This document shows, piece after piece, positions 1 to 64,000 of a stretch of 64,000 nucleotides of DNA (the first letter of the stretch is position 1; each line of letters starts with the position of its first letter). A model generated the notes under the pieces. It saw only the letters and a list, made by a program, of their open reading frames with translations. It searched no databases and was not told the origin of the DNA. The stretch is from Andalucia godoyi And28 (taxonomy: Eukaryota > Protista > Jakobida). The stretch is from NCBI GenBank assembly GCA_009859145.1, contig VRVR01000020.1, positions 211,710 to 275,709 of the forward strand. Direction: 5' to 3'. Position numbers and translations under genes: made by a program.

Positions 1-265
1 TTTTCAAAAAAATTTGTTATAAATAAATAAATATTTAAATATTTAAAAATAAGTGAACATGACAAAATGAATGCTGAGACAAGGATGAACGAACGAAATT
101 TTAAAAACAGAGGCGACTTCGGATATTTATTCTGTTTGATGCCTCCTTTCTTTCGTTCAAGTTGCAGGAAAAATGCCGCTTTGCCAGACGGGAGGACGTA
201 CCTCGTACGTACGTGCAAAGTGCGTCAAGGTGCGAGCACCAGAACAAGCAGCAGGCCAGGAATAA

Positions 266-783
266 GGCGCTTCCATAAAAATTCAATTCGGAAAGCCCTG
301 CATTTCCTCAAGCCTTTCTTCTTTCCCCCTTTCCGTTTCTCTCGTTTCACCTTGGACTTCGTCGTGTCAAATAAAATATTGAATAAAACACTGCTGCGTT
401 CGTATTTTGATATTTCACCGTTTTTATTTGGCACCACATCCTCCTCACACTTCGCCACACGTTATCGGGTTTGTCGGCTTCGTCGGCTTCATACTTGCAC
501 ATCTTCGGAATCCGATGGTGTAGGCGGTGAAAGCTGCGCTCCAAGAGCGGCTGCGCCCTCCCGATCTGCACGATGCCCTCCCGATCTGCACGATGCCCTC
601 CTGAGTTGGGTGAACGATTTGTCGTTCATCACGTGTGTGCCGGAATCCACGCGGTATTCCCAGTGCAAGCGAGCTGGAGTCCTCGCGTGAGGCACTCATG
701 AACGATTGAAAATGTCTGGTTCTGCCGGACATTTCACGCCTCTCGCTCCTGGAACCCCTTGCGTTCATTTAAATGGGTGTGCC
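266..783 (-). mobile_element. MITE-like non-autonomous element, copy 1 (518 bp)
   Basis: Reverse complement of 15929-16454. Imperfect terminal inverted repeats (GGCACACCCATTTAAATGAA vs GGCGCTTCCATAAAAATTCA, 13/20 match). TA lies one base outside each end (263-264, 785-786). Carries a private 20-bp tandem duplication (561-600). No recognisable protein. Confidence 0.65.
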
Positions 784-909
784 TTAATAATCGGGGACAG
801 AAGAAGAAAGAAGAACAAGAACAACAGTGGCAATGGAGCATGAGGATAAAGGTGGTTTAAATTAACAAGACGACGTTTTGGAAGAACCAGACTTGGACAG
901 CTCCGTTGC

Positions 910-1641
910 TCAGCTGAATTGCAACATGAGCGAAGGACTAGTTTCGCCATTGACAGGTTGAAACTCACTGTGAACGAAAAAGGTATCATACGCTTTCCAC
1001 AACACCCGTTCCTGATCATCTTCGTCCACCGGGTCCGGGAAGAAAAACGTGAACGATTTTGAAAGAACTGCACAAGCCAGCCACGTTTCGACGGCAGGAG
1101 TCTGCGTGAGGACGGCTTGAAAGATCTTTGAAATGGAGGTCTTCATCCCCGACGTTGTCGCTGCCTTCGACACCATGACAGAAGGGCTTGCTTCTTGCAC
1201 ACATTCGAGGATCGCGTGTCGCGTATCTTCGTCGTTCAGGTCTGCTCCGGAAAGGTACGCCACGAGTGCTGCATTCCGCAGCCCGGTCCACACAGGAAGA
1301 AATACATGCACTGGAATGTTCACGAGCGGAATGTTCTGCAGGAGCGCAGCGGCACCCTCATGAATCAGCTTCTTCATGTCGATGCGTTCGTTCGGCTCCT
1401 GCATGATGAGATGGGCCATTACTCTCGACGGGGTTCCGTACACCTCCAAATTCCGGGACGCCCGCTCGGCAGTGCTCTCCAGGATTCCAGGAATACCATG
1501 GACCACAAAACCCATGATCGTGTCCATGGTTATTTCTGTCGGACTGCCAAACGCAAACGACGCAGACGGCGGAAGTCCTGCCGTCAAGACTGCGAGCAAG
1601 AGAAGCGTCGCAAGAGCATTCGCCCGTCTCGTGGTGCACAT
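910..1641 (-). CDS. EcsC-family-like protein with N-terminal hydrophobic signal/anchor (243 aa)
   Basis: ATG-TGA ORF. N-terminal ALATLLLLAVLTAG segment. LRNAALVAYLSGADLNDEDTRHAILECV resembles the EcsC core (R..A.IA...G.DL.D...R..IL.C). Confidence 0.5.
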   Translation of the reverse strand: MCTTRRANALATLLLLAVLTAGLPPSASFAFGSPTEITMDTIMGFVVHGIPGILESTAERASRNLEVYGTPSRVMAHLIMQEPNERIDMKKLIHEGAAALLQNIPLVNIPVHVFLPVWTGLRNAALVAYLSGADLNDEDTRHAILECVQEASPSVMVSKAATTSGMKTSISKIFQAVLTQTPAVETWLACAVLSKSFTFFFPDPVDEDDQERVLWKAYDTFFVHSEFQPVNGETSPSLMLQFS

Positions 1642-1965
1642 TATGAGTACTCTGAGGCGGATTTGATATTATATTGGTATGTAATTAAACGAGATGATGG
1701 GGAAACAAGCCGACAGCGACAGACACAGCGGGAGGAGAGCGATCGGAAGCAGAGAAGCTCAGACAACCGCATTTATACATAAAAAGCTTGCATTCTTTTT
1801 TATGTTGTCGCACGAAGCCATACAACTCGAACAGTTCATTGCTGCCTTTTTTCCCTCTTCGCCCCATACTTGGTTAAACCGCAACCGCTCTTGATTTCCA
1901 CGCGAGACTTTTGGGCGCGCTCAAAACAAAACAAAAACGAAACAGGGTTTACTGCTTGTTGTTAT

Positions 1966-2250
1966 TCACACCCTTCTTCGGCCCGTATCATCGTCTTCAA
2001 GAGGCAGATCGTACACCTCATGGAACTCCAAAAGAGCTTTCATCTGCGTGATCCCTTCATCAGCACGCGTCAAGCACCACGTCGCATATTCCACTGAGCC
2101 CTTCGACTTGTCTCCGAATTTCCGAAATGTATCGTACGCTTCTTTTTGGATGCGCTTGAAGTACTCGGGAGGAAGTTTCCTCGCCAACTGCAAGATCACT
2201 CGGTACTTTCCCAAAACCACCGAGCGTGGAATGACTGCGTGGTGGTTCAT
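1966..2250 (-). CDS. LYR-motif (Complex1_LYR-like) small protein (94 aa)
   Basis: VVLGKYRVILQLARKLP...Y...AYDTFRK follows the LYR pattern V+.LYR.+LR.AR.+P...F, with KYR in place of LYR. Confidence 0.6.
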   Translation of the reverse strand: MNHHAVIPRSVVLGKYRVILQLARKLPPEYFKRIQKEAYDTFRKFGDKSKGSVEYATWCLTRADEGITQMKALLEFHEVYDLPLEDDDTGRRRV

Positions 2251-2288
2251 CTTGTGTGAGAGAAAGAACGTCTGTGAGTAACTCAGCC

Positions 2289-2669
2289 TCAGCTGTTGTG
2301 AATTGAATCCGATACAGTAGATGGTGGAATCGATGGTCTGGACAGCGTGGAAGCCTGTGCAGACTGGGAAGCTTTGTCGTTCACCGACTGGGCAAGTTCC
2401 TTGTGTATGTGTTCCCGAGCAGCTCTTTTTGACTGTCGAATTCTCCTAAAAGCAGAGTTTGAGGGAATTTCAGAGGAAGAAGAAGAAGAAGAAACAGCAG
2501 CAGCTCCGTACGAATTCCTATTGCTTGCTGAAGATCCAGTTGCACCGCTGCTGCTTGATAAGGAACGCGGAAAGGCAGGCAGCGAGGCAGCGAGGACTTT
2601 TCTTCTTGCTCTTCGGTCCAGAATTCGATGAAGCTGTTTCGGATTCACCTTCACCGTAAATTCACTCAT
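2289..2669 (-). CDS. NF-YA (CBF-B/Hap2)-like small protein, subunit-interaction helix only (126 aa)
   Basis: VKVNPKQLHRILDRRARRKVL matches the NF-YA A1 helix YVNAKQYHRILKRR. The rest is Ser-rich with no clear YLHESRH...GGRF DNA-binding helix. Confidence 0.5.
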   Translation of the reverse strand: MSEFTVKVNPKQLHRILDRRARRKVLAASLPAFPRSLSSSSGATGSSASNRNSYGAAAVSSSSSSSEIPSNSAFRRIRQSKRAAREHIHKELAQSVNDKASQSAQASTLSRPSIPPSTVSDSIHNS

Positions 2670-3045
2670 ATACTACACTACTCGTGAAAAGTAGCACCCT
2701 TTTTCCTTTTTTCCCCTTTTCGTCCATAGTATTAATTATTTTGAAAACGTTCCGTCTTCCAAAAACCCAATCGGCTTGTCCACATTGTTTTCCCTTTTGC
2801 CAATTCATGAGTTCACGAGCCCCGACTCAACAGAAGCGGCTGTAGTTGTGGGCGTTTTTTTTTTTCGCGGATCTGTTTTTCTTTTCTTCGCATCCTTTGT
2901 TTAATTCGTGATGTTTTTTCTACGTTGTTGTTCTACGTGGATTTAGGTTTTTCTCCTCGCAATTTGGGATATTTTGAATCTGGCTCTACGGGGAGGGAAA
3001 AAAAGAAAGAAAAAGAAACAAGAATTGTAATTATACTGAAGAAGA

Positions 3046-6000
3046 ATGACGGGCGTGGTGGCGGTTGACTCTCCAGAGACATTGGAGCAAGTTTTGGGGA
3101 TGCTTTTGCAGCCTGATTCCAGGATTCTCGCTTCTGCAGAAGCATCTTTAGCTCCGTTTATGCGATCCAAACAGTGTGTTCCTGCATTTCTGCAGCAGAT
3201 GACGGATTCTCAAAATCCTGGAATTCGACAAATGGGGGCGGTACTCTTGCGCTCAAGAATCTCTCGGTTTTGGTCGAAGCTTTCAGTGGAAGATCGTAAC
3301 CAAACGAAGCAAGTTTTGCTGCATTTGCTTGTGCATGAGCCGCTGACTGTTGTTCGCTTATCCGTTGCAAACCTGATCGCGGATCTTGCAAAGTACACTG
3401 TCCCTGCCCATCAATGGCCGGAGTTGTTCCCATTTATGTTTCAGTGCTTTTCGAGCTCCGACTCGGTTCATCGCGACATTGCAATTCGTTTGTTTGAATT
3501 TATGTTGTCGACGATCGGCCCTTCGCTGAAAGGTTTTATGGGACCTATTATGCAGGTGCTGAGTTCTGCGTTGGCGGATGCTGAAGCGGCTGTCCGTGCT
3601 GCGGCAATACGATGCTTGAATGCATTACTGGATAACATTGAGGGCACCGAACATGTTGCTGCGCTAATTGCAATGATTCCCGTCATGCTGAATGCAATGG
3701 TCTACTGCGTGCAGACCCGCCAGAACGAGCCAATCTTTGAGGGACTCGACGTGATGATTCAAGTGACGAATACAAATCTAGATGACTTGGTCCCCTTTAT
3801 CCCGCAGTACGTGGAGTTTGTGATCTCCGTCGCGAGTGCGCAGCAAGTGGAAGTTTCCACGCGGGAGAAGGCTCTGGACTACATCGTCCTGTTGGCAAAC
3901 ATGAGACCAAAGTTGCTGTATCAAAAGTTCCAACTTCTGAACACGATTCTGGGCGGAATGTTCAGTGTAATGGCAGAAAAGATGGATTTGGATGTCACGG
4001 ACGAAAGTGAAGACGGCGCACAGAAATTGGGATCGAACTCTCTCAAGGAATTGAGTTTGCACATTCCATCCAAGCATTTGTGGCCTGTGGCTGAGGCAAT
4101 GTGCGGTCAGGGATTCCAATCTGCGGATGCAGGAAGTCGTCGTGCCGCCCTTGTCGCCATCGCGATTCTTAGCGAAACTTGCAATGATCAGGTTCGGGAC
4201 AATCTTGCCCAGCTTGTTCGAGGTGCTGTCCATTTGCTGGCAGGAGATCCCGATATTACAGTTCGAGACGCAGCGTGCTTCACCATTGCACAGTTTTCCG
4301 AACATCTGTATCCCGAGATTTTGGAGTTCCATGGTGACGTTATCCCTCCGCTTTTACGGCTGCTTTCGGCGCCGTCAACACACCCCATTGTTCAAGAATC
4401 CGTTTGTCTGGTGCTGGATTCCTACTGTGAGTACTTTGGAGAGCGGATCGACCCGTATCTCCGAGCGATGATGGAGACGTTCTCTTCTGTAATGCAGCAT
4501 GGGAAACTCATGGGCCAAGCTGCAGCGATCGGCGCGATTGCAGCCGTTGCTCTTGCAGCCCGCCATTTGTTTGTTCCGTACGCGCACAGCACGATGGACT
4601 TCCTCGAGCATCTCATGGGCATTCATGACCCTCTTCGGATTGTCCTGCGGGCTCGAGCAACGGAGGCATTAGGAAACATTGCAGTTGCAATCGGAAACGA
4701 GCATTTTGCCCCGAGGCTGGATAGAGTAATTCAACGAGCCGTGGAAGGCTTTTCCATCCAGAATCCGGAACTGAATGAGTATACGTACGGGCTGTTTTGC
4801 TCTCTCGCCGAAGTGATGCCGCTTGCTCTGGTTCCTCTTCTGCCAAAGATCGTCCCTCTTGCTTGTTCTTCTTGTTTTTCCGATGCAGGAATCTTAGCAA
4901 GCGAGGTCGAGAGAACGCAGTTGTTTGGAGCGCAACCAAGAGTTAACGTTGGGGATGGTGAAGTGGGCGAGGGCGAGGACGAGAACGATGAGGAGGACAT
5001 CGATTTTGGAGAAGAGGACGAAGAAAATGATATTCATTTGAAGATTCCATATTCGATTTTAGACGAAAAAGCCGCTGCAGTGGCTGTCTTGGCGAAGCTC
5101 GCCCGTTTCACGGGAACCGCATTTGCTCCATTTCTCCATGACGCGTCGGACGCCGTGTTGTCTCTCTCGAAGTTTCTTCACGAGCACGTTCGCATGAACA
5201 TCCCTGAGGCGATATTTGGGTTCGTGAAAGTGTTGAGTGAAAGCGGGCTCCCGGCAACGGACGAGACATCGCGCATTTTCGAAGTCTCCATGTCCACCAT
5301 GCTGCACTATCTTGAAGCTGACGAGTCTCGGACTGTGTGCTTGAAATCATGCGAGTATTTGCAGGAAATCGCAAAGGTCACCGGTCCTACTCCCTTGGGC
5401 CCGTTTCTCGAAGACTTTGTTTCGGCATGGCAGCTGTTGCTCCAGAAGAAAGCAGTCTGCCAAACTCTATGTTATGATGAAGCGGACGGGGATGACGACG
5501 ACGAAGACACGAATCGGAACCTCACGGATGCCGTTGGGGATTCCATTATTGCTTTTGCGCAGGTTTTTGGCGAATCCTTTAAGCCTGCTGTTGATGTTCT
5601 GGAACCATTCTTGATGAAGTACGCAGACAAGCGGCGATCCGAAGACGACCGCATTATGGCAACCGGCGTGCTTGCAGAGTGTGCGCGGTTCCTTGGAGCG
5701 CATTGTCCCCTTTATGCCGGAAAATGGTTCTCCCAAGCTTGGGCTTGGACAAATTCTGATTCCGTGTCAGTCCAGCGGAATGCGATTTTCATGCTTGGAG
5801 TCCTCGCCGTCAATGGAGGGCCATCCACTCAGGCGAAATTCTCGGAATTAATGCAGCTGTTCCTGTCGATTTCGAAGCTAGACGCACCTGCCGAGATCAA
5901 GGACAACGCAGCGGGTGCCATTGCCCGCATCGTTCAAAAATTTGGTTCTACCCTTCCTCTTGGACCGGTCGTGCAGTTGCTCGTTGATTTCTTGCCAATC

Positions 6001-6265
6001 CGTGTGGACATGATTGAAGCAGCGAACGTTGTCACAATCGTGAAGTCCTTGGTTTCGGAGCCTGTTTTGCATCCTCATTTAAACAAGATTGTTAGCGGTT
6101 TTCTGGAAACAACCGCTCTTCCGGACGCAACTCGAGAACTGCGAATTGCAACAATGGAATGCTTGCAAGTCATCCGTGAACGGTTCGGTGATGCCACGCT
6201 GCAACAGGCACTGGTCAGTTCCAAAGATGCTCCTCGGCTGTATGATCAATTACGAAATAACTTAG

Positions 6266-6270
<5 letters not shown>
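3046..6270 (+). CDS. IPO4: Importin-4 (Kap123), HEAT-repeat karyopherin (1074 aa)
   Basis: IBN_N-like start (LLQPDSRILASAE...IRQMGAVLLRSRISRFW), HEAT repeats (VRDAACFTIAQFSEHLYPEI), acidic loops, and C-terminal DNAAGAIAR and LP+..D..E motifs. Confidence 0.88.
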
Positions 6271-6299
<29 letters not shown>

Positions 6300-6314
6300 A
6301 CACACACACACACA
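6269..6314. repeat. (GA)14(CA)9 microsatellite starting within the IPO4 stop codon
   Basis: Read directly from the sequence. Confidence 0.95.
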
Positions 6315-6678
6315 GACGGGAATGGTGCACGCAATATCTACTGGGGAAGAACGCTTCGGGAGTATTGGGGCCTGCCACCTTTTGAATTGAATTCACATTC
6401 GACCATCCTCCCTTGTAGCCTTTTCTATGTACATTCTCCGCCATCCCCAAGGATAATGATGGAGATTGTGTATGCAGCCGCCTACATTGTTCAACGTGGC
6501 GCATTGGTTGCACTCCAACTGCCGTAATGCATCTCCGCTGGATGGCTTCAAAAGGCGTTCCGATCAAAAAGATCGGACATCGGAGGTCTCTGCGTATCCG
6601 TGAATCCCCGCTCTGCGAAAACTTTTCATCATTCCTTCGGCAGGAATCAAGATCGGAAATGCTCTTTTTCAGCATATT

Positions 6679-6712
6679 GAGTGTGTGAGTGAGTGTGTGA
6701 GTGAGTGTGTGA

Positions 6713-6752
<40 letters not shown>
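6679..6752. repeat. GAGT/GT compound microsatellite
   Basis: Read directly. It produces the spurious MCVCVC leader of the 6717 ORF. Confidence 0.95.
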
Positions 6753-6755
<3 letters not shown>

Positions 6756-6893
6756 GGTTTTTGCGTTTGGATATCCAGCAACCAGGTCTTTCATTCACTA
6801 TATACACGTAAATATTTGGAATCCATCCTTCGTACAGGGGGGAGACTGAGAAATCGATTGGATTTCGAGGAGAGTTTCCGGAACCGAAGAGAA

Positions 6894-9800
6894 ATGAGCT
6901 GCGGCGACTTCTCTGTTCTGTCGCTTCTGCCTTTGCTGCTTCTGCTGGTCGTTCCGCTGTGTTCTGCATATAGATTTTGTATTGATTCGACGTTTCATCT
7001 TCAAAACTGCGATGGCTACTATCCTTCTGTACAGAGCATCGTCACTTCGGCCCATTTTGTAAATGGTTCCCAGATTGTAATGTTTGACGGTTCGTACGCC
7101 GGTCCTGGCTTCTGCAACATTACGTTTCCACTTGTGCATGATTTGACGATTCTGGGAAATACAGAAGTGAATTGCAATGAGGATTCTCCCGGATGGACAT
7201 TCACACCGGCTTCTTCAAGAATATACATATCTGGTGTGTCATTCGCTTGGTGCTACTCCACTCGAAACGGGGCCGCTCTGTCCTTAACCGGCGTTTCGAA
7301 CGTAACGATTACCGACGCATTTTTCGGTTTTAGCACCAGCCGCGTCCCTTTGAACTGCATTAACGACGAAGAATGCTATGATTTGAGCGATGTGGGCATT
7401 GGGGGTGCTCTGGCAATTACTGGCTCTGTGAATGTTTCGGTTCGCAGCTGCCAATTCCTTCTTAATTATGCAAGTTCCGATAATTTTTACGGCTATTCTG
7501 GGAACGGTGGCGGCATAGGAATCTCAAAGTCACAACATATACTTGTTAGCGACTGCACGTTCGTTGGGAACATGGCGGATAATTGGGCGGGAGGGGTCTC
7601 CATGGGCTTTTCCTTGGATGTCCGCATAGAGGGATGCCGATTTCTGAAGAATGTTGCAGGCTGGCAAGGCGGAGCTGTGGTTGCGTTTGGAGGGACGTCG
7701 TTCTCTATCACTGGCTCGGATTTTATTGAAAACTCTGTTGGACCGCAATCTGCAGTTGGCGAGGGAGGGGCCATTTTCTTGCGAGATCCGATGCCGTCGT
7801 CGATCGAGAAATGCACCTTCATTAATAATGTTGCACAAGCTGTCAGTGGTGCAATTTCATTTCGCCAGTCTTCGGGTCCAGATACGGAGACTGGTCTGTC
7901 TGTTACAGATTCAGTGTTTCATAATAACCAAGCGTCTGCATTTGGAGCGGCGTGTTCCCTGTTTGCCTCCTCCCAGTTCACGAGATGCTCGTTTACGAAC
8001 CATACTGTGGCAAACGTAGGTGGGTCATTGTACATTGCTGGATCATCCACGATTTTGATCAACTGCAATTTTAGTGGCAATTCTGCAACGCAGTATGGGG
8101 GATCCATCTCCGTGAACGGCTGGGCATCGAATCTATACATGTTTGGAACTGTTATCATTTCCAACAGCGTTTCTGGATCTTTTGGTGGTGGTTTGTATCT
8201 GGATACCGGGGCGTTTGTGTCGGCATCGTCTGGTTGCACCATCAACGTGTGGAACAATTCAGCTTTTGATTCTGGGGGCGGCGTGTTCGTCAACACGTAC
8301 GGGGGCCTTTCAGTTACAGGCACTATGTCATTCGTTGGAAACACCGCAGTCAACGAAGGTGGCGGCTTGTTTCTCGGAACGCAGGCGTCATTTGAAGTCT
8401 ATGGGACCACCATTTTTGACTCGAACTCTGCGCTCTCCGGTGGTGGCTTGCAGCACAATCAGGCGTATCTTCCAGCGTTGTCGGCGGGAACTGGAAATGG
8501 ACAAATGATTTTCACGAGAAATGTTGCAGGTTTTGGAGGTGCAATCTCGTTGAATCACCTTGGCGGCTTGACGATGTCAGGTGTCAGCAATATATCGCTG
8601 GTGGAAAATAACGCGCTGGGAATAGGCGGTGCAATGTTTCTCTTTTCCGACTTGTTCAATCTCACATCGATCATTCCGGAGAATCTCGCCGTTTTGATCG
8701 GGACCACCGAAGTCTTCGTTTCTGGTAACACGGCTCGACATACCGTCAACCAACTTCCCGCTGCGTTCGGCTCTGGCCCATTTCAGATTCTGCCTTGTTC
8801 GTCTGACGTCGTTGGGACCATTTTGGGACCGTTTAATCATGGGCGGCCTTCCACTTTTCAGGTTTGCGTTGCAGATGCTTTCGCAAAGGTTTTGGTATTC
8901 GCCCCCGAAGGTTCCATGCTGCTGCAAATTGAAGAAGGCGGATCATCGTTTCCAAGCCCAGTCGTCGCATCCTGCGTGAATGGCGTTTCTTATTTCTCCG
9001 GTGTGCAACTGTACTCCTCAAACTCTTCCTCGAATGACATCCTTGTGCGATTTACATACCAAATTCAGCAAGAGTCTGCATTGAATTTGGTGATCATGAT
9101 TCAGTCTGCAACGTTTCCCGTGCAGATTCTCCCGTGCCCGCCAGGATTCATGTCACAGAACGTATCTGGAATTGACGTGTGTTCTTCATGCCCACAGGGG
9201 ACCTATAACTTGCAGCCGTCCTCTCCGTCCTGTTTTTCTTGTCCCGATGCCAGTTTGGCTTCCTGCAGTCCATCGAAAATCCTCACGGAGTCGAATGTGT
9301 GGCTCCTTGAAGATGGCTCTGGCCCGGTGTCTTTGTACACCTGTCCCCTTGGCTACTGCAAAGATGATAATCAATGTTTTTCAAACAGAGATCCAAAAAG
9401 CCCCCTGTGTTCCTCGTGTCTGCCTGGATATTCGGAATGGAATCTCGAGTGCATCCGTTGCTCGGAAACCGGAAACGGAGTTATTATTTTCAGCGTTATT
9501 ATCGGTCTTTGGGCCTGTATTGCTATCTTCCATTTTGTCTGCCGTTCTGCGATTGGCATGACGTCTATTTTCTTTTACTATACTGTTACTTGTTCAATGG
9601 TGCTTCCGCCTCTTGGATCCTCAGATCTGCGAATTCAAAGCGTGTTCTCCTTGCAACCATTTTCATTTGGGCCTGACACGTGTCCCTTTAGTCGGGATGG
9701 CATTGGCTTGTACCTCACAAGATTGTTTTACCCTGCTGTGTTGTTTGGCCTTATTTTGATGACCGCATTCGTACACTTTTTGTCGTTTCGTCTTTTCAAA

Positions 9801-10628
9801 TCCATGGATTTCAACATGTGGCAGTACCTTCGCTCTGCATTTGTCCTTGCCCTTTCCGTCCAGCAATCTCTTTCAATCGTGATGTTTGATTTTCTGAATG
9901 TTGTGGACGTTGGAACCTGGAAGATCGTGTACGGGTTCCCATTCATCGATGCCTCCTCTCATCGATACACATCACTTGCTGCATTTACCATTTTTGTTCT
10001 GATCCTCGTTTCAGCGGGGATTCCTTTTGTGGTGTTGATTTTGTGCGCAATTCATAAGCGAAGGCCGTTTCTTAAGGGATCTGCGCTGTATGCGCTGTTT
10101 GAAGGTTTTCGTCCCGATCAGCCATTCGGTCCATTCTTCTTCATTATGCGACGCGTATCCGTCCCTGCTTTGAACTTCTTCATGACCATTCGTTACAGAT
10201 ACCATTCGTCGTCTCGTGTCGCTGCTATCATGTTTCTGAATGTATGTTTCCTCTTCTCGCACGAAAGACTGACTCCGTACGCCAGCGAATTTCTAAACGT
10301 CGTCGATGCAGGTTCATTGTTGGGGGTCTGCTTTGTGTGCATGTCGGTATTGTTTTACGAGGATTCCGGTTCGGTTTACTTGACTGCGGCGGTGTTTTGG
10401 TCAATTTTTGCAATTTTTGCAATACTGCTGTTTATGTCTTTTGTGTGGAAATCAGCTACCGTTGCGAGGCGGTTTCGGTTCTTCCAGCGTGTATTTCAAA
10501 AACCGCCTACCAATCTGAATGTTCCTGCAGAGATGACCAGGATCAATCACGGTCCTGACTCATTTCTAGATCCGTTGTTGTCCAAGACTGGGGTATCCTC
10601 ATCTTCTTCGACGTCGTCCCTATTGTAG
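6894..10628 (+). CDS. Pmp/polymorphic-repeat beta-helix surface protein with Cys-rich stalk and multi-pass TM C-terminus (1244 aa)
   Basis: Signal peptide MSCGDFSVLSLLPLLLLLVVPLCSA from ATG 6894. About 15 GG[A/G][I/L/V]/FxxN repeats. CPPGF...CSSCPQGTY...CPLGYC...C.SC.PGYS Cys-rich region, followed by several hydrophobic helices. Confidence 0.8.
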   Translation: MSCGDFSVLSLLPLLLLLVVPLCSAYRFCIDSTFHLQNCDGYYPSVQSIVTSAHFVNGSQIVMFDGSYAGPGFCNITFPLVHDLTILGNTEVNCNEDSPGWTFTPASSRIYISGVSFAWCYSTRNGAALSLTGVSNVTITDAFFGFSTSRVPLNCINDEECYDLSDVGIGGALAITGSVNVSVRSCQFLLNYASSDNFYGYSGNGGGIGISKSQHILVSDCTFVGNMADNWAGGVSMGFSLDVRIEGCRFLKNVAGWQGGAVVAFGGTSFSITGSDFIENSVGPQSAVGEGGAIFLRDPMPSSIEKCTFINNVAQAVSGAISFRQSSGPDTETGLSVTDSVFHNNQASAFGAACSLFASSQFTRCSFTNHTVANVGGSLYIAGSSTILINCNFSGNSATQYGGSISVNGWASNLYMFGTVIISNSVSGSFGGGLYLDTGAFVSASSGCTINVWNNSAFDSGGGVFVNTYGGLSVTGTMSFVGNTAVNEGGGLFLGTQASFEVYGTTIFDSNSALSGGGLQHNQAYLPALSAGTGNGQMIFTRNVAGFGGAISLNHLGGLTMSGVSNISLVENNALGIGGAMFLFSDLFNLTSIIPENLAVLIGTTEVFVSGNTARHTVNQLPAAFGSGPFQILPCSSDVVGTILGPFNHGRPSTFQVCVADAFAKVLVFAPEGSMLLQIEEGGSSFPSPVVASCVNGVSYFSGVQLYSSNSSSNDILVRFTYQIQQESALNLVIMIQSATFPVQILPCPPGFMSQNVSGIDVCSSCPQGTYNLQPSSPSCFSCPDASLASCSPSKILTESNVWLLEDGSGPVSLYTCPLGYCKDDNQCFSNRDPKSPLCSSCLPGYSEWNLECIRCSETGNGVIIFSVIIGLWACIAIFHFVCRSAIGMTSIFFYYTVTCSMVLPPLGSSDLRIQSVFSLQPFSFGPDTCPFSRDGIGLYLTRLFYPAVLFGLILMTAFVHFLSFRLFKSMDFNMWQYLRSAFVLALSVQQSLSIVMFDFLNVVDVGTWKIVYGFPFIDASSHRYTSLAAFTIFVLILVSAGIPFVVLILCAIHKRRPFLKGSALYALFEGFRPDQPFGPFFFIMRRVSVPALNFFMTIRYRYHSSSRVAAIMFLNVCFLFSHERLTPYASEFLNVVDAGSLLGVCFVCMSVLFYEDSGSVYLTAAVFWSIFAIFAILLFMSFVWKSATVARRFRFFQRVFQKPPTNLNVPAEMTRINHGPDSFLDPLLSKTGVSSSSSTSSLL

Positions 10629-10756
10629 TCTCTTTGTCTTCTATCTTCTGTTTTCTGAACATTCTCACATGGCTGGGGGTTGATCAATGTGGCTAAATAA
10701 ACTTCGTTGATACTGCATCGTCCAGCACTTCTGTACCTTTTTTTGGGGGGGCGATT

Positions 10757-10785
10757 GTCCCGCCGAATGGCTGTTTTGGCGGGAA
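10757..10785. promoter_or_regulatory. Pair of inverted E2F-like sites upstream of RPA1
   Basis: GTCCCGCC (10757-64) and TTTTGGCGGGAA (10774-85), about 210 bp upstream of the ATG at 10994. Confidence 0.4.
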
Positions 10786-10993
10786 CAAACTGAACATCTT
10801 CATTTTACGACAATCTCGTGTCTCGGAGGCAGTGGGATTCTCCCCCAAAAAACTATTGATTACCGAAGATGCTTTTCTTTTTCTTTTCTTTTTCTTTCTC
10901 TTATTCTTGCACGCAGTCTGTCGTCTGTCAGTCTTCGTCTCGCTTCGTTTGTCCTCCGTTCGAAGAACACCAGCCTCTTTTTTTCTCGTTGTC

Positions 10994-13200
10994 ATGCACT
11001 CTTCTTGGATTAAAGCGAACGTGGACAGAGTCCAGTCGGCTACCGGTTTGTGCCTGGACGAAACGAGTTGCTTCGTGAATCAACAGCCCGTCGTTCAGAT
11101 TCTGTCGCGAACCTCCACCGGAGCATCCCAGTTCCGATCGCTGTATGCATTTTATTATATATACATATTTCATTTTTTTCCTCTTCCTCCTCCTCCTCCT
11201 TCTTCTTCTTCTGCTGCTGCTGCCTTTTCTGCCTTTTCTGCCTTCGACCCGCTCTGTTGTTGCGACCTGCGATGTGCAATAATCGTCATGCAACTCATAT
11301 GCTTCCTTTCTGCTTCAGGTGTGTGATTTCAGACGGTCAAATGACATGGCCGCACGCATTTTTCATCGGAAATGAGAACCAAACCATCCATGAATCGGAT
11401 TGCCCTTGTACGGTGAAGCTTCAGAAGTTCAGAATCATGATGAACAAATCGTATGTGTGCTGTCGTCCTTCAAAATTGAAGCAAGTATTAATTTACAGTC
11501 TCTGACTGACACCCCAACACCAATGCAGAAACGTCAGCGCGTGGATTATTGTACTATCTTGGAGGTTGATGTTCCCCAGCACATCCAAGCAATGGCCAGA
11601 TCGAAAGACCCCGTTCTCCCCTTCCGCATTTGAAGAGGATATCTTTCAAACGCAACCACCCGACGCACCAAAGAAACCACGCAGTGCTACGAGGGCTCTG
11701 GAACTGAGCACACCTCACGTGACCCCGTCGAAGCAGCCGGTGATGCAATACCGTGCAGTGTCGAATGCAAAGACCGGTGTCGTTCTTGAGGAATCATTCT
11801 ACCGCTCGGCAACTCCCCAAAATGCTCGGAATTTTCAGCTCAGTACTTCCGAATTGTTTCCACTGAAAGCACTGACAGTCTTGACTCAACGATTCTCGAT
11901 CAAGGCTCGAATCATCAAAAAACTGCCGCTGCGAGAGTACACGAACGCCAAAGGACCAGGAAAACTGCAGTCTGTGATTCTCATGGATGCCGAGAACTCA
12001 CAAATGCGCGCAACCTACTTTAACGCAGAGGTTGATCTGTTCGATGCTCTCTTGACGGAGGGCGCGGTTGTTACGATCGAGAACGGACGGGTGAAGACGG
12101 CAGATCCAAAGTATCAGCAACCAGGGTTACTGGACCAAGAGCTGACGCTCGGTAGAGACACCACAATTACAGTCATTCCAGATGACAGCACCATCGCATT
12201 CTCAGCCGTCCGATACGTCGCGATAGAGAACCTGAGCAAAGTGATGGACTCGAATCCAAAAAGCAAGCCGGTAGTTTCAGTCATCGGGGTCGTTATTGCA
12301 ACAACCGCTGCAGAGTCCGTGACAAGGAAGGACGGCTCGAAGGTGCTCAAGTACATATTCGAAATTGCGGATGAGTCGAAATGCTCTGTGCAAGCAACCG
12401 TCTGGAAAGATGAAACCGAGGAGCTGCTGTGGGTCCCTGTTGGATCCGTGCTGTCGCTTACCTCCGTTGTCGTCTCGCGATGGGATACCGTATCCCTGGC
12501 AACATCAAAACAGTCTGACATCAGAGTTAACCCACAAGGTGCAGATGCAGAAAGCCTCCTGATCTGGTACAGATCATCCTTGCAGACGCACGACATCCGA
12601 GAAATGATTTGCCGAATGACCAAAAAAGCTGCACCAACAGCCCTGCAATTGGGCCCTTACGAAACGCTGTTCGAAGCAACAAACGACGTCGCAGAAGCTG
12701 CACACCATTCGCCAGCAGAAGTCATGTTCACGCTCGACGCCATTGTATTCGTGATGCCAGATGGCGCACACCCAGTGGCCTACGAGGCCTGCGGATCCGA
12801 AAAATGCGGGAAGAAAATCGAGCGGAAAGAAGGAGGTCTTGTATTCTGCGGGAAATGCGGCAAGCAGCCAGATTCGATAGTTTACCGATTCCTCACATCC
12901 ATTATTCTACGCGACATGTCAACAGAGAAACGAGTTTCTGTTTTGGGAGGCGTAGGGAAATGTCTGTTCGGCGACATGGAGGCAAACGAAGTGGAAGCCA
13001 TGCGCCAACAGGATCTGGCGCAGTTCAGGCATGTCTGCATGGAGACAACAGGCCGCAGATTCCGCATGAAGTTGAAAGCAGAAAGACTTGTGGTGAACGG
13101 CGAGACGACATGCCGGATGACCGTTGTGGCGATACAGGACGTTGGATGGAAGCAGCGGTCTGACGAGATTTTGCCGAAACTCAAGGCAGAGTCTCTGTAG
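10994..13200 (+). CDS. RPA1: Replication protein A 70-kDa subunit, 3 exons (650 aa)
   Basis: Exons 10994-11142, 11319-11450, 11529-13200, with GTATGC/GTATGT..CAG introns; splicing keeps the frame. It restores the N-terminal OB fold (PVVQIL...FRSLCVISDG). Also DBD-A (IKARIIKK...N.KG.GKL) and the DBD-C zinc ribbon (C..EKC.KK...C.KC). Confidence 0.88.
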
Positions 13201-15801
13201 ACAAATTCTCTCTGGACATCTGATCCAACGAAGGCTCGCCAACAACCGGTGGGCTTTCTCCAATCATTTTGTTCGCAACTGCACTTGCGCCTGCAACTTC
13301 GCTCAACCCAGACTTCACGTTCGAGTCCGCTGTCTGCTCTTCCAACACTTCTACTCCGTTTGCCTGCTTGTCCAATTTCTTTCGTTCCCAGGGCTTCAAT
13401 AAAGGTTTCTTATTCGGCAAAGATGCCTTTGCGCCCGCTTTCGGCTTATCGTCAATCTGCCGAATTCCAGGAGGCTGATGACCTTGCTGTACCATGGACA
13501 GGACACTTATGAACTGCTCAGAGTAATTACCCTGCTGGAGAGGAGCGGCAGGCTGCACGCCGATGTCGATGCCCTGCGGCACCGATGGTGCATCTGCCAC
13601 GACGCCTGCACTCGAGGGATCCTCCGATTCCGAAACCCCGTTCTCTGCAGCGCGATCCTCCGTCACAAGCGAGTCAATCTCACGCATGAACGCATCCTCA
13701 TCGTCTATGACCTCCACATACTTTTTGTAGTATTTGACTTTGAGCTTCGTAAGCCAAGATGTCGCAGAGGCGGACACAGTGGTATAGTTCGGAGACGCCT
13801 TGAATTTCTCCACCCCATTGTTGAAACGAACATCGCTGCCAAAGTCATATGATAAAAAGCGATCTCTGAGTGAATCACCAACGATCACCCTGCGGCTCGC
13901 CTCTGTCGGCTGAGGAGCGAGTGGGGCAACCGCCTCAGTCACGATTTCGATTGAGGGCGCAGAAGACTGCGGGGCTTGACCGCCTTTCTGCACGACCTGA
14001 TTTCCCTGAAATGAAATCTCTCCCCTTGAAATTTGGCCAAAGAAATTCATTAGCTGCGAATTTTTCCACTTTGGATCGCTGCTGGACGATATTGTTTGTT
14101 GAAGCGCAGTAGTGAAGTCTCGTGCAGCAGCGACGTCCTCCGATGTCTTTGGGACGCTGTCCGAGGCCAAATCACCTTGCTTTTCTTCAGCTTCCGACAT
14201 TAAACGCTCGAACTCCCCTTGAGGGGTTGAAGCATCCTTGTCATCCGGCTTGGCATCCATGAACTGTTTTTCCCGCTCGACTTGGCGCTCCAGCCAGGTC
14301 TTCTCACCAAACGGCTCCACCGACATTCCCATAAACTGCTCCAGTGTCGGAAGGCTGTCAGGATCGAGGGACAAATCAAGAGAGTCAGACATAGAGTCGG
14401 CTCGGTTGCTCGGCGATCCAACCGACAACACGTCGTCCGTTGATGGACTCTTGAACTCGGCGGGTTCTGCGGAAGGTGCGCTCGTCGATGTCGGTGTCGG
14501 TATCTGGCCACTGGGTCTGACTCTTCCCTTCAGCACATCATCAATCGAAGAAGCGGGAACAGATGGAATCGCCGGAGAGGGATCCTCATCGAACTTTTTC
14601 AGTTTCTTCTTCTTTTCAGCACCAATGCCAAGCGGTGCTTTCTCGCCGGGTGTGAAAGCAGACTCTGTCTTGTGGATTCCGTCACGCACGGCGGGATTCG
14701 GGGAGACAAACTCCGTTGCATAGGGTTCCGATCGAACCGCCGCTGGATTCTCGGAGTGCACGCTCGCATGATGGGGAGCAAGATTATAGTAGGCATTCTG
14801 TGCGGACGGAGCTCCTCTGTATGCGTACATCCAACTCTTCATTGCGTCCAGTTCCGAGCGCACGGATTGCAAAGCAGTCTCGTTATCCCTAAGCGTATTT
14901 TCCTCCGCCATGCCCGCATGATTAGAATATATTTTTTTCTTCATAATTCTTATTCGACCGGCAGCAGCCTGCGATCCAAATCGAGAATAACAGACAAAAA
15001 TTGAAACAATGTAGAAAGTCATACCTTCTCTGAACTGTGTCACGAAGACTTGAAATCTGTGAGCGACACTCTGTAATTTCAGACCGCAGAGAATGCAAAT
15101 CTTGTCGCATCCGCAACATTTCATCCCGTACAAATTGTCTATGTGCAGAGCACGGTGCAAAACACGTTAATGAAATTTGCTTGAACTCAGCACAATAATC
15201 AAGGAAAAGCGTGGACATACTCGGAAGCAGACGAGGAACTTGATGACTGCCGATGCAAATCGAACTGTCTATCCCTCATTGACTGCGAGATGGTCTTGAG
15301 ATCATCTAGCTGTCTCTTCAGAAACTCCACTTCGTATTTCATAGCATTGTTGGACTGCTCAATCGCGTCCTTCACACCGGACTTCAGCATCGCCAGGTCT
15401 TCTTGCATTTCAACTCTTACTCTCTCTCGATCTTCTCGAACAATTCGCTCCACTGACTTTGACACGCGATCTGGAGCACCCTCACCTCCACCTGGACCTA
15501 GTTCATCTTCATTGCGTTCACCTTCCGTATGCAGTCCAGTGTTCAGATAACTCGCAACAACATCGACTAATCGTGTCTTTTTGATTCCTTGTCCAGCGGC
15601 ATAGAAAAGAGATCCGCCCAGCAAGAACGACAGCCAATTAAACCCCGATGAGGGCACGGAAGACGAAGACGACGGTGACCTGGTGCTCGACCTTACATCC
15701 GGCACATGCGAGAGCCATTGGTCATGGTCTCTCCTTTGCAAGTGTGCCTTTACGCGATTCAGCTCTGGAAATCCGGGAGGCAGCCCTTCCCGAAAGTCCA
15801 T
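13181..15801 (-). CDS. Chimeric peroxin-like protein: PEX14-like TM/coiled coil + PEX5L/Pex20-type PEX7-binding motif + PEX39-like domain with KPWE, 3 exons (800 aa)
   Basis: Exons 15801-15221, 15138-15025, 14888-13181. Introns of 82 and 136 bp with GTATGT/GTATGA donors, TTAAC/CTAAT branch points and TAG acceptors; total 2403 nt, in frame. Motifs: GFNWLSFLLGGSLFYAAG; coiled coil ending SELDAMKSWM; DPKWKNSQLMNFFGQISRGEISF; FLSYDFGSDVRFNNG..KVKYYKKY; FISVLSMVQQGHQPPGIRQIDD..KPWE. Confidence 0.72.
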
Positions 15802-15928
15802 TCTCGCCTTCACTCTAACCGGTGATCGTGCGCTTCTCAACACCAAACCCGTGAAACGCTCTCCTTTCGTGTCCTCTCTTTTAAGTGCTCTCTCCGTGCA
15901 TTGCGCATCGTGTTGAGGTTCTCCTTAG

Positions 15929-16454
15929 GGCACACCCATTTAAATGAACGCAAGGGGTTCCAGGAGCGAGAGGCGTGAAATGTCCGGCAGAACCAGACAT
16001 TTTCAATCGTTCATGAGTGCCTCACGCGAGGACTCCAGCTCGCTTGCACTGGGAATACCGCGTGGATTCCGGCACACACGTGATGAACGACAAATCGTTC
16101 ACCCAACTCAGGAGGGCAATCGTGCAGATCGGGATGGCGCAGCCGCTGTCGGAGCGCAACTTTCATCACCTGCACCATCGGGTTCTGAAAATGTGCAAGT
16201 ATGAAACCGACGGAGCAGACAAACCCGACAACGTGTGGCGAAGTGTGAGGAGGATGTGGTGCCAAATAAAAACGGTGAAATATCAAAATACGAACGCAGC
16301 AGTGTTTTATTCAATATTTTATTTGACACAACGAAGTCCAAGGTGAAACGAGAGAAACGGAAAGGGGGAAAAGAGAGAAGCGGAAAGGGGGGGGGAAAGA
16401 AGAAAGGCTTGAAGAAATGCTGGGCTTTCCGAATTGAATTTTTATGGAAGCGCC
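15929..16454 (+). mobile_element. MITE-like non-autonomous element, copy 2 (526 bp)
   Basis: Inverted copy of 266-783 with the same GG...CC ends and TA one base outside (15926-27, 16456-57). Carries a private 27-bp purine-rich insertion near 16370-16395. Confidence 0.65.
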
Positions 16455-16725
16455 GTAACTGTGTGCAACGAGGACTGATGCTTGGAGCTTGATGCTACAG
16501 GAATCCATTATTTATGTATTTTTTCGCTCAATTTTTTTTTAAATAGACTTTTCAGTCTTTAGGCTTTTGGTGTTGCGTTTCTTTAATCAGCCATTTTTGT
16601 ATTTGTGATTTTTCTTCTTTTGTTCGTTTTGTTTTGTTTTTGTTTTCCTTCTTGGACATATTACGTCACTACACGCACACAGAGTTACAAGTTGCAAGTC
16701 GCAGGAAAGTGAAAATCGAATCGTC

Positions 16726-18463
16726 ATGGTGAAGCCGAAGCGCCAGTCGAAGCGGGTGAGTTTGAAACAAAAGTACAAGATGGAGCGTAAAGTGAAGGAG
16801 CATCACAGAAAGCTCCGGAAGGAAGCCAAGAAGGCTGGGGCGAAGAAGAGTATGTTGCGTGTGGATGATTATATTTCTGTTGCGTGGCTTTAATTTTTGA
16901 GTTGGTCTTGTGTTCTTGTTGTGCTGACATGTTTATTCGGTTTTCCTCCTCTCTTTCTTATTATTCTTTTCGTTTTCATTTTTTATAGAGTGGACCAAGG
17001 ATCCTGGTATTCCGAACTTGTTCCCGTTCAAGGAACAGCTCCTGCAACAGATTTCGGAAGAAAAGCGGTCGATTTTGGAGAGGAAACAACAGGAAAAGGA
17101 AGCTCGGAAGCGCGAAAGAAACTCGTCGATGACGCAGCTGCAGCAAATGCAGTTTGATGCGCAGAAGCGATCGAATGAGTATGATACTGCGAACAAGATG
17201 CTTGGAATCACGGAAGAGGGGTCGGGGCATATGACGATGCGCGCAGATGCAATGTCGCATGCTCAGCGTCGCGCTTATTTCCGTGAGTTCAACAAGGTGA
17301 TGGAGGAGTCTGATGTCATTATCGAGGTGCTGGATGCGCGTGATCCGCTTGGATGCAGAGCCCCGGACGTGGAAAGGATGATTCTTACCAAGGATCCGAA
17401 CAAGAGAATCATATTGCTATTGAACAAGATCGATCTGGTTCCTCGTGAAATCGTTGAGAGATGGCTATCTGTGTTACGGAAGGAATTACCGGCCATTGCG
17501 TTCAAAGCATCGACTCAAAAGCAGGGACATATCAGCCATGCGTCCGCTGCGACGGGCTCGAGACATGTGGGCACATCGGAATGCCTGGGAGCAGACACGC
17601 TAATGCAGCTCTTGAAGAACTACTCGCGGTCGCAGCAAGTCAAAAAATCGATCACCGTCGGAATCATTGGCTTCCCGAATGTCGGAAAATCGTCGGTGAT
17701 CAATTCTCTGAAGCGCGCCCGTGTGGCTGCTGTTGGAAACACCCCTGGTCTGACGAAGACCTCGCAGAACGTCAAGCTTGACAGCAACATCAATCTGATT
17801 GACTCGCCAGGTATCATCTTTTCTTCTGCGTCGCTGGATGCGGATGTTATTTTGAGAAACGCAGTCAAAGTTGAGCAGATTGAAGACCCTACTCCGGCCA
17901 TTGATGCAGTGTTGAACCGCTGCCGACGAGAGAAACTTATGGAACTCTACTCCATTCCGATGTTTGTCAACACGAATGAATTTCTTGCGCTCATCGCGAG
18001 GAAGAGAGGATATCTTAGAAAAGCTGGAGTTCCCGACTATGTCCGAGCCGGTCGCACCATTCTTGACGACTGGAACTCTGGAAAGATTCCGTTCTTCACC
18101 ATTCCTCCTGACAACGCTGGTCTTGGTCTTGGTGGTGTTTCCACGTCGCTTTCTGCCACTGAAGATTCTCAGATTGTTGCGCAGTATGCGAAAGAGTTCG
18201 ACATCGGCGCCCTGTTGGGTACGTTGGACGCCGCGGTTCACACCCTAAAGTCTGTATCGGATGTTGGTGCGCAGTACGTTGCCATGCAGCCTGGTAAGGC
18301 TGGCGATGCAGTGTTGTCGGAAGAGCAATTAGAAGAAGAGTCTGGTTCTGATGATGACGACTCTGATGATGATGACGACGACTCTGATGACGATGTCGAA
18401 ATGGAGGATGATGACGATGACGATGACGATGACATGGATGATGACGAGGAGGACGATCTGTAA
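16726..18463 (+). CDS. GNL3: Nucleolar circularly permuted GTPase GNL3/Nug1, 2 exons (532 aa)
   Basis: Exons 16726-16849 and 16989-18463. GN3L_Grn1 N-terminus (KYKMERKVKEHHRKLRKEAKK..KDPGIPNLFPFKE), G4 NKID, G1 GFPNVGKSS, G3 DSPG, acidic tail. Confidence 0.92.
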
Positions 18464-18584
18464 TCTGCTCATGTACGTAAAATACAAAAAAAGAAAGAAG
18501 AAGAGCGATAGACTGAAAAGAAAACAAAATAAAACGGCAGAAAGGAGTCAAATTTCGATGTTCACAAAAAGTACACACAAACCA

Positions 18585-19886
18585 TTACGCAATGACTCCT
18601 CGCTTGCGACCAATCTCGATGAAAGCGTCGACGCACTTGTTGACCTGCTCAGCAGAATGGGCTGCGGAAAGCTGAACACGGATACGAGCCTCGCCCTTCG
18701 GAACGACGGGGAACGAAAATCCAATGACATAGATGCCACGCTGCAGCATATCGTCCGAGAATTCGGAGGCTAGTCGAGCGTCACCGAGCCAGACAGGGGC
18801 GATGGGATGGAGGTCATTTCCAAGAATTCGGAAGCCTGCCGCCTTCATTCGGCTTCTGAAAATCTTTGTGTTCTCGTTCAAACGGTCCCGGAGCTCCGAA
18901 GTTGTGGACAGAAGGTCAAATACCTTGAGAGACGCTCCAACAACGGGCGGTGCAATGGAATTGGAGAACAAATACGGGCGTGCACGTTGCCTCAGGATGT
19001 CCACAATTTCCTTTTTAGCAGCAGTGTAGCCACCGGTCGCACCTCCGAGCGCCTTTCCAAGGGTCGAATTGATGATGTCGACACGGTCCTCCACACCAAA
19101 AAGCTCAGGGGTACCACGACCTGTTGACCCGAAAAAGCCTGTTGCATGACACTCATCAACGAACACTTTGGCGTCATACTTATCGGCAAGTCTGCAAATT
19201 TCGTCGAGAGGCGCAACAGATCCTTCCATGGAGAATGCGCCATCAGTGGCAATCAAACGAATTCGTGCGTCCTGCGATTCTTTCAGCTTTTCCTCCAAAT
19301 CCTTCATATCCTTGGACTTGTACCTGAAACGTTTTGCCTTGCACAGCCGAATGCCGTCAATAATGGACGCATGGTTCAGCTCGTCGGAAATGATTGCATC
19401 CTGGTCCGTCAACAGGGCCTCAAAGATCCCTGCATTGGCATCGAAGCACGAGGGGAACAGGATCGCATCCTCCTTCTTGTGGAATTGTGCAATCCTCTGT
19501 TCAAGCTGCTTGTGGATATCCTGAGTTCCGCAGATAAATCGCACCGATGACAGTCCGAATCCATGAGAATCCAGCGTTTCATGCGCCGCTTTGATCACCT
19601 CCGGGTGGTTTGCAAGTCCAAGATAATTGTTGGCGCAGAAATTAAGCACTTGCGATCCAGTAGAAACTCCAATTTGTGCCTGCTGCGCACTCGTGATCAC
19701 ACGCTCTTTCTTGTACGTTCCCGCACTCTGAATCGATGCAAGCTCTGAATGAACTACAGATTCAAGCGACGGCTTTGCAGCAGCCGAAGCCGCAGATGAT
19801 GATGATGATGACATTGTTCTCAAATTCAGATTGCGCAGAGGTTGAACAAGAAGATGAACCGAACGACGGCCAAACAGCATCGCCAT
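18585..19886 (-). CDS. GCAT: 2-amino-3-ketobutyrate CoA ligase (glycine C-acetyltransferase), mitochondrial (433 aa)
   Basis: [56 protein letters not shown] (PLP lysine). Arg/Leu/Ser-rich presequence. Confidence 0.93.
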
Positions 19887-20267
19887 GCAATAGAATACCA
19901 ACACAAAAATAATAATAATCAATAATAGCAGTAATAGCAGCAGCAGTTGCAGTAGTTGTAGCTGTAAAAAGCAGAATAGTAATAAATCATTGCAGTAAGA
20001 TAAGAATGAAGCAGCAGAACGAAGAGAGCAGAAAGGACGGTCAGCGAGCCGACATGGATGGAGTCAAGCGGAGGCTCGGCAGCATCAATTGAGAGAAGAC
20101 TGGAGACTTTCGCTCAAAGACTCAAACTCGCATTGCGGGAATTCCACCCCCAAAGAAACTACAAGCAGAAGTAATAGAGGCTTTTTTTTTTCATGGTTTT
20201 TAATTTTTTTTGGGTATCATTTCTTCGGTTTTGTTGCACGCGGTTGCATGAACGCAGAGACGACGGA

Positions 20268-22691
20268 ATGAATTCGGGAAAAGACAGCAGTAGAAAGAGA
20301 CCTAGGAGCAATCTGAAGGGGAGAAAGGAGAAGCCGACAGCCGAGCAGCAGAGTCGAAGCCGAAGTCAGAGTCAGCCGACGCGAAAGGAGAGTCGACGCA
20401 GCGAAATTGAACGGCTTCGGGGCCGAATAGAGTCTGAGAGCCCGCAAGAAGGCTCGGTTGTAGCGGCATCATCCTTGAAGAAGTTTACAGAGCTTCCACT
20501 GTCGGAACGGACGATGCAAGGGCTTGAGGAAGCTGGATACAAGACGCTGACGGATGTCCAGCGGATGGCGATTCCACATGCGCTTTGTGGGAGAGATGTT
20601 CTAGGAGCTGCAAAGACTGGGTCGGGAAAGACATTGGCGTTTGTGATTCCGCTGATTGAGAAGCTGTACAGGAATGAATGGACTGTGGAAGACGGTCTTG
20701 GGGTTCTGGTGCTGACACCAACCCGTGAGCTGGCTCTGCAGATCTTTGAAGTGCTGCGGAAGGTCGGTAAACATCACTCGTTCTCAGCAGGTCTGGTGAT
20801 TGGTGGTAAGAAAGTGGGCGAGGAGATGGAGAGAATTACAGGTATGAACATCTTGGTAGGAACACCGGGACGTGTTTTACAGCATTTGGACCAGGCACCG
20901 GATTTTCGTGCAGACAACTTGCTGATGCTTGTCCTCGATGAAGCAGATCGCTGCTTGGATATGGGTTTCGCCAAGACGCTGAACGCCATTGTGGATCATC
21001 TTCCGCCGCCACCGCAACGCCAAACTTTGCTGTTCTCCGCAACCCAAACAAAGTCAGTGAAGGATTTGGCGCGCCTTTCGCTGTCCAAGCCAGAGTTCGT
21101 ATCTGCGCACGCTGAAGACGAGTCCAGCACACCCCAGCATCTTGAGCAAGTGTATCTTGTTGTCAAGGCGGATCGCAAGCTAGATATCCTTTTCCAGTTT
21201 ATCAAGTCACACGTGCAGCACAAGATGGTTGTCTTTTTGGCCACAACAAAGCAAGTTCGATTCTACGCCGATGCTCTCCAAAGGTTGAAAGTGGGCGCGC
21301 CGCTCTACGGCCTCACAGGGAAAATGAAGCAAATGAAGCGCTTGTCAGTGTTTGTGACATTTTCGGAACGCAAAAACGGAGTCTTGCTGTGCACCGATCT
21401 TGCAGCTCGAGGTCTCGATTTCCCATCGGTCGGCTGGGTGATTCAAGTCGACTGTCCAGACAGCGCAGCCACGTACATCCACCGCGTCGGTCGAACTGCT
21501 CGATATGTATCTTCTGGAAAGGCCGTGATGTTTTTGTGTCCTTCAGAGGAAGAAAAATTCGTGGAACACTTGAAAGATGCGAGAATTCCAATCGAAAAGA
21601 AGGAGGTGAACCCCAACCAGCTGCTGCTGACGACGCAGAACAAACTCGTTGCACAGGCTATGGCTGATCCGGAATTCAAGCACTCGGCAGAAAAGGCGGT
21701 CATGTCGTATGTGCGCTCAGTGCATTTGGCGTCGGACAAGTCGGTCTTCATCCTTGAGAAGTATCCGTGGGCTAGCATTGCGCAGTCCTACGGTCTTGGA
21801 TCAATTCCGAAGATCAAAGTCCTCTCCAACAAGAAGAGAGACAGCAAGAATACCCCTTACGAGTTGTTAGAAATGCTTCGGCAGGAAGAGTCGGAAAAGA
21901 AAAAAGGAAAGAAAGGACATCAAGATGACTCGGACTCGGAAGACGAGGATGGTGCGATGTTGACTCTGGATCGGAAAATATTTCAACGGAAGGCTTCTGG
22001 AGTGCTGTCGTCCGAGTTCAGAAGGTTGCATGATGGCAGCGATGAGGACGATGGCGGAGACCTCCTGCAGCTGAAGAGAAAAGACCACGATCTTGGAGAT
22101 GGTGCCGGAGACGCATCCAACAACGTTCGAATCAAGCGCTTGAAAATCAAGAAGAATGGCGTCTCAAAGCAAATGCAAAAGAATCAGAAGATCGTGTTTG
22201 ACGAAGATGGAAATGTGGTCACTCCGTTTGAAACACTTTCGGAGTCGGCGACGGCGTTTGAACTCGAGGAAGAAGATGCCAGTGAAGACGAATTTGATGA
22301 AAATCAACAGTCTCAATTCGCGTCTTCTGTTAAGAAGATGATGGGTGAAAAGGACAAGGAGGACAAGGAACGCGAACGCGAACGAGTCAAAGCAAAACAC
22401 AAGAAGCAGAAGATGATGGACAAGGATCGTGAGGGGGACGATGATGACGAGGAGGCGGACGAGGATTCTGGAGTCAGACTGGCGTCCACTTCTGCAGGCG
22501 ATGACGATGAAAGCGACGGCGAATTCAGCGACGCAACAAACGATTCCGACAGCGATTCCGAAGCGTCTTCGGAGTCAGAGGTTGACGATGAAATAACTGC
22601 TCGCCGAGCACCCGCTGCGAAACGTCGGCGAACAGATGATACAGACATGGAGAGCCGCGAGAAGATGGCACTGAAGGCTCTAGGCCTGTGA
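20268..22691 (+). CDS. DDX10: DEAD-box RNA helicase DDX10/Dbp4 (807 aa)
   Basis: AKTGSGKT, PTRELA, DEAD, SAT, TDLAARGLD, HRVGRTAR. KVGKHHSFSAGLVIGGK is typical of Dbp4. Acidic tail. Confidence 0.92.
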   Translation: MNSGKDSSRKRPRSNLKGRKEKPTAEQQSRSRSQSQPTRKESRRSEIERLRGRIESESPQEGSVVAASSLKKFTELPLSERTMQGLEEAGYKTLTDVQRMAIPHALCGRDVLGAAKTGSGKTLAFVIPLIEKLYRNEWTVEDGLGVLVLTPTRELALQIFEVLRKVGKHHSFSAGLVIGGKKVGEEMERITGMNILVGTPGRVLQHLDQAPDFRADNLLMLVLDEADRCLDMGFAKTLNAIVDHLPPPPQRQTLLFSATQTKSVKDLARLSLSKPEFVSAHAEDESSTPQHLEQVYLVVKADRKLDILFQFIKSHVQHKMVVFLATTKQVRFYADALQRLKVGAPLYGLTGKMKQMKRLSVFVTFSERKNGVLLCTDLAARGLDFPSVGWVIQVDCPDSAATYIHRVGRTARYVSSGKAVMFLCPSEEEKFVEHLKDARIPIEKKEVNPNQLLLTTQNKLVAQAMADPEFKHSAEKAVMSYVRSVHLASDKSVFILEKYPWASIAQSYGLGSIPKIKVLSNKKRDSKNTPYELLEMLRQEESEKKKGKKGHQDDSDSEDEDGAMLTLDRKIFQRKASGVLSSEFRRLHDGSDEDDGGDLLQLKRKDHDLGDGAGDASNNVRIKRLKIKKNGVSKQMQKNQKIVFDEDGNVVTPFETLSESATAFELEEEDASEDEFDENQQSQFASSVKKMMGEKDKEDKERERERVKAKHKKQKMMDKDREGDDDDEEADEDSGVRLASTSAGDDDESDGEFSDATNDSDSDSEASSESEVDDEITARRAPAAKRRRTDDTDMESREKMALKALGL

Positions 22692-22897
22692 TGAATGTTG
22701 TTGGTTTTTCTTCTTCTCTCTGCGCAGCGTCAGGTTCATGTTATCGCTGTTGTGTTCATGAAAGACAATCGAGAATAAACAAGAATCAGGATGCTTCACG
22801 AAATGTGCTTGCCTTCTATTCAATTTCATTGTAAAGTTATAACATAAATAAACAGATACATAATTAAGAAACACAACGAAGGCGCTTCCCCGCCAGT

Positions 22898-24499
22898 CTA
22901 GTCTGCTGCAACATGTTGTGAAGCTGCCGATCGCAGCGGAATAAACTTGAGGAACAGGGCAACAATCGCACCCAAGGCGCAAGCGCCTCCCATAAACCAG
23001 AAGCCCTCGGCAATAGCAAGAGCAAACACCCGACGGAGGATGTCTTGTTCAGTGCTTGAATAATCGTCGAGGTCGTCCAATGCCTTGAGACCTTCGGACA
23101 CATGTTCTTGCGAGATTTTCGCCTGCATGACAGCCTGGAAAATGGAAACTCCCACAGCTCCGGCGAGACTACGAAAGAAAGAGATAGCAGACGTGGCCGC
23201 TGCCATTTGATCCAGTTCCACAGCATTCTGCACGGCAATCATAAGGATCTGGAAGCTCAAACCGATGCCCAAGCCAATCAACATTGCAGGAGGCCCGACT
23301 TCTCCATACGCAGTATCGACCCGGATTCTAGTCAAAACAAAGGAACCAATGGCGCAGAAAGCATTGCCAAGGAACGGGAGGTACTTGTATCTTCCCGTCT
23401 TTGAGACGAATGCTCCAGACCCAATGGAGCTGATCACAAACGACGCAAGCAAAGGCAGTAAAAGCAGACCGGACGACGTTGCGCTCCTCTTCTGGATCAC
23501 ATGAAAGTAGACAGGAATGAAGGTGATTCCACAAAATAATGCCATGCCAACGATTCCAGAAACAAAAACCGACACGGAAACATTGCGGTTCCTAAACAGT
23601 CCTAGCGGCAAAATCGGCTCTGAAACAATGCACTCCACCACAATAAATATCACAAAGCTCGCTGCAGACCCCGCCAACATCCCGATAATGATGGGGGAGT
23701 CCCATGCGTACTCGTCGCCACCCCAAGTCAGCGACAGCAGCAGCAAGACCACAAACGACGCAACGGACAATGAGCCGACGAAATCCACCGAATGGGCCAC
23801 CCGCGGAATTGGAATCTTCACGTAAATCACAACAATTACGATCCCGACAATACAAATAGGCACATTCAGGAAGAATGCCCATCGCCAAGACAAGTAGTCT
23901 GTGCACAGTCCACCAACCAGCGGGCCTGTCACGGAGGCCAGACCATAGATTGCACCAAACAAACCTGCATATTTTCCACGTTCTCTCGGAGGAACCAAAT
24001 CGCCAAGCAGAATGGGAGTCAGCGCCATGAGTCCACCAGCACCAACACCCTGGACCGCGCGGAACGCAATCAGCTGCATCATGGATTTCGCAAGCCCACA
24101 CGCAAGCGATCCTCCAAAGAACAACACATATCCGACCAGCAGAGTCCATTGCCTTCCAAAGATATCTGCGTATTTTCCGTACAATGGAACAGTGGCTGTC
24201 GAGCTCATCAGGTACACGGAAACAATCCATGAGATGTACTGTGCACCATTCAGATCCTGCACAATCGACGGAGTGGCCGCAGCCAAGATTGTTGAATCCA
24301 AAGCAGCAAGCAAAGCAGCAACCAACAGCGACGCGAAGATCATTTTGAACCGAAACGGCGGCAAAGAGTCCTTCAGTGACACTTCATGCAGCAGTGTCTG
24401 ATTCTCCTCAGTACCGTTAACCGACAACCCCGAGTCCCGAACCCGAGGAACAAGCGCATCCGTCTCACTCATCGCATCCACGCTATCATGCTTCCCCAT
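22898..24499 (-). CDS. MFS drug:H+ antiporter, DHA2/EmrB-QacA type, 14 TM (533 aa)
   Basis: LAALDSTI.A.A.P.I, YGKYADIFGR, FRAVQGVGAGG, VPPRERGKY, WRWAFFLNVPI. Confidence 0.9.
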   Translation of the reverse strand: MGKHDSVDAMSETDALVPRVRDSGLSVNGTEENQTLLHEVSLKDSLPPFRFKMIFASLLVAALLAALDSTILAAATPSIVQDLNGAQYISWIVSVYLMSSTATVPLYGKYADIFGRQWTLLVGYVLFFGGSLACGLAKSMMQLIAFRAVQGVGAGGLMALTPILLGDLVPPRERGKYAGLFGAIYGLASVTGPLVGGLCTDYLSWRWAFFLNVPICIVGIVIVVIYVKIPIPRVAHSVDFVGSLSVASFVVLLLLSLTWGGDEYAWDSPIIIGMLAGSAASFVIFIVVECIVSEPILPLGLFRNRNVSVSVFVSGIVGMALFCGITFIPVYFHVIQKRSATSSGLLLLPLLASFVISSIGSGAFVSKTGRYKYLPFLGNAFCAIGSFVLTRIRVDTAYGEVGPPAMLIGLGIGLSFQILMIAVQNAVELDQMAAATSAISFFRSLAGAVGVSIFQAVMQAKISQEHVSEGLKALDDLDDYSSTEQDILRRVFALAIAEGFWFMGGACALGAIVALFLKFIPLRSAASQHVAAD

Positions 24500-25091
24500 G
24501 CCGCCTCGCTTCTCCGCCTCTTCTTCAAAACCCGAAACACACGCCTCACTCAATAATCTTAATCAGTACTTTGGGTAACAACCACAACCACACGCTGCTG
24601 CTGCAATTACGCAGTAACAAAACCTTTTAATTTAAAAAACAGTAATTAAATTGATATCACTTTTTAAATTTTTTTTTTTTTTGCTATATATGTATATATT
24701 AAAACAACTACAATAAGATAAAATGAAAAGAAAAGTCTTGTGCATCCGACATTTGGACTTCTTTCAAATATTAAATAGGAGGCTCCAAAATGCGGAAAGA
24801 CAGGCGGCATTTTTTCATTTTCGCCTGTTTTTTTACAACAGGCTAACCATGCTTGCAAGTTTGCTGTTGGGCTCTGGGTTCTGGGATGGCAGAGATGGGA
24901 GGGACACGGGCGCTGAGGAAGGTCCATTTTTTTACCAGGTACGCACGGATCATTTTCTTCTTGGCCGATTATTTTAACGACTCTGAACAAACTTACAGCA
25001 TGGTACTGGTACTCGTTGTTGTGTTTATCCCAGCGAAGAAGCGTGCAGGCAAAAACAGCTCTAGAAGGAAGACTGTTTTTCAGCATGGGCT

Positions 25092-25991
25092 TTACTTTTT
25101 GATGGCAGCCGCATATGAAAAGACGCCACGACCAGTCTTTCTTCCGAGCCAGCCTGCATCGACGTACTTGATCAGCAATGGGGCGGGTGCGTACTTGTCA
25201 GACCCGAGGTTCTCATGGAGAACGCGCATAATGTTCAGGCAGGTGTCAAGTCCGATGAAGTCTGCCAACGTAAGCGGACCCATCGGCACGTTGGTTCCGA
25301 GCTTCATGGTGGTGTCGATATCTTCTGGCGTTCCGATGTTCTCCTGGAGCGTCAAGAATGCCTCGTTGATGTACGGCATTAAAATGCGGTTTGAGATGAA
25401 TCCCGGGACATCCAGTGCATTTGTGGTTGTTTTTCCCATTGCACGGGCAAGCTGGACGGTCTTATCCACGGTCGTCTGTGCCGTCGCAAGTCCCTTGACA
25501 ATCTCCACAAGCTCGAGAACAGGGACTGGATAGAAAAAGTGCATTCCAATGACCTTTTCCGGACGACTGGTGACTGCTGCAATCTTTGTAATAGAGATGG
25601 ACGATGTGTTTGTTGCAAGAATGGTATCTGGACCCGCAACCTTGTCGAGTGCACGGAACACATTTTGCTTGAGCTCTGTGTTCTCCGATACAGCTTCAAT
25701 GCAAAAGTCTGCGCTTGACAAGTCCTCAATCTTTGATGAAAACCGAACCCGGGACTTGACCTCCTTGGCTTGTACCTCCGTCAAAAGTCCTTTCTGGACT
25801 TGCTTGGAAAGCAACGAGTCCATAAAAGAAGACGACTTGTCAAGCTGTGTCGCATTTCCATCCACCACAAGAACCTTGGACTGTGCTCGCAATGCTCCTA
25901 CAAATGCAATCCCAGTGCCCATCTGGCCTCCTCCAACCACTCCAATCAGCTTCGAAGCAGTCTCCGTACTAAACAAACGACGACCCAACAT
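25092..25991 (-). CDS. hbd: 3-hydroxybutyryl-CoA / 3-hydroxyacyl-CoA dehydrogenase, probably mitochondrial (299 aa)
   Basis: IGVVGGGQMGTGIA Rossmann fold, IEAVSE, ATNTSSISIT, GMHFFYP, PGFISNRIL, PMGPLTLADFIGLD. Short MLGRRLFST presequence. Confidence 0.9.
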   Translation of the reverse strand: MLGRRLFSTETASKLIGVVGGGQMGTGIAFVGALRAQSKVLVVDGNATQLDKSSSFMDSLLSKQVQKGLLTEVQAKEVKSRVRFSSKIEDLSSADFCIEAVSENTELKQNVFRALDKVAGPDTILATNTSSISITKIAAVTSRPEKVIGMHFFYPVPVLELVEIVKGLATAQTTVDKTVQLARAMGKTTTNALDVPGFISNRILMPYINEAFLTLQENIGTPEDIDTTMKLGTNVPMGPLTLADFIGLDTCLNIMRVLHENLGSDKYAPAPLLIKYVDAGWLGRKTGRGVFSYAAAIKK

Positions 25992-26438
25992 TCTATCCCC
26001 AAACAATTCGTTTTTAAGAAAAGCGAAACAAAACCGTGAATTTTAAATTTTAAAAACGAAACAAAATGATACTGAAACAAAATATCTTACATCACACCTC
26101 TTTTTCAGAACTGAACTGCAAAAAACGAAACGACCTGCAAAAGAGGAATAGTCCATATGAAAAGGATGGGTCCGAGAGTCCAGAGCCCCAAAGTTTCACT
26201 CCCGAGGTGTTCGGTGGTTGTACGAGTAGACTACTGTCGACTTACAATCTTTCCTACATAGAAGAGAAACCCCCAAAGGACAAGGAAACAGAAGAGGAGA
26301 AAGAAGGAGTGGTGTTCTGCGGCTGGTGGACTGACCGTGTGTTGTCGAAACGAGGAACTGGATTGACGGATTTATGCACGCTGACGAACGGTTTTTGAGA
26401 AGAAGAAACAGAGCGACGGAAGAAAAGAGGCTGAAGGA

Positions 26439-27035
26439 ATGTTGTTGATTTTGGAGGAGGAGCAAAAGAATGATTTGAAACTATTGGATGGAATGGATCC
26501 GGCTGTTTTGGGCGATTTCGTTCCGTTGGCTGTGAGCTTTTTTCGCACTGGAGAGAAGGAAAAAGTGGTGACAAAGGCAGCGAGCATGCTCAGTGTTGCG
26601 CAGCCGGTGGTTCAAAGGTGCTTGTACGGACTCTCCATGCTTTATTTGCAATGTGCAAAGCAGGGAATGACTGCGAAGGAATGCCTGGACTCACTCACAG
26701 CTGCAGGTTGCGCACAAGCTGTGGCGACGAGAGTCTCGGATGAATACGCAGGTGCATTCGAGTATCTCCGAAGCTCTGCTTTGAAATTGGAAGATGTCTC
26801 GGATGTTGGAAAGTACCAGAATCTGGAGTGGAGACTGGACGTCGAAATCAGCAAACGAGCACTGTTTCACACCATGGAGCCGCGGTTTGTCCTGGGGCTG
26901 CAAACGTCATCGCAAGGGAAGCAGTTCATGGAATGTTCGTATGGGACTCTAGCACACATCGTCGATGAGTTGGAAACTGCGCTTGCAGAAAGCACAAACC
27001 CACGATCACGAAGAATCCAAAGGTACATCAAATGA
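26439..27035 (+). CDS. COMMD2: COMM-domain protein 2 (198 aa)
   Basis: MLLILEEEQK..L N-terminus, YQNLEWRLDVEIS.R.L COMM signature, and RRIQRYIK C-terminus as in COMMD2. Confidence 0.85.
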   Translation: MLLILEEEQKNDLKLLDGMDPAVLGDFVPLAVSFFRTGEKEKVVTKAASMLSVAQPVVQRCLYGLSMLYLQCAKQGMTAKECLDSLTAAGCAQAVATRVSDEYAGAFEYLRSSALKLEDVSDVGKYQNLEWRLDVEISKRALFHTMEPRFVLGLQTSSQGKQFMECSYGTLAHIVDELETALAESTNPRSRRIQRYIK

Positions 27036-27317
27036 ATAAGCAAATAATAAAATGATAACCGGATCCAATCGCCATTTCCTTTTTCCTCGCGCTGCAGCAC
27101 ATCAATATGATCGCGTAGCATTAATTTACAGTTTCATTCAAAAGGGAGGCGAGCTGTGCAATGTGATGAACAAGCGCTGCGAGTTAAAATAGCAGTGAAA
27201 CGAGGGGGGGGGGGGAGGTTGTGTCAAGAAATCTAAGGGAAACTTGTGACAGGTGTAGGAGAAAGGGCGACGGAGAGTGGTCACGACGACTGAGACGACG
27301 ACAGTGCATTTGCAAGA

Positions 27318-29834
27318 TCATGGTTTCGCTGCGGAGGTGACCAGCAATGGTGTAATTCTCTTCTTGGCTTTCTTTGGATCGCTTCCGGCAACGATAGGCT
27401 CGGGAAGAAGTGATTCATTCGCCAAAGGATTCGCTGACAGCAAGGATGACTGGTCCGTCGCCACTGGGTGCAACGCATGAGACCCGGCCTCTGGGCTGTC
27501 TCTCTTCCGGTGAAAGAGCGAGTCAATCGTGGGAGAAACATACTGTCTCGGTTTCGATGTTTGTGGAGCGTCGGTGCTGTGGACAACAACAGCCAGTCGA
27601 GGAATCGGCGTGGTGGTCTCCTCGAACTGAGGATCCGACGGCGTGACAAATTCTAAACGCTTGGATTTGGAGTCTTCTGCAAGACCATTCAATTCCGCGA
27701 GCGTAGGCTTGGCAATTTCGTCGACCATCTTCTCTTGCTTCGGGCCGTCTTCCCTCTTCTCCTTCTTTTTCGAGGATGTCGCTTTTCTGCGAAGCCCAGC
27801 AACGAGGCGGAACCGTTCCAGATGCTGCTTCTTGTCCTCCTCGGGAATCGGATCACCAAGAGACCCCGGACGGAAACTAACAAATGTGATGTACCCATCT
27901 CGACTGGAAACGGCCAGAATTGACCCGCTGGGAGACCAAGTTAAGTCCGTTAAGGTGGAGTAGTGGATGTCCGAGATCTGCGCAATCGGGTGATCTACGG
28001 AGGTGTCGAAAATCAAAACGCTATCCATGGTCGCAACTGCGAACACCATTCGGTAGGGCAGATCCACGATAGTCTGCACATTTGCCGGCACTTTGTACCA
28101 TACGGGACTGAATCGAATCGCCAGTGCGGCTTTTCGGAAACCATCAAGGCGAATGACAGGCGCTGTCCAGTCTCGGCGGGCAAACACAAAACAAGCGTTC
28201 ACCATTTTTCTGGATGTCTGTGGAGGCTTTGCCGTTTCTCCATCTGCACTGAGCTTGCCATCCTCTGCAGGGACGGATGAAGAAGAAGAAGTGGTGGAAG
28301 AGGAGACAGGGATTTCAACGGGTGCTTGCGCAGCGGGGATAACCAGCAACGACCCATCCGGACTGAAACAAGGACGGCGCATGAGGACCCCGGCACTTTC
28401 ATCGCGGAAAAGCCACTGCCCTTCAGCATCCTTTCTGATGGCATGCCGGACTTGCCATTTCCCCCGTGGGATCCTTCCAAACCAACCCGGATCCTCCTCT
28501 TCTTCTTCTTCAGCCTCCTTTGTGTCCGACGCCGAGGAAACAGCAGGCGCAGAAGTGCTGTTGGTGGTGGTGCCAGTCAGATTGGCCGCAAAAAGAGGAG
28601 GCGCGAATGAAGAGGGGGCCGAAGACGGCAAGGTCGCGCTTGGATCGGTGGTGGCAGCTTCGGAAGCGACGGGTCCGATGGTCGACGGAAGAACAGGAGG
28701 CTGCACAGACGAGGTCACCAGTTGGTCTTGGGGACTCCGTCCGTGGAGAGCGGTGCACGCAGCTGTTTCTGCGTTGAGGCTGCTCAATTCTGCAGCACCA
28801 TTTGCGGAAATAGGGACACGCTGGTCCGAGTCTGTCAAGGAACCGAGTGCAGATAGACCAGGAGCAGGGAACCCGGGCGGACCCGCAGAAACACACGGAT
28901 TTGCGTGTGGTGGAGCACTGGAAGTCGCCGTGCTGTGTGCACCGTTTGTGCTTGCGTTTGCGTTTGCAGCTGCCGCTTTGCTGCTCTTCTTGTGCTGGTC
29001 ATTCTTGACATATGGGATGCCATAGATTCGCAGCGTCCTGTCGGGCCCGCAGCTGGCAACGAACTGCCCAAGCGGATCCCATGCGACGCCTTGTACATAG
29101 TGCGCGGCATCGTCCAGCCTGGCCACCAGTTGCCTCTTTTCCACATTCCACACGACGGCACGATTGTCAACGGATCCTGAAACAAGATACCGGGAGTCTG
29201 GTGACCAGCAAAGGTCAGTTACGTCATTAATATGATCTCGATAAATACCCACCAATGTCCAGGTGGGAAGGCTCAGCAGATCGTCTTCCAAAGGCGGTGT
29301 TGCACGATGGATAATCACACAATTGTCATCCGCCGATGATGCAACGTAGAGCCCATTCGGCGAGAACCTTACTGCATTGACAGATCCATCATGCCGAGAC
29401 AACTCGGTGTGAAACGTAGCATTCGGAAAAGAGGTATGAATCGAGTTCGACCCGCAATTCCTGGGTGGAGTTGTGTACAAATCCAGGACCGCAGCATCGA
29501 TTCGACAGGGAAATCCCAAGAGCCCGGTGGCGTCAGGCAATTGTGCATTGCTAATCGAGCTCACGGGTTCTTGCGTAGCCGAGGATCCATCCAACGTAGA
29601 CGAAACAGACGCCGCCTCGGATGCACCGCCAGCAGCAGCGTCATTTGGCTTCGCAGCTTCTGACCTAACCGATGAGAACGAAATGGACCAGATTCGCACT
29701 GTATTGTCGGAGCCTCCTGTAGCCAAGATTGGTAGAAAAGGATGGAAGTCTATCCCAAAAATCGGCTCGGCATGGTCTCGATGATGCCACGCAATCTGCA
29801 AGGTCCTCACCAAAAGATCACTCGACAATGACAT
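27318..29834 (-). CDS. CHAF1B: Chromatin assembly factor 1 subunit B (p60/Cac2), WD40 (838 aa)
   Basis: TLQIAWH..EPIFGIDF, LATGGSDNTVRIW, ELSRHDGSVNAVRFSPNG, YVQGVAWDPL, DLPYRMVFAVAT, IHYSTLTDLTWS, and a C-terminal KKRITP B-domain-like motif. Confidence 0.88.
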   Translation of the reverse strand: MSLSSDLLVRTLQIAWHHRDHAEPIFGIDFHPFLPILATGGSDNTVRIWSISFSSVRSEAAKPNDAAAGGASEAASVSSTLDGSSATQEPVSSISNAQLPDATGLLGFPCRIDAAVLDLYTTPPRNCGSNSIHTSFPNATFHTELSRHDGSVNAVRFSPNGLYVASSADDNCVIIHRATPPLEDDLLSLPTWTLVGIYRDHINDVTDLCWSPDSRYLVSGSVDNRAVVWNVEKRQLVARLDDAAHYVQGVAWDPLGQFVASCGPDRTLRIYGIPYVKNDQHKKSSKAAAANANASTNGAHSTATSSAPPHANPCVSAGPPGFPAPGLSALGSLTDSDQRVPISANGAAELSSLNAETAACTALHGRSPQDQLVTSSVQPPVLPSTIGPVASEAATTDPSATLPSSAPSSFAPPLFAANLTGTTTNSTSAPAVSSASDTKEAEEEEEEDPGWFGRIPRGKWQVRHAIRKDAEGQWLFRDESAGVLMRRPCFSPDGSLLVIPAAQAPVEIPVSSSTTSSSSSVPAEDGKLSADGETAKPPQTSRKMVNACFVFARRDWTAPVIRLDGFRKAALAIRFSPVWYKVPANVQTIVDLPYRMVFAVATMDSVLIFDTSVDHPIAQISDIHYSTLTDLTWSPSGSILAVSSRDGYITFVSFRPGSLGDPIPEEDKKQHLERFRLVAGLRRKATSSKKKEKREDGPKQEKMVDEIAKPTLAELNGLAEDSKSKRLEFVTPSDPQFEETTTPIPRLAVVVHSTDAPQTSKPRQYVSPTIDSLFHRKRDSPEAGSHALHPVATDQSSLLSANPLANESLLPEPIVAGSDPKKAKKRITPLLVTSAAKP

Positions 29835-30120
29835 CTCTTCCTTCTTCAGCCTCCTTACGAAAAAGAAAACCAAACAAAACAACCCGCTTCTTTGTTTCCT
29901 GTTTTCTGTTTCCTATTCCTTTGTTTCCTATTCCTTTGTTTCCTGCTTACTGACACGGTACCTTTTGAAAGATTTCCAAATTACTTTCAATCGTTTAAAA
30001 ATAAAACAAAATCATGTAGAATGAGTTTGGAATTTATGAGTTGCAGAACGCCGACAGGAAAGACACGAGCCCGGAAGAGCGTTCCGTCGAGTAGTGTTGC
30101 ATTTTCCTTGGGCGTGTGTG

Positions 30121-30144
30121 TTTTGGCGCGCTGCCTCGCGGGAA
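30121..30144. promoter_or_regulatory. Two E2F-like sites upstream of CHAF1B
   Basis: TTTTGGCGCG (30121-30) and CGCGGGAA (30137-44), about 290-310 bp upstream of the ATG at 29834. Confidence 0.4.
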
Positions 30145-30697
30145 GGATTACAGTCGCTGGATCTGGAAAAACCTCGAACGACGGACGGATGTTCCATTTG
30201 AAACCTTGATGCTTGAGTCCATTTTCGGGGGGGGGGAAGAGGCAGGGGGTTTCATGCGCTGTCGGGATTGAAAGTGGACCGAAAATGTGGCGCTATGCTT
30301 TCCAAATCGGGCTATCCCAGCAAGCGCTTCGGGCCGATTCTCCCTGTCACGCCTCATGAGTCGTTTCGCTCCAACATTTTTTGTAGAGAGACCACGAGTC
30401 ATGTTCCCGCAAAACAGCAACAGCAAGCCGGACCTTTCTACTATTCATGACGCGCAAAAAAGCTTTTCCAAATCTCATTGATCACAAAATCCAGACGCGG
30501 CTCTTCTTCGTTTTGTTTTCCTTTTGTTTTCCCTCGAATTCTTTTTGTTCTACTGTTTTTTTGTTTTTCTGTGTTGTTTCCGACGTTTTCCGAGTTCTAT
30601 TTTTTCAGGCTCTTCGAGTGTTTTTTCGGTTTGCTGTGTGATCGAGAAGGAAGAAGAAGAAAAGGCTTGGAAAAGCTGAGAAAAGTTGAAACAGAAA

Positions 30698-31627
30698 ATG
30701 TCGCATGTTGTTGCATTGGCGCAGTCTCCGTTTGAGCCTATTTGGCAAATGTTTCTGAGAAGTGAAAAGTTGATCGGGAATGATATTCTGTTTGGAGTAG
30801 CAATCCAGCAGTTCTTCCATGTGTCGTACATCATTGTGTCTTCGATCTGGACCTATTTGTACATTTACCACAACTACAAGCATGGTGCGCATCGTCCAGC
30901 TGCGCTTCGGCTGAACTTTATTCTCAAGTGGCTTGCGATCAACACGCTTGTGCTCATCAGCGTTGCCGCTTTGCCGCCTGCGCTGGGTCTCAAGGCTGAG
31001 TGGCCCGTCCACGCCCCTTCGGTCTCCACATTCCTCTATCAGTTGTTCTGGATTCTGGTCTGGTACGACGTGTTTTTCTGGACTTTCCACTACGCTTTCC
31101 ATCGCATTCCTTGGTTCTACAAGAACATTCACTCCGTGCACCACCAGTGCAACCCGGTTGTGGCCGTTCATTCGCAGGTGATGCATCCTTTGGAAATGCT
31201 CTTGCTCACTTTCCCCGCAATTGTCCCGGGTGTTGCCCTTGGCTACCACCCATTCTCCTACTTTTTCTTCCAGATGTGCCTTGTCGTGTATGGTTCGTTT
31301 GTTCACGGACACTTTGACTACAACGTCGAGAAATACACGCTTGGAATCATGGCTGGCTCTATCTCCCATGGAAGACACCACACGGCCTGCGACACCAACT
31401 ACGGGGGATTCACGTCAATCATGGACCGGTTGATGGGAACGTACACTTTTGACAAGCACGTTCGGAATAACTCCCCTCTCGACTTTGCATTCCGTGCTAT
31501 CGACTCGATGCTGGGAAGACAGGAGGATCCGAGACTCGACAGGGCCGCTGCTATGTTCTTGGCCGAGGAAAAGAAGAACTTTGAGCTGCAGCAACAGGCT
31601 GAGAAGAAGACCAAGAAAGTCGAGTAG
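30698..31627 (+). CDS. Fatty-acid hydroxylase/sterol desaturase superfamily (ERG25/CH25H-like) (309 aa)
   Basis: Histidine boxes HYAFH, HSVHH, HGHF and HGRHH; NYGGF...DRLMGT; TM segments. Confidence 0.85.
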   Translation: MSHVVALAQSPFEPIWQMFLRSEKLIGNDILFGVAIQQFFHVSYIIVSSIWTYLYIYHNYKHGAHRPAALRLNFILKWLAINTLVLISVAALPPALGLKAEWPVHAPSVSTFLYQLFWILVWYDVFFWTFHYAFHRIPWFYKNIHSVHHQCNPVVAVHSQVMHPLEMLLLTFPAIVPGVALGYHPFSYFFFQMCLVVYGSFVHGHFDYNVEKYTLGIMAGSISHGRHHTACDTNYGGFTSIMDRLMGTYTFDKHVRNNSPLDFAFRAIDSMLGRQEDPRLDRAAAMFLAEEKKNFELQQQAEKKTKKVE

Positions 31628-31763
31628 CAGTAGTAGTAGGTAATAATAATACTTTCATCATTTAACAAGGGGTGCTGTTTATTACACCGGCTGATGTGTA
31701 GAATGTTCTTGTCTCTTGAGCAAGATCATTGGAAAAGGTGAGAAATTGGTACAGTAAATTAAA

Positions 31764-32370
31764 TTAAAAAATGCATCCGTATATATACATATATTTGTCA
31801 CTTTGTTCATGTTCTCTTTGCCGCTCGCCAACACATGAATCGTGATTGATCATCGGGCTAAGCTGTCCCCGAAGACAGGATCCCAAGCCACGTGTTTTGC
31901 ATTTTTGGGGCGAGCACCAACTCCTCAATGCAGATTGCTCTGCATCAAAGGGCCATCGCTTCTTCTTCTTGCTCTGCGCCTTCGACGAGAGGGGATCAGC
32001 GGGTTTCTTGGTTCTCGGCATCTTCAGGCATGGCCGGTGTGAGTTTGTTGGGAAGATCCCTCTCTGGAGCCATGAGATGCCTTCTTTTTTGTCTTTGATG
32101 AAAGGTGCTGCTTGAAGGTTCGATTACGAACAACACAAGCAGAAAGGACAAGGAAGTGAAAGAATGAAAAGGAAATTCCAGACTGCACTACGGTAGGAAC
32201 ATAGCGTCCCCGCCATAGGGTTCGATAAACAAAAACGTCCAGTATTAAATGTTGCCTGTTGGATGTTCAAAGTTGAGACACGGAATCGGTCACCCGTTCA
32301 AGTTTCATACAAAACACGACCGACGATCGTCTTGCATCTCCAGCTGAAAATGAGAAAACGACCGGCCATT
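31764..32370 (-). other. Possible small spliced gene, structure unresolved
   Basis: An open frame ..DKKEGISWLQRGIFP..KKKKRWPF.. runs from about 32130 to 31764. A GTATGA donor lies near 32310 and there are pyrimidine-rich acceptor-like tracts. I found no consistent model. Confidence 0.2.
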
Positions 32371-32454
32371 CGAAAAGCATGAAGCTTTGATGAAGAAGAA
32401 GAGGGGGGAAACAAAAACGTTGAAATAGCTACGAAGCCTTGAATCGACGCATAG

Positions 32455-33477
32455 ATGGAGTGTCTGTTGGAACGAAGAGTGTGCGGCAACAACACTTGTG
32501 GACTGCCGGCAATTCATGGAAGCCTGAGGACTGCGAATGGTACGACATCGACTGGCGTTTCATCCGAATATGACTTTCTGACGTTCTTTGCGAATCCCTT
32601 TTCCTTCGATGGCCAAACGCGCGCGTCAGTGAAACAGGTATTTTTGTTCTTGTCCGGAAACCCCGGAATGCCCTTCTTGTATGAAGCATTCTTGGCGCAC
32701 ATTCAAGTGGCGTTCCCTGATATGTTGGTGATGTGCTTGGGGTATCCGGGCATGTCCACGGTGGATCCAAGCCCGAAGCTTACCGAGTTCCGAGAACCAG
32801 ATCACAGTATTGACGATCACATTTCTGTGGCGGCACAATTCCTGCAGCATATGCTTGCCCAGTTTCCTTCTGCTGGATTCATTCTCGGAGGTCATTCTTT
32901 CGGATGCTATGCGATCGTTGAGCTGCTGCGGCGAAATGCGGTGGACTGCTCGGCTTTGTTGAACGTGCTGTTTGTTTGTCCGACGTTGCGCCGCGTGAAA
33001 AAGAGAGCACCGCTTGGTGTGCGGTTCATGGCACTGCCTGGAGTGCGTGAGTCTGTTGCGACTTTAGCATGGACGCTTGGTCAGCTGCCTCGCTCGCTTC
33101 TGCGTGGGCTGGACTTCCTTTTTCGCGCGGAGTCTGATTCTCCTAAGGCCTTCGACGGCTTCTTGAAGTATTCTGTTGTTCGGAGCACTCTTCGACTTGC
33201 GAAAGACGAATTCGATTGCATTGTTGAAATGGATACGGACGTGCTTACTGAAATGGGGGAGAAGCTAATCGTACTGATCACCAAGAATGATTCTTGGGTG
33301 CTCGAAGAGGATCGCGCGCGGTTGAGAAGCGAGGCACGGAAGGTGGGAGCCACCTATCTGGGTCCATTAGACGGAGACCATACTCTCATTTTCGAGAACT
33401 CGGAACTTGCAAAGCAGTGCGTCATCCCTGTTCTTCGACAACGTCTGCAGAGCCAGACTCGAAAGAGAACCGAATAA
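32455..33477 (+). CDS. LDAH: Lipid droplet-associated hydrolase (alpha/beta hydrolase) (340 aa)
   Basis: FLSGNPG...Y..FL, GHSFG nucleophile elbow, LAKDEF, D.WV, and a C-terminal DH. Confidence 0.75.
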   Translation: MECLLERRVCGNNTCGLPAIHGSLRTANGTTSTGVSSEYDFLTFFANPFSFDGQTRASVKQVFLFLSGNPGMPFLYEAFLAHIQVAFPDMLVMCLGYPGMSTVDPSPKLTEFREPDHSIDDHISVAAQFLQHMLAQFPSAGFILGGHSFGCYAIVELLRRNAVDCSALLNVLFVCPTLRRVKKRAPLGVRFMALPGVRESVATLAWTLGQLPRSLLRGLDFLFRAESDSPKAFDGFLKYSVVRSTLRLAKDEFDCIVEMDTDVLTEMGEKLIVLITKNDSWVLEEDRARLRSEARKVGATYLGPLDGDHTLIFENSELAKQCVIPVLRQRLQSQTRKRTE

Positions 33478-33565
33478 CAACTTCCAGAGGGCCTTCTTGG
33501 TTTACCAATTCATTGCTGTACAGAGAAAGGAACAAACAAACAAAGCACACACACGGGGTCGGTTG

Positions 33566-35132
33566 TTACAAATTGCTCGCTCGAGGCAACTGCGGGGTCT
33601 TGTAGTCCTTCGGAAACAGTCTGGAATAACTTTCTCGTGATTTCTTGATGTACCGCTCAGCGACCTCACAGGTATCCTTAATGGCAAAGTAGCAAACCAC
33701 AATTCTATAGAAATTCGAGATGCGATGGAGTCTTTCCATAGTACCATGCGAAAACTTTGACTGCTCTGCCTTGGCAATCCATCCGTCAATAAAATCCGAT
33801 CGTTCGAGCAGCTTGGTCAACCACAGTGTGTAAGGAACATTGTCCGCACTTTGTTTCTTTGAATTCGTAAACTTGGAGATGGCATGCCCCACTTTCCAGA
33901 GCTTCTCTGAGAATTTAGATTCCTTCTTCTGCGACGGCCCCGAAGACTCCTCCCAGTGATTGATATGTGGAATGACCTTTGACAACTGCTGCGCAGCCAG
34001 AATCTCAGCGGACCGGACGAAATCATCAGCCGCACGAGCCCAACTTGACGTGTCTCCAAAATCGACAGCTGAAAACTTGACCAACAACGTACAGAGACCA
34101 TCACAGAACTGGTTCTTGTTCGTCGACATGTGAAACTTCAGGTGCGGTTGGTCCCATGCTTCCGGCGGCACGAAAAAGTTCGGTGACAGATACGCACCGG
34201 TGGTCAATGTCTGCCGAATCTTTCGAAGCAAGAAAAACGGATGGCGGATCGACGTGATGGGAACATTAAACTCCTCGGCATTGCACTGCACCGTGACATC
34301 CGTTCGTCGACAAACAAAACAAAATAAAAATAAAAATAAAAAATAACTCAAAAATAAATGAATACATAAATGAATGCATTCTGAATCGCAATCAAGGGAG
34401 AGAGGGGAAACACCAAAATAATAATAAACATACGTGCGGCATTGCAATCTCTTTGAAATTAACTGGAAATGCAGGGTCTGTGTACGATACTGCGCCGCGA
34501 TACGCCTCAGGAGCACTGAACGCCGAGGCAGAGGATGTAGGTCCCACGGCTTGGTAATCCGACTCTCTTTTTCAAGAATGAACGAAAAAACATGTATGCA
34601 AACACGTATATGCATGAGAAATGAAGTCAAGAAAACATCGGAAGATAAAATCGAAAAACAGAAAAGTGTACATACAGTGAGGAATCCAAAGCAGAATTGC
34701 TCGATGAGGGAGAGGCCCGAAGCTGTGTTACGCGGTCTCGATACATGGTTTCCTGATAAACACACATCATCAAACCACCAAACCACCAAACCGACAAGCA
34801 AGACAAAACACACATAACATAATTAGCATTCTGCATCAATCGATTCTAACGCTCGGCCAATAAACGAAGATGCGTGGCAAAAAGCGGAATAGGTACCCAC
34901 TACCCATTCGTCACGAAGTACATACATAATCCTGGATGGTCGCAAGCTGCTCTGCATATCCTTCAAACTTTGGGCGCATTGCTGCAAGGCCGGAAACAGC
35001 TTGTTCGTATAAATCAGCCGCTTTGAGATACTCGCCTTGCCCTTCTGCGGTAATCGCGTCCTGTGCGACCTTTCCAATTTTCATCAGTTCACGGCGAAGT
35101 AGCTCGTCCGCTGCATTCTCTTCGGTGCTCAT
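33566..35132 (-). CDS. MIT-domain protein with conserved-looking C-terminal domain, 4 exons (378 aa)
   Basis: Exons 35132-34926, 34752-34676, 34566-34434, 34285-33566; all donors GTATGT; total 1137 nt, in frame. MIT helices: AQDAITAEGQGEYLKAADLYEQAV...YRDRVTQLR. The AAG acceptor at 34567 is the least certain. Confidence 0.65.
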
Positions 35133-35469
35133 GAGAAAAGACTGTGGAGGGATTAAGTCTAGCGCTTTCAAGTGGAAACGTGGGCCTTTTCACGCAGCAG
35201 CAGAAGAAGAAAGAACAAAAAATGAAGATTCAGATGAAGATCAGGAAGAATATATTAATAAAATAAATAACAATCAAAATAAATAGAGGTTTCGTGGACT
35301 CGAAAGGGGAACTGAAAGAGTCAGAAGAAAGCAGGATCATGTGATGCAACAAAAAAAAAGATACCGTACGGCTGCTGGGAATGAGAGGGAAGACCCTGGG
35401 GAGACCGGAGGGAGACCAAGGAGTCTACGGGAATACGGGGAAGGAAGGAGGGGAAAGCAGCGATTTTTT

Positions 35470-37857
35470 TCAGACTTTATCGTAGGACTGGGCACGCTTG
35501 CTACGGATGCGAAGGAACACAATTGCGCCAATTAACGCGATCGCACCAATAACTCCGCAAGCGACGGCAATGGACACCACGATGTCTCCGCTGGAATACG
35601 ACGATTTGGGAGCCGCGACTTCGGGGATTGCACGAGCTTGAAGACTGAATTCCGAAGGTGTCCAGTACTGGCCAAGTGGTTCGACACCAGTTTTCCAAGC
35701 CGGATCCTCAAAAAACAGCACTGCTTTCGAGTATACCGGGACCATGGTCTGCGCAGATTGTTCATATGCAAAATTCCAATCCAGAATCCGGAAGTCTCCT
35801 GGAACTCGAGAAAACTCGCGGGGCAAGTCTTCGTTGCCAGCGTGCATTGCGTTGAAGTTGAATCGGGCGCGCGCCAGAGTCGGAAGAGTGTCAAGTCCGC
35901 TGTACCCTGCCGTCTGGGCATCGCTCACAAAATCCGGCCACTCAACGACGTTGCCGCCCGTGAAACTCGAGGACTCCATCACGTCGTCGAGAAGTCCGCC
36001 CCAGGTGACAATAAACGCCTTGCCGTGGAATCGGAGCTTGGTGTTGAACAAAGAGCACGCAGAACCACACAATCCATCGGACAGAACCAGCATCTTCTTG
36101 AACGAGTACCGGATGGGATTCGGAACAAAGGTAGAGAAGTTTAACGATGAAACACACTCTGCTGGAAACTGCGACAACGGCGAGTGGCGCGACCACAAGC
36201 CTGCGCGCTCGGTCCAAACATCATAGGAGTACCATGAGGTGTTCTGTACTGGAAGTCCCGTGAACGGATCAAACCGACTCTGAGGATCAAAGTCTGAGTC
36301 GCCAGGAAGAACAGACAGATCATCAGAAATAGAGCTCTTTCGGATCTCGTATGGCTCATACAACCAGCGGAACGAATCGGCGGGCAAAGACCACTCTTCT
36401 GGGAACAAACTCTGCAATGCGTTGTACGACAAGCAGATGATTCCGCCTCCATTCGACACCACATCGAGCAATAGATTCTCGACGCTGCTTGTCTGCGAGA
36501 ATTGAATGCATTGCTGCATGGTCTGCAAGAACGACGCATACCAAGCTCCAAAGACATACTCCTCGGAACCAGCCATGTAGAACGTAGCCAGCTTCATGAC
36601 CATAACCGATTGATCTGCGAAATACGTGCACACCACGGAATTGTTCAATGATGATGCAACAATCGTCGCTGCCCCGATTGCAAGAGGCTCCATGGAGGCG
36701 GCGGCGTTGGATGATGACGGCTGACCAACCAACTTGCGGATCTGTTCATAGTGCTTGTACACGTCTCCCAGTGATGACTTTGGGGCTGTAAATCCTGCAT
36801 TCGGGTTCTCTGGAGTCGCAACATTCTGGGGTTTAATAGGATGGATCACCGACGACGGAAGAACCGTGGGATCGGTCAAGCGCTTCAATTCCTCATAGTG
36901 TGCATACGGATCTTCCGGAGCTTTCAATTTGTCCTTGGTGTGCACGTCATGACCCGAAGCCTTGTGAATTCTCCGGAACTTTGAGTTCTTCGATTTGAAC
37001 GTAATCTGCTCATAGTCCACAGTCGCAGGGCCCGAGATAGCAGGCAGCGTACGTGCATACAAATCAGCGGCATTGGCAAACGCCGCCTGCGAAACAATCA
37101 AGCGAGGAATCGCAACGAAATCAGTCGTTGCTCCTCCGAATGCAAACGTGATGCTATCGGTATTCGGAAGAGAGATGGACCGTCCAATCGCGAGCGCCGG
37201 AATAAGATTCTTCACTGCGTTGTTGAAGCGAACACCATGGTCTCGAGACACTCCAGCTCGATCACCAAGTCCCTGGATGTAGTCCTTGATCGGAAGCCCG
37301 TCCACAGAAAGAATGGGCCGTCCTATGTATTTCTGCAAGTCGATTTGACCGCCCACCCACGCAGAGTACCGAGACCCAGCAATTACCGTTTCACCCGCTG
37401 CAACCACCAAAAACTGATTATTATCAGCAACTGAAGCAGTGACCTGGAAAGGCAAAACATACAAAAACGTATAGTACGCCGCAGGGGGAAAATACAATGT
37501 ATGTGCATCTCCCAGTCTGGCAAACACCTCGGAAAGATCTTGGTGGAAAGCATAGTCTGAGGCATAGGCAGTCGCAGCAATTCTGTCCAACTCTGCATTC
37601 AGATCCACCTTGATGTAAAATGGAGCGCCAGAATCCGTTGAAATGTCCGCAAACGCATACAGCTTCACAAGATTCCGCAGCTGTGCAACAGTCTGCGACT
37701 GAACCGTTGAGGACAGCGGGATCAAGTCCACACATGCTTGAAGTTGAGAAGGCCTCAAACCCTGCAAAACCGCTACCGTGCAAGCATCGTTGTCCGCACG
37801 CGACACCGAAAGCAGCGCCAACCCGATCACAACCGTCGCAAAGAAGACAGCACGCAT
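35470..37857 (-). CDS. Type I membrane-anchored S41-family peptidase (795 aa)
   Basis: Signal peptide; DAHT; LLLDVVSNGGG and SDGLCGSACSLF S41 motifs; C-terminal TM helix; short tail ending YDKV. Confidence 0.8.
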   Translation of the reverse strand: MRAVFFATVVIGLALLSVSRADNDACTVAVLQGLRPSQLQACVDLIPLSSTVQSQTVAQLRNLVKLYAFADISTDSGAPFYIKVDLNAELDRIAATAYASDYAFHQDLSEVFARLGDAHTLYFPPAAYYTFLYVLPFQVTASVADNNQFLVVAAGETVIAGSRYSAWVGGQIDLQKYIGRPILSVDGLPIKDYIQGLGDRAGVSRDHGVRFNNAVKNLIPALAIGRSISLPNTDSITFAFGGATTDFVAIPRLIVSQAAFANAADLYARTLPAISGPATVDYEQITFKSKNSKFRRIHKASGHDVHTKDKLKAPEDPYAHYEELKRLTDPTVLPSSVIHPIKPQNVATPENPNAGFTAPKSSLGDVYKHYEQIRKLVGQPSSSNAAASMEPLAIGAATIVASSLNNSVVCTYFADQSVMVMKLATFYMAGSEEYVFGAWYASFLQTMQQCIQFSQTSSVENLLLDVVSNGGGIICLSYNALQSLFPEEWSLPADSFRWLYEPYEIRKSSISDDLSVLPGDSDFDPQSRFDPFTGLPVQNTSWYSYDVWTERAGLWSRHSPLSQFPAECVSSLNFSTFVPNPIRYSFKKMLVLSDGLCGSACSLFNTKLRFHGKAFIVTWGGLLDDVMESSSFTGGNVVEWPDFVSDAQTAGYSGLDTLPTLARARFNFNAMHAGNEDLPREFSRVPGDFRILDWNFAYEQSAQTMVPVYSKAVLFFEDPAWKTGVEPLGQYWTPSEFSLQARAIPEVAAPKSSYSSGDIVVSIAVACGVIGAIALIGAIVFLRIRSKRAQSYDKV

Positions 37858-37897
37858 CGAAGTCTCGCCCTCTCCGAAATCAATTCAGAAAAGCCTC

Positions 37898-37956
37898 CAC
37901 ACTCACACTCACACTCACACTCACACACACTCACACTCACTCACACACAATCACTC
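37898..37956. repeat. CACT/CA compound microsatellite
   Basis: Read directly. It reads GAGT/GT on the sense strand of the S41 gene. Confidence 0.9.
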
Positions 37957-38293
37957 AAGAAAAAAAGGGTTTTAAAAATATCAAAAAATGAAGAAACAGA
38001 AATGCACATGAGAAACAAGGGAAATAAAGGCCTACATCAACGAACGTTTGGTAAATGGAAAAGGAAAGCGCCTTTGGCGTGGAAAAAGAAATTGCAATGG
38101 GATTTTCGAGCATGTCGGGGCTTTTTTAAATATCCGATGCAGAAACACGCTTAAAACTCAGAAACGCCAGGATGATCAAAATAATACGGTAAATAACAAT
38201 TAAAATGATGTAGTATTTTTATTATCATTTCCGCCACTTCTCTTTTCTTCTTGTTGCTGTGTTGAGAGAGGAGCGGTGAACGAGGGGACTGGA

Positions 38294-38857
38294 ATGGCTC
38301 CAGTGAAAATCCTTGCAGTGTGTCTTGGAAACATCTGCAGATCTCCTGCTGCAGAAGCTGCGTTGAAGGAATCGTTGTCTGCAAACGGGTTCAACGACGC
38401 AGTGGTTGACTCGGCCGGGACAGGCGGTTGGCACGTAGGAGAGAAACCGGATGGTCGCATAAGAGCTGCGGGGAAGAGAGCCGGGCTTCTTATTGATGGC
38501 GCCGCACGAAAGGTCGATGTGGCGGATTTTGATTCGTTCGACTACATTCTTGCAATGGACAAGTCGAATTATCTCAATTTGGCCATCTTGTCGTCGAAGA
38601 CGAATCATTATAAGAAGAAGAAAGAGGAGAAAGTAGAAGGTGTTGGTGCAAAGCTGTTCATGTTTGGTGAGTTTGCAGGTCCTGCATTCGTTGGAAACGA
38701 GAATAAGCACGGAAACCCACCCGAAGTCCCTGATCCATATTACGGAAGTGATTCCGACTTTGACTACGTGGTGAAGATGGTTCGCGATTGTTCTGAGAAC
38801 TTTGTATGCCGTCTAAAGAATGGAACACTGCCACGAAAAAGTTCTGTGTGCACTTGA
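38294..38857 (+). CDS. ACP1: Low-molecular-weight protein tyrosine phosphatase (187 aa)
   Basis: P-loop VCLGNICRSP, DSAGTGGWHVG, FDYILAMD, DPYYG. Confidence 0.9.
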   Translation: MAPVKILAVCLGNICRSPAAEAALKESLSANGFNDAVVDSAGTGGWHVGEKPDGRIRAAGKRAGLLIDGAARKVDVADFDSFDYILAMDKSNYLNLAILSSKTNHYKKKKEEKVEGVGAKLFMFGEFAGPAFVGNENKHGNPPEVPDPYYGSDSDFDYVVKMVRDCSENFVCRLKNGTLPRKSSVCT

Positions 38858-38914
38858 AAAGTTGGCAAGTGCTCTGTTACAAAGTTGTAAAATAAGAAGC
38901 CTGTTCGTCCTCCT

Positions 38915-40993
38915 TTACGAAGGAGAGCCATTCGTCGACTCGAAATCATCCGAATAGTCTGCGATTTCCGACACCTCTTCGGTTGCTGCATACGATGACG
39001 ACGACAGGGACGCTCGCGGATCCTCTGGCTTTGTAGGACTCGTCCCGGCGACAGACGCGTCGGCGTAATCGAATTGCGTGGGCTGCAAATCAACGACGTC
39101 CGGATGAACTTTGAGTTCCGCACGGAAGATGTTCACAACGAAGGCGTCGAGAATAAGCGCCGCTTCCTTGAAACACTCATCGGTAACCTCTTGCGAGAGC
39201 TTCGAGGCAATAAGGTCCAAGTTGGCTGCTGTCGACAAATCACCGTCATTGTACAGCTCCTTGGTATCCCGAAGATTCTTCCAGTAAGCTTCGCGTTGGC
39301 GAAAAACAGCGGTGGAACACGGGATCGACGACACATCGTCAATCTTCGCAGCTGCAGAAGAAGAGACTGTTTCCAGAGCAGAATGGGTCTGTGGGAATGG
39401 TGCACCGGGTCGCAGACTCGCGGATCCAAATCCAGGCACTCTCTGCTCATCGATCTTCGGTACGATGTCTTTCAATTTTTGCGCTGCAACCTGCCTCGTA
39501 TCGTCCACAAACAGAATCTCCAAGGCGTCGCCTTTTTTTCTGGGGTGGTGCGTGTCTGGCCGGTACTGACCAAGAACCCGCTTGAATATCTGCTCTTCTT
39601 CGGCTTCCATCGCTTCAAGAACGCGCAAAAGACTATCCGCATCCGCATCCCGCGCTGGCGCAGGTATCTTCTTCATTGCCCGTTTCACCTTCGTTACCTT
39701 CTTTGACTCTTTGGGAGCTTCGTCCACCTCGGACGCTTGCACACCAGCTTCATTGCCCACAATGAAGACTGACACATCTTTGGGGGGCGTCTGGGGCGCC
39801 TGGATCGCGAGCGACGAAGAGTTTCCCAGCATGTCGGCAAATGTTTCGTCTTGGCTGCGTTTCTCTACCCCAACTGTCCTTTGTGCACTCTGTCTTTTCT
39901 GCAGAAACTTGTTGATAGAATTCAGCAAGAATGTCACTCGAGACACATCCGGCTTCTCGGCTGCTTCTTCCTGTGGCGATTTTCTGTACGAAAGCAGAGA
40001 ATCTTTGTGGTGGTCCGCGTCCGATACTCGCTTTGTCGGAGTTTTGGACGGCGTGGATACAATTGCTCCAGGCAGCCTGGGAGACTTTTGCTTCGCCAGT
40101 TTCCGCAAGTACTGTTGGAGCGAACTCTTGTTGCTCTGCAACCGGCTGTTCTCCGCAGCCATATCGTCAAACGACTTGTGGGGAGTGCTGTCTACGACGA
40201 ATTCTCGCGACTTTTGATTCTCGCGCAACTGCTTGAACGGGTCATAGTGTGTCCTCAGAACCTTTCCATTCCCTTCCAAACTCTTCGGCCCAGCATTTCT
40301 GGGCTCATACTTGGAGTGTCTCACTGGATGCACATCCAATGGAGGCTCCTTTTTGACGGCTGCTGACGCCGGGCGGTTCACGACCGCCGATGGTCTTTCC
40401 GATGGCTTTGGAACAACTGCAGATTGCGCTATTTTCGACAAGAACTGGGCATCTCGGGACTCTGGACTCATGTTTTCTTTGCTCGCCTTGGAAGCGACAA
40501 CAGTCCTCGTGGTGCTCACGGGAGCTGCGCGATCATCGGAGCTGCGAGAATAGCTGGGGTTCGCAGAAGAGGGTCTCTTCACGATTGCACCCTTGGAGGC
40601 ACCACCGTCCACCACAACAAATGACGGCTTTGGGACTTTTGATTGCATGTTTGAAGAAGAAGGAAGCACCGTCTTCTTATCTGAACCATATCCTTTCTGC
40701 GTCAACTTTGCTGAAAACTCTGGTAGCTCCGCGCGGTACATCATCTTCTGAATGTCCTCCTCATACTTGCGCAGCTTGAGTTCGCGGTTTGCATCCTTTT
40801 GTGCAAGTTCCCAGGCAACCGCAAACACAGTGTCCGGCATCTCGCGGTCCGAGTATTCTTGGAAGGAAACAGGAATCGCAGTGGAGAAGATGTCAGCAGT
40901 CGCAAAGTCTGGTTGCGACGGACTGGGAGTTGCAAAGTGGGACAATGCTAATGACGGAGCATTTGTAAATACAATCGGTTTTGGATCGCTCAT
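38915..40993 (-). CDS. Low-complexity protein with moonraker (KIAA0753)-like C-terminus (692 aa)
   Basis: Long ORF. LRVLEAMEAEEEQI and DLIASKLSQEVTDECFKEAA..DAFVVNIFRAE resemble the moonraker C-terminal helices (recalled from memory). Start codon uncertain. Confidence 0.5.
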   Translation of the reverse strand: MSDPKPIVFTNAPSLALSHFATPSPSQPDFATADIFSTAIPVSFQEYSDREMPDTVFAVAWELAQKDANRELKLRKYEEDIQKMMYRAELPEFSAKLTQKGYGSDKKTVLPSSSNMQSKVPKPSFVVVDGGASKGAIVKRPSSANPSYSRSSDDRAAPVSTTRTVVASKASKENMSPESRDAQFLSKIAQSAVVPKPSERPSAVVNRPASAAVKKEPPLDVHPVRHSKYEPRNAGPKSLEGNGKVLRTHYDPFKQLRENQKSREFVVDSTPHKSFDDMAAENSRLQSNKSSLQQYLRKLAKQKSPRLPGAIVSTPSKTPTKRVSDADHHKDSLLSYRKSPQEEAAEKPDVSRVTFLLNSINKFLQKRQSAQRTVGVEKRSQDETFADMLGNSSSLAIQAPQTPPKDVSVFIVGNEAGVQASEVDEAPKESKKVTKVKRAMKKIPAPARDADADSLLRVLEAMEAEEEQIFKRVLGQYRPDTHHPRKKGDALEILFVDDTRQVAAQKLKDIVPKIDEQRVPGFGSASLRPGAPFPQTHSALETVSSSAAAKIDDVSSIPCSTAVFRQREAYWKNLRDTKELYNDGDLSTAANLDLIASKLSQEVTDECFKEAALILDAFVVNIFRAELKVHPDVVDLQPTQFDYADASVAGTSPTKPEDPRASLSSSSYAATEEVSEIADYSDDFESTNGSPS

Positions 40994-41488
40994 TTCCTTG
41001 ATCAATGACCCTTTATGGCTTCTTCTCAAATTAATAGCAATTGTTGTTACCTTTTTCTGTCTTTTCTTCTTCTTCTTCTTCTTCTTCTGTTGGCACTGTT
41101 CAAAGAGGCGCTCAGCGTTAAATGTACATGAATTCGGGTTATACGCCAAAAATAAATCTCAAAATACACACTAGCAAGTTGCACAGCACGAAAGAATCCT
41201 TGTCATTGTCACTTTGCCTTCTATTATTATTATTTTTATTTTATTATTTTTTTTGGACTCTCACTTTTTGGTGGGAAAGCCTTGTTTAACGACACTGTTA
41301 CAGCAGCTGCAGATTTGCAGACTTGCAGACCCGCATGTGCTGCTGGCTGTAGTCCAGATGCATTTGGCAAATCTGTGGGAAAGGAAAGAAAATGCAATTA
41401 ACGTTGCTTTGGCGTACCATGCGCGATGGCATTCGTGGGTGTGTGTGATATGCATGGGGGTGTGTGGCTGGGAGCGTGAAAGTGTAAA

Positions 41489-41768
41489 ATGTCCATTGAG
41501 CTTGTAATTGGAAAGCTGAACGATGCGGAAATGCGAGTGTCCAGAGAACTGAGTGCGGATTCTCTCGCGGACTTTCGAGATGCCATTGACAATGCTTCAT
41601 TTCAAATGCGGTTTTTTAAAGACGAATCTGCAGAGTTCAGCAGTCTAAACGACGCGCTCAAGCGATGTAGACAGGTGGAAGTTGCCTTTCGCGAAAAGTT
41701 GCGAAAAGACCAGAGTTTACTGAATCGATCGCAGTTGGTCCACCGAAGTCACAGTTATAACAGTAGTC

Positions 41769-41799
<31 letters not shown>

Positions 41800-42118
41800 T
41801 GGTGGTGGTTTGCACAAGAAGATGGAGCATGCAAGAGCAGAACAGACAGTTGAATCTCTGAAGCGAGTGAGGAAAATGCTACTGGAGGAACTGGAGAAGC
41901 TCGGATCCAACATGGATGTTCTCAGTCAGGGAACAAGCTTACTGCAGAGCAACGTCAAGGTGCATGAAAGCTACGGCTCGGTCATGTCGGTAGCGGGTCG
42001 CGCATTAAGGGGACTGAGAAGAAGACAGCTGACGGATACTGCGATCATACTCTTTGTGTTTGCATTTTACATTCTTTGTATTCTATACGTGATCCGAAAG
42101 AGACTGCCGTTTTTGTAA
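41489..42118 (+). CDS. SEC20: ER SNARE Sec20/BNIP1 (209 aa)
   Basis: SNARE-like heptads (SLKRVRKMLLEEL...L...T..L), D..I+...F.F+...LY++.KRL TM anchor, internal poly-Gly. Confidence 0.8.
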
Positions 42119-42480
42119 AAAAAATCAAATTTTCTATTGCGCCTCCTCATGTAGCATTGCATGGTGTGGTGAGAGGTGTTCACTGCCTCCGTACGCAACT
42201 TGTCTAACTCCCTTCAGAAAAGTAAAAGTTGAAAATGCTTGCAAAACTCTCGAAAGAGACTCGAAAGACGACTCTTTCCGAGCCTTACTGCGCGATACGA
42301 TACAACACTTCGCCTAGATGGTTTACCAAGCCTCGGCTGTCCTCCGACCCACCCGAATCACAGCCGAAAACGGCATGATGGGCTTTGCCGGATCGTCGCC
42401 CAACCTTCCATTCTGATCGATGCCTATAAACACGATTCGGCCGGTCGCTTCCGGGCTCCCCGGTCGTCGTCCTGCCACTG

Positions 42481-44337
42481 ATGCCGCCGATCTTTTGGAC
42501 TCCATTAACAAACGCCGTATTTCGGAGGAGGTCGAACTTGCGCCGCCGACAGAGCGCACCTATCGCATACTATTCATTACGTAACCAAAAACAAAATAAT
42601 CACAGTATACGTATGCTTCGAGTGGACAGGCAACCGCTGGCGCTCTTGCCGCTGGCTCGCCAGGCCGTGTACTCCAGTCACAGCAGCCTTGTTTACACCA
42701 TATCAGAACATTTCCTCCAGGTCTACCGAGTCGACGAAGCAGAAACGCTTTCGTGTGGGATCATTGCTCTGTCGGATCTGTGTACACTAACTAACCGCGA
42801 GTTGGATTATACGCTCCACAGAACGTCAGACTTTGTCGGGATTTCTAATGCAACATCTCCCAATCACGTGCTGCTGTCCACCACGTCGGGGGGAATCATG
42901 TTTGTGTCGTGCGAGTGTTTCGAAAACGAAGCGTTCTTTGAGTGTCTGGAGTTTGCGGATCTCACCGGGTACATGGCGGAGAATGATCGGGTGTTGGCAG
43001 CCCACGCACATCCTTCAATCCCGTTTGCAGGAGTTGTTCTGTTTGAATCAGGAGCCGCGTCGGCATTTGTCTTTCAGGACGAGTTTCTCATCATTCCGTG
43101 CATTCTGCCCTCGTCGGATGACGCCGCATCCAGTGCTCGGTTCATTAACGATTCCGTATGCGCCATCGGTTCGACCACGGGGTCGGTCCATCTGTTCGAC
43201 ATGTCGCTCGTGACGCTGTGTGACTCGGAAGTGCTGGAAGCGCAAGACTCCGTGACGCCGTGTGGGTCTGCTGTGAGCGATGTGCTGCAGGTGGACTGTG
43301 GTGCCAGTACACTCCTGTTTGTTGGACACTATGACGGTTCCATCTCCGTCCTTGATGCAGGAGTCGGAAAGATCCTGTGTCGGTATCCTTCGCGTCCAGG
43401 ACTCCAGCTCCTGGTCAAGTTCCCAGGCGTCTTTGAGAACAGCTGTCTTTCCTGCATCCACACAGCGTCCAGCAGCTCCCGCTCGCGCCCGCGGATTACG
43501 AAAATCGAAAAGCAGGAACTCGTCTGCGGACAGCTTGCAGTGACCCCACGCGATGACAAGTGGCTGTTCTTTTCGTACGCAGACGGCTCGGCGTATGTGC
43601 TGGGCCTCCAGTCGGACTCGGTGGTGGATGTCAAATCGGCGTTGCCCGATGTTCGGAAGTTCATGAATTCCGTGGAGGTAACCGCACCCTCAGAGACTGC
43701 CAGTCTCGATGGAACTGTATCAGTCTTTAGCCTCTCCGACTTTAGAATAGAGCCTGACCAGAGATATCTCACGAAAACCGTCATCTGTTTTGATGTCTTT
43801 TATGGATTTCAGAAATGTGCGATGAAGCTGCCTCTCCGGAGACGAGCTCACAATTCAGAAGGTGCAAAGTGCACGCCGACCAAGGTGGACATGAGCCTGG
43901 ATCTGTCAGAGCTACCGTCCTACGCACCACAAGAAGCGCTCTTCTCTGAACGCGACTGGATGGACTCAACGGCAACAACATTGTTTGAAGAGACATCCAC
44001 AGCGACGAACAGTGGCACCCTGTCCATCAGCCAGAAATTCGAAAACTTGCATGTTCGGTCCAACAATCCTGTTTTTGAGTCCAGTTTGGTGCAGCATTCA
44101 GAAGTCTTGATGGATTCAAGGGACCGACGAATAGCAGAGTTGGAGCAGGACTTGGAAGACAATCGGCAAAATGTGAAACGCGCCATGGATATGCTGGCAG
44201 AATTTATGGATGAAGCCCGCCAAAAGCTAAACAGTCAACGGAAAATGCTCGCAGCCGCGCTCAAATTGGACAGTCCAGAAAAGTACGCGGCAGTTTTCCG
44301 CATGATGGACGAAATGACCGGGGAACAATCATGCTAG
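42481..44337 (+). CDS. WD40-like beta-propeller plus C-terminal coiled coil, unknown function (574-618 aa)
   Basis: Long ORF. Repeated GSTTGSVHLFD / GHYDGSISVLD / SYADGSAYVL strands; RRIAELEQDLE coiled coil. The start is ATG 42481 or 42613. Confidence 0.6.
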   Translation: MPPIFWTPLTNAVFRRRSNLRRRQSAPIAYYSLRNQKQNNHSIRMLRVDRQPLALLPLARQAVYSSHSSLVYTISEHFLQVYRVDEAETLSCGIIALSDLCTLTNRELDYTLHRTSDFVGISNATSPNHVLLSTTSGGIMFVSCECFENEAFFECLEFADLTGYMAENDRVLAAHAHPSIPFAGVVLFESGAASAFVFQDEFLIIPCILPSSDDAASSARFINDSVCAIGSTTGSVHLFDMSLVTLCDSEVLEAQDSVTPCGSAVSDVLQVDCGASTLLFVGHYDGSISVLDAGVGKILCRYPSRPGLQLLVKFPGVFENSCLSCIHTASSSSRSRPRITKIEKQELVCGQLAVTPRDDKWLFFSYADGSAYVLGLQSDSVVDVKSALPDVRKFMNSVEVTAPSETASLDGTVSVFSLSDFRIEPDQRYLTKTVICFDVFYGFQKCAMKLPLRRRAHNSEGAKCTPTKVDMSLDLSELPSYAPQEALFSERDWMDSTATTLFEETSTATNSGTLSISQKFENLHVRSNNPVFESSLVQHSEVLMDSRDRRIAELEQDLEDNRQNVKRAMDMLAEFMDEARQKLNSQRKMLAAALKLDSPEKYAAVFRMMDEMTGEQSC

Positions 44338-45375
44338 CGCGGCTTCGATCGCATCGTGAAACAGTCCCAACAGCCCTCCTGTGAACCAAAAGCAAACATT
44401 CTTCTCCTTCTCGCTCGGATCTTTTTGAAGGTGTTCCAGCATACCCGTAAAACACTTTGCGCTGTAGGAGACATCGAGCACCATTCCAAAAGACCGTGCC
44501 AACTGCTGAATGACCTTCACTTCCTGGTCAAACGGCAGTCCGTAGCCCGGTCCAATGTACTCGTCATAGACGTCAAAATCCGATTCTTCCACCAATGGAC
44601 CACTGCCTGGTACGTACTGCGTCACAAAGCCCGCGCACAGCTGCAGTATCTTCGTCTTGAAAAACGCAGCAGAATCACACACTGCGAAGCCCTTGACGCG
44701 AATGTCGCGCAGTCTGCCTCTCAGCGCGAAGCCGACAAGAAGGCCGGCCATGGTACCCGCGGACCCGATTGGAACGTAGATCTCACTGATCGTTTCAGGA
44801 ATTCCATTCTTTCCCAGCTGCTCCAGAAATTCAAACGCTCCATTCACGTATCCCCACATCCCACAAATATTCGAACCGCCTTCCGCAACCACTTCCAAAT
44901 TGTGCGTTTCCGCAATTGCAGTCATGATTTCCATCCGTTTTGCAGCGTACTCCTCCCTGGACACCCAGTGGATCTCAGCACCCACCAGCCTGTCTATGAA
45001 AAGATTGCCTTGCGGGACGACTGCGGCTTCTGAAGGCGGAATTCGCAGCAAAAGATGGCATTGGATGCCGAGAACGGCGCAAGCAGCAGCAGTCGCCCTG
45101 CAATGATTGCTTTGCCAGCCTCCGCACGTAATGACTCCTTTCTTTGCTTTGGTCTCGATGGCGTCGTGAAAAAGATATTCCAGCTTTCGAAGCTTGTTTC
45201 CCGAGCACAAAAGCCCCGGATGCGTTTCGTCATCATGCTTTACGAACAACTGCACGTGCTTTGGAATACTCAATATGCTTTCATCGGAATGCCGTGAATT
45301 CAAATCGAGATGCGACACTCGAGTAGGAAGCCTCGCTAGTGCAATTCGACCAGGTTCTTGCGCCGTGTGGAGCAT
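44329..45375 (-). CDS. dcyD: D-cysteine desulfhydrase (ACC deaminase family, PLP) (348 aa)
   Basis: LFVKHDD, SGNKLRKLEYL, TCGGWQSNHCRATA, GSAGT.AGL. The YS.K and FTGG positions match the desulfhydrase (Ser/Thr) rather than ACC deaminase (Glu/Leu). Confidence 0.82.
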   Translation of the reverse strand: MLHTAQEPGRIALARLPTRVSHLDLNSRHSDESILSIPKHVQLFVKHDDETHPGLLCSGNKLRKLEYLFHDAIETKAKKGVITCGGWQSNHCRATAAACAVLGIQCHLLLRIPPSEAAVVPQGNLFIDRLVGAEIHWVSREEYAAKRMEIMTAIAETHNLEVVAEGGSNICGMWGYVNGAFEFLEQLGKNGIPETISEIYVPIGSAGTMAGLLVGFALRGRLRDIRVKGFAVCDSAAFFKTKILQLCAGFVTQYVPGSGPLVEESDFDVYDEYIGPGYGLPFDQEVKVIQQLARSFGMVLDVSYSAKCFTGMLEHLQKDPSEKEKNVCFWFTGGLLGLFHDAIEAALA

Positions 45376-45898
45376 CTTGGAGTCGAATCCACAGTGCGTT
45401 TTGGACGTGTACAGTATTAAATCCGAAAAAACGAAAACAATCGTCTTTCATTTCATTTCATTTAATTAAAAAAAAAAGCCAAAATAGACATTCTTAATTA
45501 ACTTTGCTCGTGTGTGCTGGTGTGTGTGTTTTGTAGCTGGAGCAAAGGAAGTCCGAAAGCACTTGCTGCTCGATACGTAGTGATTGCTGTTGTTGGATGA
45601 TGGCCCATCAACGTAAGCTTGCTCATACGTACTCGTAACGTCAGCAAAAAAATTTGCACAAATCATTGAATCGCTTAGCAACGCCCGTTCTTCACACAGT
45701 TGTTAATGTTATTCCTAATGATGCTTACGGACGCGGATCGAAGTGACCAGTAGTTTTTGTATAGAAGATTGTTCGTTCAAAAAAGAAGTAGGATTGCTGA
45801 TCATTGAGGAACATTAGAGCGTTGCGGAGGCTGGTGTGTGGTTTAATTGACTGATACGTTTGTGCGTTTTGTGCGTTTTGTGTGGTCTGTTTCCAAAG

Positions 45899-48875
45899 AT
45901 GTCGAGAGCCAGCAACTCACCGTCACCCTCTGCATTTTCTCCTATTCCAAGCGGGAGGGGTCCGTCGGTTGCAAGGACGTCTTCGGCAATGTCTGCGGCT
46001 TCAATGTCGCCGTCATCGGTTTCGTCGAAAGAAGTTTCTGCGAGCTCTGCGGTCTTTGACAAGTACGGTTTGGTTGGCTCGCAGTTGCGGAAGCGTTTTC
46101 AGATTGATGATGAAGTTGGAAACACGCGAGTTCCTCTCAAGAGAATTTTGGGCCTATTCTTCGACTCGCTGAGTTTGCTGTTCGTTGGGGAAGACCGTGA
46201 TGGGTATGATGAGGACCACACGTCTCGATCATCGTTTCAAGCGTTGATTGATTCTGTGCTGAAGACGCTGTGGCATGACGTCTCTGAGAAGGTTGAGAAA
46301 TGGATAGATGCAAAGGACCCAGAGATTGACAATGTCAAATCATCCATGTCGTTCGCATACGCGCAGCTGCAAGAAAAACACAGACTTGTAAGACGGGAGA
46401 TTGAGGATCAGAAACAAACTGCGCTCATGCAGCGCATTCGGATTGAAGCTTTTGGATCCATGTTGGATGAACTGCGATCGTCGATTCTGAAAGAAGCGAT
46501 TTTCTGGAAGGAACAAGCGTTTCGGATGTCCAACCAAAGGTCGATGCTTTTAGACCCTCAAATCATCCATTTCTTCCAGGGCCGTTTGCTTCTGCTGGAC
46601 GAGATTGCATCAGCTGCGTACCAAAAGGTAGCAGCAGCGGCAGAGAACCGTAAGAAAGAAGAGAAATTCCAGAACCTTTACTTTCAGTTGTATCATGGCC
46701 AAGAGGGCTTGGAGATGCACGACATTCCTCCGTCGTTGGATGGCATCTCCGTTATGCTTCACGAAATGAAATTGAGACGCGAAACAGAGGCAGAAGTGTC
46801 AAGGTTAGATAGTATGGCCTCTGTTGGACTTCAGACGGAACCGATGTTCACGTACGCGTCCGATGACTCGTTCACGGATGTGTCGGACGTGGATGACGAC
46901 GCATTCCTCAAAGTCGCGCCGGCGTCCACCCGGAGTCGCAACAGCTCATTGTTCGAACCGTTTGCAGATCTGCAGTTGGTTCCCTCGCTGGAAGTACCAG
47001 AGCTTTCCTCTGGGAGAAAATCCTCCTCGCGGAGCCACAGAAGAACGGGGTCTGGCTGGAGCGAAATCGTCGATTTTGAAGACGAGAAGCAGAAAAACAG
47101 AAAGCGGACAAATCGCGTTCGACACGTTGCTGTCCAGTCGAACAAATTGCAGGGGATGCTGTCGATTGACGTCGGAACGAGTTATGGACGAGGCGACGCG
47201 GTTGCGCAAACGAGTCCCCGGATTCTCCGAGATCTTCTGAAGAGCATGAATGAAGCATCCGATGCATTCGGCAAGCGCGAGACGGAGCTGAAAGAAGAGG
47301 AGAACCGAAAGAATCTCCTCAAGAAAGCGTTGGATGAGCAGCAAGAAATCGCTCGTGCTGTAGCGGATTCGCAGTCGAAAATGTTTGAACATCAGAGTCT
47401 TCTGGACAAAGAAGAAGAGCTCATCAAAGTGAAGATGGAAAACGAGTTGTTGTTGGAGGAGCAAAAGCTGTTCACGGAAAAGATCCGAGCAGAGGAGGAT
47501 GGAAAGTGGAGACCGCAGCTGGAATTTATGCAGAAGCAACTCGAAAAGGCAACAGCGGAAATCAACAAACTGAAAGCCACATCGCTGTTGCCCATGGATC
47601 TTGTGAACACGATTCAGGAAAACAGCTCTTCCTTGGAAAATCAATTGCAGCGAGTCGAACAACAGTTTACCATGCGAGAGCGAGAGCTGGAGAGAGTTGC
47701 TCGCCAGTTGAAAACAGAAAAGGACTCTGCCATCGCTGCGTTGGAGGCAGAATTGGTCGATGCGCGGCGGCGAGTAGAGGTGGCAAAGTCGAACATGGAT
47801 CCGCTTTCTACGGATTATGCAGTTCTTGAGGACCAGATGACGTCCTTGGCGATGCGGCTTAAATTGTACAAGGAGGAGAAGAAGGATCTTGAGAAGGAGC
47901 CTGTTCGCTATCCTTCGGGTAGTAACGTCGCCATTGTCTTTACTGATGTGGAGAACAGCACTCCATTGTGGGAGAAGCACACAAAAGCAATGTACCAGTC
48001 ACTGAAGATTCACAATCGCCTTCTGCGCGATGTCCTGAAACGACATGGCGGGTATGAGGTGAAGTCCGAAGGCGATGGCTTTATGCTGGCGTTTCACACC
48101 TCGCTTGAAGCTTGCCTTTTCTGCATTGAATTCCAATTAGAATTGCTCAACGCCAACTGGCCGGAGGAGATTTTGAAGTCGGAATATGCAAACACAGTGC
48201 GAGGAAAGATGAGTGGGAAGGTGCTTTTTAGAGGTTTACGTGTTCGTTCCGGCTTCCACGTCGGTGAGCCAATCGTGGCTGCCGATCTGTCTTCGGGCCG
48301 TATCGACTATTTTGGCGTGTTTGTGAACACTGCAGCCCGCATTTCTGGCTGTGCGCACGGCGGGCAGATCGTATGCAGCCACGAAGCGTGGCTCCAGGTT
48401 TCCGGACACCGAAAGTCCAATGAGTTTGTCGGGAGGGACTTGAAGGTGCACAAGCTCAAAGGTTCTGAATTGTCTTATCGGATTTTCCAAATCTCTCCAA
48501 TCTCTGTGGCCAACCGCAAGTTCCCGCCTCTGAAAACGGTCTCTTCGAACTCCATGTCACAGCAGGAAATGCTGAACAAGTACCAGCAGCTGTCACAAAA
48601 CATTAGCGGAATGAAGTTGCACATTCACAGTGTCGGGACCGTTCTAGACGGTGTTTCCCGAATTGGAAAGAAACATCCACTAGTGCGAAAGGCCATCACG
48701 ATTGAGGACAAAATGAACGCACTATCGAAGCGCTTGCAGCTGATTCGAGAAGAGAAGTCCGTGTATCTTTCGGACACGGCATCAACACCGCCAAACGGGC
48801 CGGGTGTCGCATTGGTTTTCACAGGTATGCTTCATTGTCTTTCTCTGTCTCTCTGTCTCTCTGTCTCTCTCTTTA

Positions 48876-48918
<43 letters not shown>

Positions 48919-51733
48919 TGGCGTATTAGAACCCACCACTGATCAATATCCAATTTTTGTTTTCATTAGACGTGGAAAGCTCGACGTCGATGTGGGAGAA
49001 ATACACGACTGCGATGTATGCATCTCTCAAGATTCACAACAAGTTGATGCGGGACCTTATTCAGAAACATAATGGCTATGAAGGTATGTATCGATTGTTC
49101 TCTTGATGTTTTCTCGCTTTCTCGCTTTCTCGTTTTTTTTTTTGTGGCAAGCCCAAATATCTCCGTTGAAGTTGCGCACTTACATATGTCTAAAATCCTG
49201 GGGACCAGTGAAAACGGAAGGAGATGGCGCAATGCTTGCGTTCTGGAGTGCGCTGGATGCACTGAAGTACTTACTCGACTTCCAGCAGCAGCTCCTGGAG
49301 CAAGAGTGGCCGGAGGAGATTCTAGGCTCCCAGTACGCTCGTGTTGAAACCAATGAATCGGGATCGGTGATCTGGAGAGGACTCCGTGTCCGCTCCGGAA
49401 TCCATTGTGCCGAGCACATCATGGAACTCGATCCGACGACAGGCAGAGGCGACTACCATGGTCGGTCTGTGAACAGATCTGCGCGTGTTGCCGGTGCAGG
49501 ATGCGGCGGGCAGATCGTTGTCTCTCAAGCAGCGTACGACGCAGTGATCAGCAAGAAAGATGACCTTGACTTCGTTGTCGAGGATCTGGGGACGCATACG
49601 TTCAAAGGTTTGGATTCTCCCGAGCACGTCTACCAGATACTTCCTGCTGCTCTGAGAGACCGGTCGTTTAAGGGCCTGAAGCCGCAGGCGCCGTCAACCA
49701 TTGCGAGCGAGCAAGTGTTGTTGAGCAAGTACGCCAATCTTTCGATTGAGCTGGACGAAGTGAAGAAGACAATGGGTGTTTCGAAGCGCACGCTTTCGTA
49801 CGCTCAATCCCCAACAGCCCCGACAAATCTGCGTTTCCGCGAAGTCTCTGAAAGGAATTTGTTCTCCTCCGATGAGTTCGCGTCAGATCCCGACACCAAC
49901 GCTTACAATTCTGCTACTGAGGAAGAGGACTACGTTGAGTTCACAGAGGAAGAGTCCATCGTCGATGTTTCGGAAACCGGCTCATTGTCCGATGATCCGT
50001 CATTGGACACGGACGGATTGACGGAGGAAGAAATGCTGGTCATGAAGCTCAACGCTGCAACATCACCGCTGACCTCTGTGCGCAGAATATCTGTTGAAAA
50101 AGGCACCTCGACGCATGACGGCGGTGCAGCACCGCTCAGCTTTCGAACGCCCCGGGAGCCGGCTTCTGAGCCGGCTCCGGAGAGTGCGAAAACACTTCGT
50201 CCAAACAAGATTGATCCTTTGGCAGACTTGCCGGTCGACGAAACACCAGCGTCTCCTGCAGAAGTATCGCTCGCCAGCGCACAACTTGCCGCTGCGTCGA
50301 AGCGGCAGCTGACGAATGCACCTCGCGGGCGAAATGCCGAACGATCCAAAGAGGAGAAGGATGCAAGCAGTGACGAAGAAACTGCAGAATCAAAGAAGGT
50401 ATCGTACAGTCTACTTCGAGCTGCAAAGGAGGATGTGGCTCGCGAGAATCGTGAGCACTCCCTTGTTGAGCAGCTGACCACACTTGCTACTTGGGTCCGT
50501 CGTATTGTGCATGCGTATGAACTGGCCCTTGCCGCCCTGTACGCAAGCTCGTCTGGTGGAGCCGGCCTGGGAGATCGCAGACAGTCGCAGGTGTCGACAC
50601 AGATGGTCGTCGAGCAGTTCTTGAAGAACATTCGGCAGGGAAGCATTGAAGGGAACACCAATTTGACTTTCCCAGTTACCCTCACTTCCGAAAATTCGTT
50701 CCTTTCGGGAGGCACAAATCCCAACTCGTGGCTGCAGGTACTGGATCCCAATTTCCGAGCCGAGATTGCGCGTTGCAAGAATGTATTGAAACCGCTGCTG
50801 ACCAGGATCTTTTCTATGCCTGGAATTCGAGGATCAGATGGCAATCTGCTGTCCAAAGGCAAAGGAAAATCGGGTATGGATCCAGACTTTGACAAGGATG
50901 CCGACGACTTGATGCCCGGATTCCGTCCAAACTCTGCAATGGGCATCATGAATCATCACCACCACCCTTCCAAGAATTACAAGACTGATCTGCCGTTTGA
51001 TACGGATCCGATCAAGAGCATTCCGGAGGCGGACGAGCAGAATCCGCCGTTGGGACCTGTGAAAGGATCTGTTCCGTTGCACTCCGACGCCAAAAACGAC
51101 AATACCAATCGAACTGCGTCTCCGAATGCACGGTCTTTGAATGATATTCCCGGTTTCGACGGCCACCGTGTGCTTTCGCCGTCTCCTTGGTACGGCCAAG
51201 TTCCCGAGTCGGAGAGCCAGTCTCAGAAACGGCCGCAGTTCTACGTCCGCGAAGACTCATTTCTGCAAATTCGTGAGAATATCCAGGAGGAACTTGGCGT
51301 ATTCGAAAGGACTCGCAGGTTTCTGGAAGACCAGGCAACTTCAGACAAGCAGTTTGTGCGGTTTACGAAACCAGCGCTGCCCGATCCACTGGAGCAAAAG
51401 TCCAAGATTGCCGAGAAGTTGAACGAAGCCCTCGCGCTTGCACGAGCCCATGAGAAGCGCATGGACAATTCTTCTCCGCCTCCCCGGACACTGGATGTCA
51501 AAATGCGAGATCTTGAAAAAGAGATGCGTGACGCCAACTGGAAATCACCGCAAAGCGGACTCCCGAAGCTGCACGAGCTCATGAATCGTGCTCCAACGCC
51601 ACCCGGGTTTCTGGCGCACGCTGCGTCTGCCGGAGACATTCCTGCTGCAATTCGACCATCGTCGTCTGCTGCGGTGAGTCGATTCCGTTCTCCGAGCGCC
51701 ACCGGTACCCCCGGCTCATCCAAGAAGAAGTAA
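45899..51733 (+). CDS. Soluble class III adenylyl cyclase with two tandem catalytic domains, 3 exons (1854 aa)
   Basis: Exons 45899-48824, 48970-49083, 49209-51733; splicing rebuilds VFT/DVESST and GYE/VKTEGDG. Domain 1: VFTDVENST, EVKSEGDG, DYFG.FVNTAARI. Domain 2: VFTDVESST, EVKTEGDG, DYHG.SVNRSARV. Long N-terminal coiled coil; no TM segment. Confidence 0.85.
48839..48915. repeat. CT and CA microsatellites inside cyclase intron 1
   Basis: Read directly from the sequence. Confidence 0.9.
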
Positions 51734-51903
51734 TTTTTTTCGAAACGTCCCATCAAGCAAACAGCATTCCTGTTCTCCCCCTTTGTTCTTTCTTTTAAAA
51801 AATAAAAGAATGATGATGATGATGATCAATCATCATGAGAGAACACGTCTTTCGTTCTTTTTAAGCGCATATTTTTTAATGTATACAAGAAACACAACCT
51901 ACT

Positions 51904-52315
51904 CTAAGAATCGACACGCGTTCGTTTGTGAGACGCGGCATCTGTGGTCATTGCGCGAACCAATGCTCCCGTCAGCCGCCCTAGATTCTGGATGTCCGCA
52001 GACCGATCCGTTTTGTACTTGATGCACTGCACGATTTCAACACAACAGCAGAACCAAGTAAGTAACAGAAAATGACCCCAGCAAAAAAGACGCAACAGTC
52101 TTAACATCCAGAACTTTAAATACATATAAAGAACAACATCGTGAGCATATTCGCAAAAGACATGACAGACATACGAGTTCATCGTCCGTGGCTTTCATCA
52201 CAAGCTTCGAATCGGAATTTCTGTACTTGATTGTGTAGCGGAACTTTGAAGGATCTCTTCTCAAGAGAGCTTCCACTCTTTGAGCAAACGAGTCAAAATC
52301 CTCAATGTAAACCAT
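51904..52315 (-). CDS. SRP9: Signal recognition particle 9-kDa protein, 2 exons (87 aa)
   Basis: Exons 52315-52175 and 52026-51904 (GTATGT..CAG). MVYIEDFDSFAQRVEAL...P...RYTIKYR..D.KLVMKATDD..CIKYKTD. Confidence 0.88.
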
Positions 52316-52772
52316 GCTATTCTTGCTTCCTCGTTCTATGCCAATTCCTCGCTCCAACCAAACACTGAATATCACACTCCTTTTTTTATTTTTTGAATTA
52401 AAAAAAAAAGAGGCTGTTATTGTTATATTGAAGACTGCGGAGTTTGCTTTCCAAAAGGCGAGCTTGACGCACCAAGTTTCGACCGGGTTTTACGACAGCC
52501 GCTGGGGAAAATTTGAGACTTGTGAGCCTCGGCGCTTGCGCTACCGATCTAGACGCATTTCGTTTACTTTGGCCCCGCGCAGCTTGTCAAAGCAGGACGC
52601 AGTGATGTCCTGAGTTCGTGGATGTTCGCGTGGATGCATCAAGACCCGTGCAAGCGAGGGGTGTCGCTTCACCACGTCACAGCACCAAATCCTGAAGTGT
52701 ACATCGTAGTCTGCGCGAACGACCGCATGTCCAGGTGGATTTTCATATTTTTGGAGTCGTCCTGTGGTCCTA

Positions 52773-53801
52773 TCAGCTGTGCACATCGACCATATCTGTA
52801 TCGTCTTCAGACTCGGACTCTTCGCCAGTGCCAACGACCATCAGATGGCTTCTTCTCCTGTTTCTCTCTTCCTTTTTGATGATCTTCGCCTCCAGTGCGA
52901 TTCTGGAGACCTGCGCCAAGGCATTCCCGCTAACTTCTGCTTCCTTGTACCACTTCACTGCTTCCTCAAACCTGTTAAGTTGTTCCAGTAATCGAGCGAG
53001 ATCGATCATTGCTGCTGTATGTCCATGTTCTGCAGCTGATTGCAAAGAGACCAGATCCGATGCATTTCTGCCATGCTCATATTTTGCTTCAATGTTTCCA
53101 AGCGCGGCAGCAGCTTTCAGATACTTTGCGCTTCCAGACAGATCGCCCGAAAGCTCCTTTTCTTTTCCAACCTTCATCAACAACGCAGGAAGGTCCTTCA
53201 TGCTTGACAGCAAATCACAAAGCTGTTTCAGCGGCTCGTATGCTCGCACAATTTCTCGCTCTCTTTTCAAGAACTGTTGACGAACAGCGAACATTTCGGC
53301 TTCATTTTCATGGGACTTCCTACCGGCCTCGTATTTCTCCAGACTTTCGTGGAAGGTCTTGTCGTTCTCTTTTTTCTGAAGTTTCGCTGGCGGAACCGAG
53401 GACGGGGCATGAGCTGCAGTCTCCTTTTGGAAGCACGGCGACTTTGGAAATGAAGATGCCACAGCTGGAGAAGCAAGTGTCGACGGCGAAGATGATGGCA
53501 GGCTGGAGTTCTGGCTTTTGGCTTTCAGTAAAAGCAGGTCTCGAGCATGCAGCACTTTGTTTGGTGACCCAACTACGTCGTCTGGGACATTCGCTGATAC
53601 GTTCTGAAGCACATTCGCTGGAGCGCTCAATGCCTCTGCAGGTCCATTCGCGCTTGACTTTGAAACCTGCTCTTCCTGATCCATGCCCGCAACCTGCTTT
53701 TCAACCTGCGCATAAACATCAATTCCTTCCCATTTCAGTGTGCGCAATGCTGGTTCAAACGGCATTTTCCTCACCTTGATTGGCGTGCTCTTTGAACTCA
53801 T
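52773..53801 (-). CDS. Sel1-like repeat protein (342 aa)
   Basis: C-terminal AAALGNIEAKYEHG, SAAEHGHTAAMIDLA and AVKWYKEAEVSGNALA SLR repeats. N-terminal half not recognised. Confidence 0.65.
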   Translation of the reverse strand: MSSKSTPIKVRKMPFEPALRTLKWEGIDVYAQVEKQVAGMDQEEQVSKSSANGPAEALSAPANVLQNVSANVPDDVVGSPNKVLHARDLLLLKAKSQNSSLPSSSPSTLASPAVASSFPKSPCFQKETAAHAPSSVPPAKLQKKENDKTFHESLEKYEAGRKSHENEAEMFAVRQQFLKREREIVRAYEPLKQLCDLLSSMKDLPALLMKVGKEKELSGDLSGSAKYLKAAAALGNIEAKYEHGRNASDLVSLQSAAEHGHTAAMIDLARLLEQLNRFEEAVKWYKEAEVSGNALAQVSRIALEAKIIKKEERNRRRSHLMVVGTGEESESEDDTDMVDVHS

Positions 53802-53897
53802 TCCTTGGATCTTCCCTTTTTCTTTTCCCCTCCTATTTTTAATCTGTTCTTTTCTTTTGTTTTCTTTTGTTTTGGAACACTTGTGTCAGCTCATAAA

Positions 53898-54046
53898 CCG
53901 TTATCAAACAGAACATAAAATTATCAGAAAATGTTTTCTTCGTCTGTCGTTTTTTCGCTGCGTGATTTTCGGACAATTTCGGTTTCCCAAAGAATCTTCC
54001 GGTTGTAAGTACTCTCCAGCGAATATTTTGTCATCTTTGACCGTTA
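53898..54046. promoter_or_regulatory. Two MSA-like (TAACGG) elements in the kinesin-5 / Sel1 divergent promoter
   Basis: CCGTTA at 53898-53903 and TGACCGTTA at 54038-54046 (reverse complement TAACGGTCA). Confidence 0.3.
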
Positions 54047-54295
54047 AATGACGCGCTTTGGGAGAAACAGTCGGGATTTTCATTTTAATTTAACGATTTT
54101 AAATTTTAAAATTTTAAAATTTTTTGGCTTCGTTCTTTGCTGTTTCAACGAGGAATTTTCTTTGGTTTTTTCTTCTTTTCTTTTCTTCTTCTTTTGCTTT
54201 TCTTTAAAAAAGACATTTCTTCTGTTAAATTTGCTGGTCATTATTCGTTTCTAACCCTCCCTCTCTCTTTTTCCAAGATTTCGCGTTTTAATCCA

Positions 54296-57200
54296 ATGGC
54301 AGAAAACCCTACAACCCCACGCACTGCCCGTGCCACAGAGAAGATTCCTGTCAAGGTTGTTGTTCGTTGTCGACCAATGAACATCAAGGAAGCACAGTCG
54401 GGCTCCACTCAGGTTGTGTTTGCAGAGGCTGATACTCACGAAGTGAAGATTCAGCAAAACATTGCATCAAAGTATGTGTCCAAAGTGTACACGTTTGATG
54501 AGGTCTTTTCGTCAAACTCCACCCAGGCGGAAGTGTATGACCGTGCCGTCCAGCCCATTGTGGAGGAGGTTCTTGAAGGGTACAACTGCACCATCTTTGC
54601 ATATGGCCAAACCTCAACGGGTAAGACTTTTACCATGGAAGGAGAGCGAGATCTGCAAGACGGACGGATCGTCACGGAAAAGAGTGGAGTTATCTTCCGT
54701 GCCGTGAACCAGATTTTCAATGCGCTTGGTAACGATGAAGTCGAGTACACGGTTCGCGTGTCGTGCCTGGAGCTTTACAATGAAGAGCTTGCAGACCTGC
54801 TGAGTCCCGACTATGAAACCAAGCGACTCCGCATCTATGAGGATCCACGCAAGGGAACAACTGTTTCAAATATGGAGGAAGTACCTGTTCAGACGTCCGC
54901 GGATATTCTCTTGGCCATTGAATCCGCGAATCGCAGACGACAGGTTGCGGAAACCCAATTAAACAGAAATTCCTCTCGCTCTCATGTGATCACGACGATC
55001 ACGATTCACATCAAGGAAGCAACTCCAGATGGCGAGGATGTCGTCCGGACCGGCAAGTTGAACCTCGTTGACTTAGCTGGATCTGAAAATATTGGACGTT
55101 CCGGTGCTATTGAGAAGCGTGCGAAGGAGGCTGGGATGATCAACCAGTCCCTGCTGACGCTGGGCCGTGTGATCACCGCACTGACGGAGCACTCTCCGCA
55201 TATTCCCTACCGTGAGTCGAAGCTCACGAGACTGCTTCAAGAGTCTCTCGGAGGTCGTGCAAAAACATGCATCATTGCGACGATCTCTCCTGCGTCTATC
55301 AACATCGACGAAACGATGTCTACATTGGATTATGCAAACCGAGCAAAGAGCATCAAGAACCGTCCGGAGGTGAACCAGAAGATGACGAAGCGCGCCCTCA
55401 TCAAGGAGATGGCTGCTGAAATCGAGTCTCTGAAGGCGGAGCTCGCTGCAAACCGTGAAAAGAACGGAGTGTATCTGCCCCACGACAAGTTCGTTCAACT
55501 CGAGGCATCGCTGTCATTCCGTGGCCAGCGACTTGGCGAAATCGAGCAGCAGATCTCCGACAAGGAGAAGGAATTTGCAGAACTCCAGGCGCTGTTCAAG
55601 GCACGTGAGACAGAACTGTCGAATGAGCGTTCAACGCATGCGGCAACTCGTGCGGAGCTCTCAGCGACCGTCTCCACTCTGCAAGCGACTTCCAGCGAGT
55701 TGACGGAAACCAAGAAGACTCTCGACAAGAAGGAGTACATCTTGGACGAGTACACGGACACCGAGGACAAGCTGTTTGCAGAAGCGGATGCGCTTCTAGG
55801 AAAATTGAAGAACGCCCTGGGTGACAACTCTGGACTGTTCTCCAAGATTGAGCGCAAGGCACGCGTCGAGCAGAGCAACCAAAAGAAAATCGAAGACTTT
55901 TCCGCGTCTGTGGACGGAATGCTGTTCCATCTGGGAGACTCTGTTCGAACCTTTGAAGATGCTTCTCAGTCACGCATGGCTGCAGTTGGTCATTCTCTTG
56001 ATGCTTGGTCTGTTTCGCAAAATAGGCAGCTTTCCGTCCTGTCCGATGCGATGTGCACCTTCGAGCAGACCGCGTTCGGAGCCAATGACAGAATCGTGAG
56101 TATTGCGTCCCAGTTTGCGTCCCAGGTGATGGATAACACACATCCGTCGTTTGTGGAAATGCAGGCGATGTTCGTGGGACAGATGGAAAAGGCTGTACAT
56201 GGTATGGTCGATGCTTTCCGACAGTCGCTTTCCAACGTCATTGCCGAGGTTTCTGTCCTGTCAGGATCCATGGAGTCTCTTCGCACGTCGTGCGTTTCCA
56301 ACATCAGCAGTCTCGACTCGGCAGTTGGCTCGTTTGTGGAGGATCAGTCACAGCAGCTTGAGCAATTGGCCAAGATGGTGTCGGAGGATTCCGCTTCTGC
56401 GATCGAGATGATTCGGGAGCGCGACGCAGAGCTGGAGAGATCCAGTGTGAAGCAGCTTGAAATGGCAGCTGCTGCGAAAGACGCTCTTCTGACAACTCTG
56501 ATGTCGTCTGTGAATGCTCACTTTGAACAGCAGGCAGCAGCGATGACCAAGTCACGTTCTGCTGTTTCGGAAACACTGTCGTCTGTTTCCGGCAGATGGA
56601 GTACGGTGGTGGAAAAGATATCAGCAGATATTGATGTTGCAAAGAACACTGTTCAGGATTTTGCAGGATCGTTCACGGCCTCGAAATCGGAAGCGATCTC
56701 CTCCCTTTCGGCGTCGGTGTCCGCTACGCAAGCCACCGCGGGCGACATTGCGCGCCGCGTTGAGGCATCGTCTTTTGAAATGGCCGCTGCGGGCTCGTCC
56801 ATTGTCGAACTTTCGAACAACTATGAATCTCAGTTCCAGAAGCGGATGGGAGATGCGTCCATTGAGGTGCGCGTGTTTTTGGATATGGTGAGGGAGAATT
56901 CCGAAGTATCGCGACAGGCGATTCAGGACTTCAAGACCGAGCAGATGTCTCTCTGCTCCGAATTCAGTTCAACGGCTTTTGAATCTGTAGAGGTTTCGAA
57001 GAAGTCTGTTGAGGAAGCGACAGTTGGCGTCCGTGAACACTGTGCACAATCGACCGCTCGGATTTCGGATGTCCGCACTGCCGTGGATCGATTCAGATCG
57101 GGGGTTGAGAAGGACGTCCCCACAGGACTCACTCCAATCAAGAGAGACGTCGCTGTTCCCGAAACACTGCCCAAGACTCGTCCAACCGAAGAAATTGTCG

Positions 57201-57400
57201 CGGAATGGGCGCAATCGAAGCTTTCTTCACCTGCACCGTGTGCGGAAACTGAGGTCCAACAGCCCATGCTCACGGTGGAGACTGTCCCGGCACTAGGGCA
57301 GCGCAACCAGAATGTTTCTCGCTCGCATGGCGTTTCCCCGAAGACTGCAACCGCACCGTCTGTGCCAGCTCTTGCACTGAACAAGGAAAACGTAGCATAA
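54296..57400 (+). CDS. KIF11: Kinesin-5 (BimC/Eg5) (1034 aa)
   Basis: VKVVVRCRP, AYGQTSTGKT, NSSRSH, GKLNLVDLAGSENIGRSGA..KRAKEAG.INQSLLTLGRVI, neck KNRPEVNQK, BimC box VPTGLTPIKR. Confidence 0.93.
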   Translation: MAENPTTPRTARATEKIPVKVVVRCRPMNIKEAQSGSTQVVFAEADTHEVKIQQNIASKYVSKVYTFDEVFSSNSTQAEVYDRAVQPIVEEVLEGYNCTIFAYGQTSTGKTFTMEGERDLQDGRIVTEKSGVIFRAVNQIFNALGNDEVEYTVRVSCLELYNEELADLLSPDYETKRLRIYEDPRKGTTVSNMEEVPVQTSADILLAIESANRRRQVAETQLNRNSSRSHVITTITIHIKEATPDGEDVVRTGKLNLVDLAGSENIGRSGAIEKRAKEAGMINQSLLTLGRVITALTEHSPHIPYRESKLTRLLQESLGGRAKTCIIATISPASINIDETMSTLDYANRAKSIKNRPEVNQKMTKRALIKEMAAEIESLKAELAANREKNGVYLPHDKFVQLEASLSFRGQRLGEIEQQISDKEKEFAELQALFKARETELSNERSTHAATRAELSATVSTLQATSSELTETKKTLDKKEYILDEYTDTEDKLFAEADALLGKLKNALGDNSGLFSKIERKARVEQSNQKKIEDFSASVDGMLFHLGDSVRTFEDASQSRMAAVGHSLDAWSVSQNRQLSVLSDAMCTFEQTAFGANDRIVSIASQFASQVMDNTHPSFVEMQAMFVGQMEKAVHGMVDAFRQSLSNVIAEVSVLSGSMESLRTSCVSNISSLDSAVGSFVEDQSQQLEQLAKMVSEDSASAIEMIRERDAELERSSVKQLEMAAAAKDALLTTLMSSVNAHFEQQAAAMTKSRSAVSETLSSVSGRWSTVVEKISADIDVAKNTVQDFAGSFTASKSEAISSLSASVSATQATAGDIARRVEASSFEMAAAGSSIVELSNNYESQFQKRMGDASIEVRVFLDMVRENSEVSRQAIQDFKTEQMSLCSEFSSTAFESVEVSKKSVEEATVGVREHCAQSTARISDVRTAVDRFRSGVEKDVPTGLTPIKRDVAVPETLPKTRPTEEIVAEWAQSKLSSPAPCAETEVQQPMLTVETVPALGQRNQNVSRSHGVSPKTATAPSVPALALNKENVA

Positions 57401-57669
57401 GTGCCCGTTCATTATTTTCTTCCTTTTTTCATTACGCTCTTTGTTTCATGTACCTATATGCATGGTGGAACTGTTTTGAAACGTCTTGCTCTCATAATAA
57501 AGCACTAACACGATGTAACCATGCGTTTTCCAGAGGCTCCGGCAGATTGCAGATGCGCACCAAACCCAAAAGGCGCGAAGGCCACATGTTGCTGATGTTT
57601 TCACCCCTGTGCGACCGTTTTACATTCACATAGCATATCACAACCGCGAAAAAGAAGAGAAACACGATG

Positions 57670-59628
57670 CTATGAATCCGCTGAATGGGGATCCAAATGC
57701 GAATGCGCAGGCTCCCGCTCCGGCTCAGCGTCTTGTGTGGATTCCCGTAGACTCGGTCCGCCGTGTTGTTGCCGCGCGCGCCGGGCGGCAAGCCTTTCTT
57801 GCACTCGTCGCATCTGCAATTCTCGTTCCGTGTCCAATCTTGATTCCAGAAGTTTGTGTTCCAGTGCAGATATCTTGAAAATTTGCAATGCTTCTTCTCT
57901 TTGAAGCACTCGAGTTTTGGCAAGAGAATACCAGCCTTGGGCCAAATCCGACTCCGAGATGTGTTCCATCGCCGAGGGAAACAAGCGAGTGAACTGCAGA
58001 CGCCACAAGGCGCCATTCAATGACAAACTGTTCCATTGGTCGCAAACTTGCGCGCAAGCAACAACATTTGCCGTGGACAAGAAAGAAAAGACGCGCACCA
58101 TAGAGCCTGAAGGCAGATCAGAAATGAAAACGCTCCGACGGACACGCATGCAGGTCTCGGATTCCAGCCGCCGATGCAGCAGAGGGGAAACTTGCTGTTC
58201 GAATAGTTTCAATTCCTCTGCAAACTCGTCCTTCAGACAATATGAGAATGCACAGGACACTTCAAGCAAGCACTGGTATTCTTGAAGGCACAGTTCGGTC
58301 CACGATCTCAGTGAATCACCCGTGTTGGAGAGCGACAGCATCATGGTTGCCCTCGAGATGCGCGCAAACACGTAAGGCGACAAACACTCGGTATCGCATG
58401 GCTTGATTCGGGGCACTTCAACCCGCTTGTGAAATGTCTGCAGGAATTTTCCGTAGGCGTCAATAGCTCTCACTACCATCGCCTTTGAACAAAGAACCTT
58501 GGACCACTCTTCGAACAATTGCGCAAGATCAAACAGAATTTGACGGGAGAGATCCCGATAGGCGTCCGAGGTAAGCTGCAGCGCAATTGGAGCAAGAAGT
58601 TCAAACCGCGACTGAAGTGCTTCCAACTGCGACATCCCAGTCGCTACCGCACACAGCCGAAACCACGAACAAAGCGCCCGAACGCATCTGAAATGCAAGG
58701 ATACAAAGCCATTTAAAGGAAAAATAGCCAGCGCATTGTCCAAGCGCACTTTCGCTTGATGTCGCAGCCCCTGCAACTGGAAGTCTGTCAGCATTGCACC
58801 GTCGACTTTCAGAACCTCCAGCAAACATATTCCTTCGTACAAATCCAGTTTCCCAAGCAACTCTGCAGCATCGAAAATGCCAGTTGAAGCATCAACCGCG
58901 CCGGCACCATCGCCCTCCAACTTTGCGTGGACACGACACCGCTGGATGCAGTCGAGAAAAGGATCCGCAAACAGGCCAACATTGATGTCCAACACAGTCT
59001 CTAGAAACTGCATCGCAGACGAGACGCTGAATCTCGCTTGCAAAGCATTTGAATAACATGCAACTGCAAGATCCACAGTCCCGAGCCCAACGTACACCGA
59101 ACCAAGCCGCAGTAGACAGCTCCAGTGAATCCTTTGCGGTCTGCAATGCTCTGCATCTGCACCTTGCCCAGCAAGCAATTGATGCGGCAAAGACACATAC
59201 TGAGCATAGACTTGTTCGGACTGCTGAAAGGAAGCCTTTGCGAGTTCCAGATCATGCCTGCGAAAGTGATTCAGGCCGATAATGTAATGCATTTCCTGTT
59301 CCAAATCGAGCGGAAGCAATTTCAAAAAGCGATTCGAAGAAAATGTAGCTTCCACTTGCGAGTACTCTTCGCAGTAAAATAAATTCCATCCAAGCAAATA
59401 GTGCACTTCGCTCATCAATGAGCCGATCCGCCCATGATCACTCGACTGCTCGTTGTTCAGACTCTGCTGGAACTGTTCCTGAAACACCGAGATGCATCTG
59501 TGAAGATGCGACTTTGCGTTGTTCAGCAATGCAAAGGAACACTCGATTTCAAACAGCAAGTGCAGTTGTCGCACGAGTTCCACCGTCTGTTCCAGAAACT
59601 CGAAAAACCCACCGATGCTCATCATCAT
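57670..59628 (-). CDS. TPR-like helical-repeat protein with C-terminal F-box (652 aa)
   Basis: TPR-like YIIGLNHFRR..LELAKASFQQ and LGSVYVGLGTVDLAVACYSNAL. F-box ISDLPSGSMVRVFSFLSTANVVACAQVCDQWNSL...LWR near the end. A 5' exon cannot be excluded. Confidence 0.7.
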   Translation of the reverse strand: MMMSIGGFFEFLEQTVELVRQLHLLFEIECSFALLNNAKSHLHRCISVFQEQFQQSLNNEQSSDHGRIGSLMSEVHYLLGWNLFYCEEYSQVEATFSSNRFLKLLPLDLEQEMHYIIGLNHFRRHDLELAKASFQQSEQVYAQYVSLPHQLLAGQGADAEHCRPQRIHWSCLLRLGSVYVGLGTVDLAVACYSNALQARFSVSSAMQFLETVLDINVGLFADPFLDCIQRCRVHAKLEGDGAGAVDASTGIFDAAELLGKLDLYEGICLLEVLKVDGAMLTDFQLQGLRHQAKVRLDNALAIFPLNGFVSLHFRCVRALCSWFRLCAVATGMSQLEALQSRFELLAPIALQLTSDAYRDLSRQILFDLAQLFEEWSKVLCSKAMVVRAIDAYGKFLQTFHKRVEVPRIKPCDTECLSPYVFARISRATMMLSLSNTGDSLRSWTELCLQEYQCLLEVSCAFSYCLKDEFAEELKLFEQQVSPLLHRRLESETCMRVRRSVFISDLPSGSMVRVFSFLSTANVVACAQVCDQWNSLSLNGALWRLQFTRLFPSAMEHISESDLAQGWYSLAKTRVLQREEALQIFKISALEHKLLESRLDTERELQMRRVQERLAARRARQQHGGPSLRESTQDAEPEREPAHSHLDPHSADS

Positions 59629-59670
59629 TGTCGTCCAGCAACAGTTTCTTTAGGTGCAAGAAAAACCCAA

Positions 59671-59725
59671 CAATCAACCAATCAACCAATCAACCAATCA
59701 ACCAATCAACCAATCAACCAATCAA
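59671..59725. repeat. 8-bp tandem repeat (CAATCAAC)x~7 containing six CCAAT boxes
   Basis: Read directly; lies 43-97 bp upstream of the F-box ATG. Confidence 0.9.
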
Positions 59726-60557
59726 ATCAGTTCATGTCTTTCAGCAGCGATTGTTTCATTCCAGCAATTGAACGATAATCACGTTTGCGCAATGCGATGC
59801 TACCGAACTGATGTTTCCTTCTGTATCTATCTGTCGTTTGTGTGTATGGTTTTGTTTGCTTTTTGTGCACTGACGAACAAACACGCTGTTTCCCAGCATC
59901 TTTGCGAGTCTTCTTTTTTCCTCCTTTGGCGGAGGGTTGTTATCGGCAGATCGGATGCGGAAGCCGTTGACGCCACTGATGGCTGGTTACGAGCGGAGTG
60001 AGCTACAAAAGGAAACGTCGTAGCAAAAAGGGAAACCCGATCCGACAAAAAGCCCTCTCCCCAAACTTTCCAGACTCCTCACGCCCCTCCTCAAGTCTTC
60101 TCCGGTCGTATCTCGCGCACGAGGCCTTCTCATTGTTTTCTCCCCCATCTTGAGTGAGGTTTGGGCTTTGCCACCCTTTTTGCCTGGCTCTTTCCCTTCT
60201 TTCTTCTTCTTCTTCTTCTTCTCTCTCTCTCTCTCTCTCTCTTTCTCTTTCTCTCTCGTCTTCTCGTCTTCTTGTCTTCTCGTCTTCTTTCCTTTCTTTT
60301 TTTAATTTTTAATTATATTTATTTATTCATTTGAAGGGAAAAAGAATAAGGGCAGTTCAAATCATTTGTTTTGTCGCCTTCTTGTTTCACACCTCTTTTA
60401 TCTCGGTTGCACTGGCAAATCAGCATCATCGTCGTTATTGTCTGTTGAGGGAACTCCGAGTGATCATTCACAGTCTTTGTTCACCTTAAATCTCACAACT
60501 TTCCCTGATCGTATCTTGATCCGTCTCTTCTGTTTTTCTCAAGCAAACGACATCATC

Positions 60558-61096
60558 ATGTCGCAAGGCTCTGGAAAGCGCGTGATCGAAAGCACATCAG
60601 GCCCTCTTACCGCCCCTCCTCCTTCCAAGCGACCGACTTCGCAATCACAGCAGCCTGCAAGCCCACAACCTCTTCAACACCATCAACACCACCATCACCA
60701 ACAACAACAATTACAGCCACAGCCACAGCCACAGCCACAACAACACTCACAGCTACCACAACCACCGACTCAGCAAGGTTTCTCTGCCACGTATTCTCCA
60801 CGAACAATTCCTTCTCCATCTCGTATGTACTTTCCTCTTCTCTCTCGCACCTCCAATTTCGGTCCGTTGTTCAGCATTTTTCTTATTCGTATCATGTACC
60901 TCGTTATTGTGTTTCAAAAAATTACATAATATAATAAGACGCAGTTTCGACAGCAAGCGCAGTTGGAGTTACCGGTTCGTCGTTCGTTTCGCCCTCCCCG
61001 GGCGTTCATGCCTCTATTCTACGTCGTGGCGCAACCATTATACCTTCGATGCCAGCTAGCTTTGCAACCGCTCCCAACAGCAGCAGCAGCAGCAGC

Positions 61097-61147
<51 letters not shown>

Positions 61148-62365
61148 CATATGATGAGCAACGGACCGAGCACTCCGTCTGTTCATCATCCGATTCCTTC
61201 GATGGGGGCATTTTCGACGCCAGGTGCCCCTTCGTCGACGCCGGGCCAGTCGTCTGCCAGTGGTGGCGGAATGAAATGGAGTGGGTCTTCTGTTTTGCTG
61301 AATGGTGCGGGGATGTCGACGCCTTCTTCTGGTTCATCCCTCGCCCGGTCCCAATCGCACTCGCATGCAATGAGCTCGCATCTGCCGCCAAGTGCACAGG
61401 GATCGGCTGCTCGGGGTGGCCAAAATGTCACGCCTTCTTCGGTTGGGTCTGCTTCCGCAGCCGGAATGAGTGCGGCCAGTGCTGCAACTCGTCACGATTC
61501 CTCCTTGACGAAGCTCACAGAGCAGTTCATGAGCATTCTTGCACACCACGCAACATCGGGACCCTCGGGCTCCATTGCATTCCAACCAGTTGACTTGAAT
61601 GAAGCCGCGAAGGTTCTTGGTGTCCAGAAGCGTCGGATCTACGATATCACAAACGTGTTGGAAGGAATCGGGCTCATTGAGAAGCGGGCAAAGAACAATA
61701 TCGCATGGATTGGTGTTGGAATCGCAACGGAATCGGGTGAACATACGCATCCGGTTGCTTCTCTGAGAGCGGAAGTGGGTCTCTTAGCAGAGCAGGAAAG
61801 GATCTTGTCTGAGGAGATTGCAGAGGAAGAATCCACTATTCGTGGACTGTCTGTTCAGCATGCAAACGCTGCCTTTGTTCCATATGACGACATTAGATCG
61901 CTGGATGTGTTCAAACACGACACAGTGATTGGAATCAAGGCTCCTCCAGGTACCGAACTCAGTGTCCCCGACCCAGATCAAGACATGACTCCCGGCACAA
62001 GAAGGTTTCAGATGTTCCTGGCCGCACCTTCCGGCGCCATCGACTTGTTTCTTATTTCGGAAGTGTCCTCGGATGCTGCGAATTCTTCTTCTGCCTCTGG
62101 ACAGCCGCTTGGTGGTGCGCCGGGTTCGAATGATGCTGGCGATTCTCAAAGCCACCAACTCTCTATTGACGTCAAGTCAGAACCACAATCTCACAACAGC
62201 GGGAGTGTTCCGCCGAGCCGTTCTAGCCAGTCTGCCAAGAACGCAACCACGGCTTCTCGGCTTCATTCCCCGCGACAAACGGACATGGACTTTTACTGGG
62301 GCAATGACGTGAACCAACAGGAAACAGATCTCGCTGCCATTTACGGCGTTGGTGATCACCAGTAA
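60558..62365 (+). CDS. E2F: E2F transcription factor, 2 exons (~561 aa)
   Basis: Exons 60558-60822 and about 60945-62365. DNA-binding domain RHDSSL..LT..F...[37 protein letters not shown]; marked box [16 protein letters not shown]; C-terminal DFYWG...DLAAIY pocket-protein-like motif; Q/H/N low-complexity N-terminus. Confidence 0.9.
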
Positions 62366-62382
62366 GAATTAGAAAGAAGGAA

Positions 62383-62386
<4 letters not shown>

Positions 62387-62444
<58 letters not shown>
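62387..62444. repeat. (AG)29 microsatellite
   Basis: Read directly from the sequence. Confidence 0.95.
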
Positions 62445-62449
<5 letters not shown>

Positions 62450-62533
62450 GATACGTTTGTAAAAGTCTAGTCGTTTTTAAAAATTTTAATTTAAAGAATA
62501 TAATATAAAATGTAGATCATCAGCCCTGCCTGT

Positions 62534-63655
62534 TCACTGCAGGATGGATGGGTCGCGAACAAACGATGGAGTCGATGTGACCGTCGTCATATCGGGATCC
62601 AGACGCTCCTCACGTTCGGCAAGCCAACTATCGTCGACAACAGAAGGCGCATCCATCATCACCTTTTCTCGTGCGAGTGCCACCAGGTATTTTGAAAACC
62701 TTTCCCTGAAGGGTCCGTATCTGCACACACGGTTCGCCAGCGTGATTGAATCGAAATACTGGTCCGGCGACCGTTGGAATGGCCGATCTTCAGGATGTGC
62801 CATGTCCGCAATCGATATGATGCATGCGTTCTTATTGTACGGTTCACGGAACTCTCGCGAGTGCGTGAGAACAGCGGGAAGCAGAAGCGTCTGTATACAC
62901 ACGACACCCATGATCCACGAAATGGTCGCCCAAGGAATGATCAGATTCCCCATTTGTTTTGAAGTCTTCCCAGCACCGCCCCTGGATTGCCCCCTTAGCA
63001 AATCAATCCGAGAGATGGCTGCTGGCTTCTTGCGATCTTCCGAGAGCCCTATCCGCAACACGTCTACCGCCGAACCGAACGCGATGAAGGCAATTTCCAC
63101 AGAGGGAAGATCGCGAGTAAAGAACCATTCGACCGCGAGCTGCAAGCCTGCCCACCCCAGGAACGGAAGCGGAGTTGCATACCTATTTCGAAGCACAACT
63201 GCAAAAGGGAGTACGTAGGATGAGAATGTCGTCATGTGCTCTGCTAGTTGCATTCTGTAAAACATCGATACCACAGGAAACCAATCTATAAACATGTTGA
63301 ACAATGCTGTCCATTTCGTGGTACGAGATTTAGAATCCTTGAGCACGTGGCAGCCAATCAAACAAAAGGTCTCGAGCACCATCAGAATTCGCAAAATGTA
63401 CCAAGCCAGCCGAACGGAATACTGTCCCACTTCACCAGAATCAAAGTGAACAGGCGACGTGAAGATCAGCGAGCACACGCTGGGGGCAAGGCTGCACAGA
63501 ACGCCGTCTGCAGACATCAGCGGATGCATCACTCGATGCGGAAATACGACGGGAGCAAACTCGTACCCATGTTTCCAAACACCAGACAGAACTCCCACGA
63601 AAAATACGTGGTACACTGCTGCGATCGAGACGCACAGGGGGAAAATCTTTCTCAT
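62534..63655 (-). CDS. Multi-pass membrane protein of unknown function (373 aa)
   Basis: ATG-TGA ORF with about 6-7 hydrophobic segments; no family recognised. Confidence 0.6.
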   Translation of the reverse strand: MRKIFPLCVSIAAVYHVFFVGVLSGVWKHGYEFAPVVFPHRVMHPLMSADGVLCSLAPSVCSLIFTSPVHFDSGEVGQYSVRLAWYILRILMVLETFCLIGCHVLKDSKSRTTKWTALFNMFIDWFPVVSMFYRMQLAEHMTTFSSYVLPFAVVLRNRYATPLPFLGWAGLQLAVEWFFTRDLPSVEIAFIAFGSAVDVLRIGLSEDRKKPAAISRIDLLRGQSRGGAGKTSKQMGNLIIPWATISWIMGVVCIQTLLLPAVLTHSREFREPYNKNACIISIADMAHPEDRPFQRSPDQYFDSITLANRVCRYGPFRERFSKYLVALAREKVMMDAPSVVDDSWLAEREERLDPDMTTVTSTPSFVRDPSILQ

Positions 63656-64000
63656 CGCCCTCGATTTGCTGAGCACGACAGTCGACTACGGAATCCTATT
63701 ATGATTGCAGATGCTACTGTTTCGAGTATTGTGCTGCACGAATGTGGGAAGCAAAGCTGCAAAGCTGCAAAGAAACTGACAAGAGAGGGGCGGGAGAAAG
63801 AAGAAGAAAAATTAAAATTAAAATTTAAAAAAAAAACGACAGAAGGAAAGAAAAAAGTGCGCGGCAGAAAGCAAACGGGGAACAGATGGCTCGAGTCTGT
63901 GCCACGTCGAGCACCGATGAAATGTCCGACAAGACAATGCCTCAACTTGGAGTTGATGCAGTTGAACGCTTACATTGTGCACTGAACATGCATATCTACG

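Follow-up and report, generated by a model that had tools for sequence, protein, structure and literature searches.

The public eukprot gene ANDGO_08593 of Andalucia godoyi, located on the minus strand of the 64,000-nucleotide stretch analysed here (henceforth referred to as the window) with its coding region at positions 13181-15801, encodes a single polypeptide in which a putative membrane anchor, followed by a long coiled coil, precedes a PEX7-binding box of the co-receptor type and a complete PEX39. In yeast and humans, these two PEX7-binding modules belong to different proteins. The 800-residue protein begins with a 52-residue N-terminus and a weakly hydrophobic segment; a helical rod (~145 residues) and a disordered linker (~230 residues) then lead to the box and PEX39. 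The identity of these modules was demonstrated by sequence comparison. The protein is probably a PEX39 that is fixed to the membrane by a Pex17-like anchor devoid of Pex14_N and equipped with an additional co-receptor-like clamp, and as such would serve as a tethered PEX7-handling station. All features described below lie on the minus strand, and the sequence strings quoted for the modules in the original prediction were all found where it had placed them.

The single-polypeptide architecture is real as judged from the available sequences, because orthologues have it both in a transcript and in an intron-free open reading frame. In transcripts of the malawimonad Gefionella okellyi, the modules follow one another as in Andalucia, from the anchor through the coiled coil, the box and the mid domain to KPWE_dom. 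The same architecture is contained in a single intron-free 704-aa ORF on one metagenome contig (L001) and, with one in-frame 48-nt intron, on another (L002). The four full-length proteins align with each other, and the architecture is known from four or five sequences only. The proposed fusion of box and PEX39 behind a putative anchor in one polypeptide was thereby upheld by the Gefionella transcript and the L001 ORF.

By sequence homology, residues 575-740 are a complete long-form PEX39 in which a helical N-domain is followed by an amphipathic helix and KPWE. Seven free-standing PEX39-like proteins, including a Chanos chanos (fish) protein named “C6orf226 homolog”, were used to build an HMM, which matched this region as a single domain at 93 bits over HMM positions 17-176 of 178, and the KPWE_dom (PF17733, formerly DUF5572; aa 687-734, 13382..13525) was detected with a score of 42 bits (cutoff 27; E=1e-10). 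Both results agree with the earlier assignment of the last two blocks to PEX39. A fish “C6orf226 homolog” was also recovered in the library-wide phmmer search at E=2.4e-4. The N-terminal helical domain of long-form PEX39, or “mid” block (aa 572-648, 13640..13870; F.YDF..D..F ... KLKVKYYKKYV, with FLSYDF..KVKYYKKY at aa 576-622), is common to the fish C6orf226 homologue, chytrid PEX39 and glomeromycete PEX39. AlphaFold2 (AF2) predicted four helices for this block with a block-mean pLDDT of up to 88-90, varying by run, and no Pfam family or PDB fold was matched by it. The KPWE_dom, which includes FISVLSMVQQG..KPWE (aa 691-733), contains the amphipathic helix EQFISVLSMVQQG (aa 689-701, 13481-13519), predicted helical by AF2, and the KPWE motif (aa 730-733, 13385-13396), and the spacing from the helix to K730 is comparable with human Leu21-Lys59 (PMC12339391). 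Functions for the helix and for KPWE have been described previously (PMC12173945, PMC12339391).

The alignment with PEX39 (human C6orf226, yeast Yjr012c and the long form of fish, chytrids and Glomeromycota) runs end to end over this region, and free-standing PEX39 shares both the position of the helix, ~35-40 residues before KPWE, and the basic residues after KPWE. PEX39, which binds PEX7 and makes its complex with PTS2 more stable, is, however, a small, soluble, cytosolic protein of ~100-210 aa, whereas in Andalucia it forms the C-terminal quarter of an 800-aa protein with a putative anchor and is preceded by the co-receptor box.

The PEX5/Pex18/20/21-type PEX7-binding box extends over aa 483-532 (13988..14137), with its core 24-aa motif PKWKNSQLMNFFGQISRGEISFQG at 14003-14074; the string DPKWKNSQLMNFFGQISRGEISF given in the original prediction corresponds to aa 503-525. 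Such boxes are defined as a 24-aa motif with conserved Lys2, Ser6, Phe11 and Gly18 (PMC6203080). These residues are K505, S509, F514 and G521 in the Andalucia protein, position 8 is L511, and K2/S6/F11/G18 are carried by all box-bearing sequences. The four-residue signature arises in 1.1% of shuffles of the Andalucia protein. Comparison of the human box with the protein gave a score of 58, against a mean of 16 (SD 4.7) and a maximum of 44 in 20,000 shuffles. An HMM made from PEX5 boxes alone scored 70.5 bits on exon 3, with the runner-up among 1,276 window fragments at 4.2 bits; this score is partly circular, as the PEX5 sequences in the HMM were found via the Andalucia protein, and the signature of PMC6203080 and the PDB profile match are independent of it. 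In the phmmer search of 1.84 billion proteins, PEX5 proteins were matched through the box only (E=6e-5 to 7e-4), among them a Cymbomonas PEX5 with a full TPR domain. The best sequence match of the box profile in the PDB was yeast Pex21 in the Pex7-Pex21-PTS2 crystal structure (3W15_B, E=0.0016). The same chain was ranked first by Foldseek with the AF2 tail model, a result not significant alone (E about 1), and the AF2 alignments were shallow (5 sequences). On these sequence matches, the DPKW segment and the PEX7-binding boxes that occur in PEX5 and Pex21 are homologous. Its predicted likeness to the PEX7-binding region of PEX5L and Pex18/20/21 was accordingly recovered for PEX5 by phmmer and for Pex21 by profile, and the box and the PEX39 region are predicted to be two independent PEX7-binding modules in tandem.

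Like the corresponding part of the co-receptors PEX5L, Pex18, Pex20 and Pex21, the box is a segment of ~45 residues arranged as helix, helix and beta hairpin, with K2/S6/F11/G18 and a hydrophobic residue at position 8. The co-receptors differ in being soluble, in having multiple WxxxF/Y motifs through which they bind PEX14 and PEX13, and in having a cysteine near the N-terminus whose mono-ubiquitination allows them to be recycled; none of these features is present or conserved in the Andalucia protein. The single WxxxF/Y match, WMYAY at aa 251-255, is not kept in the orthologues and fits chance, while C218 is the only cysteine in the Andalucia protein and no cysteine is conserved among the orthologues. 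Without WxxxF/Y motifs and a recycling cysteine, the protein is therefore not expected to be a shuttling co-receptor itself. PEX5 additionally has a C-terminal TPR domain, which binds PTS1; no TPR family was found in the Andalucia protein at Pfam E values up to 10, whereas the control, Cymbomonas PEX5, gave many TPR matches.

The N-terminal region (aa 1-52, 15646..15801) is short, and its start, MDFREGLPPGFPELNR, is similar to MDIPELHRG of the L001 orthologue. It is followed by the Gly/Ala-rich hydrophobic segment GFNWLSFLLGGSLFYAAG (aa 53-70, 15592..15645), a putative membrane anchor in which AF2 placed a low-confidence helix at aa 57-68. The Kyte-Doolittle 19-residue mean of this segment was 0.92 in Andalucia; the equivalent position scored 1.62-1.66 in three orthologues, and canonical PEX14 reached 1.9-2.0. 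The long coiled coil of the original prediction was reproduced as a rod (~aa 112-257, 14834..15459) that spans both introns and was modelled by AF2 as one helix, unbroken over both exon junctions, with a pLDDT of ~86-93; Pfam matches in the rod were of the coiled-coil type only, all of them sub-threshold. As had been noted originally for TPR and canonical Pex14_N, no Pex14_N domain (PF04695), the part of PEX14 that binds PEX5 and PEX19, was detected in the Andalucia protein at Pfam E values up to 10, and neither TPR nor Pex14_N was found in the three minus-strand frames of the 930 nt upstream. Pex14_N was likewise not found in the three orthologues (scanned to an E of 1 or more), while the control, Ancoracysta PEX14, was matched at E=1e-12. 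Comparison by hhalign of the anchor and rod region of the four orthologues with three canonical PEX14s gave a probability of 2.8%, i.e. no similarity. The claim of a PEX14-like anchor is consequently a weaker one: the architecture argues for it, and the missing Pex14_N, the profile-profile result and the weak hydrophobicity argue against it.

Fusion of PEX39 to PEX14 has already been published (Chen et al.) as the usual form outside opisthokonts, and the plant PEX14-PEX39 case has been discussed by Skowyra and Rapoport in 2025 (PMC12173945) and in a 2026 review (PMC13591263). The combination of anchor and KPWE is therefore an ordinary PEX14 form outside opisthokonts, and to that extent the novelty claimed for the fusion did not stand. 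The box, by comparison, occurred in none of the sampled canonical PEX14s and free PEX39s, and what appears to be new is its addition, together with the lack of Pex14_N. The Andalucia protein is thus a real but unusual variant of the fusion type known from plants.

Given this relationship, the protein could be the organism's own PEX14, that is, an ordinary non-opisthokont PEX14-PEX39 fusion whose PEX5-binding N-terminal domain has been lost or has diverged past recognition. Canonical PEX14, represented by Arabidopsis PEX14 and Ancoracysta twista P0021, has the same order of membrane segment, coiled coil and disordered tail with a KPWE_dom (amphipathic helix and KPW[ED]), and PEX39 function would be tethered to the peroxisomal membrane in both cases. 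The Pfam name of PF17733 is “PEX14-like KPWE domain”, and the F-N-W at the start of the hydrophobic segment resembles the F-H-W of plants. However, canonical PEX14 has Pex14_N and lacks both the box and the PEX39 N-terminal helical domain, whereas the Andalucia type is the reverse in each respect. Pex14_N is missing from all four orthologues, yet easily detected in Ancoracysta PEX14, and the anchor and rod have no detectable sequence or profile similarity to those of PEX14. Since Pex14_N is believed to be required for the docking of PEX5, the organism more likely has a canonical PEX14 in addition, comparable with yeast Pex14 plus Pex17 (PMC8172628). Taken together, identity with the organism's PEX14 is considered unlikely.

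A parallel for the anchor, by description, is fungal Pex17, a PEX14-like protein that pairs with Pex14 in the docking rod and has an N-terminal membrane helix, a subsequent coiled coil and no Pex14_N. Pex17 differs in being described as fungus-specific, and it is not known to have a PEX7-binding box or KPWE domain. It has been linked to PTS2 import and to how efficiently PEX5 and PEX7 bind (PMC8172628).

The precedent of PEX14 and Pex17 suggests that, as a membrane-bound PEX39 with a co-receptor-like clamp, the protein would be inserted in the peroxisomal membrane and would extend its tail into the cytosol. PEX14 itself has an N-in/C-out topology and acts together with PEX13 in docking. The C-terminal tail of PEX14 and its PEX39-like region are cytosolic, and the roles of KPWE, helix and box have been reported (PMC12173945, PMC12339391, PMC13591263). 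The tail KPWE would compete with the KPWE of PEX13 and would thereby draw returning PEX7 from the import conduit. On the PEX7 top face, the site of the PTS2 helix, either the PEX39 amphipathic helix or the co-receptor-type box could serve as a cap, and PEX7 with its PTS2 cargo may be held and loaded beside the translocon. From these analogies we infer a membrane-tethered station handling PEX7, and the earlier idea of a tethered PTS2 receiving platform is a reasonable one.

A bolder version concerns jakobids and malawimonads together, lineages often placed near the eukaryote root. PTS2-loaded PEX7 would dock directly on the tethered box-PEX39 hybrid with its Pex17-like rod, which would assume part or all of the PEX7-binding role of PEX5L or Pex18/20/21. 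The arrangement may reflect early PTS2 import, with the soluble box and free PEX39 having separated later. This proposal is speculative and rather doubtful. It is also improbable that the soluble co-receptor has been replaced in these organisms, with a boxless PEX5 and with PEX7 and cargo docking directly on the Andalucia-type membrane protein. Although the box is a complete one of the co-receptor type and its alignment with Pex21 covers the part that contacts Pex7 and PTS2, and A. godoyi PEX5 was not among the box matches of the library-wide search (a weak negative), a tethered box would be unable to go with cargo into the matrix. Furthermore, the WxxxF/Y motifs and N-terminal cysteine, to which the current model (PMC12173945) ascribes transit through the PEX13 conduit and recycling of the receptor, are not conserved.

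The gene model itself was obtained by splicing three minus-strand exons (15801-15221, 15138-15025 and 14888-13181) into an uninterrupted 800-aa ORF. Intron 1 (15139..15220; 82 nt, GTATGT..ATAG) and intron 2 (14889..15024; 136 nt, GTATGA..TTAG) have a GC content of 41% and 38%, respectively, versus 52% in the exons, and both have consensus GTATG..TAG ends. The public ANDGO_08593 model has the same two junctions, in support of the original joining of three ORF fragments into one protein. The public protein is 753 aa long, and its sole difference is a third, atypical and doubtful 58-nt intron after residue 745 (13291..13348; GTGTTG..GCAG, GC 55%), which is downstream of all modules and alters the C-terminal tail only. 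A weak C-terminal motif common to the orthologues is present only when this third intron is left unspliced. An in-frame ATG inside intron 2 (MKKKIYSNHAGMAEENTLR..) would permit exons 1-2 to be read as the gene of a membrane protein with a coiled coil, and exon 3 as that of a second, soluble protein made up of box and PEX39, but such an artefact is very hard to sustain given the shared public junctions, the lowered intron GC and consensus ends, the predicted helix continuing through both junctions, and the occurrence of the whole architecture in the two metagenomic contigs and in the malawimonad mRNA, in one frame in the latter and in the intron-free L001 ORF.

PEX39 was recognised only in 2024-2025, and the plant PEX14 fusion has been used to argue that it acts at the membrane. 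Work in yeast, frog and human led to the proposal that PEX39 draws PEX7 from the PEX13 conduit, aids PTS2 rebinding and passes the PEX7 top face to the co-receptor box. A single, putatively tethered chain that combines a KPWE hook for the bottom face of PEX7 with the two ligands competing for its top face, namely the PEX39 helix and the box, is a natural test case for this handover model. The architecture occurs in at least two deep-branching lineages, and a PEX7-binding box can evidently occur outside the PEX5/Pex20 family. Long-form PEX39 is widespread, being found in fish, chytrids, Glomeromycota, a jakobid and a malawimonad, and its helical N-domain, although predicted with confidence, is unannotated. 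If the PEX5 of this organism proves boxless, the view of the origin of the PTS2 pathway would change.

The ATG at window position 15801 on the minus strand begins a reading frame split by two introns, one of 82 nt at 15220–15139 (GC 41%) and one of 136 nt at 15024–14889 (GC 38%), each with a GTATG donor and a TAG acceptor; exon GC is 52%. Splicing of the three exons yields a stop-free protein of 800 aa. Both junctions are identical in the EukProt database model of the gene, ANDGO_08593 (753 aa; Andalucia godoyi, a jakobid). That public model alone contains a third intron of 58 nt, placed after residue 745 (13348–13291, minus strand), with a GTGTTG donor and an exon-like GC of 55%, and a weak C-terminal motif common to the orthologues is present only when positions 13291–13348 stay unspliced. 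This third intron could have been predicted wrongly or could mark an alternative form. Given its atypical sequence and the motif in the unspliced reading, the last 55 residues of the protein are uncertain, which touches none of the modules described below. The original prediction of one polypeptide encoded by three exons was borne out by the 800-aa reading frame, by the public model with the same two junctions and by orthologues of the same architecture, and every string it had quoted was located at the position it gave.

The TGA stop codon (13183–13181, minus strand) falls within the final codons of a convergent RPA1-like ORF (11566–13200, plus strand; Pfam Rep_fac-A_C and REPA_OB_2), giving a 3′-end overlap of ~ 20 nt between the two coding regions (13181–13200). 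On the other side, a GNL3/nucleostemin-like GTPase gene is divergently oriented, with a first exon at about 16726–16893 and a main ORF at 17018–18463. The 925 nt between the two genes (15802–16726), pyrimidine-rich near 16350–16400, are probably a shared promoter region. Neighboring genes are ordinary housekeeping genes with no peroxin among them, and include a class I/II aminotransferase-family enzyme (probably KBL), a DEAD-box helicase, an MFS transporter, HIR1, a kinesin and E2F. Each of two adjacent plus-strand ORFs (1070 and 876 aa; 45860–51733) contains an adenylate/guanylate cyclase catalytic domain; the two could belong to a single gene or form a tandem pair. Five long ORFs of 415–1303 aa (6717–10628, 33566–34813, 35470–37857, 38915–41149 and 42481–44337) gave no Pfam match at E up to 1e-5.

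The C-terminal part of the protein (aa 575–740) was identified as PEX39. Pfam detected KPWE_dom (PF17733, formerly DUF5572) at aa 687–734, scoring 42 bits where the cutoff is 27 (E = 1e-10). When exon 3 was used as a query against 1.84 billion representative proteins, aa 570–740 were matched by free-standing proteins of 164–211 aa from chytrids, a glomeromycete and a fish, the last named “C6orf226 homolog”; human PEX39 is C6orf226 (PMC12339391). An HMM built from seven such free-standing PEX39-like proteins matched the Andalucia protein with 93 bits as a single domain covering HMM positions 17–176 of 178, while canonical PEX14 scored just 36–49 bits through the KPWE_dom part. By this single-domain match, the two C-terminal blocks are jointly assigned, at the level of sequence, to a complete long-form PEX39, in agreement with the original prediction.

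AlphaFold2 runs, built on shallow alignments, predicted four helices for the N-terminal domain of PEX39, hereafter the mid domain (aa 572–648, window 13640–13870; block-mean pLDDT up to 88–90 depending on the run), and an amphipathic helix at aa 689–701. The helix lies ~ 35–40 residues ahead of the KPWE motif (aa 730–733), comparable to the Leu21–Lys59 spacing in human PEX39. With mid-domain sequences of four organisms, Pfam returned no family, and Foldseek found no PDB fold match for the domain; a precomputed “HTH_76” label on the homologous protein P0008 was not recovered on rescanning at E up to 1. The pattern F.YDF..D..F ... KAKWFYYSKF of this confidently predicted four-helix domain precedes KPWE_dom in the long-form PEX39 of Andalucia, Gefionella, a fish, chytrids and a glomeromycete (homologs P0003, P0007, P0010, P0011, P0013 and P0019). 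Judged from literature lengths, human PEX39 (101 aa) is too short to hold it. In P0014, a chytrid PEX39 that lacks the PEX7-binding box (Chytridium lagenaria, KAI8836354.1, 339 aa), the mid domain and KPWE_dom are preceded by N-terminal segments of strong hydrophobicity (Kyte-Doolittle 2.2 and 1.8), which looks like another route to a membrane-tethered PEX39.

Further matches in the exon 3 search of the same 1.84 billion proteins were restricted to aa 472–550 (E 6e-5 to 7e-4), and wherever length permits judgement these box-only matches are PEX5 proteins. The Cymbomonas tetramitiformis “Peroxisomal membrane signal receptor PTS1” has a full TPR domain and matches the box at residues 281–339; two others are fragments rich in WxxxF motifs. 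The PEX7-binding motif comprises 24 residues with conserved Lys2, Ser6, Phe11 and Gly18 (Mix et al. 2018, PMC6203080). All four are present at the correct spacing in the Andalucia segment PKWKNSQLMNFFGQISRG and in every box-bearing sequence retrieved; among shuffles of the Andalucia protein, 1.1% show this signature. In ungapped alignment with the Andalucia protein, the human box scored 58, compared to 20,000 shuffles that averaged 16 and peaked at 44. On exon 3, an HMM of six PEX5 boxes reached 70.5 bits, with the runner-up among 1,276 window fragments at 4.2 bits. Those PEX5s had been found through the Andalucia protein, which makes the test partly circular; the same HMM matched neither canonical PEX14 nor free PEX39.

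When all PDB sequences were searched with a profile built from eleven boxes, the best match was “Peroxisomal membrane protein PEX21” (3W15 chain B), with E = 0.0016; its aligned part spans the stretch in contact with Pex7 and the PTS2 helix. Neither the tail nor the box, used as a single-sequence query against the PDB, gave anything relevant, and Pex21 was found only by the box profile. In the AlphaFold2 tail model, aa 484–532 form two helices followed by a beta hairpin, with a block-mean pLDDT of 66–77, and Foldseek with this model ranked 3W15 chain B first among 350,542 chains. The profile match and this top-ranked chain, the latter not significant alone (E about 1), are the independent support for the predicted identity of the box. 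The earlier assignment of this segment to a PEX7-binding region was thus upheld by the four-residue signature, the PEX5 matches and the Pex21 profile match. In the AT-rich orthologues (the proteins of metagenomic contigs L002 and L003, and P0015), a short FDEIYN motif is found between the box and the mid domain, and a lysine run follows the box where the NQVV beta-hairpin strand would stand.

Fusion of PEX39 to PEX14 has been published as the usual form outside of opisthokonts (Chen et al. 2025), the plant fusion has been taken as support for PEX39 action near the membrane (Skowyra and Rapoport 2025, PMC12173945), and the cytosolic tail of Arabidopsis PEX14 carries an amphipathic helix and a KPWD motif (2026 review, PMC13591263). 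Canonical forms were also recovered here, namely two PEX14s of plant type, assigned on sequence alone, and the PEX14 of Ancoracysta twista, all with KPWE_dom. Pex14_N was detected by Pfam in the Ancoracysta protein (E = 1e-12) and seen by eye as a sequence motif in the plant-type proteins. Unlike the Andalucia protein, all three lack the box and the mid domain. From these published and recovered forms, it is already known that PEX39 can be tethered to a membrane protein of the PEX14-like kind, and the novelty is narrower than originally claimed; a PEX5-type box in such a tethered protein was not found described in the PEX39 literature searched, nor were Andalucia and PEX14 mentioned together in the literature searched.

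The most hydrophobic segment of the protein, GFNWLSFLLGGSLFYAAG, is weak, with a Kyte-Doolittle mean of 0.92 compared to 1.62–1.66 at this position in the orthologues and 1.9–2.0 in canonical PEX14. Residues 112–257 were predicted by AlphaFold2 as a single helix (pLDDT about 86–93), unbroken over both exon junctions, and Pfam returned only coiled-coil families for the rod region, all sub-threshold. The main rival reading, that this is the organism's only PEX14, in a derived state, is unlikely: comparison of the anchor and rod with canonical PEX14 by hhalign found no similarity, and Pex14_N was not found in the protein, in its orthologues or in the three minus-strand frames of the ~ 930 nt upstream, where the 925-nt interval to the GNL3-like gene gave no family match. 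The original interpretation thus holds in part: its modules were right and TPR and Pex14_N were absent (Pfam) as it had stated, but its “PEX14-like” label is unproven. Fungal Pex17 has an architecture like that of the Andalucia anchor, a rod without Pex14_N; it partners Pex14 and is linked to PTS2 import (PMC8172628).

It is still less probable that the protein, which carries a box of the co-receptor type, replaces the soluble co-receptor. In comparison with the orthologues, neither a WxxxF/Y motif nor a cysteine proved to be conserved; WMYAY, a candidate for a PEX14-binding motif, was dismissed because the orthologues do not conserve it. Lacking WxxxF/Y motifs and a recycling cysteine, and being probably membrane-anchored, the chain should not travel into the matrix.

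A gene-model artefact, in which exon 3 starts separately at an ATG within intron 2, is very improbable, since anchor, coiled coil, box, mid domain and KPWE_dom stand in one ORF in Trinity transcripts of the malawimonad Gefionella okellyi (849 and 887 aa), a 704-aa intron-free ORF on metagenomic contig L001 runs from hydrophobic segment through coiled coil and box to PEX39, and two neighboring same-frame ORFs on L002, separated by a 48-nt GTACGT..CAG intron, join into 803 aa with the same module order. The L001 protein begins MDIPELHRG, resembling Andalucia MDFREGLPPGFPELNR. A fifth sequence, P0005, ends at a contig edge. The four full-length proteins are alignable, with invariant residues mostly in the box, mid domain and KPWE_dom. 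Prokaryote-style gene calling on eukaryotic metagenome contigs had split or shortened the orthologues: in L001 (1985–4099) the true start lies 354 nt upstream of the called start, and in L002 (contig GC 36%) the in-frame intron at 4663–4710 separates two called genes. A separate “soluble box-plus-PEX39” class comprising P0005 and P0008 was rejected, as P0008, read further upstream past a 48-nt intron, has an anchor and coiled coil, and P0005 is truncated by the contig end. Word-index searches with the full protein, the tail and a five-sequence profile returned just the protein itself or known members. By tblastx, ANDGO_08593 is the sole gene that L001 and the window have in common, so synteny is no guide to taxonomy.

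In the current model, KPWE contacts the PEX7 propeller at its bottom, the PEX39 helix lies on the top face and keeps the PTS2 helix stable, and the co-receptor box afterwards displaces the PEX39 helix; the KPWE motifs of PEX13 and PEX39 are rivals for PEX7 at conduit entry and exit (PMC12173945, PMC12339391, PMC13591263). By analogy, the reading favored here, with some reserve, is that the ANDGO_08593 protein is a tethered PEX7-handling chain at the translocon, carried on a Pex17-like anchor. With KPWE, helix and a co-receptor-type box on one tethered chain, both faces of PEX7 would be gripped where the translocon opens to the cytosol. PEX7 would be held with or without cargo and then passed to PEX5, while the Andalucia protein itself would stay out of the matrix.
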